Below the pieces are notes generated by a model that was not told where the DNA came from, did no database searches, and worked only from the letters and a program-made list of their open reading frames with translations. From NCBI GenBank assembly GCA_015228925.1, contig JADGCQ010000010.1:1128-65127 (forward strand): 64,000 nucleotides of DNA. Direction: 5' to 3'. Shown piece by piece: positions 1 to 64,000 of the stretch (within the stretch, counting starts at the first letter, position 1; each line of letters opens with the position of its first letter). This DNA comes from Magnetococcales bacterium (lineage in GTDB: Bacteria; Pseudomonadota; Magnetococcia; Magnetococcales; UBA8363). A program made the translations under genes and the position numbers.

Positions 1-1002
1 CTACCACCGGATGAGTGCCGAAGCCCAGGTGAATCCACCACCGAAGGCATCCAATAAAACCAAGTGACCGGGGCGAATCCGCCCATCCCGCACCGCTTCA
101 TCCAGTGCCAGAGGGACACTGGCCGCCGATGTGTTGCCATGGTGATCCACCGTCATGACCACCTTGCTTTCAGGAATGTTGACACGCTTGGCCGTCGCTT
201 GGAGAATGCGCTTGTTGGCCTGATGGGGAATGAACCAGTCCACATCGTCTACCGTCAGACCATTGGCCGCCAGTGCCTCCTCGGCGACGGCACCCATGGC
301 CTTGACCGCTTGCTTGAATACTTCATTGCCATGCATGTCCACAAAGCCTAAAGCGTCATGCTTGACATCAAAACCGCTGGGACGCCCCTGAGATATGCCG
401 CCAGTCACATGCAATAATTCGACATAACTGCCATCGGCATGCATGTGGGTGGAAAGAATCCCCCGATCATCCCCCCCTTCGACGGCTTCCAGTACCACCG
501 CCCCGGCTCCGTCACCAAACAAAATGCAAGTCGTCCGATCATTCCAATCCAGGATGCGGGTGAATGTTTCTGCCCCGATGACCAACACTTTTTGAGACAT
601 TCCCGAACGAATGAACTGATCGGCGATACTCAAGGCGTAGACGAAGCCGGTACAAACCGCCTGAATATCGAAAACTGGAGCTTTGGTACTCTGCGCACCT
701 ATTTTTCGCTGAACGATCGCAGCCGTTGCTGGGAATACCAAGTCAGGTGTGGAGGTAGCACAGATAATCAGGTCCAAATCCTTGGGATCACAACCAGCCG
801 CCTCCAGGGCACGCTGACCCGCGTGGGCCGCAAGATCAGAGGTCATTTCCCCCTCGGCGGCAATGCGGCGTTCGAGGATCCCCGTCCGACTGGAGATCCA
901 TTCGCTGGTCGTATCGACCAACTTGGCCAACGCATCGTTGGTCATCCGTTTTTCTGGCAGGTAGGAACCTGTTCCAATGATCCTGGCCCGCGGTGCGTTC
1001 AT
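1..1002 (-). CDS. fabH: 3-oxoacyl-ACP synthase III (KAS III)
   Basis: 333-aa ORF. Motifs [36 protein letters not shown], active-site [20 protein letters not shown] and [14 protein letters not shown]. 4-nt overlap with upstream plsX, as in the conserved plsX-fabH arrangement. Confidence 0.93.
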
Positions 1003-2021
1003 TCCATTCCCTTTCCATTGTTGAGCAAACCAACGTGCGTTTTAATGGTCTGATTGACTTTGTTGATGGTTAAATCTCGGGCAACGCGAATCGCTTGTCC
1101 GAAGGCGTAACCATCTGCTGATCCGTGACTTTTAACGACAACACCATCAAGCCCCAACAACATTGCCCCGTTCAAGGTTCTTGGATCCAACCGTTGTTTG
1201 AAGCGGTTCAATGCTGGCCGCGCCAGGAGAAAGCCGATTCGCGACCAAAGGGAATGGCGCATGCTTTCCTTGAGAAAGTGGGAGATCATCCGCACCACAC
1301 CCTCGCTGGATTTTAAACTGATATTGCCGACAAATCCATCGCAGACGATGACATCAATGTGCCCTTCATAGATGTCGGTCCCTTCGACATTACCAACGAA
1401 ATGATCACCCAAGGCGCGACGAATCAGTTCGGCGGCTTCCTTGACAACGCCAGTCCCTTTGACCTCTTCGGAACCGACATTCAACAGGCCGACTTTAGGG
1501 TTTTGGCGGTGCAGCACCTGGGTGGCATAAATTTCCCCCATGATGGCAAACTGGCAAAGATTTTTGGCACCACACTCCACATTGGCACCAAGATCCAACA
1601 TCATGGTTTTTCCGGTTTGGGTAGGGACCAACGTAGCGATGGCCGGTCGATCAATACCCGGTAACATACGCAGGACAAAGCGCGATGTTGCCATCAAGGC
1701 ACCGGTATTTCCAGCCGATACCATCGCATCGACCGCGCCAGACTTGACCAGATCAATACAAACCCGCATGGAGGAGTTTTTTTTGAACCGGAGTGCTTGA
1801 GCCGGTTCTTCTCCCATCCCCACGACCTCGGACGCCACCTGGATCTCGAAGTGGTCCCGGCTGGACTTGACCTTTTCAAGTTCTTCCAGAATGACCGCTT
1901 CCTGGCCTACGAGGACGAACCGGGTATCTGGAAAATCCAATGCCGCACGCGCGGCCCCTTCAATGACCGATCCAGGGGCATGGTCCCCCCCCATGGCATC
2001 CAGGGCTATGCGGATATCCAC
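999..2021 (-). CDS. plsX: phosphate acyltransferase PlsX
   Basis: 340-aa ORF starting [23 protein letters not shown] (PlsX hallmark GGDHAP). Position rpmF-plsX-fabH. Confidence 0.92.
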
Positions 2022-2051
2022 TTTGGTTGTTATCCCGGATCCCGGTAAGAT

Positions 2052-2234
2052 TTAGTCTTCAACCGCAGCCACCACTTCCCGACCGGCGTACCAGCCACAT
2101 TTTGGACAAACCCGATGGGGCATGGTCGGTTCCTGGCAGTTGGAGCAGACCGAGAGGCTTGGCGGTTTGATCGCATTGTGCGCCCTGCGGGCACCACGCC
2201 GAGATGAGGAAATTCGTTTCTTTGGGACAGCCAT
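2052..2234 (-). CDS. rpmF: 50S ribosomal protein L32
   Basis: MAVPKKRISSSRRGARRAHNAIK... with a CxxC...CxxC zinc ribbon. Start taken at the MAVPKK ATG (2234) rather than the ORF-track start 2249. Confidence 0.9.
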   Translation of the reverse strand: MAVPKKRISSSRRGARRAHNAIKPPSLSVCSNCQEPTMPHRVCPKCGWYAGREVVAAVED

Positions 2235-2298
2235 TTTCAACTCCTTCAAAGAAAAATCGGGTCAATACGACCGTTCATGCCCTATGAACCCGAAAGGT

Positions 2299-2826
2299 TT
2301 AGGAAAGTTTTAGCTCTTTCAATCTGGAAAAAGGACCTTCCCTGGTATTGTCTTCACAATGGCACCGCTCATGGTTACGGTTGCAGCCACACTGTGGGCA
2401 CAGGCCACGACAGTCATCGGAACACACGGGCATCATGGGGAGATCCAGCAACAATTCCTCCCGTACCAAATCTTGTATTGTCAATTCGCTGGAGGGTAAA
2501 AATGTTTGTTCGTCTTCAATGCCTTGAATTTTATGGTTGTGTGCGGGATCGACGCCAACACAAAACAGCCGTTCCATGTGGCTACTTTGTTCGCGAACAA
2601 ACACTTCCAGGCAGCGGGAACACACATACCGCCCCTGATAGGCCAGCGTTCCAGAGACACGCCATTGATCCTTAGCGCGAGAGACGGTGATATCGACGGC
2701 AACCGGATCGGGAAGCACCATCTCCTCTGGAGGTAAAGACAACAGACTACCGGAAACATGGCCAGAAAAATGCCTTTCCCGGTAACTTTTTGGATCTAAT
2801 TGAATGACAAGTCCATCCAACAGCAT
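2299..2826 (-). CDS. yceD: YceD/DUF177 family protein (23S rRNA accumulation protein)
   Basis: 175 aa. Cys-rich C-terminus CSDDCRGLCPQCGCNRNHERCHC typical of DUF177. Conserved position upstream of rpmF. Confidence 0.8.
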   Translation of the reverse strand: MLLDGLVIQLDPKSYRERHFSGHVSGSLLSLPPEEMVLPDPVAVDITVSRAKDQWRVSGTLAYQGRYVCSRCLEVFVREQSSHMERLFCVGVDPAHNHKIQGIEDEQTFLPSSELTIQDLVREELLLDLPMMPVCSDDCRGLCPQCGCNRNHERCHCEDNTREGPFSRLKELKLS

Positions 2827-2954
2827 TCAAACACCTCGTTCAGACCGAAAAGAGCCTTTGGAGATTGCTCCGAAAGGTTATTTTCCGGTGATTGGCGATG
2901 GCGTCCCACTTTCGAGCATCTTGATGAAAGGGGGCGACAACGGGGGCGATTGTG

Positions 2955-3152
2955 TCAGGAACGGACCATGTACACAACGACCAATCCAAGAAACATCAGG
3001 ACAAATCCCGTTTGGCGCAGTGGGCGATCCGACATTTCGGCAACCTTGATGATCCAGTCGCGCATTTTATCTGGGGCTACGAAATAGGGAATCCCCTCCA
3101 AGATCATCACGAGTCCCAACGCGGTTAAAAAATCCTTCAATGGTTTATCCAC
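2955..3152 (-). CDS. DUF2065 small membrane protein (YjeT-like)
   Basis: 65 aa with two hydrophobic helices (LGLVMILEGIPYF ... FVLMFLGLVVVYMV). Lies immediately downstream of hflC, as yjeT does in E. coli. Confidence 0.7.
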   Translation of the reverse strand: MDKPLKDFLTALGLVMILEGIPYFVAPDKMRDWIIKVAEMSDRPLRQTGFVLMFLGLVVVYMVRS

Positions 3153-4022
3153 TCAGGGGGTTGGAGGTTGTCCATCCTGGAGAAAGCGGAAAAAACCAGT
3201 GGGTTGTACCAGCAAAGTGGTACCCTCTGCAAAGGCTTTTTGATAGGCATCCAAAGTTCTTTTGAATTCGTAGAACTGAGGATCCTTCTTATAGGCTTCG
3301 GCGTAGATTGTGGCCGCCTCGGCATCGCCAGAACCACGGATTTCCTCGGATATTTTAAACGCATTGGCCATGATGATCTCCCGATCCTTGTCCGCGATAG
3401 AGCGAATCTTGACCGCTTCTTCCCCACCTTCGGCGCGATATTGTTTGGCTTGCCGCTCCCGTTCGGTCTGCATTCTCTTGAAGACCGCTTTGGAGTTTTC
3501 GATGGGCAGGTCGGTCCGCTTGATGCGCACGTCCAATACCTCGATGCCGTATTGCGACGATTGCAGATTGGCCTGGGTTCGGATGCGGGCCATAAGATCT
3601 TCGCGGGCACCGGCGACGATTTCCATCATAGTGAACTGACCCAGAACTTCACGCAGATTGGAATAGATGATATCGTTGATACGCGCTGTGGCACCGGCTT
3701 CATTACGAACCGTCTGGTAAAATTTTAATGTGTCCACGATCCGCCAACGGGCATAACTATCGACTTTAAGATTCTTTTTGTCGGAGGAGAGGATTTCCTG
3801 CGGTTCCTGATCGAAAACCAACAATCTTTTTTCAAAGTTATACACGTCCTGTAGAAAGGGAACCTTGAAGTGCAACCCAGGTTCGCTGACTGTACGGACG
3901 GGCTTGCCAAGTTGCAGGATCAGGGCTTGTTGTACTTGGTGAACGACAAAGACCGATTGGGACAGCAAGACAAGTCCGGCAACGGTCAGGACGGTCAGTC
4001 CCGTTTGCAATCCTTTGTTCAT
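3153..4022 (-). CDS. hflC: protease modulator HflC (SPFH/band-7)
   Basis: 289 aa with an N-terminal TM and an SPFH domain. 4-nt overlap with hflK upstream. Confidence 0.88.
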   Translation of the reverse strand: MNKGLQTGLTVLTVAGLVLLSQSVFVVHQVQQALILQLGKPVRTVSEPGLHFKVPFLQDVYNFEKRLLVFDQEPQEILSSDKKNLKVDSYARWRIVDTLKFYQTVRNEAGATARINDIIYSNLREVLGQFTMMEIVAGAREDLMARIRTQANLQSSQYGIEVLDVRIKRTDLPIENSKAVFKRMQTERERQAKQYRAEGGEEAVKIRSIADKDREIIMANAFKISEEIRGSGDAEAATIYAEAYKKDPQFYEFKRTLDAYQKAFAEGTTLLVQPTGFFRFLQDGQPPTP

Positions 4023-5104
4023 TGCTTGACCTCTTGTGTTTGCGCCTGAGTGCCGACGGGAGACATTTCAGTCAGTGGAAGGAAGGGGAGAACGCCGCGA
4101 CTGGCATCAGGGTGCATGACCACCTTTTTGGTGTTGGCCAGAACCTCTTCCATGGTTTCAATATAGAGCCGGGAGCGGGTGATTTCAGGTGCTTTTCTAA
4201 ATTCCTCCAATAGGGCGAGGAAACGGTTGACTTCACCTTTGGCACGGGCAATTTTAGTGGCTTTGTACCCTTCGGCCTGCTGGATTTCTTGAGCCGCCTG
4301 ACCTTTGGCCCTGGGGAGGATATCACTCTGGTAGCCCTGCGCCTCATTGATGGCCCGCTCACGATCTTCCCGTGCGCTGGCAACGTCCTTGAAGGCATGG
4401 ATCACCTCTTGGGGAGGGGCCACCTGTTGGAGTTGTACGTTGACGATGACAATGCCACTCTTATAGCTATCGAGAATTTCCTGCATGGTCACCCTGGTAT
4501 TGGTTTGGATGATCTCTTTTCCCGAAGTCAGGGCGGTGTCGATGTCGTTGCGGCCAATAACCTGACGAATGGCCGACTCGGCGGCGTTGCGGACGGCGTT
4601 ATGGGGGTCGTCGCCGGGATTACGGACGTTGAACAGGAAATTGGCAGCCCCATTTTCCTGGATGCGGTATTGGACCGACAGGTCGATATCGATGATGTTC
4701 TCATCGCCGGTGAGCATGAGGGACTCTACCGGGACATCGGTGTTGTTGCGTCCACGGCTGCGATAGCCGATTTCAATTCTTTGAATCTGTGTCACCTGGG
4801 GTGTGTAGACGCTTTCGATGGGGTAGGGGATGTGGAAGTGTGGTCCAGGATCGGTGGTCTCGATGTAGCGTCCGAAGCGGACGACCACCCCTTGTTCATC
4901 GGGGGCGACGACGTAGATACCGGTTGCCATCCACAGGGCGAAAACGACCAATGCGATGATTGGCCATAGTTGGCCACCGGGTAATTTGCCCTTGAATCGT
5001 TCTCTGGCAAGATCAAAAATTTTTTCCAAGTCTGGAGGCTGGGGTGCGTTGGAGCCTGAACCCCACGGACCTTGTTGTCCGCCCCCGTTATTGTTCCATG
5101 CCAT
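4019..5104 (-). CDS. hflK: protease modulator HflK (SPFH/band-7)
   Basis: 361 aa. N-terminus MAWNNNGGGQQGPWGSG...PPDLEKIF resembles E. coli HflK, followed by a TM and an SPFH domain. Confidence 0.88.
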   Translation of the reverse strand: MAWNNNGGGQQGPWGSGSNAPQPPDLEKIFDLARERFKGKLPGGQLWPIIALVVFALWMATGIYVVAPDEQGVVVRFGRYIETTDPGPHFHIPYPIESVYTPQVTQIQRIEIGYRSRGRNNTDVPVESLMLTGDENIIDIDLSVQYRIQENGAANFLFNVRNPGDDPHNAVRNAAESAIRQVIGRNDIDTALTSGKEIIQTNTRVTMQEILDSYKSGIVIVNVQLQQVAPPQEVIHAFKDVASAREDRERAINEAQGYQSDILPRAKGQAAQEIQQAEGYKATKIARAKGEVNRFLALLEEFRKAPEITRSRLYIETMEEVLANTKKVVMHPDASRGVLPFLPLTEMSPVGTQAQTQEVKQ

Positions 5105-5190
5105 GATTCAACTCCTTAGGAGTGCCGCTTCGTCTGTCATTCATGGGAAATCATCCTCAAAAAGGGGCTAATGTTCTCATTATTTGTCTC

Positions 5191-5916
5191 TCAAGTAAAG
5201 GTACTATCCAGTGTTGCCACCACGGCCAGGGCGGCGATGGCAGCGGTTTCCGTTCTGAGGATGCGGTGCCCTAGCGAGACAGCGGTGATGTGATGATCGG
5301 ACATCAACTGCCGCTCGCGGTCGCTCCATCCCCCCTCTGGGCCACAGAGGAGTGCCATGGGTTGGTCCCGGTGATGCTGGTGCCAGACAGGCAATGGTAC
5401 TCTGGGTTCATAAGCATCGAGAAATGCCCTCTTTTCGTCAGAATTTCCGGCCATGAACCGGTCCAATGGTTGCACCGGGTGCAATCTTGGAATGATCGCC
5501 CTGCGACACTGACGGGCTGCCTTGAGGATGATGCGGTTCCAGGTGGAAGATTTATTCTGGCCATGACGGGTTTCGTCAACAGGCTGTCCCCGTTCCGAAA
5601 GGAGCGGATAGATCTCCGTGACTCCCAGTTCCACCGCCTTTTGGAGAATCAAAAGCATCCGTTCACGTTCGGGGATGACGGGACATAACCGCCGAGGGTG
5701 CCTGGGTTCCATTTCCGCTGGGAGGGATTCAAAGACGACCGCTTCCATGCATCGGGGCAAGAGTCGCGCCCGGAAATAACGTCCTGCCGGATCGACCATG
5801 GTCAGCACGTCGCCAGGGCGGGCTTGCCAACGTTCCAGGGTGGTACCCATATCCGGTTCCAAGGCGACGACTTCTTCCCGTCGTGATGGGGACCAAGCAA
5901 GCCGGATCATCGGCAT
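5191..5916 (-). CDS. rsmE: 16S rRNA (uracil1498-N3)-methyltransferase RsmE
   Basis: 241 aa. C-terminal SPOUT knot motifs LLCGPEGGWSDRE and LGHRILRTETAAIAAL. Confidence 0.8.
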   Translation of the reverse strand: MPMIRLAWSPSRREEVVALEPDMGTTLERWQARPGDVLTMVDPAGRYFRARLLPRCMEAVVFESLPAEMEPRHPRRLCPVIPERERMLLILQKAVELGVTEIYPLLSERGQPVDETRHGQNKSSTWNRIILKAARQCRRAIIPRLHPVQPLDRFMAGNSDEKRAFLDAYEPRVPLPVWHQHHRDQPMALLCGPEGGWSDRERQLMSDHHITAVSLGHRILRTETAAIAALAVVATLDSTFT

Positions 5917-6668
5917 ATCCGATCCCGTGAGGCGATGGTCTCGTGGAGAATTCCCCGCAAAATGGAAACCTCCCGTTTGTCCAATGCTGCCCGGTTGAAA
6001 AGTGCCTTGAGGCTCCCCATCATCACCCGCCCTTGTCCTGGTTTGATAAAATCAATTTCCCGGAGAACCGTTTCCAAATGGGTGAATAACCGGTTCATGT
6101 CATCGGCGGAAGCCAATGTTTTATGTTCCACCGCCATCAAACCCATCTCCCGGTTGGCCTCCATGGCCAGCATGATCTCATAGGCGATGACCATGACCGC
6201 ATGGGACAGGTTGAGAGAACCGTAGGTGCCGGTGGTGGGGATGTTACACACGACATCGGCACGGTCAACATCCACCGAATGCAGTCCCGTCCGTTCGGTC
6301 CCAAACAAAATTCCCCCCTTCACCCCGTCACGGACCATGTGTTCCCGCCACCGTGTGGCCAGTTGCCGGGGAGTCAGTACCGTTTGGCGTTGGCCTCGGG
6401 AACGGTTGGTCGTGGCGGCCAGGAAATGCAGATCGCCTACCGCAGCCTCCACACTCGCAAATATTTTGGCATTGGCCAGGATCTCCAAACCACTGGCGGC
6501 AAAGGATTCCGCCTCCGGGTGGGGAAATCTTTGTGGTGCCACCAAGCGCAACTCGGTTAAACCCATGTTGGCCATGACCCGTGCCGTTGCGCCAATGTTG
6601 CCAGGATGACTGGTCCGGTCCAGAATGATGACCGGCATCCATGGGGATACGTGATGACAAATGTTCAA
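5907..6668 (-). CDS. SpoU/TrmH-family RNA 2'-O-methyltransferase (TrmJ-like)
   Basis: 253 aa. Motifs ILDRTSHPGNIGATARVMANMGL, FGTERTGL and IPTTGTYGSLNLSHAV. The true start may be the internal MPVIIL (about 6638). Confidence 0.8.
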   Translation of the reverse strand: MNICHHVSPWMPVIILDRTSHPGNIGATARVMANMGLTELRLVAPQRFPHPEAESFAASGLEILANAKIFASVEAAVGDLHFLAATTNRSRGQRQTVLTPRQLATRWREHMVRDGVKGGILFGTERTGLHSVDVDRADVVCNIPTTGTYGSLNLSHAVMVIAYEIMLAMEANREMGLMAVEHKTLASADDMNRLFTHLETVLREIDFIKPGQGRVMMGSLKALFNRAALDKREVSILRGILHETIASRDRICR

Positions 6669-6904
6669 GGTTTTCTCACTCCAGAATCAATGGGTACGGT
6701 TCATCAGGGCGTTTAAAATACTAAAATCTGGTCTCAAGCATCCAGGAGACTTTGACCGAATTCCGTTTTGAATTCAATAATCCTTCCCACAAATGAAAAA
6801 GCAGTTCAAGATAGCGTCCGGGCTGTTGTTGCGATATAAGAGAATTTTACGGTGCGCCGGGCGACCGGGCAGCAGGATGAAAACACTATCATTGGGTCGG
6901 ATTC

Positions 6905-7915
6905 TTGAAGTACAGCAAAGGGTTTTTCAAACATTCAGACAACGCCAAACGTAAGCCTGCGGCCATACGGCGTATTGCTACCCCCAAGCCCACAGGTGCC
7001 GTCAGACGCAAATCATCGCCTCCTATGGGCGTCAGAAGTTTGCTGATGCCCTTTGCGTTTTTGGCTGCCCTTGGATGTGGATGGGGAATTCTGGCACTCG
7101 TTCAGACGATCCAAACCAAAGAAGTTCGCAGCCCCTGGCAGGCATGTCTGGAAAATCAGGAAGGGGGTGCCCTCTATCCTTCTCTGATCGAAATCCCTGC
7201 GGGAAACTACAATCTTCCCAGTGAAGCCACGCCCCTGACTCCGTTTTTGCAATTTTATCGGAAGCCTCATTTTGTTTTAGAAAAAAGTTTTCTTGTTCAA
7301 AGCCGGGAAGTGGATCAGGAACAGTTCCGGCGTTATGCTGATGATGTCGAACGTCTCCAAGATTTTAATGAAAAACAGCGGTTACGGCTGCGCATGGGTG
7401 ACCATTGGGGCCACAGTGATGTCCAGGACTCCTTGGTGCGGCATGTCTCCTGGGAAGGGGCCATGGATTATGCCCAGTGGTTTTCAAAAAAAACGGGCTG
7501 TGACTACCGCCTCCCCTACAGGGAAGAGTGGGCTGTCGCCGCAATCTATCTCAATTCCCTTGGCAAATCGGTCATCGATGGTTCCATCGACTCGGAAGGT
7601 GTAGTAAAAAGCATTCTTTTTGGAACGCGGGAATGGTCACAATCCCCTTGTCCAGATGGTTATCATATTCTGGGCGGGGACGATTGGGTTGCGACCGCCG
7701 ACGACCGAAAAGAAATTTGTATGCCTGCCATACTCGCAATGGCGGGGTTTCGCTTGGTTCTCAATCCATCGAGCATTCCCGGTACCACGGCGGATGGTGG
7801 CCCGGAGCGTGGCCCAGAGCGTGGCTCGGAGCGTGGCCCAGAACATGGTGAGACCGGCGATTTCCTAAAGATGGATCAGGCATTGACCGTGGAAAAAAAT
7901 AATTCCGTTCCATGA
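6905..7915 (+). CDS. membrane-anchored FGE-sulfatase (SUMF1-like / C-type-lectin-fold) domain protein
   Basis: 336 aa, TTG start. Basic N-terminus, one TM (LLMPFAFLAALGCGWGILALV), then degenerate FGE-sulfatase motifs (IEIPAGNYNL, VSWEGAMDYAQWFSKKTGCDYRLPYREEWAVAA, GTREWSQ...GGDDW). C-terminal GPER repeats. Stop overlaps the next start (ATGA). Confidence 0.65.
   Translation: MKYSKGFFKHSDNAKRKPAAIRRIATPKPTGAVRRKSSPPMGVRSLLMPFAFLAALGCGWGILALVQTIQTKEVRSPWQACLENQEGGALYPSLIEIPAGNYNLPSEATPLTPFLQFYRKPHFVLEKSFLVQSREVDQEQFRRYADDVERLQDFNEKQRLRLRMGDHWGHSDVQDSLVRHVSWEGAMDYAQWFSKKTGCDYRLPYREEWAVAAIYLNSLGKSVIDGSIDSEGVVKSILFGTREWSQSPCPDGYHILGGDDWVATADDRKEICMPAILAMAGFRLVLNPSSIPGTTADGGPERGPERGSERGPEHGETGDFLKMDQALTVEKNNSVP
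7799..7846 (+). repeat. 4 x 12-bp in-frame tandem repeat (GPER/GSER/GPEH)
   Basis: ggcccggagcgt ggcccagagcgt ggctcggagcgt ggcccagaacat, read directly; encodes GPERGPERGSERGPEH. Confidence 0.85.
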
Positions 7916-10647
7916 ACTTAAAGTTTACCAATGTTTTTAAAATTTGCACAGCTAAAGTTCATACTTCACAGGGACTTGAAAACGTGACCAGTCGAACCGC
8001 CTTCTTCAAAACCATCCTCGGTGCCATGATCTTTATGGTTGCATGTTTTTCTCCTCTGCCGTCGAAAGGAGACGAACCCTCTTCCGGCAGTTGTGGTGCT
8101 TTCGATTTTTCCCGTTTTACGCAGGATGGCAAACTGAAATGGTCGGGAATTGTCCGGGTCATGCGCCAGGATGCCCTATTGTTTGATGATGATCAGGGGA
8201 CAAAACGGGCAGGATTTCTCACCTTCAATCAACAAGGGGAACTCCTGGAAGAAAGTGGCCGGATGTTGAAAATGCGGACTTACCGTTACAAAGGTCAACC
8301 CGAAGTCGTCGGATGGGTGGCCAAAGAGGATCTGCTTTGTCGCAATATGCCGGTTAAAAGCGACACCGGATTGGAGATGAAATTTTTCATCAAAACCAAT
8401 ACCGAGCCGCGCCCCGATGATGTCCAAACCACCGATGAAAAATCGGACCCTTCCGTGCAAATTTTCCAAGATCCAGAGTTGAAGGATTGCGTTGGAGGGC
8501 AGGGCAATTGCCGCGAAGGGGCTTCAAGGTTTCACATGTATTTTGTTTTTGACCAAACCGGGGACGCCTATCTGCTGGCGGATCGGTTTCGATTGGAAGA
8601 TGACGACCAATTGTTGGGTTGGGTGGCCAAGAAGGATGGGTTTCTTTGGAACAACGCTTTCAGCATTCGTCCTCGGGAAGACCTTGTATCCCCGGATGGC
8701 TCCGGCCCTGGGACCGTTTGCACCTACGAACAACTCAAGGATGCCGTGGCTGGCGACCGGGCGGTGTGTCATCCCATTATGGGTGGTCGGGAGTGGTTCA
8801 AGTCGGCCCTCAGAATTCCGGTTCTGGAGATGGTCGATCAAAATAATCGGCATATTTCGCCGAATATGGTGGGGGCGGTCAATGAACAACGGAGATTCTA
8901 CAAGGTGGCCCTAGCCCGCCCCGGTTTGGTAGGGCGGCGCATCAGCGATGACAAGGTTGCCATTTCTACAGGATTGGCATCACGCATCATGCCCGGTTTT
9001 TCCTCGCTGACATCCAAAAAGCATGTTGATATTTTTTTCCTTCTTGACGCTACCGCCAGTATGGAACCATTTATCGATGCTGTTCGCGGTACGCCATCCG
9101 CCCCAGGGGTGATTCAGGAGATCATCAACAAGATCAAAACATCGCAAGGTTTCAAGGAGACGGAGTTTCGTTTTGGTTTTCGTGTCTATCGGGATCCCTA
9201 TGCCGATAGTCAGTTTTCGGATGGACCGGGTGAAGGGATCGGAGAGGGGCATCCGTTGCCTTCCCAGTGTGATCTTAATGAAACCCAGCAAAAAGTTGCC
9301 TTTGAGTCTTTTCAAAAGTCCATGGCCAAAGTTCGCGTGTCGGGTAACGATGTGGAGGATGATTATCCAGAGAATCTTTTTGGCGGTTTGAACCAGGTTC
9401 TCGGCCAGGATCTGAAACCTTGCCCGGACAATCTTAAATTGTTGTTTGTCATTGGTGATAATGGCTATCAAACCAGTCGTCCCGCCAGCAATAATCAGAA
9501 TCGGGTTTTCCAGAAGGCCAAATATGCCAATCCTGTTGCTCGAAAGACTTTGGTTTCTCTGATGCATCGGGGGAGCAAGGGGTTGGGGGATAACCTGATC
9601 AGCTTTTTTATCCAAACCCCCTCTCATGCCGAACAAGTCAGGCACCCGGAATCCTATCGCAAAGCTTATTCCGAGTTTGAGGTTCAGACCAAGGATCTTT
9701 TGAGCCAGAGTTTGCCCGCAGACAGCAAATTGGAAGACCATTTTTTCCGTATGGGGGAGAATGGACTGGTTCAAAGGGTGGTGGGAACGGTTGAAAAATT
9801 GGGTAGCAGTGCCTTGATTGACGAGATCATACTCGATATCCGTGGTGGTGGTGCATTGACCAGCATCATCGATCGTCTGCGTCGGGAACGGGTGGACATT
9901 CCAGGTGTTTATTGGCATATTTTAAAACAGGGTGCCTGTGGGGAGTTGGGCAAACAGTGTGACCAGCGTATTTATGATACCACCCGTATCGGGTATATCG
10001 AAGCCGATGAGAAAGTGGTGGAAGAATTGTGGGTCACCAGCAGTGCCCTTTCCTCCTGGATCCGTATTTTGCGTGGTTTTGAGGGTTATTTTGATCTGCC
10101 AGAAGCGCAGTTGCGCCGAGCGTTGGTGAATGCCCTGGTGGTGGGATTGCAACAGGAAATACGGCGCCCCCCCATCGATGCGTCGGGTGAGACGCCAGCG
10201 GAATATGCCCAAAGGCGCGGTGGACTTCCGGTTCGCAATCACAGCCCCTTGCTCAGTTACAATGTCAACTCACTGTTGTCCGAGAAGACAGCCCGAAATA
10301 AGGATGGCCACCTTGTTGTTGTCGGACCGGACGGTTCCCCTCTTCTGGATAAGGCGGGTTTAACGGTCCCGGCTGTCCCTGTTTGTGAACTCAGACGGTT
10401 GGCTTCGTGGGCGATTCGTTCCAAGGAAATGTTGGAGATTATCGAAAAAGATTTCAATAAACCCGTTTTTAAGGTTGAATCCTATAGTCCCCATCTTTGT
10501 CCCGATGCCACGGATAACGGGCGTAGGATGGTGAAGATTGATGGGTTGATTCGGCCAGAGCCTCTTGGTGATGACAAGGATTTTCGTTTTGCGCACACAT
10601 TTGGTGGTAGTCGTGGGTATTGGATTCCGCAGGAGTTTTTGCCATGA
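7912..10647 (+). CDS. large exported or lipoprotein-like protein with a central vWA-like domain
   Basis: 911 aa. Hydrophobic N-terminal segment ILGAMIFMVACFSPL (signal or lipobox-like). Duplicated GWVAKEDLL / GWVAKKDGF motifs. The vWA-like core is HVDIFFLLDATASMEPFIDAV (MIDAS-like DxTxS) ... LLFVIGDNGYQ. Translationally coupled on both sides (ATGA overlaps). Confidence 0.6.
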   Translation: MNLKFTNVFKICTAKVHTSQGLENVTSRTAFFKTILGAMIFMVACFSPLPSKGDEPSSGSCGAFDFSRFTQDGKLKWSGIVRVMRQDALLFDDDQGTKRAGFLTFNQQGELLEESGRMLKMRTYRYKGQPEVVGWVAKEDLLCRNMPVKSDTGLEMKFFIKTNTEPRPDDVQTTDEKSDPSVQIFQDPELKDCVGGQGNCREGASRFHMYFVFDQTGDAYLLADRFRLEDDDQLLGWVAKKDGFLWNNAFSIRPREDLVSPDGSGPGTVCTYEQLKDAVAGDRAVCHPIMGGREWFKSALRIPVLEMVDQNNRHISPNMVGAVNEQRRFYKVALARPGLVGRRISDDKVAISTGLASRIMPGFSSLTSKKHVDIFFLLDATASMEPFIDAVRGTPSAPGVIQEIINKIKTSQGFKETEFRFGFRVYRDPYADSQFSDGPGEGIGEGHPLPSQCDLNETQQKVAFESFQKSMAKVRVSGNDVEDDYPENLFGGLNQVLGQDLKPCPDNLKLLFVIGDNGYQTSRPASNNQNRVFQKAKYANPVARKTLVSLMHRGSKGLGDNLISFFIQTPSHAEQVRHPESYRKAYSEFEVQTKDLLSQSLPADSKLEDHFFRMGENGLVQRVVGTVEKLGSSALIDEIILDIRGGGALTSIIDRLRRERVDIPGVYWHILKQGACGELGKQCDQRIYDTTRIGYIEADEKVVEELWVTSSALSSWIRILRGFEGYFDLPEAQLRRALVNALVVGLQQEIRRPPIDASGETPAEYAQRRGGLPVRNHSPLLSYNVNSLLSEKTARNKDGHLVVVGPDGSPLLDKAGLTVPAVPVCELRRLASWAIRSKEMLEIIEKDFNKPVFKVESYSPHLCPDATDNGRRMVKIDGLIRPEPLGDDKDFRFAHTFGGSRGYWIPQEFLP

Positions 10648-11468
10648 ACTGGGGATTGCAGGTCCGTTCCGCCACGGTGAGTTGGGGTGGCGTCTTTGAT
10701 CTTCACGTCGGCGGTCTGAAGTTGGACGATGACAGTTTTTCCCGCCGGTTGCCGGTTTTGGGAAGGAGTGGCAGTGGCAAGAGTACCTTGCTGTATCTCC
10801 TGACCTTTCTCAAAAGACCCAAGGAGGGTTGGGTTCGGTGGACTTTCCCGGATGGTAATCAGGCCTCTTGGGGACCGAGGGGGCTGGATCCCGCCGCCTC
10901 TTCGCTCTCTTTGACCGATATCCGCCGTCGTTGTTTTGGTTTTGCCTACCAAAACAGCACGCTGACCCCTTATTTGCGTATTCGGGAAAATCTTCGTTAT
11001 CCATTGGAAATCTTGGGGAAGATGTCCAAAGATGACATGGATCGCAAGGTTCACACGGCTATGGAGCGGATCTTGTTACGTGATGAGGATGGTTCCTATA
11101 TTGAGGAAACCACGGCGGAGGAGTTTCTTGAGCGTTATCCCAACGAGCTTTCCGGTGGACAATTTCAGCGGGTCGCTCTGGCACAGGCGATGATTCACGA
11201 TCCTTATGTGTTGTTTGCCGATGAGCCGACGGGTAATCTTGATACCGAAACGCGCAAAGAGGTGATGGATTTGGTGGATCGTTGGCTTGCCAAAGGGGAT
11301 CGTTTGGTGATTTGGGTCACCCACCATCAATCCGATTCTACAGACCCCAAGGTCAGCCACTGGCTTATGGTTGCCAACAATCGTTGTCACCTTAGATTGA
11401 AGGGGGGCAAACGTGAACTTTTGGCCGGGGAAGGGAATGGATCTTCGTCTGGTCAGAATGGTGACTGA
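10644..11468 (+). CDS. ABC transporter ATP-binding protein (MacB/LolD/FtsE-like)
   Basis: Walker A GRSGSGKSTLL, signature LSGGQFQRVALAQA, Walker B VLFADEPTGNLD, H-loop VTHH. Start taken at ATG 10644, which overlaps the upstream stop (ATGA); the ORF track starts at 10620. Confidence 0.85.
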   Translation: MNWGLQVRSATVSWGGVFDLHVGGLKLDDDSFSRRLPVLGRSGSGKSTLLYLLTFLKRPKEGWVRWTFPDGNQASWGPRGLDPAASSLSLTDIRRRCFGFAYQNSTLTPYLRIRENLRYPLEILGKMSKDDMDRKVHTAMERILLRDEDGSYIEETTAEEFLERYPNELSGGQFQRVALAQAMIHDPYVLFADEPTGNLDTETRKEVMDLVDRWLAKGDRLVIWVTHHQSDSTDPKVSHWLMVANNRCHLRLKGGKRELLAGEGNGSSSGQNGD

Positions 11469-11605
11469 TGCGGTGGGAATGTGATGATGAACGTGATGCA
11501 AACCAATGATCGCTGTGAGGGTAGGAGGCTCCATGGTTGTGGCGTGTCGCGGCCATTGGGGTGTGGTATGGAAATTTGTTGGTGTCATGATCGTGGGTAC
11601 GGCTC

Positions 11606-13471
11606 ATGAGAGGGCTTCCGGTGTGGATCCCTTTGGGATGGAAGGCGTATTGGCGTTCCTTCAACTGTGGCCGTTTTGGGTGTGTGGGGGGAGGGCGTGA
11701 TTTTGCCTGGTTGACCTTGCTCCTTTCCCTGGTCATCGCCATGGCACTGCTGTTGGTTGGGAGCCGGGCCGGTCTTTTGGAACGGTTTACCGATGCCTTG
11801 CTGGGGACGTTGCGTCCTTATGGCGTCCCCATTTGGGCGACAGCACACTGGCAAAACCAGAATGGAATCAATTCTGGTCTCCTGGAAAGGTTGGCGGAAA
11901 TGGAAACGCGCGTCCCTGGAGAATCATTCGGGATGACCGCATATCCCTACCGACGCATCGCCAATTCCAGTCCGCAAATTTCTCTCCCGGGAACCGCCGT
12001 GTGGGATACCAGTATCCCTTTGATTGGTTGGGCGGTTTATCCCAATGATCCCCTTTGGAATTTGGGTACTGGATTTCCACAACGCCAAGTTGGCAACAAA
12101 CATTCGGCCAAGGAATGGTTTGACCTGCCGCTGACGGTGGTACTGAACGAATCCCTGTTTGCAACCCAGTTTGATTATGCCTCCTATAAAGAAGAGGTCC
12201 AACCTGTGTTGGAAGAAAAAAAACTGCGCCGACTTCCTGAAAGAGTGGCCAAGGGGCAGTTGAAAGATGTTTTGGATACGCTATGGTTGAAAGTGACCGT
12301 GGGCGATGAGGAGAAGATACTGCCCTTTCAGATACGCTGGGCCGACCATATTCCCGCCATGGAAAAGGTGGCTTATTTATTTCCATTGACGACCTACAAC
12401 GCACTGTTGGCGGCTCACCATCTTCCCGATCTGCATTATGATCCCATCACCCTGGGGAAAGGCAACGCCAACGATTATGAACGGTTGAAATCATCCACCT
12501 ATCCGGTTGCCGATCTGTTGGGTTTTTCCTTGTGTGTCTCCCAGGAGATTGAGGCCAGTGGCTTGACGGAACTTCCTGAAATTCGTCAGGATCGCTGTCC
12601 CAAACCAAAGCTTGCTTCTGGGCTTGGCCAAGTTACGGGACAGTCTGAGGAAGGGCAGGTCAAGGCCATTGCGGATACCTTGTTGCATGACCAGGAAAAT
12701 AATCTTTGGCTGCCGTGCCACCGGCTACCGCGCAGCAATCCCATGCGTCAGGAACTGTGTTCTGAATGGCGTGGTGATAGTGTGGGCAATCCTATTTTTC
12801 TCCCATGGAATGTGACCGGCGTTGGGACCGCCTTTGAAGCGGTTCACGTTTACGTTCCCGATCCCACCAAACTGACCAAGGGGATTGTCAGTGTCTTGTC
12901 CATTCGTACCAAAGAAGGGTTACAGGCATTTACGGTTCATCCCATGTATCAGGATGCCCTGAATCGTTTTAATCTGTTGAGCGATCTGCTTTCTACCATG
13001 GTGCCGGCTTATGCGGTGACGTTTGGTATTTTCCTGGGTACTTTGTTACTGGCCAATGTTGGGACATTGATCGGTCATCGGCAGCACCATTATGGAATCC
13101 TTTTGAGCCGGGGAATTCGTTGGACCGGAATCTATGCCAAGCTGATCTGGCAGATGGCCCTGGCAACCTTTTTTGCGGGTTCCATCGCCATATTTGCCAT
13201 GATTCCCGGCTTGCGTTACCTCCTGGAAGAGGGATTCCGACAGATTATCTACCAATATAAGGGACTCCTGCCACCGGGATATGAATTTGAAGTTCTCCCT
13301 TTGCCTTGGAGGTCTATTGCCGTGACCACCGGCGAGGTGTTTGCTATTGTGGTTTTGGTGACTATTTTTGTTTTACTGCGTCTCCCTATGCGTGCGGGAA
13401 CGGCCCCTTCCGATCTTCTCCACGGTGATGGTCGGGCACCAAGAAAAACCCGAAGAAAAGGTAAGGTCTGA
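11606..13471 (+). CDS. FtsX-like ABC permease with a large periplasmic domain (MacB-type topology)
   Basis: 621 aa. N-terminal TM (LTLLLSLVIAMALLLVG), ~400-aa extracytoplasmic region, and three C-terminal TM helices (YAVTFGIFLGTLLLANV..., ALATFFAGSIAIFAMIPGL, VFAIVVLVTIFVLL). Start uncertain. Confidence 0.6.
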   Translation: MRGLPVWIPLGWKAYWRSFNCGRFGCVGGGRDFAWLTLLLSLVIAMALLLVGSRAGLLERFTDALLGTLRPYGVPIWATAHWQNQNGINSGLLERLAEMETRVPGESFGMTAYPYRRIANSSPQISLPGTAVWDTSIPLIGWAVYPNDPLWNLGTGFPQRQVGNKHSAKEWFDLPLTVVLNESLFATQFDYASYKEEVQPVLEEKKLRRLPERVAKGQLKDVLDTLWLKVTVGDEEKILPFQIRWADHIPAMEKVAYLFPLTTYNALLAAHHLPDLHYDPITLGKGNANDYERLKSSTYPVADLLGFSLCVSQEIEASGLTELPEIRQDRCPKPKLASGLGQVTGQSEEGQVKAIADTLLHDQENNLWLPCHRLPRSNPMRQELCSEWRGDSVGNPIFLPWNVTGVGTAFEAVHVYVPDPTKLTKGIVSVLSIRTKEGLQAFTVHPMYQDALNRFNLLSDLLSTMVPAYAVTFGIFLGTLLLANVGTLIGHRQHHYGILLSRGIRWTGIYAKLIWQMALATFFAGSIAIFAMIPGLRYLLEEGFRQIIYQYKGLLPPGYEFEVLPLPWRSIAVTTGEVFAIVVLVTIFVLLRLPMRAGTAPSDLLHGDGRAPRKTRRKGKV

Positions 13472-13492
13472 AATGGCAGAGAATGTCGGCCC

Positions 13493-14518
13493 ATGCTAAA
13501 TGATGAAATTGTACCTTATCTTGTTGATATGACTGCACAATCAGACAGGATTGGGTTGATCGATGGTCTGGTCAAGACGCTGAATAAGTTTACATCGGCC
13601 TCTTTGGTCCGTTTTTTTGATTTGCACCAGAAGGCTGTCAAAGAGCAGCAAACATCCGGATTTTTGATTGAATACGTGCTGCATGAGCCTTTATCTCCCA
13701 TGAGTAAGGCAATCCATGTCGGTGAAATTCAAGGGTTGGCCCAGGTGATCGGTCAAAGTAGTCATACATTCGTACCCATCATGCGTCTTGCGTCAGACCA
13801 GGGCGAGCAATTGGTATTTGCCCTGGTGGAGGGGTCAAAGGTCCGTAGCGTTCTGCACTTGGAGACACCTAAGCTTGATGTGCAGGATGAGGTGATGTCC
13901 AGATTGTTTTGGAATATGTTCGTGAATCTGGAACGGACGATTCGTGCCAAGGATCAGGATCCTTTGACCGGGTTGTTGAATCGTCGTTCCTTCGATGAGA
14001 CGATTTCCACTATTCTTGATTGTAGTATGAATGACAGTGAGATTAACCGCCTGGGGGGTGAAGGGGCTTGTCTTGCTGTGTTTGATATTGACCATTTTAA
14101 ACGGGTCAATGATACGTTTGGACATGCCATTGGCGATGAGGTCTTGATTTTGTTTGCCCGCCAGATGGAACGGATGTTTCGTGTTGCCGATATTTTGTAT
14201 CGTTTTGGTGGAGAAGAGTTTTTAGTTATTTTGTTGGATGTGGATGTGATCAAGGCGCGTGCGGCATTGGAGCGTTTCCGGGAGAGCATTGCCACGCACC
14301 GTTTTCCGCAGGTCGAGACGGTGACGGTAAGTATTGGATTTGTTATGGTTAACGGCAGGGACTTTCCTCCAGAGTTGATCGAAAAGGCCGATAAGGCACT
14401 TTATTATTCCAAGGAAAACGGGCGTAATCAGGTCAATGGTTTTGACGATTTGGTCCGGGAAGGGTTGTTGGCCAGTATTGCGCATGGTAGCGAAGAAGAT
14501 GTGGAAGTGTGGGGATGA
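13493..14518 (+). CDS. diguanylate cyclase (GGDEF domain) with an uncharacterised N-terminal region
   Basis: 341 aa. DPLTGLLNRRSF, FDIDHFKRVNDTFGHAIGD, RFGGEEF (GGEEF active site), ALYYSKENGRNQ. Confidence 0.85.
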   Translation: MLNDEIVPYLVDMTAQSDRIGLIDGLVKTLNKFTSASLVRFFDLHQKAVKEQQTSGFLIEYVLHEPLSPMSKAIHVGEIQGLAQVIGQSSHTFVPIMRLASDQGEQLVFALVEGSKVRSVLHLETPKLDVQDEVMSRLFWNMFVNLERTIRAKDQDPLTGLLNRRSFDETISTILDCSMNDSEINRLGGEGACLAVFDIDHFKRVNDTFGHAIGDEVLILFARQMERMFRVADILYRFGGEEFLVILLDVDVIKARAALERFRESIATHRFPQVETVTVSIGFVMVNGRDFPPELIEKADKALYYSKENGRNQVNGFDDLVREGLLASIAHGSEEDVEVWG

Positions 14519-14593
14519 TCGTGGGGATCATCTTCCTTTCCCAAAGGGACGGACTATTTTTTAACCCTGTACCAGCCTTATGGATGTTGAACA

Positions 14594-15667
14594 ATGCTTT
14601 CTAATACCGTAATCAAGCCGAGTCAACGTTATCAAGAGCAATTGGACGGTGGTTTGCTGACACAGGACCAGGATCAGTCGGCGGCTTTGCCCTATTTGGA
14701 TGGTCTGGTGGAATCGCTGTGTCGTCCCGTGGCACTGACGGCCACCCAGGGGGTTATGGTTTGGCGGTATGAGGATGGTTTGCCAGAACCGCGAGGTCTC
14801 TACATGCATGGCCCGGTGGGGCGGGGCAAATCCATGTTGATGCAATGGGTGTTTGACGCGGTCCCTTTTAAGGAGAGACGCCGGGTTCATTTTCATCCGT
14901 TCATGGATGAACTGCATAATCGTATGCACAAGGCTAGGCCGGAAGTCAACGTGGATGTGATGTTGTATATTGCCAGTGAAATTGCTATGGAATCCAGGCT
15001 ATTGTGTTTTGATGAATTTTTTATTGATCATATTGCCGATGGGATGCTTTTGGGACGGTTATTATCCGCTTTGTTTCAGTGTGGGGTGACGTTGTGTGCC
15101 ACATCCAACTGGGATCCTGACAATTTATTCAAGGGGGGATACAACCGGGCCAGTTTTCTGCCATTGTTGAACACGATAAAAAAGCATGTGGAACCGATGG
15201 ATTTGTCCAGTGGTGCCGATTGGCGGCGTAAGGGGGGGGCTGTCGCATCTCTCAAGGATGGGACGGCGGAGGAGGAATTTATCCGATTGACCCAATCCAA
15301 ACCCAGTCCGGCCAAACTGACCTTGGGGCGTCATGAGATGGCCGTTCGGGGAAAGAAAAATGGTCTTTATTGGTTTGACTTTAAAGAATTATGTGTTCGC
15401 AATCTGGGGGCATCGGATTATATGGATTTATGCAAGAAGGCAACGACGGTCATCATTTCCGACATCCCCGATTTGCGGGCCAATGTGGCTGACTCCGCTT
15501 CACGTTTTGTCATCCTGGTGGATATGCTCTACGAATCCAAAATACCGCTCCGTTTGTATAGTGCGTTGGAATTTGACGAGCTTTGTCCAGAAGGGCCGGT
15601 GGCGTTTGAGTTTCGGCGGGCGGCATCCCGTTGTCACGAACTGATGCGGCTCAACGGTTCGTTATAA
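14594..15667 (+). CDS. zapE: cell division protein ZapE (AFG1-like ATPase)
   Basis: 357 aa. Walker A LYMHGPVGRGKSMLM, Walker B LLCFDEFFIDHIADGM, and overall AFG1/ZapE layout. Confidence 0.85.
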   Translation: MLSNTVIKPSQRYQEQLDGGLLTQDQDQSAALPYLDGLVESLCRPVALTATQGVMVWRYEDGLPEPRGLYMHGPVGRGKSMLMQWVFDAVPFKERRRVHFHPFMDELHNRMHKARPEVNVDVMLYIASEIAMESRLLCFDEFFIDHIADGMLLGRLLSALFQCGVTLCATSNWDPDNLFKGGYNRASFLPLLNTIKKHVEPMDLSSGADWRRKGGAVASLKDGTAEEEFIRLTQSKPSPAKLTLGRHEMAVRGKKNGLYWFDFKELCVRNLGASDYMDLCKKATTVIISDIPDLRANVADSASRFVILVDMLYESKIPLRLYSALEFDELCPEGPVAFEFRRAASRCHELMRLNGSL

Positions 15668-15714
15668 TCGTTGTATTGCATCGAAATGATCGGAGTCAAC
15701 ACGCCGCAACGCGA

Positions 15715-17205
15715 TCAGGTTCCGCAAAAGGTTTGATAAACGGGATTTTGTATCTCCGGGGGGTGCTGGTAGGAGGCGAATTCTGGTCGGTCCTCATAGG
15801 GGCAGGCGAGGGCAGACAATAGAGATTGCAACGGTTCCATGGTGTTGTTTTCGGACGCCGCACGTAAGGCTTCTTCCACCTTATGATTGCGTGGGATGAT
15901 CGCCGGATTATGGGACCGCATGTGTGTATGGGCAATGTCGGATGGTGTGGCATGACGGGCCAGTCGTTCTCGCCATCTTTGATGCCACGCCTTGAAAGCT
16001 TCGTGTTGGTACAAATCTTCGGGGCTAACCTGATCGATGTTCAACATGCGGAAGGTTTGGGTATAATCGGCTTGGTGCTGCTGCATCCACTGCAATAAGT
16101 CCGATACCAGGATGGCATCGTCAGGGGCTTCATCGCACAAGCCGATTTTTTTTCGCATCATAGCCAGCCATCGTGTATTAAAAAGTCCACGAAACGTTTG
16201 GATGGTTTCCTCGGCCATTTCGACGGCGGTATCTGGGTTGTCATGAAGGAGTGGCAAGAGTGTTTCGGCAAAACGGGCCAGATTCCATTGCATGATTTCG
16301 GGTTGTTTTCCAAAGGCGTACCGGCCTGCGTGGTCGATGGAACTGAACACGGTATCCTGGGCATAATGATCCATGAAAGCGCAGGGACCATAATCGATCG
16401 TTTCGCCAGAGATGGTTATATTATCGGTGTTCATGACGCCGTGGACAAAGCCGACACGCATCCAGTGGACAATCAAGTCTATTTGCCGATCCATCACCCC
16501 TTGGAGCAGCATCAAGGCTGGGTGATCGTTTTCCCGTATTTCGGGGAAATGCCGATTCAGGGCATAATCGACGAGGGTTCGGATCCCTGTAATTCCCCCT
16601 TTGATCGCCATATATTGAAAGGTGCCAACACGCAAATGGCTGGCAGCCACACGGGTCAATATGGCTCCGGGTTGTTCGGTTTCGCGGAATATTTGTTCTC
16701 CGGTGGTGACGACCGCTAGGCTGCGTGTTGTGGGAATCCCCAGGGCATGCATGGACTCACTGATGATATATTCGCGCAACATGGGTCCAAGGACCGCTTT
16801 GCCATCGCCGTTGCGTGAATAGGGGGTGCGACCGGAGCCTTTGAGTTGAATATCCAGGCGTTGATGATCGGGTGTCCGATGTTCACCCAGGACGATGGCC
16901 CGACCGTCACCCAGCATGGTGAAAAAGCCGAACTGATGGCCGGCATAGGCTTGTGCCAAGGGGTCAGCCCCTGGGGGGATCCGATTGCCCGAAAACAGGT
17001 GCGCACATTGCACATCGTTGGCGTCTGCAACGTGCAATCCGAGCTTCTTGGCAAGCGATACGTTGAAAATGACCATGCGTGGGTTTGGAACCTGGACCGG
17101 CAGGTGACGGGTATACATCAAGCTGGGCAGGTGCGGGTAGCTGTTATCAAAGCGGAAACCGGTAATACACATGTTGTCATCCTCCTCTCGGGTTTTTCCA
17201 AACAA
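15715..17205 (-). CDS. selO: protein adenylyltransferase SelO (YdiU/UPF0061)
   Basis: 496 aa. GHQFGFFTMLGDGRAIVLGE, DIQLKGSGRTPYSR, LREYIISESMHALGIPTTRSLAVV, GFVHGVMNTDNITISGETIDYGP. Confidence 0.9.
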   Translation of the reverse strand: MFGKTREEDDNMCITGFRFDNSYPHLPSLMYTRHLPVQVPNPRMVIFNVSLAKKLGLHVADANDVQCAHLFSGNRIPPGADPLAQAYAGHQFGFFTMLGDGRAIVLGEHRTPDHQRLDIQLKGSGRTPYSRNGDGKAVLGPMLREYIISESMHALGIPTTRSLAVVTTGEQIFRETEQPGAILTRVAASHLRVGTFQYMAIKGGITGIRTLVDYALNRHFPEIRENDHPALMLLQGVMDRQIDLIVHWMRVGFVHGVMNTDNITISGETIDYGPCAFMDHYAQDTVFSSIDHAGRYAFGKQPEIMQWNLARFAETLLPLLHDNPDTAVEMAEETIQTFRGLFNTRWLAMMRKKIGLCDEAPDDAILVSDLLQWMQQHQADYTQTFRMLNIDQVSPEDLYQHEAFKAWHQRWRERLARHATPSDIAHTHMRSHNPAIIPRNHKVEEALRAASENNTMEPLQSLLSALACPYEDRPEFASYQHPPEIQNPVYQTFCGT

Positions 17206-17303
17206 GAAGCTGTATCTTGGAATTTACCGGAATACCATGGAAAAAAAATCCCCGACTGTCTACCATGGCCGTCATTGGTTTGCTTGACTGATATTTTCGA
17301 CCT

Positions 17304-18689
17304 ATGGACACCCCATGCATCTCCCAGGAACCTATGTATACGCCGTTAATTTCTCTCCCTCTTAAAAATTTATTAAACAGTTATACCGAACCGGCCATCC
17401 TGTTGGATAAGGATTTTTTTATTCATGGTTATAATGATGCCTACATCCAGGAGTATGGCAGCGTTTCAATTCCAGAGGGCCATAAATGCTACGAGATATC
17501 CCATTCTTTCTCCAAGCCGTGTGACCAGGAGGGGGAGTCTTGTCCCATGTTCTCCTGCATGGAATCGGGACGTGCCCATAAAATGATGCATGTCCATGTC
17601 ACGTCGCGGGGGCGGGAATATGTTGAGGTGGAGATGCGGCCCATTGCCGGGGATGATGGTCAACCGGAATATTTTTTAGAAATTCTTAAGCCAAGTCATA
17701 TTGCCCAGGCCATGCCATCACCGGTTGGCTTGGTGGGTACTTCGGAACCGTTCAACCATATGATCGATATGATCCGGCGTGTCGCTCCCAGTCGGGTTTC
17801 GGTATTTTTATCGGGTGCTTCCGGTACGGGAAAAGAGGTCGTCGCACGGGCTATTCATGATTCCAGTGATCGCAGTGATAAACCGTTTGTGCCGGTGGAA
17901 TGTTCAGGATTGACCGAGACGCTGTTTGAAAGTGAATTGTTTGGCCATGAAAAAGGGGCGTTTACCGGGGCTTATTTGAAAAAACGGGGTTTGGTGGAAG
18001 CGGCCCATGGTGGCACGCTTTTTTTGGATGAGATCGGCGATGTCCCGTTGCCGTTACAGGTTAAATTATTACGGCTTCTTGAAACCAAAACCTACCGCAA
18101 TGTCGGCAGTGTCGATACCCTCCATGCCGATTTTCGGCTCATTTCGGCGACCAATCAGGATTTGGGTGCCATGGTGGAAGCGGGGACATTTCGCCTTGAT
18201 CTGTACTATCGTATTTCCGTTTTTCCCATTCATATTCCTTCGCTGAGTGAACGGAAAAAGGATATCCCCTTGTTGGTGGAAACTTTGTTGCAGCGCATGG
18301 AGGGTTTCCGCAACAATGGCATCACGCCACGGGCCATCAAAGCTTTGGAAAATTATCATTTTCCAGGGAATATACGGGAACTGCTGAATTTTCTCGAACG
18401 GGCACTCCTTTTGGCGGAGAACGAACCCATCGATCTCAAGCATCTTCCGCAGGTGTGTCGAGATCTTTCCACGGCGGACGATACGGCGGTGTTGCAAGAC
18501 GAAACCATACTGCCTCTTCGCGAAGTGGAACGCCGTTACATCAAACAGGTTCTTGCACGGAGTCAGGAAGATCGGAAAAATCTTGCCGAACGGCTCGGGA
18601 TTAGCGAGCGGACCCTCTACCGCAAAATTGAGGAAGCCCATGGGATCAATGATTCGATCACGGAGTGCCAGGAATCCAATGTCCTCTGA
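17304..18689 (+). CDS. sigma-54-dependent transcriptional activator (Fis-type HTH) with a Cys-rich N-terminal sensor
   Basis: 461 aa. AAA+ motifs [15 protein letters not shown] and [15 protein letters not shown], plus [27 protein letters not shown]-terminal [19 protein letters not shown]. The N-terminal ~130 aa contain 4 Cys ([26 protein letters not shown]). Confidence 0.88.
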
Positions 18690-18705
18690 TCTTTCTTATT
18701 GGAAA

Positions 18706-18721
18706 TGGCATGTCGGGTGCA
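18706..18721 (+). promoter_or_regulatory. candidate sigma-54 (-24/-12) promoter
   Basis: TGGCATgtcggGTGCA versus consensus TGGCAC-N5-TTGCA, with exact GG-N10-GC spacing. Lies 17 nt after the activator stop and 49 nt upstream of the small ORF at 18770. Confidence 0.45.
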
Positions 18722-18769
18722 TCGGTCTGAAGATATTCTTGACCGTGTCTCAATAGGAGAACTCGTATC

Positions 18770-18955
18770 ATGGGATCATTATCCATCGTAGCCAGCCAGC
18801 AGGAATATAAAATATTTGATCATGAGGCAGGGGAAATTTTGATAACGGGCATCGGTAGTTATAGAAATGCCCTGAGAATTTATGATCGGTTGACGATGCT
18901 ACGGGAAATCGCCGATGGATCTCAGATAGGCTCGACCGCCAATCTGATCATGTAA
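18770..18955 (+). CDS. hypothetical small protein (61 aa)
   Basis: ATG preceded by AGGAGA at 9-nt spacing, and by the sigma-54-like promoter. No recognisable motif. Confidence 0.4.
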   Translation: MGSLSIVASQQEYKIFDHEAGEILITGIGSYRNALRIYDRLTMLREIADGSQIGSTANLIM

Positions 18956-19192
18956 CCAAGTTTTCTCTCGGAACGGATATTTTGTCAACCAAAAGGACTT
19001 GTCCCGTTGGTAAAGAAAAGGTTTGCTTGTCGTTTGGTGGGAAATACCGTTTTAAAAAACGAACTTTCGCGCTATAGTGGATGCGGCGTTTGAGAAACTT
19101 TTAAGCCACTTTGAAGAATATACCATGGACGCCCTGGGGACAGCCGTGTGCCGTTCGTCCCGTTTTGGTCATTTGAGTGAGGTTCGACTATC

Positions 19193-19591
19193 ATGAGAAT
19201 CCTGATCGCTGACGACGATGACAGTTGTAGGCTCCTGCTGAAAGACATCCTTGCCCCCTATGGCGAATGCGCTTTGGCAGAAAACAGTAGCCAAGCGTTG
19301 GATCTGTTCCGCAACGCCTACAACGAAGAGGCCCCTTTTGAACTGGTGTGCCTGGATATCATGATGCCTGATCTGGATGGCAAAGAGGCCCTGTCCCAAA
19401 TGCGGGGTATTGAAAAAAAGTTGAAAGTCTCTCCCAATGATCGAAGCATTATTTTCATGATTACCGCCCTGAATTCCATGCAAACCGTGGTTTCGTCTTT
19501 TGAGGGAGGTGGCTGTAATGCTTACCTTACCAAACCAATCACCAAGCGTTCTTTGCTTGAGAAAATTAAAAAATACGGGTTGATTGACTGA
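19193..19591 (+). CDS. single-domain response regulator (CheY-like receiver)
   Basis: 132 aa. MRILIADDDDSCRLLL, phospho-acceptor context VCLDIMMPDLDGKEAL, ITALNS, LTKP. Confidence 0.88.
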   Translation: MRILIADDDDSCRLLLKDILAPYGECALAENSSQALDLFRNAYNEEAPFELVCLDIMMPDLDGKEALSQMRGIEKKLKVSPNDRSIIFMITALNSMQTVVSSFEGGGCNAYLTKPITKRSLLEKIKKYGLID

Positions 19592-19649
19592 GTTGACATG
19601 AGAAGATGGATCAACCATCCGGGAACGCAGAGGGTAATCGGATCTTGCC

Positions 19650-20240
19650 ATGCCCAAACAGACTAAAACATACACCAAAATCCTTGAGGCGGCGTTGCCA
19701 CTGTTTGCGGCGTTTGGCTACCGAGGAGTCGCCATGCGCGATATTGCCAATACCGTTGGCATTACAGCGGCGGCACTGTATAACCATTTTCCAAACAAAG
19801 AGACTTTGTATCTCAAGGCATTGGAATATGCCTTTGAGGCGCAGGTGGGGGGATTGTCGGGGGCACTCGGAAACGCTCGGACACCGCACGAACGATTGAC
19901 CGCTTTTGTCGGTTTTTGGGTGGAAACCTTTGGGAGTGATGTCATCCTCCGTGCCCTGTTGCAGAGAGAAATGACCGATGCCGACGATACCCGGTTGGCC
20001 CTGTTGGTCCAGCACGTATTCCAACCGATTTATGCGGAGGTTGAGAGTTTCCTGACCTCCATCTCCGGGCGACATGACCCGTTGATGTTATTCACTTCCA
20101 TCGCCGGGTTGGTCATGTATCACTTTGAAACTACCCCCATGCGGAAGCTTCTTCCTGGGTTCCGTCCTAGCCAGGATGAACATGAGGCACTCGTTGAACA
20201 TGTCACGATGCTCTTGGAACATGGTATTGATATGGCCTAG
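19650..20240 (+). CDS. TetR/AcrR-family transcriptional regulator
   Basis: 196 aa. N-terminal HTH ILEAALPLFAAFGYRGVAMRDIANTVGITAAALYNHFPNKETLY. Confidence 0.85.
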   Translation: MPKQTKTYTKILEAALPLFAAFGYRGVAMRDIANTVGITAAALYNHFPNKETLYLKALEYAFEAQVGGLSGALGNARTPHERLTAFVGFWVETFGSDVILRALLQREMTDADDTRLALLVQHVFQPIYAEVESFLTSISGRHDPLMLFTSIAGLVMYHFETTPMRKLLPGFRPSQDEHEALVEHVTMLLEHGIDMA

Positions 20241-20319
20241 GTATTTTCCCGCATGGTGGTCGCAGGCCCAAAGGCGATTGACCATGCCGTCCATTGATTA
20301 AATATTCCATGGTTTCTTA

Positions 20320-21321
20320 ATGCGTATACTTGTTGTTGATGTTTCGGTGGATGATCGTCGATCAATCATCGATATATTAAAATCGATAGATCATTTTGAA
20401 GTGACGCCGGCTGGATCGGCCCAGGAGGCCTATGATCTTTTAGGGATTGGAAAAGAGACCATTCCCCAAATCCAACTGGATCTGATTGTTTTGGATATGG
20501 AACTTTCACCACCCGGGGGGCTTGCGGTTTGTCGCATCATCAAAGAGTCGAACCATCTCAAGGATATTCCCATCATTATACTGGCCGGTGACCAGGGGGT
20601 GGATAGCTTGGCTTCCGCTTTTTCATTGGGGGCTATCGATTATGTCAGAAAGCCTGTTGAAAAAATGGACCTGTTGACCCGGGTTCATTCGGGTTTGCGC
20701 TTGAAAGAGGAAATGGATATTCGAAAAGCGCGTGAGCAGGAGTTGTTGGAAGTTACAAAAAAATTGGCATCGGCCAATCAAATTCTCAGACGCATGGCTT
20801 TTTTGGATGGCCTGACGGGAATTGCCAATCGACGATTTTTTGATGAAATTTTTCAAAAGGAATGGCGCCGGGCGGCGCGGTCACAGAGTACAATCGCCTT
20901 GATCCTGATTGATATTGATTTTTTCAAATCGTTCAATGATCGTTACGGTCACCAAGCTGGAGATGATTGTCTGAAACAGGTCGCCAAAGCCTTGGAATCT
21001 TCTCTGAAACGACCTGGAGATCACGCCATTCGCTATGGCGGCGAGGAGTTTGCCGTCCTTTTGGCGGAGGAGATCAGTCTGGAAGGGACACGGAAGGTTG
21101 CGGAAACCTTGCGGGCTAATGTCGAAGCCCTTGGTTTGACGCACGACGGGAATCCCGTCCATGGCCATGTCACGATCAGTGTTGGGGTTGCCCTGGCACG
21201 ACCTGAGGAGGGATTGTCGCCGCAATCCTTGGTGACGCAAGCGGACAAGGCCCTCTATGAAGCCAAACACCAGGGGCGCAATCGCATTGTCATCGCTTCG
21301 GGTTTAAGCACCAGTTTTTAA
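20320..21321 (+). CDS. response regulator-diguanylate cyclase (REC-GGDEF, PleD-like)
   Basis: 333 aa. Receiver (RILVVDVS..., LIVLDMELSPPGG), then LDGLTGIANRRFF, IDIDFFKSFNDRYGHQAGD, RYGGEEF, ALYEAKHQGRNR. Confidence 0.88.
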   Translation: MRILVVDVSVDDRRSIIDILKSIDHFEVTPAGSAQEAYDLLGIGKETIPQIQLDLIVLDMELSPPGGLAVCRIIKESNHLKDIPIIILAGDQGVDSLASAFSLGAIDYVRKPVEKMDLLTRVHSGLRLKEEMDIRKAREQELLEVTKKLASANQILRRMAFLDGLTGIANRRFFDEIFQKEWRRAARSQSTIALILIDIDFFKSFNDRYGHQAGDDCLKQVAKALESSLKRPGDHAIRYGGEEFAVLLAEEISLEGTRKVAETLRANVEALGLTHDGNPVHGHVTISVGVALARPEEGLSPQSLVTQADKALYEAKHQGRNRIVIASGLSTSF

Positions 21322-21462
21322 GTCGGTTTTGTCCCCAATCGTTCACCATCGTAGCCCTCCTGTGATTGGAATTTTTTTTATGGCTGGCTACTTCTCCTCG
21401 ATGATCACGCAACTTGTGTGCTGACTAGTCCTTACCTAGCCAGAAGATGCATAGCGGCAATC

Positions 21463-22155
21463 TCAGTCAACGCTGCGTAACCTTGCGTCCAGAAACAGAT
21501 GATAGAGTGCGGCCACGAGAGAAAAATCCCCAATCAGAAGATCAAGCAATCCTGAGTCAAAGATGTACGGCTCATATTCGGAGACTCGGCACAGATAAAC
21601 ATTCTTTTTTCTGTAGATATTGCGTATCGGTTCTGGTGTTCCTTCCGGTGGCATCACCGGCGGACGTTTGTAGTCGGTGCCTTCAACTGCAAATCCCTTT
21701 TTCTCGGCCTCTTTTACCGTATTCAGGAAGAGTTCCTGCCGTTGCTGGATCATTGTCCGAACGGTTCCCATCGTCGTTGGCTTGGCTGAGTAGAAACCCA
21801 TTCCGTAGCGGCAGCGATCTGGCGTTACTTCGAAAAAATAGGCTGGCATACCGGTCCATTCAGGGTCTTCACGGTGGTAGGCGAACCATGCTTCCGTCTT
21901 GTAAGGTGACTTGTTGGCGGAAAAACGGGTATCCCTCTGTGGACGCGATAGCTTCAGGGAGATTTTGCTATCGATTTGTACCATATGCGACGCCAATCCC
22001 TCCGCCAGGGATTTAAGCGGTTTCATCACATGGGTTTCATAGGCGTCCTTGTTTGAATGATACCACCCGCGCGAATTGTTTTCTCTCAACTTTCCCAAGA
22101 AAAGCGGAAGCTGGTCATTCAGGGGTAAAAATATCGGCGTGTTTGAATCCTTCAT
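21463..22155 (-). CDS. DUF2461 (TIGR02453) family protein
   Basis: FLGKLRENNSRGWYHSNKDAYETHV and SRPQRDTRFSANKSPYKTEAW motifs. Start moved to ATG 22155 (GGTGGG upstream) because the longer ORF (to 22302) overlaps the upstream gene. Confidence 0.7.
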   Translation of the reverse strand: MKDSNTPIFLPLNDQLPLFLGKLRENNSRGWYHSNKDAYETHVMKPLKSLAEGLASHMVQIDSKISLKLSRPQRDTRFSANKSPYKTEAWFAYHREDPEWTGMPAYFFEVTPDRCRYGMGFYSAKPTTMGTVRTMIQQRQELFLNTVKEAEKKGFAVEGTDYKRPPVMPPEGTPEPIRNIYRKKNVYLCRVSEYEPYIFDSGLLDLLIGDFSLVAALYHLFLDARLRSVD

Positions 22156-22249
22156 TTGAAAACCCACCATGGATGAAAACAATGACATCATTACGGACAT
22201 CCAGGGCAACCCAATGTGGCAGTTTCGTCGTTGTCTCCCTGGACTCGTT

Positions 22250-22609
22250 CTAAAGCATCCCAAGTGCCTGCTTGTAGAGATGCAGTATGGCCTCTTCCTC
22301 ATCGATTTCGTTGGGATCGCGTTTACGCAAGCGAATCACCTGCCGCATGATCTTGGGATCGAACCCTTGTGATTTGGCTTCTGCATAGACATCGCGGACC
22401 TGGGAGGCGACTTCTGCCTTCTCCTCCTCGAGACGCTCAATACGATCAATGAAACGCATCAATTGGTCGGCTGCGATTTCTTCAACCACCAAGTGGTCCT
22501 CCCCTTTGGGTAACCCGTCTCCCTGATTCTCGATAACTTTCAAACCCATGACTTGATCCTTCGATGATATGGTAATGACACTCCCACGATCAGCATAATC
22601 TACCATCAA
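22250..22609 (-). CDS. DUF2312 / GapR-like nucleoid-associated protein
   Basis: C-terminal ~75 aa LMRFIDRIERLEEEKAEVASQVRDVYAEAKSQGFDPKIMRQVIRLRKRDPNEIDEEEAILHLYKQALGM match the UPF0335/DUF2312 pattern. The N-terminal ~45 aa are an extension, or the true start is internal (MGLKV, about 22549). Confidence 0.75.
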   Translation of the reverse strand: MMVDYADRGSVITISSKDQVMGLKVIENQGDGLPKGEDHLVVEEIAADQLMRFIDRIERLEEEKAEVASQVRDVYAEAKSQGFDPKIMRQVIRLRKRDPNEIDEEEAILHLYKQALGML

Positions 22610-22677
22610 ATTCTTTTCCAGTCTTTACCCAAAACCACCGACAAGGTAGGATGAACTGTGAATGATGAATTTGTCGT

Positions 22678-24450
22678 GTGTCAATTGTGATGATTACTCT
22701 GCGCGTGGAGAACGAGATGTCCCTGTCTCAGCCTGTCGAAGAATCCCTGGTACTGCTGCAAAAACACATCCAGATGTTGGGAGATATCCCCAACGTCACC
22801 AAAGCTGGATTCATGAATATTGCCGATCACATGGGGGATTTTTCCGCCAGCTTTGCTTCGGGAGCCAGTCGTGCCATCACCATTCGCGAGCGTATTGGCG
22901 TCAACAACAGTGAATTGGGACTGACCGATCTTCGCCACAACCTGCGGCAGATCTATCGTGAAATCACCGGGGTGTTTCAGTCCATCAAGTCCCTGGTGAA
23001 AGATAAAGAATCCTTTTCCTCCAGCATGGAACAAATCGCCGATTGGGGAATGCGTCTGGAACAGGATGCCCATCTGCCGCTCATGGTGGATCAGGTGCGC
23101 GGTCAGGGGAAAGAAGAACTTGAACGCCAAACCTTGGCCGCCATCATCGATAGTCTGATGCGGCAAATGCGACCGTTGGTTCACGAGGTTTCTTCCTGTA
23201 CCCAGGAAGCCAGCGATATCATGAATCACCTCACCCGGCGTATTGTCGCCGATCTTGATACCTCCAACCACAGCCTTACTGTTCTCAAAGGCCATACGGC
23301 ATCGACCTTGAAGCGGATGTCTGCGGGGGTCCAAAACCTCCTCAAGAACTGTACCCTGGTGGAAAGTCAATCCGATAGCGTCAATGAGATCATCTTTGAG
23401 ATGGTCCAGGCCATGCAGTATGACGATATTTCGTCTCAGCGCATCAGTCATGTCATCACCGCATTGCAAAAGGCCATGGAAAAGCTTCAATCTCTCGGCA
23501 CCGCCGAGGATCCTCAAACCAACTTGCGTTGGTTTATCCTGGTCATCCGCATTTGCGGTGAGCAACTGCGCGGGATCAATACCGATCTGGTGGCTGCGGT
23601 CAACGATATGCATCATCATCTCACCCGTATTTCCGATGTCGCCGAAGGACAAAAAAATGCCGTTTCTTTAGCCCAGAGCCTGAGCATGGAGTTGCGTAAG
23701 GATTGCGCTGAAATCAGCTATCACCTTCATATTCTGTTACGCTTGGGTGTGTTCGACGAAGACCTTTCCAGCGATGTCCTCAAAACCCTTTCCAAGGCGG
23801 AAAATGCCGTTTTCCAAGCCAAACGTGCCCTGGATATGCTTTCCATGACCTGTGAGCGTCTGGAACATCTGGTGATGGGGCTGGATACCAGTCGCAACGG
23901 TCGCTTGGAAAATCTGGCCCGCTCCGTATCGGCCATTGCCATGATCGTCAAGCAAGAGGGGAAGGAACGCCATGCCCAACTGATGCAAGCGGTGGATAAG
24001 CTTCAGGCGATTACCATGTTTTTTTCTGAAAAAACCACCCCGAAGGTGATGCGGACCCATAGTTTATTGCGTCGTCTTCCCATGTTGCTGCAACAGATTG
24101 AAGCGACCAATAATGACATTCGCGCCATGATGAATGAAAATCTATCGGGATCCCGCACCGTTGGCATCCAGATCATGTTGCTTTCGGCGGAAATGGATTT
24201 TCACAACACCATCGAACGTGAATTAAACCGGATCATGGAACAACTCGCCATGACTACAGAGAAGGTAGCGACGGGTACCCTGGCGACCGAACTCGGTGGT
24301 AATCTTCATGAAATGGCCCGTGAATTTGAAGATTTGGCTTCCATGTATACCATGGACAGCGAACGCCGCGCCCATGGAGACGCCCTGGGTGGCGATGCCG
24401 ACCTTTTTGGCGAATCGACTGGTTCAGACGACGAAATTGAACTGTTCTAA
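22678..24450 (+). CDS. hypothetical protein, predominantly helical/coiled-coil, acidic C-terminus
   Basis: 590-aa ORF with consistent coding-like composition. The antisense 323-aa ORF looks like a shadow. No motif recognised. Start uncertain. Confidence 0.55.
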   Translation: MSIVMITLRVENEMSLSQPVEESLVLLQKHIQMLGDIPNVTKAGFMNIADHMGDFSASFASGASRAITIRERIGVNNSELGLTDLRHNLRQIYREITGVFQSIKSLVKDKESFSSSMEQIADWGMRLEQDAHLPLMVDQVRGQGKEELERQTLAAIIDSLMRQMRPLVHEVSSCTQEASDIMNHLTRRIVADLDTSNHSLTVLKGHTASTLKRMSAGVQNLLKNCTLVESQSDSVNEIIFEMVQAMQYDDISSQRISHVITALQKAMEKLQSLGTAEDPQTNLRWFILVIRICGEQLRGINTDLVAAVNDMHHHLTRISDVAEGQKNAVSLAQSLSMELRKDCAEISYHLHILLRLGVFDEDLSSDVLKTLSKAENAVFQAKRALDMLSMTCERLEHLVMGLDTSRNGRLENLARSVSAIAMIVKQEGKERHAQLMQAVDKLQAITMFFSEKTTPKVMRTHSLLRRLPMLLQQIEATNNDIRAMMNENLSGSRTVGIQIMLLSAEMDFHNTIERELNRIMEQLAMTTEKVATGTLATELGGNLHEMAREFEDLASMYTMDSERRAHGDALGGDADLFGESTGSDDEIELF

Positions 24451-24505
24451 ATCAGGATCTTCAGTCTTTAGTTTGAACGACCGTTTCCAGCCTACGCAAC
24501 CCGGA

Positions 24506-24540
24506 CTTGAAGTCTGGACACTCTTGGTCCAGACTTCAAG
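24506..24540. terminator. strong hairpin between convergent genes (possible bidirectional terminator)
   Basis: CTTGAAGTCTGGAC-actcttg-GTCCAGACTTCAAG: 14-bp perfect stem, 7-nt loop, between the 590-aa ORF stop (24450) and the htpG stop (24570). No clear U-tract on either side. Confidence 0.5.
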
Positions 24541-24569
24541 CCGAATTTCGAGTAGTTACGCAGGATATT

Positions 24570-26498
24570 TCAGGAAGCCATTTCTAAAAGAAGTTTGTTG
24601 AGCTTGCGGATAAACCCCGGAGGGTCATCCAATTGCCCACCTTCGCTTAACATGGCCTGATCGTACAAGATACGGCCCAAATCGTTAAACCGTTCCTCGT
24701 TGCTTTCGTTGCGTAAACGCTCCACCAAGGGATGGCTGGGGTTGAGTTCCAGAATGCGCAAGGTTCCGGGGACACTCTGTCCCGCCTCTTTGAGGATACG
24801 CGCCATGGTGGAACTCATGTCGTGTTCGTCACTGACCAAGCAGGCGGGGGAATCGGTCAGCCGGTGGGTCAATCGTACCTCTTTGACGATTTCTCCCAGA
24901 TTTTTCTTCACCCGTTCCACCAAATCTTTGAAATCCCCCTCTTTCTTTTCCAACTCTTTTTTCTCATCTTCATTTTCCAACTTGCCCAGGTCCAATCCCC
25001 CCTTGGCGACCGATTGCAACGATTTGCCTTCAAACTCGGTGAGATGAGAAATCAACCATTCATCCACCCGGTCACTGAGCAACAAGACTTCGATCCCTTT
25101 TTTGCGGAAGATTTCCAGGTGTGGACTGTTTTTTGCGCCAGCAAAATTTTCAGCCGTGACATAATAGATTTTTTCCTGATCCGGCTTCATCCGGCTCACA
25201 TACTCGGCGAGGGAAACTTCCTGATCGGCGGTATCGTTGTGGGTTGTGGAAAACCGGAGAATCTTCGCCAAACGATCCTTGTTGCTGAAATCCTCGATCA
25301 CCCCCTCCTTGAGTACCAACCCAAAGGTTTTCCACAACTCTTTGAACTTATCCGGTTCTTTTTCCGCCATCTCTTCAAACAGGCCAAAAACCTTCCCCAC
25401 GGCCCCTTTGCGCATCGCTTCGACCATGGGATTGTTTTGCAATATCTCCCGAGAGATGTTGAGCGGCAGATCGGCGGAGTCGATGACCCCTCGGATGAAC
25501 CGCAGATAACGCGGCATCAACTCTTTTGCCCCCTCCATGATAAACACCCGGCGCACATAAAGTTTGACGCCATGTTTACCATCGCGATCCCAAAGATCGA
25601 AGGGTGCTTTTTTGGGAACATAAAGCAGAAGGGTATAATCTTGTTTTCCTTCCAGCCGGACATGCAGATGGGTTAGGGGTTCTTCATAATCGTGGGAGAT
25701 ATGTTTGTAGAATTCCTTATATTCTTCATCTTTGATGTCACTTTTATTTCGCGTCCACAGTGCCGAGGCCTTGTTGACGGTCTCCCATTCGGGGGGCTTG
25801 ACCTCCTCCGGTTTGTCCGCTTCCTTGTCTTGATCCATCTTGGAATAATCGGGTTTGACCATGAGGATGGGCCAGGGAACATGGTCGGAGAATTTGCGGA
25901 TGATGGAACGGAGTCGCCAATCATCCAGAAATTCGGTTTGGTCATCGTTGAGGTGCAGAACAATCTCCGTACCCCGTTTTTCCACGTCCACCATTTCGAT
26001 GGTGTATTGACCATCCCCAGAAGACTGCCAGCGGACCCCGCTTTCCCTGGGAAGACCGGCTTTACGGGTCGTCAGGGTGACATTGTTGGCGATGATAAAC
26101 GCCGAATAGAATCCGACGCCAAATTGACCAATCAGATTGGCATCCTTGGCTTGATCACCGGTCAAAGATTTTAAAAATTCTTTGGTCCCCGACCGGGCGA
26201 TAGTGCCGATGTTGCTGATCACCTCATCCCGGTCCATACCGATACCGTTATCGGTGATGGTAACCGTCTTGGCCTCTTTGTCGCAGGTGATGCGGATTTC
26301 CAGGTTGGGTTCATTTTCGTATAAACTGGCGTTGGATACCGCTTGGAATCTGAGTTTATCCGCCGCATCCGAGGCGTTGGAAATCAGCTCTCTGAGGAAA
26401 ATCTCCTTGTTGCTGTACAAGGAGTGAATCATCAGGTGGAGAAGCTGGGTCACTTCGGTTTGGAAGGCATGTGTCTCTTTGTGTTCAACATTGCTCAT
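24570..26498 (-). CDS. htpG: molecular chaperone HtpG (Hsp90)
   Basis: MSNVEHKETHAFQTEVTQLLHLMIHSLYSNKEIFLRELISNASDAADKLRF aligns with the E. coli HtpG N-terminus. Start taken at ATG 26498; the ORF track extends to a TTG at 26519. Confidence 0.93.
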   Translation of the reverse strand: MSNVEHKETHAFQTEVTQLLHLMIHSLYSNKEIFLRELISNASDAADKLRFQAVSNASLYENEPNLEIRITCDKEAKTVTITDNGIGMDRDEVISNIGTIARSGTKEFLKSLTGDQAKDANLIGQFGVGFYSAFIIANNVTLTTRKAGLPRESGVRWQSSGDGQYTIEMVDVEKRGTEIVLHLNDDQTEFLDDWRLRSIIRKFSDHVPWPILMVKPDYSKMDQDKEADKPEEVKPPEWETVNKASALWTRNKSDIKDEEYKEFYKHISHDYEEPLTHLHVRLEGKQDYTLLLYVPKKAPFDLWDRDGKHGVKLYVRRVFIMEGAKELMPRYLRFIRGVIDSADLPLNISREILQNNPMVEAMRKGAVGKVFGLFEEMAEKEPDKFKELWKTFGLVLKEGVIEDFSNKDRLAKILRFSTTHNDTADQEVSLAEYVSRMKPDQEKIYYVTAENFAGAKNSPHLEIFRKKGIEVLLLSDRVDEWLISHLTEFEGKSLQSVAKGGLDLGKLENEDEKKELEKKEGDFKDLVERVKKNLGEIVKEVRLTHRLTDSPACLVSDEHDMSSTMARILKEAGQSVPGTLRILELNPSHPLVERLRNESNEERFNDLGRILYDQAMLSEGGQLDDPPGFIRKLNKLLLEMAS

Positions 26499-26558
26499 GG
26501 TGGCCATCAACCCCTTCAAAATGGTCTAGCGTTCAGAAAAAAAAACTGTCGTTGGCAG

Positions 26559-26589
26559 ATATGGGGATGACCAATCGATTCCGCAAGGG
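26559..26589 (-). promoter_or_regulatory. candidate sigma-32 heat-shock promoter of htpG
   Basis: On the minus strand: CCCTTGCGG-N14-CCCCATAT, versus the sigma-32 consensus CCCTTGAAA-N13-15-CCCCATnT. Lies about 40-60 nt upstream of the htpG start candidates. Confidence 0.55.
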
Positions 26590-26622
26590 TTGTTGTGATT
26601 TTTTCCCCGCTTTAAACCCTTT

Positions 26623-28053
26623 TTAGATCAAACCATCTTTCTTTTTTGTCTGCACTCTGCGGTTTAATGTTTGTCGGGTGATGCCCAATAATGCTGCGGC
26701 GATACCTTGATTATTTCCAGATCGGCGTAGTGCTTCCTGGATCAACAGATCGGTGGCTGTTTGGATGGTCGGCAGGGGATCGGGATGGTCGCGGAATATT
26801 CCTTCATCACTGTCATGACGTTGTGGTTCGGCCACGGTCAATCCAGACTTGGAGAAAATATGCCGTTTAAAAAGATCCATGGATAACATACCCCCTTCAT
26901 GATGGGCCATGGCATCCATGGTCATCCCTTTCAACTCCCTGATATTTCCGGGGAAATGGTAGGATTCCAATAATTTAAAAATTTCTGGAGGGGGTGTTGG
27001 GACCGGATGTTTCCGGGTTTCCGATATTTCCGCCAAGAAATGGTTCAGCAAAAGTTTGATATCCTCTTTGCGTTCCCGCAAGGGGGGGATCAAGACATGA
27101 TGCGCGGCCAAACGAAAATAGAGATCGGCGCGAAAACCGGAGGTTTCCATGGCTTGTGCCAAGTTACGATTGGTGGCGCAAATGACCCGGGCACTGGTTT
27201 TGATGGGGAGATCGCTTCCCAGGGGGTAATATTTTTTTTCCTGCAACAGACGCAACAGCTTGACTTGGGATGCCTGTCCCAAGTCGCCGATTTCATCCAG
27301 GAACAGCGTTCCATTTTTAGCGGTGGCAATCATCCCTTCACGATGCTGATCGGCCCCGGAAAAGGCCCCGCGACGGTGGCCAAAGAGGGTATCAGAGAAC
27401 ATATTATCATCGATACCCGCCACATTGACCGCGACCAACGGCCCTTCGCGACCACTTAAGCGATGGGTCGCTTCCACCATAAGTTCTTTGCCAACCCCCG
27501 TCTCGCCCATGATTAAAACCGGCTCTTCCGCATCGGCCACCGCTTCAATGTATTTAAAGATGGCGTGCATTTTTCGGCTTTGGGTGATGATTTCGGAAAA
27601 GGCGGGATTGTGTTCAACCCGGTCCGAGAGCAGATGGTGTTTGAGGCGTCCAATCTCCAACTGGAGATGATGGCGTTCCATGGCCCGTTGCACGCTGGAA
27701 ATGAAACGATTTTCATCCACCGGTTTGACCAAGTAGTCGAAAGCACCTTCTTTCATGCAGGAGACTGCGGTATCCAGATCATGAACTGCCGTCATGATGA
27801 TCACAGGGATGTCGGGGAAAAAACGCCGAATTTGGGGAAGGAGTTCCCGACCTGTGAGATTGGGCATCATCAGGTCCAGCAGGATGACCGATGCCCCATG
27901 GATTTCCAATTGGCCGATAAGTTCACGGCTATCGGGATAGGTGACCACGGGTGAAATATCATGGTTGCGCAGCAGCACCATGGAGGAGAATAATAATTCT
28001 TCCTCGTCATCGACCAAAACGACCGGTGCGGTATAGCGTTGTTTATGGGGCAT
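26623..28053 (-). CDS. sigma-54-dependent response regulator (NtrC family)
   Basis: 476 aa. Receiver (VVLVDDEEELL..., ILLDLMMPNLTG), AAA+ (GETGVGKELMVEATH, GHRRGAFSGA, FRADLYFRLAAHHVLIPPLRERKEDI), C-terminal HTH AAALLGITRQTLNRRV. Confidence 0.9.
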   Translation of the reverse strand: MPHKQRYTAPVVLVDDEEELLFSSMVLLRNHDISPVVTYPDSRELIGQLEIHGASVILLDLMMPNLTGRELLPQIRRFFPDIPVIIMTAVHDLDTAVSCMKEGAFDYLVKPVDENRFISSVQRAMERHHLQLEIGRLKHHLLSDRVEHNPAFSEIITQSRKMHAIFKYIEAVADAEEPVLIMGETGVGKELMVEATHRLSGREGPLVAVNVAGIDDNMFSDTLFGHRRGAFSGADQHREGMIATAKNGTLFLDEIGDLGQASQVKLLRLLQEKKYYPLGSDLPIKTSARVICATNRNLAQAMETSGFRADLYFRLAAHHVLIPPLRERKEDIKLLLNHFLAEISETRKHPVPTPPPEIFKLLESYHFPGNIRELKGMTMDAMAHHEGGMLSMDLFKRHIFSKSGLTVAEPQRHDSDEGIFRDHPDPLPTIQTATDLLIQEALRRSGNNQGIAAALLGITRQTLNRRVQTKKKDGLI

Positions 28054-28126
28054 GGGTTGGGGTATTGGTTTTTTGTTGGAGCAGCGGTTGAAAAATCAGA
28101 AAATATGGATCATTACCCATTCTGGA

Positions 28127-28633
28127 TCACTCCGACAAGGATTTCATATAGATCAGGTTGTCATCACCTGTGCGGTAATAATCTTTGAGAACACACTGAA
28201 TGTGATAACCTGTCTTGGCATAGAACCCCCGGGCGCGCAAATATCCGGGGGTCGATGAGGTTTCCAGGTAGATCCGTTTGGCCCCGGCGTGTTTCATGGC
28301 GGCTTCTGCGGCCTCTTGGAGGCGTTGACCCAGACCGCTCCCCTGCAATTTCGGCACGACGACCAACCAGTAGAAATCAAAACGCCCATCCGTCGCCGTA
28401 ATGGGGCCGTAACAGGCATAACCGGATAGTTGCCCGGAAGGTTCTCGCGAAAACAAAAAATAATAGCCGCTTTTATCCCCCATAGTGAGTCTGGCTTCCA
28501 CCAACTCCACCGCCATTTCTACCTCTTCCGGGGTAAAATTACCACTTCGGGTTACCAGATCACGAACCCGGTCCATGTCCTCCGGGACTGCAACCGTATC
28601 GAATAAAACATCTGCACCACTTTGGTGGATCAT
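28127..28633 (-). CDS. GNAT-family N-acetyltransferase
   Basis: Acetyl-CoA motif VVVPKLQGSGLGQRLQEAAEAAM. Start moved to ATG 28633 (GGAGGG 9 nt upstream); the ORF track extends to 28750. Confidence 0.75.
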   Translation of the reverse strand: MIHQSGADVLFDTVAVPEDMDRVRDLVTRSGNFTPEEVEMAVELVEARLTMGDKSGYYFLFSREPSGQLSGYACYGPITATDGRFDFYWLVVVPKLQGSGLGQRLQEAAEAAMKHAGAKRIYLETSSTPGYLRARGFYAKTGYHIQCVLKDYYRTGDDNLIYMKSLSE

Positions 28634-28774
28634 GGCGGATCGCCCTCCAAAATACCTATTTTCACAATGACTGGATCTTTCCGAACCCAGAACCCATGGG
28701 TTTAGTTTTGGAACTTTTTGATTCTTCCACGGAAATTGTATGACGGGCAAGGCTTCCTAGAATCTGGTACCCCT

Positions 28775-29788
28775 TCACCCGGTGCGATGTTTGATCTTAT
28801 TTTCCAGTGCCTTCAACTCGGCCTCGTCCTGCGCATCCGCTGCTTGTGCCTCTTGGGTTTTGCGATGTTGGTCGTAGTTCAGAAACTTTGGGGCAATCTG
28901 TTGCTCCATCTGCGCATGACTCACAGATCCCGCCCCGGACAGGAGGGGGAAATCATTCGCGGTGATGATTTGCCCAACGTTCTCGCGCCAGAAACTCATA
29001 CTGGTCATCGTTTGCCGTTTGGCACGCAATTCGGCGGTTTCCAGAAAGATGACCACCAAGCGGTTGAGAGTGTCGATTTCGTCTTCGGTTAAGTAATTTT
29101 TGGCTACCAGGATGTCCTGTTTGCGTACCCTTTCGCCTTTCCAGGCCAGCAAGCCAAAATAGGCGTCGGCAGGGTTGGCACGGGCAAGGATAATTTCGGC
29201 GGCGGTTTGCCGTGTCACTGCGTACAGCAGCAGGTTTTGCACGGTGGCAAAGAATTGCTGGATGGTCCGGTCGGTCTTGTCGTAATCGGACGCCAGCGCA
29301 AACAGGTCGCGCACCTTCTGATAAAACCGTTTTTCCGAGGCGCGAATATCGCGGATGCGCACCAGCATCTCGTCGAAATAATCGGGGCGGCCATCGGGGT
29401 TCTTGAGCCGCTCGTCGTCCATGGCGAAACCCTTGCGCAGGTATTCCGCCAGCACCGTGCTGGCCCAGCGGCGAAACTGCACCCCACGCGGTGAGCGCAC
29501 GCGGTAGCCTACGGCCAGAATGGCGTCCAGGTTGTAGAGCGTGACCGAGCGGCGCACATCGCGGACACCCTCGGTTTGAACTACCGAGGATTCCTCGGTA
29601 GTTGCTTGCCAAGCCAATTCACCATCGGCATAGATATGTTTGAGATGTAGCCCGATGTTGTCCGTACTGACGTTGAAAAGCTCCGCCATCTCACGCTGCG
29701 TCAGCCAAACAGTACTCTTGTTGGCATATAATTGAATGCGGCTTTGGCCATCTTCGCTGGTGTAGAGGATGAGTTGCGTCATGTCCAA
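28775..29788 (-). CDS. rhuM: RhuM-family virulence-associated protein
   Basis: 337 aa, TTG start. LILYTSEDGQSRIQLYANKSTVWLTQREMAELFNVSTDNIGLHLKHIY ... LDAILAVGYRVRSPRGVQFRRWASTVLAEYLRKGF ... IRASEKRFYQKVRDLFA match the RhuM family pattern as I remember it. Confidence 0.75.
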   Translation of the reverse strand: MDMTQLILYTSEDGQSRIQLYANKSTVWLTQREMAELFNVSTDNIGLHLKHIYADGELAWQATTEESSVVQTEGVRDVRRSVTLYNLDAILAVGYRVRSPRGVQFRRWASTVLAEYLRKGFAMDDERLKNPDGRPDYFDEMLVRIRDIRASEKRFYQKVRDLFALASDYDKTDRTIQQFFATVQNLLLYAVTRQTAAEIILARANPADAYFGLLAWKGERVRKQDILVAKNYLTEDEIDTLNRLVVIFLETAELRAKRQTMTSMSFWRENVGQIITANDFPLLSGAGSVSHAQMEQQIAPKFLNYDQHRKTQEAQAADAQDEAELKALENKIKHRTG

Positions 29789-30783
29789 CCCAGCGCGGCC
29801 TGAACCAAGCGTAAGATCAAGGCATCGTAGTTGATCCCCGACCGCAACACCGTGACCACAAAGCCGGCATCATGAGATAAGCATGGGTTGGCATTGACTT
29901 CCAGGATCCACGGCTGATTTTCGGCATCGACGCGAAAATCAACCCGAACATACCCCTCCAACGCAAACATTTGCCACACGTCCAAAGCGATGGTCTGCAA
30001 CCGTTTTAATAGCGGCTCATCGCATGGCGGAAACTCAAACCGACGTGGCGTATGGTGGTATCCAAAACTGGCGGCATCCCACTTGGCGGCATAATCGATG
30101 ATGCGCACCCCCTGATCGGGGTAGTCCACAAACAACATTTCCACCGCCCCAAACACCTGCCCTCCCGTTGGACCCGCCACCACCGAGCAATTGAATTCCC
30201 GACCCGCCACATACCGTTCGGCAAAATGGTCGTGGGGTGACACAACACGGCGTTTCGCCAAGGCGGCGGCGACTTCCGACCCTTTGACGACCGAACTCTC
30301 ATCCATATCCAACGACCCATGTTCCCACACGGGCTTGACGATCCAGAGATCATCCCCGGAAACATCCGTGCCAGTCGTCGTCCATGGCGGGGTGGGGAAA
30401 CCGGCTGCTTGCAATGCGAGTTTGCAGGAGATCTTGGAGTTGACCACCTCCTGGAGTCCACCCGATACCCCGGTTATGGGGATACCCGTTTGGGCCAGAC
30501 GTATCGCCGCCTCATGGGCACGCCGACCTAGACCACCCAACCCTTCTACCAGATTAAAAATAACTTTGGGGTTGTGCTGGGAGATGGCGGATAGTTGTTC
30601 CAGATTCGGCCCCAAAGCGATAATGGGAGCGGTCATCCCAAGGCGTATCAGGCTTTCGGCGACCTCCGAGGCCTGAACACGGGTATCTTCCTCATCCAGT
30701 GAGTCACCCCAGGCACCATGCACCACCGCAACAACGTCACCCTGGTTCAAGGAGGGGGTATTGTCTACTGATGCGGCGGTCAC
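29779..30783 (-). CDS. ATP-grasp ligase (D-alanine--D-alanine ligase-like), copy 2
   Basis: 334 aa, GTG start. KISCKLALQAAGFPTPPW, WIVKPVWEHGSLDMDESSVV, ERYVAGREFNCSVV, YVRVDFRVDAENQPWILEVNANPCL. Confidence 0.75.
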   Translation of the reverse strand: MTAASVDNTPSLNQGDVVAVVHGAWGDSLDEEDTRVQASEVAESLIRLGMTAPIIALGPNLEQLSAISQHNPKVIFNLVEGLGGLGRRAHEAAIRLAQTGIPITGVSGGLQEVVNSKISCKLALQAAGFPTPPWTTTGTDVSGDDLWIVKPVWEHGSLDMDESSVVKGSEVAAALAKRRVVSPHDHFAERYVAGREFNCSVVAGPTGGQVFGAVEMLFVDYPDQGVRIIDYAAKWDAASFGYHHTPRRFEFPPCDEPLLKRLQTIALDVWQMFALEGYVRVDFRVDAENQPWILEVNANPCLSHDAGFVVTVLRSGINYDALILRLVQAALGWT

Positions 30784-31751
30784 AACCGTTTCCGGCCCGC
30801 TTCCAGGATCATCCCCAGCATGTCGTCATAAGCGACCCCGACAAGACCGGCGATGATGGGAAGATCGGAATGGGTTTGATGCAATCCCGGTAGCGGGTTG
30901 GCTTCCAGGAAATAGGGATTCCCTGCTGCATCACAGCGAAAATCGATGCGGGCGACATCGCGGCACCCCAATGCCATAAACGCTTCACGGCCCAGTTGCA
31001 CAATCCGATCCCCGACCGTATCCTGCGCCAATTGATACGTGACCCGCGATTCACTGAGTTCCTTGTTGGTCATGGTGTAGATTTCGGCGTCGGCTTGGTC
31101 GTTGAGGAAAATTTCCATGATTCCCAACGGATGGATATCGGGGGTATTGCCGATCAAGGCGACGGTGAATTCCCGTCCCGATAAGAACGTTTCCACCAGT
31201 ACGGGTTGGCGAAACCGTTCCAGTTTGGCGGCAACGACCCCGGGCAACTCTTTTTTGTCCCGCACCAGGGATTGCAGATCACACCCCTTTCCCGTCCCTT
31301 CCCACAATGGCTTGACGAACAAGGGGAAGGGGAGATTGATTTGGGCAATATCATCCAGGGAGTTGACCACACACCAGGGTGCCGTCGGAATCCCGGCGGT
31401 GTGGATGACCCGTTTGGCCATGGCTTTATCCAACGTCAAGGCCATGGTCAGCGGATCGGAAAATAAATAGGGTTGCCCAAACATTTCCAACAGTGCCGGC
31501 ACCTGGGCTTCACGGCTTCGTCCATGTAGCCCCTCTGCGATGGATAAAACCAGATCCCAGCGCATCCCTTCGACCAACCGACGGGCCAATTGTTGCCCTC
31601 TGCCGATCCGTTCCACCGAATGTCCCAACCGGGTCAGGGCACCGTCGATATGATCCAAGGTATCGCCGGTATCGAATTCAACCACATCTTCCGCGCTGTA
31701 GCCTTCACGCAGGTAGTCGTCGCGCAGATCGTAAACAAAGCCAACACGCAT
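30780..31751 (-). CDS. ATP-grasp ligase (D-alanine--D-alanine ligase-like), copy 1
   Basis: MRVGFVYDLRDDYL..., DKAMAKRVIHTAGIPTAPW, LFVKPLWEGTGKG, VETFLSGREFTVALIGN, ARIDFRCDAAGNPYFLEANPLPGL. Start at ATG 31751 (GGAGAA upstream); alternatives are 31766 and 31817. Confidence 0.75.
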   Translation of the reverse strand: MRVGFVYDLRDDYLREGYSAEDVVEFDTGDTLDHIDGALTRLGHSVERIGRGQQLARRLVEGMRWDLVLSIAEGLHGRSREAQVPALLEMFGQPYLFSDPLTMALTLDKAMAKRVIHTAGIPTAPWCVVNSLDDIAQINLPFPLFVKPLWEGTGKGCDLQSLVRDKKELPGVVAAKLERFRQPVLVETFLSGREFTVALIGNTPDIHPLGIMEIFLNDQADAEIYTMTNKELSESRVTYQLAQDTVGDRIVQLGREAFMALGCRDVARIDFRCDAAGNPYFLEANPLPGLHQTHSDLPIIAGLVGVAYDDMLGMILEAGRKRL

Positions 31752-31771
31752 AGGGGACTTCTCCATGAACC

Positions 31772-33130
31772 TCAAGTGGATGGAGAATCGCCAGTTACCC
31801 CATCGGGATAACGGCAAGTCCGGCCTTGGTAGTTGGTCAACAACAGATCACCCTCTTCCCGGTTGAGGGGCATACCGGGCAACAGGGGAATCTTGCCGCC
31901 ATTGTCCGGGGCATCGATGACAAAGCTGGGTATTGCCAAACCGGAAGTGAATCCACGCAGTTGTTTAATAATTTCCAGCCCTTTGGTCACCGGGGTACGA
32001 AAATGGGACGATCCAGGGATGGGGTCACACTGGTACAGATAATAGGGGCGGACGCGATGGCGCAGCAGACCATGATAGAGCCGTTTGAGGGTTTGGGCAT
32101 CATCATTGATCCCAGCCAGCAATACGGTTTGCGCCCCCAATGGCAAGCCGGCATCGGCCAGACGACCCAGCGCGACCGATGCTTCGGGGGTCAGTTCGTC
32201 GGGATGGGTGCAGTGGATATTGATCCACAATGATTTAAACCGGCTGAGAAGGGCCGCCAACGCAGGGGTAATCCGCATGGGCAGGACCATGGGAACTTTG
32301 GTTCCGATACGGAGGATTTCCACATGAGGAATTTCCGCCAGACGTTGCAACAACACGCCGAGTTCTTCATCGCCCAAGGTCAGGGGATCGCCACCGGAGA
32401 TGACGACATCGCGTATCCGATTATCGCCAGCGATATGATCGACCGCTTGCCGCCAATGTTGCCGAAAGCCTTGTATTTTTTCCTGGGGTTGGGTGCCTAC
32501 CATGCGTGAGCGGGTGCAATATCGGCAATAGGTGGCACACTGCTTGGTTGCCATGAGCAACACCCGGTCGGGATAGCGATGAACGAGGCCGGGGACGACC
32601 GTTCGATCTTCCTCTCCCAGGGGATCGATCAGTTCCTGCGGTGTCACGACGCGCTCGCCGCCCACGGGGATATGCGTCCGCCGTAGGGGATCGGTACCAT
32701 TTTCCGGGTCCATCAATGACGCATAATAGGGGGTCAAGGCCATGGGAAGTTTGGGTTCACCACGGCGAAATGCGTTTAACTCTTCGGGCGTCAGATAAAA
32801 CAGTCTTTGCAGATCTTCCAACCGATGAATACGGTTTTTCAGTTGCCAACGCCAATCATTCCATTGTTGCGCCGTGACATCGGGATAGTGGCGGCTACGA
32901 AACTGTTGACTACGTTCATTTTCAGGGAACGTCGGGGAGAGGCCAGGCAGGGCGTGGCAAAATCCAGAGAGATGTTTGGACGAGTGGGGCAGGGGGGAAT
33001 AGCGACTTTCAGGAGGTTTATCTTCCTGGTCGCCCGAAGGTTCGTCATCGCCACCATAGCCTTCGCTTCCGTCAAACAAACCACGGTGTGAAGTTTGGTG
33101 GATCGGCAAGGTGACACTGGCTTGGCTCAT
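31772..33130 (-). CDS. KamA-family radical SAM enzyme (lysine 2,3-aminomutase-like)
   Basis: 452 aa. WNDWRWQLKNRI, radical SAM CATYCRYCTR (CxxxCxxC), VVISGGDPL, NIHCTHPDELT, QTVLLAGINDD, PYYLYQCDPIPGSSHFR. Has an ~80-aa low-complexity N-terminal extension. Confidence 0.85.
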   Translation of the reverse strand: MSQASVTLPIHQTSHRGLFDGSEGYGGDDEPSGDQEDKPPESRYSPLPHSSKHLSGFCHALPGLSPTFPENERSQQFRSRHYPDVTAQQWNDWRWQLKNRIHRLEDLQRLFYLTPEELNAFRRGEPKLPMALTPYYASLMDPENGTDPLRRTHIPVGGERVVTPQELIDPLGEEDRTVVPGLVHRYPDRVLLMATKQCATYCRYCTRSRMVGTQPQEKIQGFRQHWRQAVDHIAGDNRIRDVVISGGDPLTLGDEELGVLLQRLAEIPHVEILRIGTKVPMVLPMRITPALAALLSRFKSLWINIHCTHPDELTPEASVALGRLADAGLPLGAQTVLLAGINDDAQTLKRLYHGLLRHRVRPYYLYQCDPIPGSSHFRTPVTKGLEIIKQLRGFTSGLAIPSFVIDAPDNGGKIPLLPGMPLNREEGDLLLTNYQGRTCRYPDGVTGDSPST

Positions 33131-33573
33131 TTTGCGATCCTTTTATTTCAAGTTACAGGTTTTCTTCATAAGGAGAATCCGCTGCCTTCCAAAAGCAGTA
33201 CCCCGAATTCTGGCTTACGTATAAGTCAACATCGGGGGGTTGACAAGTTTTTTCTTTCATGGGAACACATTTTTTTTTCAACGGGGTTGCTTCAAAGAAT
33301 ATGTTATTGAAAAATATATATAATTTATTTCAACTGGCGTCACGGTCCGGGGAAGGATTTTGGACTGTTTTTTGGCAACGATCCGACATTAATTTCATGC
33401 ATTTCGCACGCCAGACGATGGCTTGATTTGCAGGGAAGGCAGTACCATCGCACTTTAAGTTAGAGCCATACGATTCTTGACAAATCTTAAAGGGTGTCCA
33501 TATGGCCTCCCATGTTATAGAATGGTAGAATTGCGGGTAAACGGTTTGGGATGTTCCAGCGAAAGGGGCAGGT

Positions 33574-35754
33574 ATGACCCAGTGGAAGAAACTTGTTCTT
33601 GGCGTTCTCTTCCTGGTCCTGTCGGTGGTCCTGGTGTGTTGGCTTGCCCGTTCTTCCCTGTCCCCTCCCTCGGACAATCGGAAACAAAATCCCGCTACCG
33701 CCACGATCCGACTGCGGTTTGGCCATAATTCCCCGGTGGACAGTGCCCTACATGTGGCGGCGCAACGCTTTGCCGACGATATCGCCCGTAAAACCAATGG
33801 CAAGGTCCAGGTGACGGTCTACCCATTTCAGGAACTGGGCAACGATGATCAAATGTTGGAAATGGCCCGTCAAGGCAGACTGGATATCCTCCTGACGCCA
33901 ACCGCTAAAATGAGTGTGGCGATACCCGCCATGCAATATGCCGACCTCCCCTTCTATTTTCCCTCCAGGGAGGCCCTTTACCACATGCTTGACGGCGAAC
34001 CGGGACGGTTGCTGTTGGGAAAGCTGCATACCATCGGTCTTCAAGGAATCGCCTTCTGGGAAAACGGTTTCAAACATTTTACCGCCAACCGTCCTATTCA
34101 CGACCCCGACGATTTTAAAGGGCTGAAAATCCGTACCATGAAAAGCCGCATTATCATGGACCATTTTGATGCCATGGGGGCTGTCCCTATCCTGATTGAT
34201 TTCCACGTAACCCGCCAGGCCTTGGCCGACAAAGTGGTCGATGGTGAAGAAAATCCCTTGGTGGCTATCGTTGGCATGAAGTTTTACCAGGTTCAATCGC
34301 ACCTGACATTGAGCAGCCATGGTTACCTGGGCTATGTCCTGTCCACCAGTGCCAAGGTCTTGCAAAATCTTCCACCCGATATTCGCAGCCTCATCATGGC
34401 AACAGGCCGAGAATTGGTCCCCTTCGAACGAGAAGAGACCCAACGTCGGGAAAAACAATTCCTTGAAACCATCCGCCAAGCGGGGGTAACCATCCACAAC
34501 CTTACCGAGGCCGAACGGCGTCGGTTTACCCAAAATGCCGCTCATATTGTCCGCCAATTCGAGTCGGTCATCGGTTCCGATATCCTCTCCAAAACCGAGG
34601 AATCCTTGCGGTTTGAACAACCCATTGCAGAATCGAACAATGATATCGTGATTGGTTTCGATAGCGATCTTTCCAATATTGGGGTTCGGGCAAGCTTGGG
34701 TATCAAACAAGGTGCCCTGTTGGCCATGGAAGAGATCAACAGATCGGGTGGCGTTCTGGGAAAAAAACTTGTACTCATCAGTCGGGATAACAGGGCTATG
34801 CCCTCATCCGGGCTGAGAAATTTTCAGGATCTGGCTTCCAATCCCCAGGTGGTCGCCATACTGGGGGGGGTGTTCAGCAGTATTTCTGAAGTACAATCCA
34901 AGGAGGCCCAACGCCTCGGTATCCCCTACCTCGTCCCGTGGGGGGCGGCGGCCTCCATCGTCGAAGATTGCCCACCTCCCAGCTTTACCTTTCGCGTGTC
35001 GGCCAATGATCGGTTGGCAGGCCCTTTCCTGGCGGGCAGTGCCATCAAACGGTTCGACAAGGTGGCGTTGGTATTGGAAAACTCCTCTTGGGGCCGGGGA
35101 AATCTGGATGCCATGGGGAGCTTTCTGAATCAGGTGGGGCATCCGCCGGTACAGGTTGTCTGGATGAACCGGGGTGAAAACGACGCCGCATCCATCCTGC
35201 GCCAAGTCAGAGCATCGGGGGCTAAAGGGATCATCCTGGTGGCCAATACCCGGGAAGGGGCCGGACTCATCAAGGCGATGCTCCGGGATAAAATCGATGG
35301 GCAAACACCATTACCCATCATCTCTCACTGGGGAATCGTAAGTGGTGATCTTTGGCATCAGGTTGGGGCCGTTCTCTCAGAAATCGACCTACAGGTGTTG
35401 CAAACCTTTTCTTTCGCCAATACAACCAATCCTCAGACCCATCGGGTCTTGGAATCTTATAAAAAAATATTTTATCCCCATGAACGTGAAACGGAAAAAG
35501 ATTTTCTCCCTTCTCCTGTGGGAATCTCCCACGCCTACGATTTTGTTCACCTCCTGGCTCTGGCAATCGCCAAAGCTGGAAACACGGTCCGTAGCGATAT
35601 TCGGGATGCGTTGGAACATTTGGATGACTATCGGGGGCTGATCAAACACTATGTCCACCCCTTTACGCCAGAACATCATGATGCTTTGGACGTGGAGGAT
35701 TATTTCCTGACCCGGTTTAATCAAAATGGCCATTTGGTCGCTGGTGACCGTTGA
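33574..35754 (+). CDS. fused periplasmic solute-binding protein: TRAP DctP-type SBP + LivK-like (type I) SBP
   Basis: 726 aa. Signal/anchor LVLGVLFLVLSVVLVCWLA. The N half is IRLRFGHNSPVDSALHVAAQRFADDIARKTNGKVQVTVYPFQELGND (DctP family). The C half is IVIGFDSDLSNIGVRASLGIKQGALLAMEEINRSGGVLGKKLVLISRDN (Leu/Ile/Val-binding-like). Confidence 0.75.
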   Translation: MTQWKKLVLGVLFLVLSVVLVCWLARSSLSPPSDNRKQNPATATIRLRFGHNSPVDSALHVAAQRFADDIARKTNGKVQVTVYPFQELGNDDQMLEMARQGRLDILLTPTAKMSVAIPAMQYADLPFYFPSREALYHMLDGEPGRLLLGKLHTIGLQGIAFWENGFKHFTANRPIHDPDDFKGLKIRTMKSRIIMDHFDAMGAVPILIDFHVTRQALADKVVDGEENPLVAIVGMKFYQVQSHLTLSSHGYLGYVLSTSAKVLQNLPPDIRSLIMATGRELVPFEREETQRREKQFLETIRQAGVTIHNLTEAERRRFTQNAAHIVRQFESVIGSDILSKTEESLRFEQPIAESNNDIVIGFDSDLSNIGVRASLGIKQGALLAMEEINRSGGVLGKKLVLISRDNRAMPSSGLRNFQDLASNPQVVAILGGVFSSISEVQSKEAQRLGIPYLVPWGAAASIVEDCPPPSFTFRVSANDRLAGPFLAGSAIKRFDKVALVLENSSWGRGNLDAMGSFLNQVGHPPVQVVWMNRGENDAASILRQVRASGAKGIILVANTREGAGLIKAMLRDKIDGQTPLPIISHWGIVSGDLWHQVGAVLSEIDLQVLQTFSFANTTNPQTHRVLESYKKIFYPHERETEKDFLPSPVGISHAYDFVHLLALAIAKAGNTVRSDIRDALEHLDDYRGLIKHYVHPFTPEHHDALDVEDYFLTRFNQNGHLVAGDR

Positions 35755-35776
35755 CCTTCTCGTATTGGAAACATAC

Positions 35777-38700
35777 ATGGTTAAGAAAAGCATCCGTGTC
35801 AAGTTAATTAAGTATATTTCTGCCCTGGTAGCCATTACCGTTATCCTCTCCACCCTGTTTCTCTCGCTGCTTTTGTTTGGTCATATGGAACGGGAGCGTC
35901 GTGCGAACCTGTCCAATCAGGCGTTGCACGAAATGCTGCGTCTGGAACAGGTCATTGCCATGTTGGTGGAAAATACCCAGCGATTGACCGAAAACCACTT
36001 GGTGATCAATGGAATGATCGATCCCCAGGGACGGGAAACTTATCTCCCAAAAATTGTTGAAAATTTTATCTCTGGCCGGGATGTGATCTCCTTTTCCCTG
36101 GTCGATTTTGATGGTCGTCCACTCTTTGAAAAGGGAGAACATCCTGTTGACCTCAAGGAATCCGATCAATTACGTATCGCATTGGGAATGGGGCAACCAG
36201 GGATATTCCTGTCGCAGTCGGATCATCGTCTGGTGGTGGTTGCTCCCGTCCATTATTATGAAACCACGCAAGGGGCCATCGTTGTCAAATTTGACCTGGA
36301 AACGATATGTAAACGATTGTTTATAGGCGAAGAAGGGATATACCAAGCTTTTGTCCATGGGGAGGATAATCTGTATGTGTTTAATTTTCAGTCAGGTATG
36401 GATTATCTTTCCGAGACCGTCATGGCGGGAGATTCTGCCCCATTTTTGATGCAACTCAAAGGGGGCGTTCAAGTGGGAACGCCTACGGCGATTTTTTTGA
36501 TTCCCATTCAGAAAGCCATTGGCAACTTTGTATTGTTGGGATTGGTGCTGGTGGTGGGGGCGGTGGGGGCCTCCATGTGGTTGGGCCATAACATAGCCCG
36601 CCCCATCATTGTCTTGAGTGACAGGGTACGAAAAGTCGGTGTCGTTGGCGAATTATGTTGTTCACCCTTGGGAAGTGGGGATGAATTGGAACTCCTGGCC
36701 CAGACCTTCGACGAACGGACCCGTGAACTGAGTATGATTCAAAAAGAGCTGGAATATCGGGTTGCCGTGCGCACTTCCGAACTTAGGCGGAGCGAAGCCA
36801 GGCTGAACAAGGCGCAATCGGTGGCTCGCGTGGGAAGCTGGCAGTTGGGTATGACCTCTGGTCGTTTGACCTGGTCCGATGAAGTGTACCGCCTGTTTGA
36901 CATTCCCCAGCAAACCCCTTTGGACTATGAAACTTTTTTTATTCAGTTTGTTTACCCGGATGACCGTGAAAAGGTGGCTCAGGCTTGGCGAAATGCCCTG
37001 GCGGGTGTTTCTCCTTATGACGTAGAACATCGCATTGTGGTCAGTGGAGCCATTCGATGGATGCGGGAATTGGCGGAATTTGTCCGCGATGAACACGGGG
37101 TCGTCATCGAAGTCAACGGCACCGTCCAGGATATTACCGATCGTCAAGAGGCCCAGGAAAACATTCGCCTCCTGTCGCAGGCCATGGACCAAAGTTCGTC
37201 GGAAATTGTGATCACCGATCTGGATGGTCGGATCATCTATATCAACCCCAGGTGCATGGAGACGACCGGTTATTCACGGGATGAACTGATGCACCATAAT
37301 CCCAGACTTGTCCAATCGGGTAACACCCCTTTGAGTGTGTATCAAGACCTTTGGCAGACCATTTCCAATGGACAAACTTGGCGGGGGGAACTGCAAAATA
37401 AAAGAAAAGATGGAACCTTGTTTTGGGAATATGCTGTGATCACTCCGGTCCGTGACATGGACGGAACCATTACCCATTATCTGGCCATCAAGGATGACAT
37501 TACCGAAAAGAAACAATTGGAGGAAGAACGTCAACAAGCCCTGGCCAAGGCGGAACAGGCCAGTCGGGCCAAGTCTGAATTTTTGGCCAATATGAGTCAT
37601 GAAATTCGCACCCCGATGAATGCCATCATCGGTTTGAGTCATTTGTGCTTGCAAACCCAACTGACCGCCAAGCAGAAGGATTATATTCGCAAAGTACACA
37701 ACTCGGCCACATCTCTCCTGCGTATTATCAATGATATCCTTGATTTTTCAAAGATTGACGCCGGACGGTTGGATATGGAATCCATCGCCTTTACCTTGGA
37801 TGAATTGCTGGGCAACCTGGCCTCCATGATTACGTTGAAGGCTCATGAAAAGCGTTTGGAATTTATCATGAAGCCGGCACTGGATATTCCCCATGATCTG
37901 GTGGGGGATCCGCTCCGACTTGGGCAGGTTTTGCTGAATCTGGCCAGCAATGCCGTCAAGTTTACGCAGGAAGGGGAAATCTCCATCACGATCGAAGTGT
38001 TGCATCGGGAGGAGGGGTTTATCCGTTTGCAGTTTATCGTTGCGGATACCGGAATAGGGATGAGTGAGGAACAGATCGACGGATTATTTCAAGCATTCAG
38101 CCAAGCGGATACATCCATTACCCGCCGGTATGGTGGCACTGGCTTGGGATTGGCCATTTCCAAACGTTTGATTGAAATGATGGACGGCTCCATCCATGTG
38201 GAAAGCCAACTGGGTGTCGGTTCCCGATTTCGGTTTGATGTTCGTTTGGGGCTGGGAAAAGAGATGGCTCGTAGGCATTTGGTTCCTGCCAACGATTTTG
38301 CGGGCCGGAAGGTGTTGGTTGTGGATGACAATACCAGCACACGGGAGGTAATTGCATTTTATCTCACGGCGTTTACCTTTGATGTCACCCAGGCCCATGA
38401 TGGCAAGGAGGCGATCCGTGTGCTTGAGGAAGCACAACGATCGGGAGATCCGTTTGCGCTGGTCATCATGGATTACATGATGCCTGAGTTGGATGGTGTT
38501 GCGACCGCATCTTTGATCCGTTCCAATCTGGAATTGACTTCTCCACCGTTGATTATCATCACCAGTGCCTTTGGTGAAGAACAGGTGATCAGACGCGCTT
38601 CAGAAGAGGCTCAAATCGATGGCTTTCTTGCCAAACCCGTCAACCAGAGTCTGTTGTTTGAATCGATCATGGAAGTTTTTGGCAAGGTATCCCACGATGC

Positions 38701-39838
38701 AATCAATGATTCCCGTATTCAAGGTCAGGATCGGGAGATATTGGCTCAGTTGTCGGGTGCCCGAATTTTATTGGTGGAGGACAATGAAATCAATCAACAG
38801 GTGGCGCGGGAATTGTTGGAACAGGCCAACATTTGCGTGGTCGTGGCGGATGATGGGCAACAAGCGGTTGATTTGGTGTTTCGGGAACCCTTTGATGGCG
38901 TTTTGATGGATGTGCAGATGCCCATCATGGATGGCCTGACGGCGACGCGGGAAATTCGTAGGGATCCCCGTTTTTCCGATCTTCCCATTGTGGCAATGAC
39001 AGCGAACGCTATGTCCGGTGATCGTGAGTTGTGTATAGAGGCGGGGATGCAGGACCATATTGCCAAGCCGGTGGATCCAAAGGCCATGGTCACGACTTTG
39101 GCCCGTTGGATCAAGCCTTCCGTCCCCCAACCTTTTCCTGAAGCAATCCGGGACCAGGATGGGGTTGGAAAACTGCAACCGGCACCGGAGGTATTGCCGA
39201 CGATTGCAGGCATCGATGTGCATGTGGGTGTCAAGCACCTGGGAGGTCAATGGCAAAGTTATCTTGAGTTATTGGCCAAATTTCGGAGAAACCAGGAAGG
39301 GACGGTTTATGCCATTCAGGCGGCTTTGCAAACCAGGGATATGGAGACGGCGCAGCGATTGGCTCATACCTTAAAAGGGGTTGCCGCGACGGTTGGTGCG
39401 ACCTCCATGGCGCGTAAGGCGGGTCAACTTGAATCTTGTTTTAGAGACAATCAACATCACGATCAATGGGATGACTGGTTGGCGATTTTGGCCAACGAAC
39501 TTGAAGAGCTTTGCAAAGCCATTGATCATGCCCTTCCGAACAAGCCAGACCCGGGGATCTCGATGGGCTTGGCGCAGATGGATGATGGGGAGAGCGCGCT
39601 AACGATTGTTCAACGGAATACGTTGTTATGTGAACTTTTTCAACAATTATCGGCTTTTGATTCGGTTGTAGAAGAAACTTTGAACCAGTTGCGACAGTTG
39701 CCATTGTCGGAGGATGTGGGTAAGGCTATTCAAAAGATTGCGGACAAGGTATCCTTGTACGATTTCGAGGCGGCAGCCGTTGAACTCAATCAGTTTGCCC
39801 AGGGCATTGGTCTTGAGTTGGAGCCTTTGCATCATTGA
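35777..39838 (+). CDS. hybrid sensor histidine kinase (periplasmic sensor-HAMP-PAS-PAS-HisKA-HATPase-REC-REC-HPt)
   Basis: H-box MSHEIRTPMNAIIGL; G2 box GTGLGLAISKRLIEMMDG; receivers VLVVDDNTSTREV...MDYMMPELDG and ILLVEDNEINQQV...MDVQMPIMDG; HPt HTLKGVAATVGA. Start taken at ATG 35777, after the upstream stop; the ORF track starts at 35726. Confidence 0.88.
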   Translation: MVKKSIRVKLIKYISALVAITVILSTLFLSLLLFGHMERERRANLSNQALHEMLRLEQVIAMLVENTQRLTENHLVINGMIDPQGRETYLPKIVENFISGRDVISFSLVDFDGRPLFEKGEHPVDLKESDQLRIALGMGQPGIFLSQSDHRLVVVAPVHYYETTQGAIVVKFDLETICKRLFIGEEGIYQAFVHGEDNLYVFNFQSGMDYLSETVMAGDSAPFLMQLKGGVQVGTPTAIFLIPIQKAIGNFVLLGLVLVVGAVGASMWLGHNIARPIIVLSDRVRKVGVVGELCCSPLGSGDELELLAQTFDERTRELSMIQKELEYRVAVRTSELRRSEARLNKAQSVARVGSWQLGMTSGRLTWSDEVYRLFDIPQQTPLDYETFFIQFVYPDDREKVAQAWRNALAGVSPYDVEHRIVVSGAIRWMRELAEFVRDEHGVVIEVNGTVQDITDRQEAQENIRLLSQAMDQSSSEIVITDLDGRIIYINPRCMETTGYSRDELMHHNPRLVQSGNTPLSVYQDLWQTISNGQTWRGELQNKRKDGTLFWEYAVITPVRDMDGTITHYLAIKDDITEKKQLEEERQQALAKAEQASRAKSEFLANMSHEIRTPMNAIIGLSHLCLQTQLTAKQKDYIRKVHNSATSLLRIINDILDFSKIDAGRLDMESIAFTLDELLGNLASMITLKAHEKRLEFIMKPALDIPHDLVGDPLRLGQVLLNLASNAVKFTQEGEISITIEVLHREEGFIRLQFIVADTGIGMSEEQIDGLFQAFSQADTSITRRYGGTGLGLAISKRLIEMMDGSIHVESQLGVGSRFRFDVRLGLGKEMARRHLVPANDFAGRKVLVVDDNTSTREVIAFYLTAFTFDVTQAHDGKEAIRVLEEAQRSGDPFALVIMDYMMPELDGVATASLIRSNLELTSPPLIIITSAFGEEQVIRRASEEAQIDGFLAKPVNQSLLFESIMEVFGKVSHDAINDSRIQGQDREILAQLSGARILLVEDNEINQQVARELLEQANICVVVADDGQQAVDLVFREPFDGVLMDVQMPIMDGLTATREIRRDPRFSDLPIVAMTANAMSGDRELCIEAGMQDHIAKPVDPKAMVTTLARWIKPSVPQPFPEAIRDQDGVGKLQPAPEVLPTIAGIDVHVGVKHLGGQWQSYLELLAKFRRNQEGTVYAIQAALQTRDMETAQRLAHTLKGVAATVGATSMARKAGQLESCFRDNQHHDQWDDWLAILANELEELCKAIDHALPNKPDPGISMGLAQMDDGESALTIVQRNTLLCELFQQLSAFDSVVEETLNQLRQLPLSEDVGKAIQKIADKVSLYDFEAAAVELNQFAQGIGLELEPLHH

Positions 39839-39863
39839 ACCCGCTTGCCATGTTGAGAAAACA

Positions 39864-41021
39864 ATGTTGCGTACCATGAACGAACCCGATGAAAAAATAG
39901 GTGTCATCCTGTTGGTGGATGACCAACCGGAGAGCATTCATGTCGTGAAAGCCGCTTTGGACAAGCATTTTATCTTGAAAATTGCCACGCGGGGGGAATT
40001 GGCATTAAAAATTGCGGCTTTGGGTGGCATTGACCTGATTCTCCTGGATGTGGTCATGCCGGGTATGGATGGCTATGAAGTGTGTCGTCGTTTGAAGGCG
40101 GATGTGCAGACGCAGGATATCCCTATTATTTTTCTGACATCCAAAGACAATCAGGAAGATGAAATGGTTGGTTTGCGTCTTGGTGCGGATGATTTCATCC
40201 GCAAACCCAGCAACCCATCCATCGTGTTGCTCCGGTGCATCAACATTGTCACCTATCAACGGACCAAGAGTGAGTTGGCTCAAAGAAACCATGAGTTGCA
40301 ACAATCATTGATTGTTCGGGAAAACATTGAGCGGCTTGCTCAACATGATCTTAAGGGACCGCTGACGGGCATTATTGGTGTTCCCCAAATTCTTCTGGAG
40401 GCGGATAACCTGACGGAGGGACAAAAATCAATTCTTAAGATGATGGAAAAAAGCGGATATGCCATGCTGGAGATGATCAACCGCTCTCTGGATTTGTTCA
40501 AAATGGAAAATGGTAGTTATCTGCTGAATCCAGAACGATTTGACCTGTTGGAAATATTGGAAAGAATCGCCGCCGATTTAAAACGATCCGCTGCGACAAA
40601 AGGGGTGACGATTCAAATCGTGCCTCCCGATGGTGGACCGTGTGAGGTTGTTGGGGAGAAAATGTTGTGTTATCCCATGTTTTTTAACCTGATTTTGAAT
40701 GCGATCGAAGCTTCCAATCACAATGATATTGTGGTTGTTCACTGGTCCAGTGGTTTTGGCGGAAAAAGTGTGCGGATTACCAACAGCGGTGAAGTTCCCC
40801 AGGCCATCCGGGAGCGGTTTTTCGATAAATATGTGACATCCGGCAAAAGAAATGGGACGGGTCTGGGAACCTATTCCGCATGGCTTTCGGCCAGAACCCA
40901 ACACGGGGAGATTGCGTTGGATTCCAGCCAGCCTGGGAAAACGTCGGTTGTTGTCACTCTGCCATTTTCTGAAGCGTTCACGAAACCCGCTTTTTCTGCA
41001 ATGTTGCATCCTGCCATTTAA
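39864..41021 (+). CDS. response regulator-histidine kinase fusion (REC-HisKA-HATPase)
   Basis: Receiver ILLVDDQPESIHVV...LDVVMPGMDGYEV; H-box AQHDLKGPLTGIIG; GTGLGTYSA. Start taken at ATG 39864 (MLRTMNEPDEK), downstream of the previous stop. Confidence 0.85.
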   Translation: MLRTMNEPDEKIGVILLVDDQPESIHVVKAALDKHFILKIATRGELALKIAALGGIDLILLDVVMPGMDGYEVCRRLKADVQTQDIPIIFLTSKDNQEDEMVGLRLGADDFIRKPSNPSIVLLRCINIVTYQRTKSELAQRNHELQQSLIVRENIERLAQHDLKGPLTGIIGVPQILLEADNLTEGQKSILKMMEKSGYAMLEMINRSLDLFKMENGSYLLNPERFDLLEILERIAADLKRSAATKGVTIQIVPPDGGPCEVVGEKMLCYPMFFNLILNAIEASNHNDIVVVHWSSGFGGKSVRITNSGEVPQAIRERFFDKYVTSGKRNGTGLGTYSAWLSARTQHGEIALDSSQPGKTSVVVTLPFSEAFTKPAFSAMLHPAI

Positions 41022-41104
41022 TAGTGCGATTGGGGTACTGGTTCGGCAGGGCAATCGCATTTAAAATTGGCACACCCAAATGCCTCGGCAAAAATAAATG
41101 ATTA

Positions 41105-41309
41105 AAAGAAAAAAGGGGTCTGGGGGATTGCCCCCAGGGTTTTGACTTTAAATCAAAAGCTTCAATGTTCTGCTTTTGAATCTTTTTTTGATATTTGAAT
41201 CAAAAGCCTGAAAATAGAGAAAAAATTCAAAAGCTTAAACATGGAAACCTTTTTGTTCAAATTCAAAGTCAAAACCCTGGGGGCAATCCCCCAGACCCCT
41301 TTTTTCTTT
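41105..41309. repeat. MITE-like palindromic element (45-bp terminal inverted repeats, 115-bp core)
   Basis: 41105-41149 is the exact reverse complement of 41265-41309 (aaagaaaaaaggggtctgggggattgcccccagggttttgacttt). Each arm holds its own hairpin CTGGGGG-attg-CCCCCAG. The core carries three TCAAAAGC(T/C)T copies. Sits between convergent genes. Confidence 0.8.
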
Positions 41310-41439
41310 CAATAATATTTTATGGGTATCAACAAATTACTTCAATATCAACACGCCCTGGTGTTTCAGAAATTTCAAATGCGATTGCCCTGACTGGTTC
41401 GGTCGAATGGGACACGGCCACCGAAATGAGAAGGAAACC

Positions 41440-41691
41440 CTATCCAAACAGGTTCCTCAAGGCGGGTAGAACGGTCACGATGATGATCAACGCCAACATC
41501 CCCTTGATGACCGCCAGATCGGTGCGAATGGGGGCAAGTTCTTTCTCCATGTCGTGCTTTGTCACCAGTGCGTCCAAACTGGCTTTCTGCGTCTCCTGGA
41601 TGGCAGCCGCCATACCCTTTTGGGGATCATCAAACCCTGATGCCTTGAGCGTCTCCACGAACTTGAGTGTGTCAAAGGTGATGGTGGTCAT
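41440..41691 (-). CDS. DUF1640-like small coiled-coil protein with a C-terminal TM helix
   Basis: 83 aa: MTTITFDTLKFVETLKASGFDDPQKG...DMEKELAPIRTDLAVIKGMLALIIIVTVLPAL. Pattern recalled from the DUF1640 family; not verified. Confidence 0.5.
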   Translation of the reverse strand: MTTITFDTLKFVETLKASGFDDPQKGMAAAIQETQKASLDALVTKHDMEKELAPIRTDLAVIKGMLALIIIVTVLPALRNLFG

Positions 41692-41847
41692 GTCAGGTGG
41701 TTCTCCAAGAAAAATGGACGATGCCTACGTCACACCACGGATCCTCCCCAAGTCAGGAAAAATATTTGACAACCCCCGCCGGGGGGATAATCCCCCCGGC
41801 CCCCCGCAATCGTTTTTTTAAACGACGCATCCCGAACTGGTTTCGGT

Positions 41848-42156
41848 TCAGTGGGCAACCTTTTTCTTCTTTTTCTCGGCGTGGGTCTTGAGTTCTTCGG
41901 TGAGGGTATCAATGGTGTCGTTGACAGCCGCCATGACCGTTGCCGACTCTCTGGTGGCCGTGATGGTGCTGCCGGGAACATTGATCACCGCCTTGGCTTC
42001 GGCGCGCTGCTCGTTTTTGTGCGCATGTTTCTCAATGGTAAAACGGGCACTGGTTATGGGGCCGAATCGTTGATCCAAATTTTCCAATCGTTTGGTGATT
42101 CGGTCCTTCAGTTCATCGCCGATATCCAGTTGGCGGCCTTCAAGTTTAATTTCCAT
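41848..42156 (-). CDS. hpf: ribosome hibernation promoting factor (HPF/RaiA, short form)
   Basis: MEIKLEGRQLDIGDELKDRITKRLENLDQRF...TATRESATVMAAVNDTIDTLTEELKTH resembles the E. coli HPF layout. Start at ATG 42156; the ORF track extends to 42195. Confidence 0.8.
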   Translation of the reverse strand: MEIKLEGRQLDIGDELKDRITKRLENLDQRFGPITSARFTIEKHAHKNEQRAEAKAVINVPGSTITATRESATVMAAVNDTIDTLTEELKTHAEKKKKKVAH

Positions 42157-42388
42157 CTTTTTTTTCTTTCCCCTGTTGCCAAAGGTCTTTCCCAAAATCC
42201 CAAGACCATGTGACCGTTCTCACGTAAAAGGTCTGGGACACCCAGTTGTTGTGTATGGACCCGCAAAGAGTCGTTCCAAAAAAATCAGGCCAGAAGCGAA
42301 CCCATGGACTGTTAACCACAGGCTTTCTGGCCATAAACACCCCTATCAGGGAGAAAAATCCCCTCCCTGACAGGGAATTTCCGACTTT

Positions 42389-44263
42389 CTATCCAATGGT
42401 TACCAGAGGGGCACCCACATTGACCATATCGCCCTTCTTGACGCTGATTGCGGTAATGGTGCCATCCTTGGGGGCATGAATTTCCGCTTCCATCTTCATG
42501 GCCTCGATGATGATGATGACATCTCCCGTCTTGACCGGCTTGCCAATTTCCGCAACAACCTTGCAGATGGTCCCAGAGAGGTTGGAAGGGACAACCAAAC
42601 TTTTTCCATCCGCAGGCACCGATACGGCACCCGCTTTGGCGGCGGCTTTGGAACTTGAAGCTTTGCGCGGTTTTGCAGACTGCCTGGAGGCGGCTTCACC
42701 GCCACCCCCCGCTGCCGGGAGAAAGCCCCAGCATTTGGAATAAACATCACCGATATAGACCATCTGTCTCCCTTCGGTGCTTTCCGCAGGGGCGGACGCC
42801 GCAGCGGCTGGGGCGGCGGCTTCTGCCGCTGGTTTGGCCGCCTGGGCACCGGGAGCCGGCTCAAAGGCACTCGGATTATCGCGGTTTTCCAGGAATTTCA
42901 AGCCGACCTGGGCAAATAAGGCGTAGATCATGACATCATCGATGACATCTTTGGCCAGCTTGATCCCTTTTTCTTTGGCCAGATTCTTGACTTCTTCGGT
43001 CAGCTTATCCACTTCCGGTTCCAGGAGATCCGCCGGACGGCAGGTGATGGGTTTTTCCCCTTTTTCCAACACCCGTGCTTGCAACTCTTTGTTCATGGGG
43101 GCGGGGGTGGCACCATACTCACCGCGCAGGATGCCGCGTGTCTCTTTGGCGATATTCTTGTACCGCTCGCCGCTCAACACGTTGAAAACCGCTTGGCTAC
43201 CGACAATCTGCGATGTGGGGGTTACCAGAGGAATGTAGCCCAAATCTTTGCGTACCCGGGGGATCTCTTCGAGAACGGCGTCAAATTTATCCATCGCCCC
43301 TTGTTGCTTGAGTTGGCTTTCCATGTTGGTCAACATACCGCCCGGAACCTGGGCAACCAAAATGCGGGAATCCACCCCTTTGAGCGAGCCTTCAAACTGG
43401 GCGTATTTTTTCCGAACTTCGCGGAAATAGGCGGCGATTTCTTCAAGCTTTTTGATATCCAGGCCGGTGTCGCGTGGCGTCCCACCCAGGATGGAGACCA
43501 CCGATTCGGTAGCGGAATGGCCATAAGTCATACACATGGAGGAGATGGAGGTATCCACCATGTCGATTCCCGCCTCACACGCCTTGACGATGGCCGCCGT
43601 GGACATACCGGTGGTGGCATGGCAATGCATGGCGATGGGAAGCTTGACCGTTTCCTTGAGTTTGCTGACCAACTCTTCGGCGGTGTAGGGATTGATCAAC
43701 CCGGACATGTCTTTGATGCAGATGGAGTGGGTTCCCATATCTTCCATCTTTTTGGCCATATCCAGCCAAAACTGGGTTTTATGGACCGGACTCAGGGTGT
43801 AGGAGAGGGTTCCCTGGGCATGTTTGCCCACTTTGACGACGGAACGGATAGCCGTTTCCAGGTTGCGCACATCGTTCATGGCATCAAAGATGCGAAAGAC
43901 ATCCATGCCGTTGACGGCGCAACGCTCGACAAATTTTTCGACCACATCGTCGGCATAATGCCGATAACCCAGAATGTTTTGCCCTCTGAAGAGCATCTGC
44001 ATGGGGGTTTTCGGCATGGCTGCCTTGAGACGCCGGAGTCTTTCCCAGGGATCTTCACCCAGGAATCGGATACAGGCATCGAAGGTGGCTCCCCCCCATG
44101 TTTCCAATGACCAATACCCGACTTCATCAAGCTTGGCGGCGATGGGAAGCATGTCGTCGATGCGCATGCGGGTGGCAAGCAAGGATTGATGGGCGTCCCG
44201 AAGAACGACCTCAGTAATTCCAAGGGGTTTTGTTTTCATAGTTTTTCCATGTTTCCTGGTCAT
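42389..44263 (-). CDS. biotin-dependent carboxyltransferase + biotinyl carrier fusion (oxaloacetate decarboxylase alpha / pyruvate carboxylase subunit B-like)
   Basis: 624 aa. [40 protein letters not shown]. Ala/Pro/Gly-rich linker, then biotinylation motif [11 protein letters not shown]. Confidence 0.85.
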
Positions 44264-44440
44264 GACGCTGTTTGAAAACCAAGTTGGTAAATGGGATAAT
44301 TAACAATACTACAATGACGATGCGACGGAACGCATCCCTGCCAGAGCGGGGCCAGAACGGGCTTGGCCCACAAACCAAGCTCCCACACCAAAGCCCAAGG
44401 GCAAGCGAAACATTCCATAAAATTCATACATGCTTGTGCA

Positions 44441-45328
44441 TCATACCACCTTTTTTAAGTCAAATTCCAGGATGCCAGTTGCTCCCGCCTCTTTTAACTT
44501 GGGGAGGAGATCCCGGACCATGGATCGGTCCACGACGGTCTCCACGGCACGCCAGCGGTCATCCAGGAGTGGATTGACGGTGGGCGAGGTCAAGCTAGGG
44601 AGAATGGACATGATGCCGTCCAGATTGTGTGTTGGAACGTTCATTTTTAACAATACTTTGTGGCGGGCGTCGAGGGCCGCTTTCAGCAACAGGGCGATTT
44701 GATCAATTTTTTCCCGTTTCCATGATACTTGCATCGCCTGGGGGTTGGCGATGAGCTTGGTACGGGTAACCAGGAGTTCTTCGACGATTCTGAGCCGATG
44801 CGCCCGCAGGGTCGAGCCGGTTTCGGTGATTTCCACCACCGCGTCCACCAATCCTTCCACGACTTTGGCCTCGGTGGCCCCCCAGGAAAAAATAACCTCA
44901 GCCTTAACCCCCCGCTCTTCCAGGTAGCGGCGGGTAAAATTTTGCAACTCGGTGGCGATCCGTTTCCCTTGCAAATCCTGAACGCTTTGGATGGGGGAGT
45001 TTTCCGGGGCCACCAAAACCCAGCGGCATGGCTGGTTGGAGCTTTTGGAATATTCCAGGGTGGCCACATCGGTGATTTGGTCCTGGCAATCGCGTTCGAT
45101 GATCCAGTCCCAACCGGTCAACGCCGCATCCAGGGTGCCATCGGCGACGTACAGGGCCATTTCCTGGGGCCGCATAAGCTTGCAGATCAGGGATGGGTCA
45201 TCGACCGTCGGAAAATAGTTGCGGGCGTTGATACCAATGGACCATCCCGCCTGGGCAAACAGTTCGACGGTGGCCTTTTCCAGGCTCCCTTTGGGGATTC
45301 CCAATTTAAGCTGATTTGGTGCATTCAT
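44441..45328 (-). CDS. hisG: ATP phosphoribosyltransferase (long form)
   Basis: 295 aa from MNAPNQLKLGIPKGSLEKATVELFAQAGW. Start set at ATG 45328, because the 5' part of the 387-aa track ORF runs into gph. Confidence 0.85.
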   Translation of the reverse strand: MNAPNQLKLGIPKGSLEKATVELFAQAGWSIGINARNYFPTVDDPSLICKLMRPQEMALYVADGTLDAALTGWDWIIERDCQDQITDVATLEYSKSSNQPCRWVLVAPENSPIQSVQDLQGKRIATELQNFTRRYLEERGVKAEVIFSWGATEAKVVEGLVDAVVEITETGSTLRAHRLRIVEELLVTRTKLIANPQAMQVSWKREKIDQIALLLKAALDARHKVLLKMNVPTHNLDGIMSILPSLTSPTVNPLLDDRWRAVETVVDRSMVRDLLPKLKEAGATGILEFDLKKVV

Positions 45329-45344
45329 TCTCGTCTCGCCAGTA

Positions 45345-46037
45345 TCAATCCTGGGGGTGACCCAGGAGTTCGATGAGTTGATTGAAATGATGGATAATAC
45401 CGTCGGGGTGAAGATCTTCCAATGGTTCTCCACGATTATATCCGTGGGATACGAGGAACAGTTTGCAGCCCGCATTCTTGGCCGCGAGCGCATCGGTTTC
45501 GGAATCACCGACCATGACCGTTGTTGCCGCATGAGCTTGTAATTGCGACATGGCATGGTGCAGGGGGAGGGGATTGGGTTTGCGTTCCGCCAGGGTATCG
45601 CCACCGACCACTACGGGGAAAAAACGGGTTAGATCGAGATCATCCAACATGAGGTGGGTGAGAAATTCCGGTTTGTTGGTGACCACCGCCATGGGACAAT
45701 TGTGGCGTTGCAGGGTTTCCAGGGTTTCGATAACACCGGGATAGGGGTGGGAATGATCGGTGAGGTGTTGGCGATAATAATCGAGAAATTCGGTGACCGC
45801 CGCCTCAAAATCGGGATCATCCACGGGCGGTATGGCTCCCAATCCCCATAATCCCCGTGCTAAAAGATAGCGCGCCCCATTGCCGACATAATCGCGGACC
45901 AATTCCAGGGGGAGTTCCGAGTGTCCCCGCCGGGTGATGACATGATTGGTCGCCCGCCATAAATCGGGGGCAGAGTCCACCAGGGTGCCGTCCAGATCAA
46001 ACAGGATGGTCCGTATTGTCGAGGGAAAAGTCATCAT
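45345..46037 (-). CDS. gph: phosphoglycolate phosphatase (HAD superfamily)
   Basis: 230 aa. HAD motifs ILFDLDGTLVDS, VVTNKP, MVGDSETDALAAKNAG. Confidence 0.8.
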   Translation of the reverse strand: MMTFPSTIRTILFDLDGTLVDSAPDLWRATNHVITRRGHSELPLELVRDYVGNGARYLLARGLWGLGAIPPVDDPDFEAAVTEFLDYYRQHLTDHSHPYPGVIETLETLQRHNCPMAVVTNKPEFLTHLMLDDLDLTRFFPVVVGGDTLAERKPNPLPLHHAMSQLQAHAATTVMVGDSETDALAAKNAGCKLFLVSHGYNRGEPLEDLHPDGIIHHFNQLIELLGHPQD

Positions 46038-46561
46038 TGCATCCGGGAGATATGGGGTAGTCCGCGATAATTTCCGTCATGATCCAGACCATAGCCTACC
46101 ATGAATCCGTCGGGTACCTGGAACCCTACATGATCGACTTGGACGTTGACCTGCCGCCCGGAAGGTTTATCCAACAGGACGACGGTGATCACTTCGGCTG
46201 CCCCCTTATTGATAAGGTGAGTTTGGAGTGTTTTCAAGGTATATCCCGAATCAAGGATCTCATCCAAGAGAATCACCGGATGGCCTCGGATATCCAGGGT
46301 GTGATCCAGGATGATTTGGATGGCTCCGGGGCTGGAGGTTCCCGCCCCGTAGGAGGAAGCGGTGATAAAATCGACCCTGGGATTGACACTCAGGCGGCTC
46401 AGGGCGCGTACCAAGTCGGCGGCGAAGATGAAGGCCCCTTTCAGGATTGCCAGGATGATGGGATTGGGTTTCAGGACTGGAAGGAGTTCCTGTGCCAGTT
46501 CGGTAATACGCTGGCTGATGCGTGTTTCATCGAGAACCGTGTGTAAGACGGGGGGATTCAT
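46034..46561 (-). CDS. hpt: hypoxanthine phosphoribosyltransferase
   Basis: 175 aa from MNPPVLHTVL. PRPP motif VILLDEILDSGYTL. ATG 46561 overlaps the metW stop (ATGA); the longer track ORF overlaps metW. Confidence 0.85.
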   Translation of the reverse strand: MNPPVLHTVLDETRISQRITELAQELLPVLKPNPIILAILKGAFIFAADLVRALSRLSVNPRVDFITASSYGAGTSSPGAIQIILDHTLDIRGHPVILLDEILDSGYTLKTLQTHLINKGAAEVITVVLLDKPSGRQVNVQVDHVGFQVPDGFMVGYGLDHDGNYRGLPHISRMQ

Positions 46562-47238
46562 TTCTTCCCCTTTTCCAGAAGGAACACCGCGACTGGGGCC
46601 AGCAGGTTGGAGATTGTCCGGGGGAGGATTCTCACCAGATGTCTTTTCAACGGGCTTCGGGGAAGTCCGCCCCAGGCGGCCAGGGGAATTTGTTTGATGA
46701 TATTGATTTCCATCTGCCGACAGAGATCCTGGAAATCGAGAATGGAACACATGCGAATATTGGGGGTGTCGAACCATTCGTAGGGGAGCATGGGGGTTTT
46801 GGGCATTCGGCCCGAAATCAGGAGTTGCGTCCGTATGTTCCAATGGCCAAAATTGGGAAAGGAGACGATAATTTTTTTCCCAACGCGCAACATTTCGTGG
46901 ATGACAAACCGTGGCCGACGTACCGCCTGGAGCGTCTGGGATAGGATGACATAATCAAAGGTGCCGTCAGTGTGGTCTGACAGCCCCTGGTCGATGTCGC
47001 CGTGGTACACGGGGAGACCACGGGCGATGCAGGCATGCATCCCCTGGGTGGAGATTTCCACGCCAAAACCACGGGCGTTTTTGTTATTGATCAGATATTC
47101 CAACAGCAAACCGTCGCCGCAACCAAGATCAAGGACGCGCGCCCCATCGGCGACCAAGCTGGCGATGATCTCCTGGTCGATGCGCAGATCGGAGGCGTCG
47201 GTGGCATGGATGGGAGCGATGTCATGGTATTGCGTCAT
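46558..47238 (-). CDS. metW: methionine biosynthesis protein MetW
   Basis: 226 aa. SAM-methyltransferase-fold motif VLDLGCGDGLLLEYL. 4-nt overlap with metX upstream, the canonical metXW pair. Confidence 0.85.
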   Translation of the reverse strand: MTQYHDIAPIHATDASDLRIDQEIIASLVADGARVLDLGCGDGLLLEYLINNKNARGFGVEISTQGMHACIARGLPVYHGDIDQGLSDHTDGTFDYVILSQTLQAVRRPRFVIHEMLRVGKKIIVSFPNFGHWNIRTQLLISGRMPKTPMLPYEWFDTPNIRMCSILDFQDLCRQMEINIIKQIPLAAWGGLPRSPLKRHLVRILPRTISNLLAPVAVFLLEKGKK

Positions 47239-48521
47239 GCGGGGCGATCCTTGTGATGCCGACGGTGCAGTTCTTCGTCGTAGAGCCGATTGATGAACGT
47301 GGCGATGGAACGGCTGTATTCCAGGTCTGGCAAAAGGAATGAATCATGTCCGTGGGGGGAGTGAAACTCTTGGTAGGAGACGTTCTTCTGGTGCAAATTC
47401 AGGATACGGACGAGTTCTTTGGAGCGGGAACTGTCAAAACGCCAGTCGGTATCAAAGCTCATGACGAACAGGCGGGCATGGACCTTTTGCAGCCTTTGGG
47501 CGGTGGTTTCGGGATCGGGGAACGGATCAAAATAATCCATCGATTTGGTGATATACAGATAGGTGTTGGCATCAAACTTTTTGCCGAAGGTCGATCCCTG
47601 GTATTTGAGGTAGGATTCGACGGCGAAATCGGTTTCCAATGCGAAGGAGAACTGTTCCCGGTTTTGGAGTCGGCGTCCAAATTTTTCGTGCAACCCTTTT
47701 TCCGACAGATAGGTGATATGGGCCATCATGCGGGCGACGGAGAGTCCGCGTTCTGGTTTGGGGCCGTGATAATAATCGCCGTTGTTGAAATCGGGATCTT
47801 GGGTGATCGCTTGCCTTGCGACGGCGTTGAAGGCGATATTTTGTGCCGATAGGCGGGGGGTGGAGGCGATGATCAGGGCACCGCCGACACTTTCGGGGTA
47901 ATCGAGTGCCCATTGCAGGGCGATCATCCCTCCCATGGATCCTCCGGCGACGGCGAGGACTTTTTTGATTCCCAGGTGGTCGAGCAACGCCTTTTGGAGG
48001 CGAGCGATATCACCGATGGTGATCAGGGGAAAGTTGAGGGCGTAGGGTTTATTGGTTTTGGGATCGATGCTGGAGGGGCCGGATGTCCCGTCGCAGCCGC
48101 CAAGATTATTGGAGCATAGAATAAAAAAGCGGTTGGTATCAAACGGTTTTCCGGGACCGATGTAGCTATCCCACCAACCGGTTTTGGTGTCATTGGGGTG
48201 ATGGTGTCCGGCGGCGTGGGCGTTGCCGGAGAGGGCATGGCAGATCAGAATGACGTTGCTCAGGGTGTCATTGGGTGTGCCATAGGTTTCGTAGGCGACG
48301 GTGATGGGTTGCAGGGTGGCACCGCTGTCGAGTTTCAGGGGGTCGCCCTGTTCAAACAACGTCACCGTCTGGGTTGTCACCAGGCCTATAGATTGGGCAG
48401 ACTGGCCGGAATCGGGTCGATGTGAGGATGTGTGGTCCATGGGCCTTCGATCAAAAGGATTGTTACCATCCGACGGTGGGATCTTCCATTCATTTTTCCT
48501 TTGCGTCAAGTGCTTGTCCAC
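47235..48521 (-). CDS. metX: homoserine O-acetyltransferase MetX
   Basis: 428-aa alpha/beta hydrolase. ILICHALSGNAHAAG, nucleophile elbow AGGSMGGMIALQWA, HSPHGHDSFL. The N-terminal ~40 aa may precede the true start. Confidence 0.88.
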   Translation of the reverse strand: MDKHLTQRKNEWKIPPSDGNNPFDRRPMDHTSSHRPDSGQSAQSIGLVTTQTVTLFEQGDPLKLDSGATLQPITVAYETYGTPNDTLSNVILICHALSGNAHAAGHHHPNDTKTGWWDSYIGPGKPFDTNRFFILCSNNLGGCDGTSGPSSIDPKTNKPYALNFPLITIGDIARLQKALLDHLGIKKVLAVAGGSMGGMIALQWALDYPESVGGALIIASTPRLSAQNIAFNAVARQAITQDPDFNNGDYYHGPKPERGLSVARMMAHITYLSEKGLHEKFGRRLQNREQFSFALETDFAVESYLKYQGSTFGKKFDANTYLYITKSMDYFDPFPDPETTAQRLQKVHARLFVMSFDTDWRFDSSRSKELVRILNLHQKNVSYQEFHSPHGHDSFLLPDLEYSRSIATFINRLYDEELHRRHHKDRPA

Positions 48522-48643
48522 ATCCTAGGCCATGGACAGGGTGTGGCATTCTCATCCCACCTTGACCACGACGGGTGTTTTATGGAAATGATCGCCATTT
48601 TGTCCATGGCGGCGGTTTCAATTTAAGGATGAAGGGGTGACCA

Positions 48644-51600
48644 TTGTCCGAGACACCACAAGCATCTTCCATTCTGCTGTCCCATCTGCATGGGCTGAGC
48701 GATCCCCACAGAAAAATTTTGCAATTGGTTGCCATTGCTTTTGATGTCATTCCGGCATCCTTGGTGGTGGCTTGTCTGAAAAAACTGAAAATCAAGCAGT
48801 CCAATGCCGGTTGGTTTAGTGTCAGAACCTTGCAGCCCTATATTGAGTCTTTGATTGCCATGGGTTTGCTCAAACGGGATTTGGATACGGGATTTCATTT
48901 TCGGATTGTCCCGACCATTGCCGATGCTGCGGTGCTAGAGGCGGTGGCGGATGGGGTGTTTGCCGATTTGATGCGGGTCATCGAAGGGGAATTGCCGTCG
49001 GTGCTGCATTCTGGCGGCGTGGGCGGGATGCCGCGTTTGTTGAGTTTTGATCGGGCTGTGCGGGAGATTCGTCTGGGGTTGCTGACGGGGGATGAGGAGC
49101 GGGTATTTCGTTTTCTGGGGTATGCCGCCAGCCAACGTTCTGAAGAGTATCGCAGGAATCCCCCGTTGGTTCGGTTGTGTGCCGAGCCGTGGGATCTGGA
49201 GCGGATGGCGGCGTTGCCATTGGGGATTCAGGTCAAGGCTTTGGAGGAGATGCTCACCTTGGCGTTGTTGAATCTGGACCCGGTGGATGGTTTTGGAAAA
49301 CTCCTGGAGATGCACCGTCATCAACCCTGCGCCAAAAACGGACCCGAATTGCGTGCCTTGTACATGATTGTCCTGTTGATTCAGGGGCGGTTGCAAGAGG
49401 CAGTGGATTTACTGGCGAATCACAAAACCAGACCTGTGGGGGCCGAGATTGTTTTCAAGGGGTGGATCGATTTTTTGAAGGGGAAAAATCGGCAGGCGAT
49501 TGCGACCCTCGATAAGATGGTATTGCTCCTTGACGATTTCCGGCTGATGAGCAAACACAATCCATTTCCTTATTATTGGGGCGGTTTATTTTTGTTGCTG
49601 GGGTTGTTGAAACAGGGGAAGGGGGAAGCCCGTCAGCATGTGTTGAATATTGTGCAACGGATGGAACGCAATCCCAACAATCCTCTGACTTCGGCCTGTC
49701 AGGCGATGCGGGCGGTGGCTTTGGCGCGGGGAGGAGATTCCGATCATGCTCTGTTGATCTTGGGTTATCGGGCCGAAACGGCCAAAGAGGGGCTTCCATG
49801 GCTCCGTTCCGAGATGGTGACCCCGCTCATGCCGGTTCGGGAAGGGGGGTGGAATCCGGCGTTGCCCAAAGCGGTGTTTTCGTGGCGTGCGGATGGCTTG
49901 CCCGAATTGTTTCGCATGATGGCTTTGTATTGGATCGATCATGAGGTGGCGGCGGTGGCGGCGGTTGTGGCGCATGTCACGGCGATTCACAAACGGGCCT
50001 TGGCGCATGATTATCCGTGGGTGGCGATGGAGACGGCGGCCTTGTTGGGGCGGTTGACGGAGCGGGATGATTGTCGTGAGACCCAGGAGGGCTTGGAAAA
50101 ACGGTTGGGTTTTTCCTGCGTGACGGCGCAGATTCAGCGTGAGGAACGATGGGAACAAACGTTGTCGGCCCTGATGAACCTGTTGGGGCGGGGGACAGAC
50201 GATTCGAGCGGCGATTCTTTTTTGAGTGGCAACCGGCGGTTGGTTTGGCTCATCGAAACCCATGGTCATCGTGGCAGCATCCAGGCACGGGAACAGACCC
50301 TTTCCGACACGGGGGAATGGAGTCGGGGCAAGGCGTTGTCGGCGCGGCGGCTCCATGGTGCCGAGATCCACAATTGGGGGTATCTCACCCCCCAGGACAT
50401 CAAGATATGCGCGGCGATCCGTCAGGAGTACATCTATAACGGCACCCGCTATGATTTTGATTGGGCGGGGGCGATGTTGGCCATGGTCGGGCATCCCCAG
50501 GTGTATTGGCTGGACAATCCCACGACGACCATCGAGGTGATTCGCGGGGAGCCGGAATTATTGGTGAATGAACACAATGGCCGGGTCCGTATCCGCTTTG
50601 CCCACAAGATTGAGGGGCCGGGGGTGCTGGTGTTGCGGGAGGGGGAGCGTCGTTGTCGGGTGATCGAAATCACCGGCGAACACCACAAGATCGCCGACAT
50701 CCTGGGACCGGAGGGGTTCAACGGTCCCGAAACCCAGAAGGGACGGGTTATGGGGGTGGTGGCGCGATTGGCCAACCTGGTGACGATTCAATCCACGGTG
50801 GATGTTGAAGCCGATGGGGAAGAGTTGGCGGAGGTGGAGGTTGATTCGCGTCCTCGGTTGCAGTTAGTCCCCAATGGTGCTGGATTATCGGCGCGTCTGT
50901 TGGTTCGTCCTTTGGGCACATCGGGTCCATGGTCCAGGCCGGGCAAGGGGAGTGTGGTGATGTTTGCCGAACGGGATGGCCAACGGGTGAAGGTCCGCCG
51001 CGATTTTCAACAGGAAAAACGGTTGGTGGAGGAGCTGGTGGGGCTATGTCCCGCGTTGGCGGGTCGTTCGGTGGACGATTGGTCGTGGACGTTGGGCAAG
51101 GTGGAGGACTGTCTGGAACTGTTGGCGGAGCTTCAGGAGGCGGGGGACAAGGTTGTGGTCGAATGGCCGGAGGGGGAGCGGTTTCGGCTGGCCAACAAGG
51201 TGACCATGGATCGTTTGCAATTAAAAATTCGCCGGGAGCGGGATTGGTTTGCGGTGTCGGGGACGGTGACGCTGGACGATGCCTTGGTGTTGGAGATGGG
51301 GCAGTTATTGAAAATCACCAAGGCAGGCGGGCGGTTTATCCCTTTGGGCAATGGCCAGTTTGCCGCCTTGACCGAAGCATTTCGCAAGCGGTTGGCCGAA
51401 ATGTTGGACATGGGGGAGGAGGGTTCCAAGGGGTGGAAGGTCCATGCGTTGACCTCACCATGGCTCAAGGAGATGGCGGGGGAGAGTGGCCGGGTTGTTG
51501 GGGACAAACATTGGAAGGAGCAGGTAGCGCGCCTGGATGCGATGGAATCGGGGGATGCGGCGGTCCCTTCGACTTTTCAGGCGGAACTGAGGGAGTATCA

Positions 51601-52972
51601 GATCAAGGGATTTCAATGGTTGCATCGATTGTCGGTTTGGGGGGTGGGAGGATGTTTGGCGGATGACATGGGGTTGGGCAAGACGTTGCAGGCGATGGCG
51701 TTATTGCTGCATCGCGCCCCGGATGGTGCTGGATTGGTGGTGGCCCCGACATCGGTATGTACCAATTGGGAGGCGGAAATCAAACGGTTTGCCCCCACCC
51801 TCAATCCGGTGATTTTGGGGGGGCCGAACCGTGCGGAACGGGTTTCGGGGTTGAAGGCGTTTGATGTTTTGATCGTGAGTTATGCCTTGCTCCAGATTGA
51901 AGAGGAACTGTTGGGGACGGTGATTTGGAACACCATTGTGTTGGATGAGGCGCAGGCGATTAAAAATCGGATGACCAAACGGTCTCGCGCCGCCATGGCG
52001 TTGCAGGGTCATTTTCGCTTGATGACCACGGGTACCCCCATCGAGAATCATCTGGGGGAATTATGGAATTTATTCCGTTTTTTAAATCCTGGTCTGTTGG
52101 GGTCGTTGGAGCGGTTTAACGAACGGTTTGCCATCCCCATTGAACGCTTTCGGGATCGGGAGGCGTCCCAGCGGTTGAAGACGCTGATTCGTCCTTTCAT
52201 TCTACGGCGGACGAAAAATCAGGTACTTCAGGAATTGCCGCCGTTGACGGAGATTGTGTTGCATGTGGAGATGGGACCGGAGGAGTCCGCCTTTTATGAA
52301 TCGTTGCGGCAGCGGGCCATGGCCGCTTTGGAGGGGGCGGATGATGCGGGAGATGGGCAGAATCATCTGGCGATTTTGGCGGAGTTAATGACTTTACGCC
52401 GTGCGTGTTGCAACAGTCGTCTGGTACAATCGAGTTTAGTATTGCCCAGTGCCAAGCTGGAGACATTCAAGGATGTGGCGCGGACGCTGTTGGACAATCG
52501 GCACAAGGCGTTGGTATTCAGTCAATTTGTCGGTCATTTGACCATTATTCGGGAATTCTTGGTGGCCGAGGGGATTTCATTTCAATATTTGGATGGCTCG
52601 ACCCCGGTGGCCAAGCGCAAGGAGAGTATCGACGCCTTTCAGAGCGGGGTGGGGGATTTCTTTTTGATCAGCCTCAAGGCGGGTGGGGTGGGGTTGAACC
52701 TGACGGCGGCGGATTATGTGATCCATATGGATCCCTGGTGGAATCCGGCGGTCGAGGATCAAGCCTCCAATCGGGCGCATCGGTTTGGCCAGAGGCGTCC
52801 GGTGACGGTATATCGGCTGGTGACCCGTGGGACCATCGAGGAGAAGATTGTTGAACTTCACGCGCAAAAACGCGATTTGGCCGATGATCTTTTGGAAGGG
52901 GGGGATATGAGTGGTCGTTTGAGTGCCGCCGAATTGTTGGGGCTGATCCGTATGCCGATGAACGGCGCATGA
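48644..52972 (+). CDS. SNF2-family ATPase/helicase with a ~950-aa uncharacterised N-terminal region
   Basis: 1442 aa, TTG start preceded by AAGGATGAAGGGG. C-terminal SNF2 motifs LREYQIKGFQWL, LADDMGLGKTLQA, LDEAQAIKN, LMTGTPIENHL, ALVFSQF, LISLKAGGVGLNLTAA, WWNPAVEDQASNRAHRFGQ. Confidence 0.88.
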   Translation: MSETPQASSILLSHLHGLSDPHRKILQLVAIAFDVIPASLVVACLKKLKIKQSNAGWFSVRTLQPYIESLIAMGLLKRDLDTGFHFRIVPTIADAAVLEAVADGVFADLMRVIEGELPSVLHSGGVGGMPRLLSFDRAVREIRLGLLTGDEERVFRFLGYAASQRSEEYRRNPPLVRLCAEPWDLERMAALPLGIQVKALEEMLTLALLNLDPVDGFGKLLEMHRHQPCAKNGPELRALYMIVLLIQGRLQEAVDLLANHKTRPVGAEIVFKGWIDFLKGKNRQAIATLDKMVLLLDDFRLMSKHNPFPYYWGGLFLLLGLLKQGKGEARQHVLNIVQRMERNPNNPLTSACQAMRAVALARGGDSDHALLILGYRAETAKEGLPWLRSEMVTPLMPVREGGWNPALPKAVFSWRADGLPELFRMMALYWIDHEVAAVAAVVAHVTAIHKRALAHDYPWVAMETAALLGRLTERDDCRETQEGLEKRLGFSCVTAQIQREERWEQTLSALMNLLGRGTDDSSGDSFLSGNRRLVWLIETHGHRGSIQAREQTLSDTGEWSRGKALSARRLHGAEIHNWGYLTPQDIKICAAIRQEYIYNGTRYDFDWAGAMLAMVGHPQVYWLDNPTTTIEVIRGEPELLVNEHNGRVRIRFAHKIEGPGVLVLREGERRCRVIEITGEHHKIADILGPEGFNGPETQKGRVMGVVARLANLVTIQSTVDVEADGEELAEVEVDSRPRLQLVPNGAGLSARLLVRPLGTSGPWSRPGKGSVVMFAERDGQRVKVRRDFQQEKRLVEELVGLCPALAGRSVDDWSWTLGKVEDCLELLAELQEAGDKVVVEWPEGERFRLANKVTMDRLQLKIRRERDWFAVSGTVTLDDALVLEMGQLLKITKAGGRFIPLGNGQFAALTEAFRKRLAEMLDMGEEGSKGWKVHALTSPWLKEMAGESGRVVGDKHWKEQVARLDAMESGDAAVPSTFQAELREYQIKGFQWLHRLSVWGVGGCLADDMGLGKTLQAMALLLHRAPDGAGLVVAPTSVCTNWEAEIKRFAPTLNPVILGGPNRAERVSGLKAFDVLIVSYALLQIEEELLGTVIWNTIVLDEAQAIKNRMTKRSRAAMALQGHFRLMTTGTPIENHLGELWNLFRFLNPGLLGSLERFNERFAIPIERFRDREASQRLKTLIRPFILRRTKNQVLQELPPLTEIVLHVEMGPEESAFYESLRQRAMAALEGADDAGDGQNHLAILAELMTLRRACCNSRLVQSSLVLPSAKLETFKDVARTLLDNRHKALVFSQFVGHLTIIREFLVAEGISFQYLDGSTPVAKRKESIDAFQSGVGDFFLISLKAGGVGLNLTAADYVIHMDPWWNPAVEDQASNRAHRFGQRRPVTVYRLVTRGTIEEKIVELHAQKRDLADDLLEGGDMSGRLSAAELLGLIRMPMNGA

Positions 52973-53004
52973 AATATTGATGAAAAAGAACAACCGGGGG
53001 GATT

Positions 53005-56000
53005 ATGGCTTATACATGGTTGCACCTTTCCGACATTCACATGGGATGCCGTGGAGAAGAAATCCGCAGACAGGTGGATGCGGAGTTTAAACCCCACCTT
53101 CAGAAGATGGTGAAACGGCTGGGGGCACCGGACATGATCCTGCTGACCGGGGATCTGGCCTTTAGTGGCAAGGAGGAGGAATACAAGCAGCTTGATGCGT
53201 TTTTGGCGGCACTGACAGGATGGATCAGGGAGATCCAGCCCGATGCCCCCCCGCCGATTTGGGTACCGGTGCCGGGCAACCATGATCTGGCTAGGCCCGA
53301 TAGAAATGATTTGGTCCTGGACTTTGCCAACTTGAAACAAGTAGCGGATGGGGATGAGTCTGTACGCCACGGTTTGGGCCAACGTTTTTTCTCGAAAAAA
53401 AATGTCCAGCTTATCGCCCCGCTGTTCCAGGCGTACCAGGATTGGTTTGCCCATAAGGTGAAACCGGGTTGGGAGGGCAGGGACTTTCATCTTTCCCATT
53501 TCCCCGGTGACTGGTGCCTGGAGTTGAACCTGCCGGACCGTTTTCCTTTGCGTCTGGTCGGTTTAAATTCTGCCTGGATGCATTTGGGAGACGGCTTTGC
53601 CCATCAAAAACTGGGGCTTTTCACCCAACAATTACAGGCAGCTTTGGGAGAGAATAAAAACCTGGAATTTGCCCAGGGACCAGCACTGTTATTGCTGCAC
53701 CATCCCCCCTTGACATGGTTTTCATCCAAAGCACTCACGCGGTTCAAGGAAGAAATATATACCCCAAAACGTTTTCACGCCTGCCTGTTTGGCCACATGC
53801 ATGATGAAAACACGACCGTGATCTTTGAGGCGGGCGGACCGCCACGCTATTATCTTCAAGCCCCCTCCCTGTTTGGTGTGGAAAAACTGGGTACTTCCCA
53901 AGAGGAACGTCGGTTTGGTTATGGTTGGGGTCGGGTGACGCAGGAGGGGGAAATTTTCACTTGGCCTTTTCTGCGGGGCAAACATGGCGGGGAGCAGCAA
54001 TTTATTTGGAACTCCAACTTTTCCGGCAATGTGGAAACCGGCCATCCGTTCCGAACCAAGATGCAAGCGGTCGCTACCGTGCCGACTGTCGATCTTAAAC
54101 CCTGGCTCCGTTCCCTTCACGACCGCACCAGACATATCAAGATCAGCGGCATCGGCTCCGGCGGTGGGAGTGGCAAGAATGCCAACCTTTATCCCATCGA
54201 GCAGCTTTACACGGTTCTGAAAAGTCGTGATGTTGTAGAGGGTGGTGATCCTCTTCGTGCCGAAGAGGTCAATCTGGCCGACCTGTTGCCCAGGTACCAG
54301 CGGTTGTTCATCGAGGGGCAGCCGGGGGCGGGCAAGACGACGTTTCTGTATCTGGCCGCCGCCATGTTGGCCAAGGATCTGTTGGGAGAGGCTGGCCCGC
54401 AAGGGGAATCCTGGCGTAAACGATATTTGGGGATGGATGACCGCCAGGAAGCACCGACCCCTCTTTTTCTAAAATTATCGGAGTTGGCGGCATGGCTGGC
54501 TGATCCTAAAACACCCCAAAAAGCGGACGACCGTTTTCGCTTGTTGGATTTCCTCCAGACCACAGCCGATGCCGGGAAAGAAGACGCTTGGCGGGAGCAT
54601 TGGCAATGGTTGTTGGATGCGGGACACGCCATTCTCCTCCTGGATGGTCTGGACGAGGTGGCGGACGAAAGGGTGCGCGAACGGGTATTCGCCATTTTTC
54701 AGAATGCGGCGACCCATTGGCAAAAAATCGCCATCATCGTCAGCAGCCGTCCCTTCGGTGCGGAGAGGCTCACCGCAATGGGTTTTCACCGAACGGTGAT
54801 CGAACCGTTTGGCGCAGTTCAGGTCCGGGAGTTCATCAACCGTTGGTCGGCGGCCCTGTATGGCCATGCCATTGGCGAGCAGCCCACCGGCGAAGCGGGT
54901 AAACATACCGAAACTTTGGAAAAGGCGATTCTTGACAAGCCCACCATCCGCAAGTTGGCCTCCAATCCCGTCATGTTGACCTGCCTGTGCGTGGTTCATT
55001 GGAACGAAGGGCAATTGCCGGAAGGGCGGACGCGGGTTTATAAGGCGGTAATCCGTTGGTTGCTGGGGAGTCGGGAAGAGCAACGAACCAAAGCGGGATG
55101 CACCAACCGTTTTGCCCTGGAGGCTTTTTCCGCCATTGCCTTGACCATGATGGGAAACAGCAAGGGTGATAAGAAGGCCATCTTCGATTTGGAAGAGGCA
55201 GCCGTCGCCGTCGAGTCGCTCCATGCACGCCATTTCCCGAAAGTCACGATGGACCGGCTGATTTTGGTTCGGGAATGGGTCCGTTTTGAGTGTTTGTATA
55301 GTGGCATTCTGGAGGAGACGAGCCGAAACCGTCTCCGTTTCTGGCATTTAACCTTCCAGGAATATTTGGCGGCGCAAAACTTGGCTTGGATGAGCGATGA
55401 CAAGGACAATGGCTGGTGGTCGGTTGTCAAAAACCGGCTGGAAAACGCCCAGTGGCGGGAGACGGTAGATTTGTTTCCGGGGGCATTGTTTGATGAGGGG
55501 GGCGGACGCCGGGTGGATGAGTTACTGACGCGGGTGCTGAAAAAATATCCCGGTAATGATTTGGCGCAGGATGCCCGCAAGGCCGGTATTTTGGGGCGGA
55601 TCCTGGAGCCGATGAGGGTGTATGAATATCAGCCCAAGCCGGAAATTCAAGCTCAGTACCGGGAGGTGCTGGACCGGGCTATGGACATCTTCGAGCCGAA
55701 GGGGGCGGCCAGAGTCCCTATTGCCGTGCGCCTTCCGGCGGCGGAGGCGTTGGGCCAGGGGGGAGATCCCCGTTTTACCGGGGATCGCTGGCGGGAAGAC
55801 CTGATCAAAGTCCCCGGCACAGCCATCGCCTTGGGAAAATATCCGGTGACGGTGCAGGAATACCAACGGTTTGTCGAGGATGGCGGTTATGACAATCCCG
55901 ATTATTGGCAGGAAGATCGCGCCTGGACTTTCCGCCAAGCTGAGAAATGGCAGGAACCGGATGAGTGGGCCAATCAGTTGGACCATCCCAACCGTCCGGT

Positions 56001-56469
56001 AGTGGGGGTCTGCTGGTATGAAGCGGCGGCTTATTGCGTGTGGCTCGGCAGGAATAAAGGTGTCAAGTTTTTCTTGCCCGAGGAGAAGGATTGGGAAACA
56101 GCCGCTACCCCTGCCCAAGGGGAATATCCCTGGGGTAAGCCGGGCCCGACCCCGGAGTTAGCCAACTATGGTGATGGCCAGATTGGCGCACCGACGCCGG
56201 TGGGTCTCTATCCCGTCGGCAATGGTCCCTACGGTCATTGTGATCTGGCGGGCAACGTTTGGGAATGGTGTGCTAGCCCGGGGGAGGGTGATGATGTGTC
56301 TGACGAGGAGATTCAAAAGTACGGACTACCGAAGGTGCTTAAGGGCGGGTCCTGGTACTACGCGGCTGGCGACCTCCGCGCTGCTGGGCGTAACGGGAGC
56401 CGTGCCGATTACCGCCTCGTCGGTCTGGGCTTTCGCGTCGCCGCCCCCGCCAGCATGATTGATCCTTGA
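53005..56469 (+). CDS. DGR target 1: metallophosphoesterase-NACHT/STAND NTPase-FGE-sulfatase (C-type-lectin fold) protein with C-terminal VR
   Basis: 1154 aa; no signal peptide seen. Calcineurin-like motifs LHLSDIHMG, LLTGDLAFSG, VPGNHD, LLLHHPP, LFGHMH. Walker A IEGQPGAGKTTFL (nt ~54316-54342), Walker B ILLLDGLDEV. C-terminal FGE fold PVVGVCWYEAAAYCVWLG, LAGNVWEWC, KGGSW...LGFRVAAP. The last 42 codons carry VR1. Confidence 0.85.
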   Translation: MAYTWLHLSDIHMGCRGEEIRRQVDAEFKPHLQKMVKRLGAPDMILLTGDLAFSGKEEEYKQLDAFLAALTGWIREIQPDAPPPIWVPVPGNHDLARPDRNDLVLDFANLKQVADGDESVRHGLGQRFFSKKNVQLIAPLFQAYQDWFAHKVKPGWEGRDFHLSHFPGDWCLELNLPDRFPLRLVGLNSAWMHLGDGFAHQKLGLFTQQLQAALGENKNLEFAQGPALLLLHHPPLTWFSSKALTRFKEEIYTPKRFHACLFGHMHDENTTVIFEAGGPPRYYLQAPSLFGVEKLGTSQEERRFGYGWGRVTQEGEIFTWPFLRGKHGGEQQFIWNSNFSGNVETGHPFRTKMQAVATVPTVDLKPWLRSLHDRTRHIKISGIGSGGGSGKNANLYPIEQLYTVLKSRDVVEGGDPLRAEEVNLADLLPRYQRLFIEGQPGAGKTTFLYLAAAMLAKDLLGEAGPQGESWRKRYLGMDDRQEAPTPLFLKLSELAAWLADPKTPQKADDRFRLLDFLQTTADAGKEDAWREHWQWLLDAGHAILLLDGLDEVADERVRERVFAIFQNAATHWQKIAIIVSSRPFGAERLTAMGFHRTVIEPFGAVQVREFINRWSAALYGHAIGEQPTGEAGKHTETLEKAILDKPTIRKLASNPVMLTCLCVVHWNEGQLPEGRTRVYKAVIRWLLGSREEQRTKAGCTNRFALEAFSAIALTMMGNSKGDKKAIFDLEEAAVAVESLHARHFPKVTMDRLILVREWVRFECLYSGILEETSRNRLRFWHLTFQEYLAAQNLAWMSDDKDNGWWSVVKNRLENAQWRETVDLFPGALFDEGGGRRVDELLTRVLKKYPGNDLAQDARKAGILGRILEPMRVYEYQPKPEIQAQYREVLDRAMDIFEPKGAARVPIAVRLPAAEALGQGGDPRFTGDRWREDLIKVPGTAIALGKYPVTVQEYQRFVEDGGYDNPDYWQEDRAWTFRQAEKWQEPDEWANQLDHPNRPVVGVCWYEAAAYCVWLGRNKGVKFFLPEEKDWETAATPAQGEYPWGKPGPTPELANYGDGQIGAPTPVGLYPVGNGPYGHCDLAGNVWEWCASPGEGDDVSDEEIQKYGLPKVLKGGSWYYAAGDLRAAGRNGSRADYRLVGLGFRVAAPASMIDP
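56343..56452 (+). repeat. DGR variable repeat VR1
   Basis: Gap-free match to TR 57794-57903 with 14 mismatches, all at TR adenines (hand alignment). Lies in the last 42 codons of the 53005-56469 CDS. Confidence 0.9.
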
Positions 56470-56498
56470 TTTTTTTGATTTTTGTCCTTTGTGGGGGT

Positions 56499-56519
56499 CC
56501 AGGGGGCGCAGCCCCCTGG
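56499..56519 (+). promoter_or_regulatory. GC hairpin 29 nt downstream of the VR1-gene stop (candidate DGR target-recognition hairpin/cruciform)
   Basis: CCAGGGGGC-gca-GCCCCCTGG: 9-bp perfect stem, 3-nt loop. The same element at the same spacing follows VR2. Confidence 0.7.
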
Positions 56520-56540
56520 TTTTGCAAAATGGCCTATTTT

Positions 56541-56652
56541 TGTCATTTTAGGGCTGTTTTTGTCATTTTGATTGACAGAATAGCGATATTTTATTAGATT
56601 TTGTCATTCTGGTGTCATTTTGACGATCATCGTGTCACTTTGAAAGTGACAC
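56541..56652. promoter_or_regulatory. array of TGTCA/TGACA half-sites and palindromes upstream of the DGR accessory genes
   Basis: TGTCA at 56541, 56602. TGTCA-N7-TGACA at 56561-56577. GTCA-TTT-TGAC at 56614-56624. 21-bp perfect palindrome GTGTCACTTT-G-AAAGTGACAC at 56632-56652, ending 1 nt before the annotated ATG. Confidence 0.6.
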
Positions 56653-56653
56653 A

Positions 56654-57346
56654 ATGACAAAGAACACGAGGGATTGTCATGTGAATCTGTCTCTGACCGA
56701 AGCGGCCATCGTCCTGGGGAAGACCCCTCGGCAGGTGCGCTATCTCATCAAGAACGGGACGCTGAAGGCGAAGAAGGAAAAGGGGTGCTGGGTCATCGAC
56801 AACGCCGATCTTCCCCTTTCCGCCGCCCAGCGTCAGGCGGTGGCCCGACGTGCCGAGACCGCACAGAATGCCATGGCCGAAGCCACCGAACCGCTGCGAA
56901 AAGCGGCATCCCCGGCCCCTTCCCCCGCAGAAACGAAAACCGCAGACGGCGAAAAAGAGAAAAAAGTCTATTCCGTCACCGATCTGAAGGCTTTTACCCT
57001 GGGAGCGGACATTTGCCGGGCGTTGGAAACGCATCTGGGCCGGGAGGATTCCGCCAGGCTTTGCCTTTTTGAAGCCCTGAAGAAGCTCTGCCGGGGGTGT
57101 CACGCCTTTCAACCGCCCCAAAAGGAGGCTCGTTTTACCGAGGCACGGGAGGCGGCAGCGGATGCGGTCGCCATCTTGCTCCTGGAAGGCGATGCCGATG
57201 ATCCCCAGCGCACCACCCTGGCCCGCCGCATTGAGACCGAACTGATCCCCAAGCTGGCGGCGTTGGCCGCTGGTCAGGAAAAACGGGCGCGCAAAAAACA
57301 GCAGGGGAGCCTCAGCGGCTTTTTCCCCGGCATGCTTGGGGAGTGA
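56654..57346 (+). CDS. helix-turn-helix (excisionase/MerR-like HTH) protein, DGR-associated
   Basis: 230 aa. N-terminal LSLTEAAIVLGKTPRQVRYLIKNGTLKAKKEKGCWVI resembles an HTH_17-type motif. Stop overlaps the avd start (GTGATG). An alternative GTG start at 56681 has GAGGGA upstream. A long antisense ORF is considered a GC shadow. Confidence 0.6.
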   Translation: MTKNTRDCHVNLSLTEAAIVLGKTPRQVRYLIKNGTLKAKKEKGCWVIDNADLPLSAAQRQAVARRAETAQNAMAEATEPLRKAASPAPSPAETKTADGEKEKKVYSVTDLKAFTLGADICRALETHLGREDSARLCLFEALKKLCRGCHAFQPPQKEARFTEAREAAADAVAILLLEGDADDPQRTTLARRIETELIPKLAALAAGQEKRARKKQQGSLSGFFPGMLGE

Positions 57347-57687
57347 TGCGACCCGCCCCCCTGTATGGCGACACCATGCGCCTCGCCGCCCTGATTCTTC
57401 GGTTGACCGAAACACCGACGTTCAGGCAGTCACCATTGGGGCGGCGCTTGCAGGATGGTGCGTTGCGTCTTGTGGATCATGTGGTGTTGGCGTTGGCCGG
57501 CCAGGACCGGCAACACCGCATCGCTGCCGCCGATGCCGAACTGCAAACCTTGCGTGCCCATTGTTTTCTCGCGCTTCAAATGGCCTTGATGGAGGAAGAT
57601 TCTTTTTTGATACTGGCCGAAGCGGCCCAAAAGGTGGGTCGGCAATTGGGTGGATGGATCAAAAAAGGGCGGGCTAAATCCGCTTGA
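57343..57687 (+). CDS. avd: DGR accessory variability determinant (Avd, four-helix-bundle family)
   Basis: 113-114 aa, basic and helical. C-terminus AEAAQKVGRQLGGWIKKGRAK resembles Bordetella phage bAvd AEVGRILGSWIARVNRKGQ. Located immediately upstream of TR and RT. Start is GTG 57343 or ATG 57346. Confidence 0.8.
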   Translation: MMRPAPLYGDTMRLAALILRLTETPTFRQSPLGRRLQDGALRLVDHVVLALAGQDRQHRIAAADAELQTLRAHCFLALQMALMEEDSFLILAEAAQKVGRQLGGWIKKGRAKSA

Positions 57688-57793
57688 CGCCGCAGAAAAC
57701 TTGCCTCCCAGGGGAGGGGCCGCTATTCTGAACTGGGGACGCTTCGAAACAAGAATTCCGCTATGGCTATGGACATCACCATGAACCCACAAG

Positions 57794-57903
57794 GGGCGGG
57801 TCCTGGAACAACGCGGCTGACAACCTCCGCGCTGCTAGGCGTAACAGGAACCATGCCGATAACCGCAACGACAATCTGGGCTTTCGCGTCGCCGCCCCCG
57901 CCA
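57794..57903 (+). repeat. DGR template repeat (TR)
   Basis: Non-coding copy of VR1/VR2 between avd and RT. 23 adenines in 110 nt; seven AAC codons when read in the VR frame (RGGSWNNAADNLRAARRNRNHADNRNDNLGFRVAAP). Confidence 0.9.
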
Positions 57904-57970
57904 ACACGCCGGACACATCCGCCGTGCAGAAGTGGCCCCGGTGCTTGCATTGTGCGCCGAAACATCCCAT

Positions 57971-58020
57971 GCCCGCCCGTTCTCGTAGGCAGCAGACGCC
58001 GAGCGTCCGGGCGGGCTTTT
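57971..58020 (+). other. GC-rich stem-loop plus T-tract in the TR-RT spacer
   Basis: GCCCGCCCG (57971-57979) pairs with CGGGCGGGC (58008-58016). Inner GACGC/GCGTC pair (57995-57999 / 58003-58007). Followed by TTTT (58017-58020), 15 nt before the RT ATG. Confidence 0.55.
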
Positions 58021-58034
58021 TCGCCTTTGTGACC

Positions 58035-59027
58035 ATGCGTCGCTTTGGCAATCTGTTTGTGGAGGTCGCCTCGACGAACAATCTTTGGCGGGCCTGGCAG
58101 GACTTTTCCAAAGGAAAACGCCAGCGCATCACGGTGGCTGATTTTGTATGGCAAGCACCCCAGGAAGTTGTGTCTCTGCACCAGCAATTGATGGCGGAGA
58201 ACTATCGCCCCCAGGGCTATCGTCTGAAAATGATTCATGAACCCAAACACCGCCTGGTGGCGGCAGCTCCGGTGTGTGACCGAATCGTCCATCATGCCAT
58301 CTATCGAATTCTCTCACCGCTTTTGGATCCAGGGTTGATCCGGGAGACCTGGGCCTGTCTGCAAGGGCGCGGCAGCCATCGGGCGCAAATCGCCTGTGTG
58401 GGGGCCATGCGGAATTATCCCTGGCGGATGGCCCTGGATATACGCCATTACTTTCCCAGTATTGATCACGCCATTCTTCTGGAGGAGGTCATGGCGCGGC
58501 GTATCAAGGACCGGCGTCTGCTCGAACTGCTCAGGAAAATCTGTCGCAGTGGTGCTGGACTCTATCGGCATCCGGGGATTGGGGAATTTTTGGATTTTCC
58601 CCCTGGTTTTCCCCCGGATGGATGTGGTCTGCCCATTGGCAATCTGACCAGTCAGTGGCAGGCCAATCACTATCTTTCGGGATTGGATCACCATGCCAAA
58701 CGGGTTCTTGGGGTTCCCGCCTACCATCGGTACATGGATGACATGGTTTTTTTCGCCCATTCCAAAAGCCAGTTGCAGGAGACCCGTGACGCCGTGGCCC
58801 AATGGCTTTGGGTGTATCGGCGTCTGAAATTGAAACATCCCAACGCCGCCATCCGTTCCACCAAGCAACCCATGACCTGGCTGGGCAAACGCATTTCCAC
58901 CGCCGGTATCAACCCAAGTCGGCGGCAGATTCGCAAAATGCAGTGTCGGATGACAACCCTGGTCCGTCAGGGGGATGAGGAGACCATCCGCCATGCCGTT
59001 GCCTCCTATCGCGGAGTGCTGTTGTAA
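58035..59027 (+). CDS. DGR reverse transcriptase
   Basis: 330 aa from MRRFGNLFVEVASTNNLWRAWQDFSKGKRQR. RT motifs include LPIGNLTSQWQANHYL (the I/LGxxxSQ signature of DGR RTs) and catalytic YHRYMDDMVFF. Start set at ATG 58035, downstream of TR; the track ORF begins at 57924, 21 nt downstream of TR. Confidence 0.88.
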   Translation: MRRFGNLFVEVASTNNLWRAWQDFSKGKRQRITVADFVWQAPQEVVSLHQQLMAENYRPQGYRLKMIHEPKHRLVAAAPVCDRIVHHAIYRILSPLLDPGLIRETWACLQGRGSHRAQIACVGAMRNYPWRMALDIRHYFPSIDHAILLEEVMARRIKDRRLLELLRKICRSGAGLYRHPGIGEFLDFPPGFPPDGCGLPIGNLTSQWQANHYLSGLDHHAKRVLGVPAYHRYMDDMVFFAHSKSQLQETRDAVAQWLWVYRRLKLKHPNAAIRSTKQPMTWLGKRISTAGINPSRRQIRKMQCRMTTLVRQGDEETIRHAVASYRGVLL

Positions 59028-59035
59028 GGGAAGAT

Positions 59036-59155
59036 TGACAAAGTGTCATTTATAAGGTGACGTTTTGTCAGTTTGTCACTTTTCAAATGACACTTTGTCC
59101 ATTTGAATGGACAAAATTGGATGTAAAACGACCTGATTGTCACTTTAAATGACAA
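59036..59155. promoter_or_regulatory. second array of TGTCA/TGACA palindromes downstream of the RT gene
   Basis: TGACA-AAG-TGTCA 59036-59048. TGAC-N5-GTCA 59058-59070. TGTCA-N9-TGACA 59074-59092. TTGTCCAT-TTGA-ATGGACAA 59095-59114. TTGTCA-N7-TGACAA 59137-59155. Confidence 0.6.
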
Positions 59156-59185
59156 AAAACGGCTATTTTTGGTCATTTTGCAAAG

Positions 59186-59206
59186 CCAGGGGGCTACGCC
59201 CCCTGG
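59186..59206 (-). promoter_or_regulatory. GC hairpin 29 nt downstream of the VR2-gene stop
   Basis: On the coding (minus) strand: CCAGGGGGC-gta-GCCCCCTGG. Mirror image of the 56499-56519 element. Confidence 0.7.
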
Positions 59207-59235
59207 ACCCCCACAAAGGACAAAAACCAAAAAAA

Positions 59236-62200
59236 TCAAGGATCAACCATGCTGGCGGGGGCGGCGACGCGAAAGCCCAGAAAGACGTAGCGGTTATCGG
59301 CATGGCTCCAGTTACGCCCAGCAGCGCGGAGGCTGTCAGCCGCGAAGCCCCAGGACCCGCCCCTGATAGGATGAACATCTCGATCACCTTTGGTGATAAC
59401 GGGATCCTGGGTTGGCACCGCGCCAGTGCGTTTTTTATAAGCCTTCTCATCCCAAATATCTCGGCACCATTCCCAGACGTTGCCGGCCAGATCGAGATGG
59501 CCGAAAGGACCACGGCCAGCGGGATATTGTCCCACCAGTTCCGGCTTCCCTTTTTGCCCGTCCAAGCCAAAACAGGCCAACTCCTTCGTTGGTTTTTTAT
59601 CGCCGTCCCAGGGATAAACGCGACCATCGCTTCCCCGTGCGGCATATTCCCATTGCGCCTCGCTGGGTAGAAGAATGGGACTCCCGGACTCTTTGCTGAG
59701 CCATGCGCAAAAGGCCATGGCATCGTTCCAATCCACACCTACTACCGGCTGCTCTGGATCCGAGAATCTTTGGTCGCGCCAATACTCAGGTTCTTTGTGT
59801 TTTACCGCTTTGAGAAAAAGTCCATACTGTTGGTTGGTCACTGGTGTTTCCGCCAATAGGAACGGCGAGAGTTTCACCCGATGCTCCGGTTTTTCATAAC
59901 TGTTTCCTTTGTTGTCTCCCATGGTGAAAATGCCACCGGGTACCGGCAACAGCCGTAGCCCCGGCAAAGGCTCCAGAATTTTCGTTGCCGTGATCTCTCG
60001 GCCATGAACGGCGTTGACCAGGGCTTTTGCCCCCGCTGCCAGGGAGGAACGGGCATCGACCATTACGGTCCCCAGTGGTGCGGGGAGCTTGGGTGCCGCC
60101 GGGCTATCCGGCGTGAACACTGTGATCAGGCGGCAGTCGCTGGCCAGATAGTGCAACCCCTCTTCACATTCGGCGTCGGTAAACAGACGGTCTTCAGCAC
60201 CGAGCAGAAAGGCAACGGCCCCGACCTTGGCCCGAATCGGATCCAGGTATTGCAGCCATTCGTTGGAGACCCATTCCCGCGCCGTTTTCGGCCAGACATG
60301 CACCCCCGCATCGGCCAGGAGAGGGGCCAATTGTTCGGCGAAGGTCTCCCTATCGGCATCATGGATCAGTAGCAGGTCATAGTCTTTGCCACCCGCTTCG
60401 CCCAACAGCCCCTGTGCCAGCCTGGAGACGTTTTCATCTGTATGTTGTTTCAGCCCCTCCGCAGCCGCTAGAACGGCGGTATCGGTCACCCCCTTGAGTA
60501 GCCGCAGAATCGCCGTCAGGTGTCCCACCGACGTTTTTTTATCCTGTAGTGCCTTGGCAAAAACAGAATAATCGGTCTGTTCCGCCTCGGTCAGCATATC
60601 CCGCATCAGATTGGCGCGGTCTCCCTTGAGAATATCCGGCAACAGCCGCGTCATGAACGGCGCGAATAGTTGATGGTCTGGGATCCCCACCAATAACAAC
60701 AACACCTCGCGCCACCATTTTTCATCCCCCTGACTTGCCAGAAAGTCCAAGAGCGTTTCGTCCGACGACGCCATCACCACATGCCGCGCCGCCAGATATT
60801 CCTGCAACCCCAGATGCATGAAGCCATACTGATTGGGTGCATATTCGATGAAAACGCCCGTATCGCGGTGGAGCCACTCCAAAATTTGGAGTCCCGTGGG
60901 TCTGTTTTTTTGACTGGGCAAGCATTTTTCAGCAAAATTGGCAAATTCCAGCCGTTTGACATTATCGCGGCGGTTTTCCTGGTGAAGTTTCCAGGCCAGG
61001 GGGCGCAGGATGTCCAGGGCTGTTTTTACATCCAGGAGTGGTTCACCCCCAGTTTGCTCCCGACGCCATTTGCCCAATAGGATTTCCAGGCATCGTTGAT
61101 AAAACGCCGCCCGTTTTTTGGGAATTTCTCCCACCCGGAGTACCACTACACACAACAGGGTGAGCAACAGTGGGTTGCCCATCAACACCTTGATGCGTTG
61201 GTCGGAAAAATTATTCTCATCCATGGCTTTGAGGAGGCGCAGGGAACGGGCTTTGGCTTCATTAGCCAAGTCGGGTACGAGATATTGGCCAGCCTCATCG
61301 AACCAAACTTTGACGAATTCCTCGACCTGTTCACCATCCAGGGGTTTGACATCCAGGGGAAAGAAATTTTCCAGCCGCACCCCATCCCCATATCCGGTAA
61401 AACGACAAGAGACGGCGGCGTAGATCTGCTGGTTTTGTAAACCGACCAGACCATCGTTGATTCGTTTTGCCACTTTGGCCCGCAGGTTGGAGTCGGCGAT
61501 TTCATCCAAGCCGTCGAAGAGGAGCAACAGCTTGCCATCTTTCCAATAATCCCGGCCTAGTTCTTTTGGGAAACGCCCGGCGGAAAGATCTCCTAATTCT
61601 TTGTCGATGAAGGATTGGAGGGGTATATGCAGATATTCTTCGCTAAAATGGCGCAGACGCAAAAAGACCGGCATCAACCCTTCCGGTAACCCCAAAGAGT
61701 GCGACCCTTGGATGAGGCAATGGTGCAGCATTTTTTTAAGCGAGGTCGTTTTGCCCGCACCCGGTTCACCAAACAACACCACGCACTGCCGCAAGCCGCC
61801 GTCCGCATTTTTGAAAGCCTCTTCCAGTTTGACATCACCAGCACTTTGCTGCCACGCCTCCTCGGCTATGCGCCCCCGACGCTCTTTCAGATCAACCCCA
61901 AAGGCGCGTTGCGAGATGCGCAACGGCACATAGACTTCATTTAAATCTAGGGAAATATCACCACCATCCACCCCCAACAACGACAACCGGCCAAATTTCT
62001 CCAGTGCCCAGGTGGAATAGCCATCTTTCCCGGTGTTTGCAATCTTTTCCTCCACGGGTGGAGGCTGCTTGGCCAGTTCTCGGATACGTTGGGACAGTTC
62101 CAGAAATTTTCTTTTCCTTTCTACAGGTTGCAATTCCTCCAATGTTTTGCCTGGTGTTCCGAATCCTTGAAACTCGGTCAGTTTTATCTGGGAAGTGGTG

Positions 62201-62574
62201 CCACTGTCTGGGTGAATAAAAGAAATCTCGCCGACGGATGATGGTGATAAAAACACGGGAAGGATCGTGAGTCGTCCCTGTTCACTCGCGGAAAGAATAG
62301 GAGGAAGTTCATATGTTTTAATAAAATGAGAGGCTAGAAAAATTTCCGAGATAAACAAAATGGCTGTTTGTGTTTGGCGCAGTGCTTCCTCTATCTCTTT
62401 GCGCCATTTGTCTCCTGCTTTGATGTCTTGATCTACCCAAACTCGGGCAACTCCGTCAGCCTCCAAAGTTTGTTTGAAAGGGAGAAACTCTCGCAGCACT
62501 TCTTCATCCGCGTGACTATAGCTGATAAAAACTTTTGATCTTTGCACGACTTTCATCCATTCAATTTGGGTCAC
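59236..62574 (-). CDS. DGR target 2: TIR-NACHT/STAND NTPase-FGE-sulfatase (C-type-lectin fold) protein with C-terminal VR
   Basis: 1112 aa; no signal peptide seen. N-terminal TIR-like KVFISYSHADEEVLREFLPF...VWVDQDIKAGDKWRKEIEEAL...AILFISEIFLAS. Walker A LFGEPGAGKTTSL (nt ~61744-61773), Walker B LLLLFDGLDEI. C-terminal FGE fold PVVGVDWNDAMAFCAWLS, LAGNVWEWC, RGGSW...LGFRVAAP. Start is GTG 62574 or ATG 62556. Confidence 0.85.
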   Translation of the reverse strand: MTQIEWMKVVQRSKVFISYSHADEEVLREFLPFKQTLEADGVARVWVDQDIKAGDKWRKEIEEALRQTQTAILFISEIFLASHFIKTYELPPILSASEQGRLTILPVFLSPSSVGEISFIHPDSGTTSQIKLTEFQGFGTPGKTLEELQPVERKRKFLELSQRIRELAKQPPPVEEKIANTGKDGYSTWALEKFGRLSLLGVDGGDISLDLNEVYVPLRISQRAFGVDLKERRGRIAEEAWQQSAGDVKLEEAFKNADGGLRQCVVLFGEPGAGKTTSLKKMLHHCLIQGSHSLGLPEGLMPVFLRLRHFSEEYLHIPLQSFIDKELGDLSAGRFPKELGRDYWKDGKLLLLFDGLDEIADSNLRAKVAKRINDGLVGLQNQQIYAAVSCRFTGYGDGVRLENFFPLDVKPLDGEQVEEFVKVWFDEAGQYLVPDLANEAKARSLRLLKAMDENNFSDQRIKVLMGNPLLLTLLCVVVLRVGEIPKKRAAFYQRCLEILLGKWRREQTGGEPLLDVKTALDILRPLAWKLHQENRRDNVKRLEFANFAEKCLPSQKNRPTGLQILEWLHRDTGVFIEYAPNQYGFMHLGLQEYLAARHVVMASSDETLLDFLASQGDEKWWREVLLLLVGIPDHQLFAPFMTRLLPDILKGDRANLMRDMLTEAEQTDYSVFAKALQDKKTSVGHLTAILRLLKGVTDTAVLAAAEGLKQHTDENVSRLAQGLLGEAGGKDYDLLLIHDADRETFAEQLAPLLADAGVHVWPKTAREWVSNEWLQYLDPIRAKVGAVAFLLGAEDRLFTDAECEEGLHYLASDCRLITVFTPDSPAAPKLPAPLGTVMVDARSSLAAGAKALVNAVHGREITATKILEPLPGLRLLPVPGGIFTMGDNKGNSYEKPEHRVKLSPFLLAETPVTNQQYGLFLKAVKHKEPEYWRDQRFSDPEQPVVGVDWNDAMAFCAWLSKESGSPILLPSEAQWEYAARGSDGRVYPWDGDKKPTKELACFGLDGQKGKPELVGQYPAGRGPFGHLDLAGNVWEWCRDIWDEKAYKKRTGAVPTQDPVITKGDRDVHPIRGGSWGFAADSLRAAGRNWSHADNRYVFLGFRVAAPASMVDP
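59253..59362 (-). repeat. DGR variable repeat VR2
   Basis: The reverse complement matches TR 57794-57903 without gaps. 12 mismatches, all at TR adenines. Lies in the last 42 codons of the 59236-62574 CDS. Confidence 0.9.
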
Positions 62575-62638
62575 GGGACTGGTTTGACATCAGCGCGAAG
62601 TAAAAAAATGATCGCGTTACAATACCCCAAACACCAAA

Positions 62639-62668
62639 CAGGCACTTAAGCTTGCGCCTAAGTGCCTG
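62639..62668 (-). terminator. hairpin terminator downstream of tRNA-Lys
   Basis: CAGGCACTTA-N10-TAAGTGCCTG (10-bp stem) with T-rich sequence on both sides. Starts 6 nt after the tRNA 3' end on the minus strand. Confidence 0.6.
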
Positions 62669-62673
62669 TTTTT

Positions 62674-62749
62674 TGGTGAGCCGTGTTGGAGTCGAACCAA
62701 CGACCCACAGATTAAAAGTCTGTTGCTCTACCGACTGAGCTAACGGCCC
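62674..62749 (-). tRNA. tRNA-Lys (anticodon UUU)
   Basis: The reverse complement reads GGGCCGTTAGCTCAGTCGGTAGAGCAACAGACTTTTAATCTGTGGGTCGTTGGTTCGACTCCAACACGGCTCACCA. 7-bp acceptor stem, D-loop AGCTCAGTCGGTAGAGC, anticodon loop CTTTTAA, T-arm GTTGG-TTCGACT-CCAAC, encoded CCA. Confidence 0.92.
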
Positions 62750-62914
62750 CCACAATCCAAAGATGCGGCATCCTAAAACATGTTCCGGTGCTTGGCAACC
62801 CCTATATCCCTTTCCGTAGACAATATTCGGTCATTTTTCATTTGAGCAAGGTCGCCATGGAACTTTTTCCGTATCAATCGGAAAATTTTAACCCGTGGCA
62901 CTCCCCCAGATTGA

Positions 62915-63982
62915 TTACACAGCCCCACGGGCCTGCACCAAAGATTCTAAAGAGGTTCCCGCAAGCATGGCAATGTCAAACAGGCTGTGTCGGGCAAAAA
63001 GATCATAGGCCGCAGTCTCGTCGGAAAAAATGTGCGTCTTGACCATGGGGTTGCCGGAAGCGAATACCATGGTGTCTCCCTGCCATCCAACATGCGCCGT
63101 CGCTCGGTAAACATAGGTGACATTGCCGGTCAATTGCGCCGTGATCGACGTATGGCTAACCTGCGGATGAACCCAGGCCAAACCGCCAGCCGTATGAACC
63201 TCAATATCATGGTCGTTGGTCACATGGCCATTCAATACCTGAGCAATCGCCGAGGCGGTCATCCCCGTACCACATGAAAGCGTCAGTCCAACCCCGCGCT
63301 CATGGGTCTGCACCAAAATTTTGTTGGAATCCAATACCTCAACAAAACTGATGTTGGCACGGTTGGCAAACATCGGGTGATGCTCCAACGCCGGACCAAG
63401 ACGGTTCCAATCAACATCCCGCAACCTTTTGACCGTGATGATCATGTGCGGGTTGCCGATGGACAAAATAGTCCCCACCAGCATTTCCCCGGCGACCTCA
63501 AAGGACTGCGAAATAAAGGGGGTCGTGGAACCATTCGCCAAAACGCGGCCCGGGTTGGTTTCCACACGCCCCATATGGATGCGAACAAACGGTAACCGAT
63601 ATGGCTCGGAAATAAAATTATGCGTCTCATACTGTCCCCCCTTGGTCTCGAAAATCAGGGGGGATCGCCCAGCATAATACCCGTCGTAGGCTACACGCGA
63701 TGCGCAACGCAACCCGTTGCCGCTCATTTCCGCTTCGCTGCCGTCGGGATTGAAAAATTGCATCCGTGGATGGGATGCGTCATGGATGGAAACAAAAATA
63801 ACCCCATCCGAACCAATGCCCCCACCCCGAAGACCCGCCAAACGGGCAAAGGCCGGTTTGACAGACTCCGGTACCTGCTGCGAACCGGTCTCATCAACCA
63901 CGATAAAATCGTTGCCAGCTCCATGACATTTGATAAAATCCACCCCAAAAGGCTCCAACATGGTACCTCCCAATAAGTTCAA
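62915..63982 (-). CDS. dapF: diaminopimelate epimerase-like protein (DapF family, atypical)
   Basis: 355 aa. KCHGAGNDFIVVDE, FFNPDGSEAEMSGNGLRC (Ser where DapF has catalytic Cys73), SIGNPHMII, HERGVGLTLSCGTGMTASA (second catalytic Cys present). ~70-aa C-terminal extension relative to E. coli DapF. Confidence 0.7.
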   Translation of the reverse strand: MNLLGGTMLEPFGVDFIKCHGAGNDFIVVDETGSQQVPESVKPAFARLAGLRGGGIGSDGVIFVSIHDASHPRMQFFNPDGSEAEMSGNGLRCASRVAYDGYYAGRSPLIFETKGGQYETHNFISEPYRLPFVRIHMGRVETNPGRVLANGSTTPFISQSFEVAGEMLVGTILSIGNPHMIITVKRLRDVDWNRLGPALEHHPMFANRANISFVEVLDSNKILVQTHERGVGLTLSCGTGMTASAIAQVLNGHVTNDHDIEVHTAGGLAWVHPQVSHTSITAQLTGNVTYVYRATAHVGWQGDTMVFASGNPMVKTHIFSDETAAYDLFARHSLFDIAMLAGTSLESLVQARGAV

Positions 63983-64000
63983 AACAACCCACCTACCGAA

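Follow-up and report, generated by a model that had tools for sequence, protein, structure and literature searches.

A gene on the minus strand of the window, the 64,000-nucleotide stretch of Magnetococcales DNA analysed here, raises the question of what a second TIR-like module does in a protein that already begins with a TIR domain. The protein, T2, combines an N-terminal effector domain with a NACHT NTPase and a C-terminal sensor diversified by a DGR, and the additional module lies just before this sensor. An answer depends on whether the module is a TIR domain at all, on whether it could be catalytic, and on how widely it is shared among relatives of T2.

Architecture of T2 and its DGR cassette

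T2 follows the tripartite order of effector, NTPase and sensor, with one extra domain between the last two. From the N-terminus, it comprises a TIR domain, a NACHT module, a helical region, the internal TIR and an FGE/C-type-lectin domain containing the VR:

59236..62574, minus strand: T2 coding sequence, 1112 aa, GTG start (ORF list, Pfam)
62182..62532, minus strand: N-terminal TIR, aa 15-131, AbTir-like subtype (Pfam TIR_2, PADLOC, alignment)
62308-62310, minus strand: E89, candidate catalytic Glu of the N-terminal TIR (alignment to AbTir E208)
61294..61785, minus strand: NACHT NTPase module, aa 264-427 (Pfam NACHT, 28.5 bits, cut-off 26.7)
61747-61770, minus strand: Walker A motif GEPGAGKT, aa 269-276 (motif position)
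within the NACHT module, minus strand: Walker B motif LLLFDGLDE, aa 350-358 (motif position)
60457..61293, minus strand: winged-helix and helical region after NACHT, aa 428-706 (secondary structure in the full-length AF2 model)
~60004..60384, minus strand: internal TIR by family profiles, AF2 and Foldseek, aa 731-857
60169-60171, minus strand: E802, Glu position of WxxxE, with F798 as the aromatic residue (alignment)
59239..59979, minus strand: sensor of FGE-sulfatase/C-type-lectin fold, aa 866-1112 (Pfam, PDB sequence matches)
59250..59364, minus strand: VR2, 3′ end of T2 (TR/VR alignment)
59186..59206, minus strand: hairpin after VR2, 9-bp GC stem and 3-nt loop, likely DGR target-recognition element

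A preliminary description had located this reading frame and quoted several of its peptides, all of which were found at 59236-62574 on the minus strand. Landmarks are KVFISYSHAD from aa 14, GEPGAGKT from aa 269, DYDLLLIHDAD from aa 731 (nt 60384) and VAFLLGAEDRLF at aa 787-798 (nt 60181-60216). The description also placed a NACHT P-loop behind the TIR, in agreement with the Pfam match and the Walker A position. Within Walker B, residues D354, G355, L356, D357 and E358 are invariant across 33 homologues. The region from aa 428 to 706 is all-helical in the full-length AF2 model (pLDDT 70), ends in short helical repeats and has a weak Pfam NLRC4_HD2 match at aa 587-680. The sensor is recognized by the FGE-sulfatase profile (aa 876-1104, E 2.5e-52), and its PDB sequence matches are FGE, EgtB, PvdO and the DGR target TvpA (2y3c). 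The NACHT profile, both Walker motifs and the domain order place T2 with NACHT/STAND NLR-like sensors (bNACHT, FGS antigen-receptor type). From these features we infer that T2 is a cytoplasmic bacterial immune sensor of the NLR-like (NACHT/STAND) kind and that a chromosomal DGR rewrites its binding tip.

The neighbours of T2 are a reverse transcriptase, an Avd-like protein, an HTH protein, the second target T1, an SNF2 helicase and DapF. The DGR-related elements are the following:

53005..56469, plus strand: T1, metallophosphoesterase, NACHT and FGE/C-type-lectin domains with VR1 (Pfam, TR/VR alignment)
56343-56455, plus strand: VR1 of T1 (TR/VR alignment)
56499-56519: hairpin after VR1
56654..57346, plus strand: HTH_17 protein inside the cassette (Pfam), kept in the related Magnetococcales cassette L002
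57343..57687, plus strand: Avd-like accessory protein (bAvd E 1.2e-8, with 35.8 bits against a cut-off of 40)
57792..57906, plus strand: TR, the template repeat (TR/VR alignment)
57924..59027, plus strand: DGR reverse transcriptase (RVT_1 Pfam; PADLOC RT E 2.7e-36)

VR2 is changed at 13 of 26 TR adenines and VR1 at 15 of 25, with no other mismatch in either repeat. All TR adenines fall at codon positions 1 and 2, and the adenine-specific changes span the last ~38 codons of the FGE/C-type-lectin domains of T1 and T2. By this substitution pattern, a single TR is shown to feed two convergent targets through adenine-specific mutagenesis. The hairpin motif occurs twice within the window, against 0 copies expected by chance, and one copy follows each VR; the hairpins are conserved, and the one after VR2 is a likely DGR target-recognition element.

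The preliminary description had further proposed a phosphoesterase-bearing paralogue that draws on the same template. T1 indeed carries a calcineurin-like phosphoesterase in place of the TIR and is served by the same single TR, so that ‘two outputs from one template’ is accurate as a description of the architecture. Three related MAG loci have no RT cassette and contain a broken T2. The locus in the window is a compact and apparently intact example: it has a reverse transcriptase, an Avd-like protein and a TR as well as two diversified targets bearing different effectors, and this contrast makes it well suited to reconstitution. Nothing else in bacteria comes as close as the DGR-diversified NACHT-lectin proteins to an NLR whose receptor varies somatically in an adaptive style.

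Identity and distribution of the internal module

Ahead of the FGE domain, the preliminary description had noted with low confidence a segment of TIR/flavodoxin-like pattern. Searched alone, this segment of T2 has TIR_2 as its only or best Pfam match (E 0.002-0.003, profile positions 8-110 of 122), at 18-19 bits and thus below the gathering threshold of 28. The best PDB sequence-profile match is a designed Rossmann 2x3 protein, and an exhaustive phmmer search gave only 7 proteins. These results would suit an alpha/beta domain of a general flavodoxin-like or receiver-like type whose likeness to a TIR is accidental. However, two of the phmmer matches, P0125 and P0126, align through their own N-terminal TIR_2 domains, and the family as a whole gives a far stronger signal. 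Relatives that begin with an Mrr, metallophosphoesterase, CHAT or kinase domain, or with no recognized domain, reach 27-32 bits against TIR_2 at this position, and the profile matches 24 of 33 aligned internal segments, with a best E of 1.8e-20. The internal-TIR family profile finds BtpA, AbTIR, BtTir, PdTIR, MAL and MyD88 in the PDB. When compared by hhalign with the N-terminal TIRs of the same family, it aligns over 118 columns (99.9%, E 1.9e-31), including a C-terminal motif specific to this TIR subfamily.

The predicted structure points the same way. An AF2 model of the internal module (pLDDT 81.8, pTM 0.79) is an alpha/beta domain ordered strand-helix-strand-helix-strand-helix-strand-strand-helix, and the helical-repeat fold considered beforehand was not seen. 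Among the best 50 Foldseek matches of this model in the PDB, 49 are TIR domains or belong to the related SEFIR type (IL-17 receptor/ACT1), the lone exception being a putative pilus-assembly protein at rank 33. TM-scores of the matches range from 0.5 to 0.67, with ~0.6 on TIRs of the AbTir/BtTir/PdTIR/BtpA type. A chance likeness is accordingly very improbable; judged by family profile and modelled fold, the internal module of T2 is a true TIR domain. By sequence comparison it is also a paralogue of the TIR that serves most family members as N-terminal effector. The suspected segment was therefore rightly identified as TIR-like, while its range needs extension: the earlier ~nt 60130-60420 takes in the part from strand A to helix C, and the full domain continues to ~nt 60004 (aa 857). 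In the full-length model, the adjoining linkers (aa 718-732 and 858-866) have pLDDT below 50, suggesting that the internal TIR folds as an independent unit on flexible linkers.

An internal TIR is present in 53 of the 61 closest homologues and is found behind six N-terminal effector types (Mrr, phosphoesterase, CHAT, kinase, SEFIR and TIR). Homologues with a source annotation come from Magnetococcales, Nitrospirae, Acidobacteriota, Thermoanaerobaculia, Polyangiaceae and Pseudomonadota, and a genome scan added relatives from Myxococcota MAGs. As judged from these domain orders, the internal TIR is a family-wide, effector-independent module and is not special to T2. It is absent from T1, P0007, P0008 and five phosphoesterase-type relatives. 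This loss in several lineages, T1 included, implies that the module is dispensable for the basic NACHT-lectin design.

Catalytic residues and roles of the two TIR domains

The N-terminal TIR retains two residues on which TIR NADases depend. Pfam TIR_2 matches at aa 15-111 with E 8.5e-20 and 71.9 bits (cut-off 28), and the ThsB/TIR effector models of PADLOC also recognize it (ThsB E 8.7e-11). In an alignment with AbTir, PdTIR and BtTir, E89 falls on the catalytic Glu (AbTir E208) and G53 on the BB-loop Gly (AbTir G174). The Glu is kept in 24 of 25 aligned N-terminal-TIR sequences, T2 among them, and both residues are kept in all 19 N-terminal TIRs of the set used for comparison with internal ones. 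The helix-C Trp is not conserved in T2, where a Phe occurs shifted by one residue. In AbTir, activity is abolished by E208A, absent or very low with G174A and diminished by E208D (10.1101/2022.05.07.491051). The strong profile match and the aligned Glu bear out the earlier assignment of a bacterial TIR domain to the N-terminus, and the best reading of this domain is a NADase effector.

The internal TIR presents a different picture. At the positions of AbTir G174, W204 and E208 it has Ser, Phe (F798) and Glu (E802), respectively. E802 stands at the start of helix C, with F798 four positions earlier, and its alignment to the catalytic Glu of BtTir, AbTir and PdTIR runs via canonical internal TIRs, the one in P0049 for example. 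Across 53 internal TIRs, the E208-equivalent is Glu in 25, Asp in 11 and another residue in 17. The BB-loop Gly, needed for NADase assembly, is found in only 7 of them but in all 19 N-terminal TIRs, and the median length of the BB-loop window is 14 residues instead of 18. As a class without conserved Glu and Gly and with a mostly shortened BB loop, the internal TIR looks catalytically degenerate.

Several observations nevertheless speak for a second active NADase or signal-generating domain, which would be the effector in relatives lacking an N-terminal TIR. T2 itself has both the aromatic residue and the Glu, so that some residual or unconventional catalysis is conceivable, and 25 of the 53 relatives have Glu and 11 Asp. 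The orthologues P0001 and P0002 have no fused N-terminal TIR and yet keep F798 and E802. Among close relatives, the N-terminal TIR is missing in L001 and cut off by a stop codon in L005/L006, leaving the internal TIR as the only TIR of the long polypeptide. Against this stand the Ser of T2 and the absence of the Gly from 46 of the 53 relatives, the full retention of both residues in N-terminal TIRs of the same proteins, and the effects of G174A and E208D in AbTir. The position of the domain also seems awkward for an effector: STAND oligomers cluster effectors at the N-terminus, as in NLR assemblies, whereas the internal TIR adjoins the peripheral sensor. Because the BB-loop Gly is missing and the Glu is not conserved in the family, we consider it unlikely that the internal TIR acts as a further NADase.

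Degenerate catalytic residues could also mark a functionless relic of a domain duplication or fusion. Several lineages have lost the internal TIR, and of all folded parts of the protein it shows the weakest conservation, with a mean column identity of 30% in the internal-TIR alignment (A2) against 49% in the full-length alignment (A3). Measured against the closest orthologue, its dN/dS is 0.6 and that of NACHT 0.12; the former value is based on only 11 substitutions and an orthologue that is possibly decaying. A relic is harder to reconcile with retention at the same position in most homologues, under the various source labels listed above, and with a TIR fold that is still confidently predicted. 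A non-catalytic signature persists as well: the helix-C Trp is kept in 37 of 53 internal TIRs, the tail ‘PVLLPG...LP..L....W.DLR.G’ endures, and D840 is invariant in 33 sequences. A relic appears about as improbable as a second enzyme. By exclusion, the internal TIR is most likely a regulatory or structural pseudo-TIR.

On balance, we favour a model in which T2 is a DGR-tipped NLR-like sensor with an N-terminal TIR NADase as effector and a non-catalytic internal pseudo-TIR of structural or regulatory function. Capture of a ligand by the diversified lectin pocket would release NACHT autoinhibition, and NTP-dependent oligomerization would then cluster the N-terminal TIRs in BB-loop-mediated assemblies. 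The clustered domains would cleave NAD+, and depletion or signal production would lead the infected cell to arrest or die. In T1, the same type of recognition would be coupled to a phosphoesterase output. The internal TIR, whatever the effector, may dock or position the sensor, contribute to autoinhibition or provide contacts between protomers. A more specific and tentative proposal is that the dead TIR, through TIR-TIR or TIR-sensor contacts, couples occupancy of the lectin pocket to NACHT activation or bridges protomers, possibly T2 with the TIR-less T1. It would then be a single-chain bacterial counterpart of the regulator and executor TIRs of plant paired NLRs, irrespective of the N-terminal effector.

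With the conserved internal pseudo-TIR, the familiar three-part plan of effector, NTPase and sensor gains a fourth module. A regulatory function of this module in activation would explain how a hypervariable sensor can be held in a safe, autoinhibited state and would provide a bacterial case of a TIR recruited to a non-enzymatic role. Should the module prove vestigial or weakly catalytic, what remains is one more carefully annotated representative of a class already known.

Relation to known systems

The two-target DGR NACHT-lectin class has already been published. Loci encoding DGR-diversified STAND/NACHT-CLec ‘antigen sensors’ were described in multicellular bacteria, with reverse transcriptases of clade 5D (Dore et al., 2024, PNAS, PMC10907252). 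In the available portion of that study, the loci share with the window a chromosomal DGR and two targets, each with a NACHT/STAND NTPase at its centre and one CLec domain (FGE-type) with VR at its C-terminus; TIR, peptidase and phosphoesterase domains are among the effectors at the N-terminus, and magnetotactic bacteria are among the hosts. The same portion treats TIR as an effector, contains no description of a conserved TIR between NTPase and CLec, and states that none of the CLec-type STAND sensors has been characterized experimentally. A target listed there with CHAT and TIR may correspond to the architecture of P0033 (CHAT-NACHT-TIR-FGE). As far as the accessible text extends, the window agrees with this class in every tested respect. 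Unlike these hosts, the host of the window, a Magnetococcales relative, is not known to be multicellular.

‘Antigen-receptor type’ bacterial NACHT proteins with an FGS sensor form a closely similar group (Kaur et al., 2020, eLife, PMC7159879; Kibby et al., bioRxiv 10.1101/2022.07.19.500537). According to the sections available, they resemble T2 and T1 in the order effector, NACHT and FGS and in a predicted DGR link, and TIR, REase and calcineurin-like phosphoesterase are listed among their N-terminal effectors. Those sections locate effectors at the very ends of the proteins, N- or C-terminal, and do not discuss an internal TIR before FGS. In the parts of the literature on DGR NACHT-CLec/FGS proteins that were accessible, no description of a conserved internal pseudo-TIR was found.

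Among TIR NADases, the N-terminal TIR of T2 aligns with AbTir, BtTir, PdTIR and BtpA over ~95 residues and keeps the BB-loop Gly and catalytic Glu. In contrast to those enzymes, neither TIR of T2 belongs to a stand-alone coiled-coil-TIR protein, and the internal one is without the BB-loop Gly. The PADLOC matches recall the ThsB protein of Thoeris. No ThsA-like SIR2/SLOG or other receptor gene occurs among the ORFs and Pfam matches of the neighbours in the T2 cassette, and identity with Thoeris was rejected because the TIR of T2 shares one chain with a sensor and an NTPase of its own.

Plant TIR-NLRs follow the same logic of TIR, NTPase and sensor as T2. They differ in that T2 has both TIRs in one polypeptide, a NACHT instead of an NB-ARC module and a DGR-diversified lectin fold instead of an LRR; unlike in plant pairs, the internal TIR of the T2 type also occurs with non-TIR effectors. 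In the RPS4/RRS1 pair, one TIR signals and the other regulates the signalling TIR. The heterodimer of these two domains (4c6t) is among the Foldseek matches of the internal TIR, and by analogy T2 may likewise combine a catalytic TIR with one that acts through TIR-TIR contacts.

Domain architecture of T2 and its N-terminal TIR

T2, the DGR target that holds the variable repeat VR2, is a 1112-aa protein encoded on the minus strand (59236-62574 in the ORF list). Pfam places the following domains in it:

T2 aa 15-111, minus strand: TIR_2, E 8.5e-20, 71.9 bits against a cut-off of 28
T2 aa 264-427, minus strand: NACHT, 28.5 bits against a cut-off of 26.7
T2 aa 876-1104, minus strand: FGE-sulfatase, E 2.5e-52

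The preliminary description had read a TIR followed by a NACHT from the sequence; both lie above their cut-offs, and the peptides it quoted are all found where it had placed them. PADLOC TIR models (ThsB, SAVED-TIR and TIR effectors) match the N-terminus, and the NACHT motifs are intact by motif position and homologue alignment. When the N-terminal TIR is aligned to AbTir, PdTIR and BtTir, G53 corresponds to the BB-loop Gly and E89 falls on the catalytic Glu, which is kept in 24/25 aligned N-terminal-TIR sequences, T2 counted in. Compared with a profile of the internal TIRs of this family, the domain reaches only 61% in hhalign (E 8e-5). By sequence, it is an AbTir-like subtype, other than the family's usual effector TIR. 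Membership of T2 in Thoeris and in Avs was rejected: a ThsA gene is absent, and the NTPase is of the NACHT type and paired with an FGE sensor.

An apparently degenerate TIR in front of the sensor

A second TIR-like module before the sensor had been proposed at low confidence and is now firmly a TIR. Scanned alone, T2 aa 701-865 gives TIR_2 as its sole Pfam match, at 18-19 bits and under the cut-off of 28. A word-indexed homologue search with the internal segment alone gave no match, and one with an alignment of internal segments (A2) gave a single short fragment. Exhaustive phmmer with the segment returned 7 matches only, three of which (P0122-P0124) were set aside as low-complexity or repeat proteins. 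The assignment is firm because four independent lines agree: relatives, PDB profile, structure prediction and profile-profile comparison.

Where a relative carries something other than a TIR at its N-terminus, TIR_2 still appears between NACHT and FGE at 27-32 bits: behind an Mrr nuclease (P0012, P0018, P0021), a metallophosphoesterase (P0014), CHAT (P0033), a protein kinase (P0054) or, in P0055, no recognised N-terminal domain. TIR_2 is matched by 24/33 aligned internal segments, with a best E of 1.8e-20. The internal-segment profile matches BtpA, AbTIR, BtTir, PdTIR, MAL and MyD88 in the PDB. Structure prediction of the segment, a check that the preliminary description had proposed, yields a confident AlphaFold2 model from A2 with alternating strands and helices (pLDDT 81.8, pTM 0.79). 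Among its best 50 Foldseek matches in the PDB, 49 are TIR or related SEFIR-type structures (TM-score 0.5-0.67), including SPARTA TIR-APAZ, MAL, AbTIR, TRR-2, RPS4/RRS1, BtpA, PdTIR, SARM1, MyD88 and the IL-17RA/RB/ACT1 assembly; the exception, at rank 33, is a putative pilus-assembly protein. A profile of 53 internal segments matches the N-terminal TIRs of 16 family members at a probability of 99.9% (E 1.9e-31) over 118 columns, taking in the subfamily-specific tail 'PVLLPG..P.LP.FL....W.DLR.G', and the internal TIR is therefore a paralogue of the family's usual effector TIR.

The full-length AlphaFold2 model of T2 has a pTM of 0.43, at which domain boundaries are usable but inter-domain geometry is not. 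There the internal TIR runs from strand A (aa 734-738) to helix E (aa 845-856), and since the linkers around it (aa 718-732 and 858-866) have pLDDT < 50, it behaves as a unit of its own along the polypeptide.

In AbTir, the catalytic Glu is E208 (E208A is dead, E208D reduced), the BB-loop G174 is essential (activity of G174A is absent or very low), and an aromatic residue at the W204 position is needed for cyclisation (10.1101/2022.05.07.491051). The canonical internal TIR of the homologue P0049 carries 'PWQEREM', which aligns with 'NWTEYEL' of BtTir and 'DWTNYEL' of AbTir. T2 F798 and E802 share columns of this motif in the segment alignment, and E802 opens helix C in the segment model and the full-length model alike. 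The Glu sought in the preliminary description is thus present in the T2 internal TIR, as this E802.

Catalytic and BB-loop positions of N-terminal and internal TIRs
Position; N-terminal TIRs; internal TIRs; T2 internal TIR
Glu (E208 equivalent); 19/19; 25/53 (Asp 11, other 17); E802
BB-loop Gly (G174 equivalent); 19/19; 7/53; Ser
BB-loop window, median residues; 18; 14; 18, not shortened

By this family pattern, the internal-TIR Glu does not experience the selection that acts on true effectors. Because conservation of Glu and Gly is lost across the family, we infer that the T2 internal TIR is most likely non-catalytic. Its dN/dS comprises 11 substitutions only, from an orthologue without the N-terminal TIR, and is given little weight. 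The second TIR of the preliminary description is thus a real domain, but probably a pseudo-enzyme and a feature of the family, not peculiar to T2.

The internal TIR occurs in 53/61 closest homologues, after TIR, SEFIR, Mrr, phosphoesterase, CHAT and kinase N-termini. It is missing, with 19-33 residues in its place, from the paralogous DGR target T1, P0007, P0008 and five phosphoesterase-type proteins. Homologues with an annotated source come from Magnetococcales, Nitrospirae, Acidobacteriota, Thermoanaerobaculia, Polyangiaceae and Pseudomonadota; a genome scan with full-length T2 found 3 loci only. The module occurs regardless of which effector precedes it, so its general role cannot be to autoinhibit the N-terminal TIR in a TIR-TIR manner. 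Drift of the catalytic residues among internal TIRs makes it unlikely that the module is a second NADase throughout the family. A pure relic is also unlikely, as a non-catalytic signature is maintained at constant position: a helix-C Trp (37/53 internal TIRs), D840, which does not vary across 33 sequences, and the LPG/LP..L/W.DLR tail. What remains is a putative effector-independent role, structural or regulatory, beside the sensor.

The DGR cassette and related loci

The template repeat (TR) has a counterpart at the 3' end of each of the convergent genes T1 (53005-56469, plus strand) and T2, which enclose the remaining cassette genes:

56343-56455, plus strand (in T1): VR1, differs from TR at 15/25 template adenines and at no other position
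56654-57346, plus strand: 230-aa ORF between T1 and the Avd-like gene, HTH_17 (MerR/excisionase-type) N-terminal
57343-57687, plus strand: Avd-like ORF between T1 and T2, bAvd match below threshold
57792-57906: TR
57924-59027, plus strand: reverse transcriptase (RT) between T1 and T2 (Pfam/PADLOC)
59250-59364, minus strand (in T2): VR2, differs from TR at 13/26 template adenines and at no other position

The template adenines are all at codon positions 1 and 2. The adenine-only differences, the RT and the two targets in the cassette bear out the DGR context first ascribed to T2. Its paralogue had been described as bearing a phosphoesterase, and T1 indeed has a metallophosphoesterase domain (Pfam E 3.9e-10) in which the motifs DxH, GD, GNHD, HH and GHxH, read by eye from the sequence, are all present. 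VR1 and VR2 have diverged from each other in the TR/VR comparison, so the T1 and T2 sensors need not recognise one ligand.

An identical 9-bp GC hairpin lies downstream of VR1 and VR2 (2 copies in the window against 0 expected). A 207-nt inverted repeat of 88% identity (56343-56549 / 59156-59362) joins both target 3' ends and runs ~90 nt past the VRs over stop codons, a T-rich tract and the GC hairpin; because it extends past the VRs, T1 and T2 share a conserved 3' non-coding element besides the VR.

The genes around the cassette are of an ordinary chromosomal kind: HisG, a pyruvate carboxylase subunit, DapF and two-component systems. A 1442-aa SNF2-family helicase (48644-52972, plus strand), whose N-terminal ~980 aa have no Pfam match, precedes T1 in the same orientation, its end 33 nt away; this adjacency is kept in the related loci L001 and L005/L006, not in L002. 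An unusual sensory cluster, unrelated to T2, lies at 33574-41021 (plus strand). It starts with a 726-aa DctP-type and Peripla_BP_6 double solute-binding fusion; next come a 1370-aa hybrid PAS histidine kinase, which has an Hpt domain and two receiver domains, and a receiver-histidine kinase.

A Magnetococcales MAG (L002) has a cassette like that of the window, with a T2-like gene, RT, small ORF, HTH ORF and T1-like gene. A 221-aa HTH_17 ORF occupies the position equivalent to window 56654-57346; the HTH_17 protein is a candidate for a conserved accessory factor or regulator in DGRs of this lineage. The T1 orthologue (L002 14568-17648) shares 64% identity with T1 over a stretch that starts shortly before the NACHT (T1 aa ~354) and continues through the C-terminus, and its first ~210 residues are unrelated to the T1 metallophosphoesterase and have no Pfam match. 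The pattern suggests that the effector was exchanged while the rest of the protein was kept.

In the closer relatives L001 (the Magnetococcus sp. THC-1_WYH MAG, the closest of all) and L005 and L006 (two further MAG assemblies), the 2.7-kb HTH-Avd-TR-RT block between the targets is gone. L001 9600-13440 has 94-97% nucleotide identity to window 56445-62574, with ~530 bp in place of the block. Homology of its T2 begins at codon ~185, the N-terminal TIR is absent, and the sequence immediately upstream carries Mu-like phage genes (Portal_Mu, Mu_F, GemA, Mor). The loss could be phage-associated disruption of a defence gene, or a MAG assembly join. A pseudogenised T1 orthologue in L001 is ruled out by an intact 1153-aa ORF. 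L005/L006 7494-10826, corresponding to window 59236-62574, has an in-frame TAG at the Q170 position in the TIR-NACHT linker, which splits T2 into a 165-aa TIR ORF and a 941-aa NACHT-TIR-FGE ORF; a ~160-aa coiled-coil ORF stands where the RT cassette is missing. No RT was found in the loci of the family members L003 and L004.

Putative action of T2 and described DGR targets

If T2 works in the way established for NLR, STAND and TIR proteins, a ligand would bind in its diversified lectin pocket and the NACHT module would then oligomerise. The N-terminal TIRs, once clustered, would form composite NADase sites, leading to NAD+ depletion or signal production. T1 would give a phosphoesterase output driven by the same template.

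According to Dore et al. (2024, PMC10907252), two targets per DGR are common, in magnetotactic hosts among others; these combine a NACHT/nSTAND NTPase at the centre with a C-terminal CLec and a TIR, peptidase or phosphoesterase N-terminal domain, and such CLec-STAND proteins are without experimental characterisation. Other work ties FGS-type 'antigen-receptor' NACHT proteins to DGRs (Kaur et al., 2020, PMC7159879; Kibby et al., 10.1101/2022.07.19.500537). The searched literature, available in part, gave no description of a conserved degenerate TIR between NTPase and sensor; the 'NCAB' domain of Kibby et al. is possibly the same. By every testable feature, T2 is a member of the known DGR NACHT-CLec class. 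The window resembles the DGR loci of Dore et al. (2024) in having two NACHT-CLec targets per DGR, with TIR and phosphoesterase N-termini.
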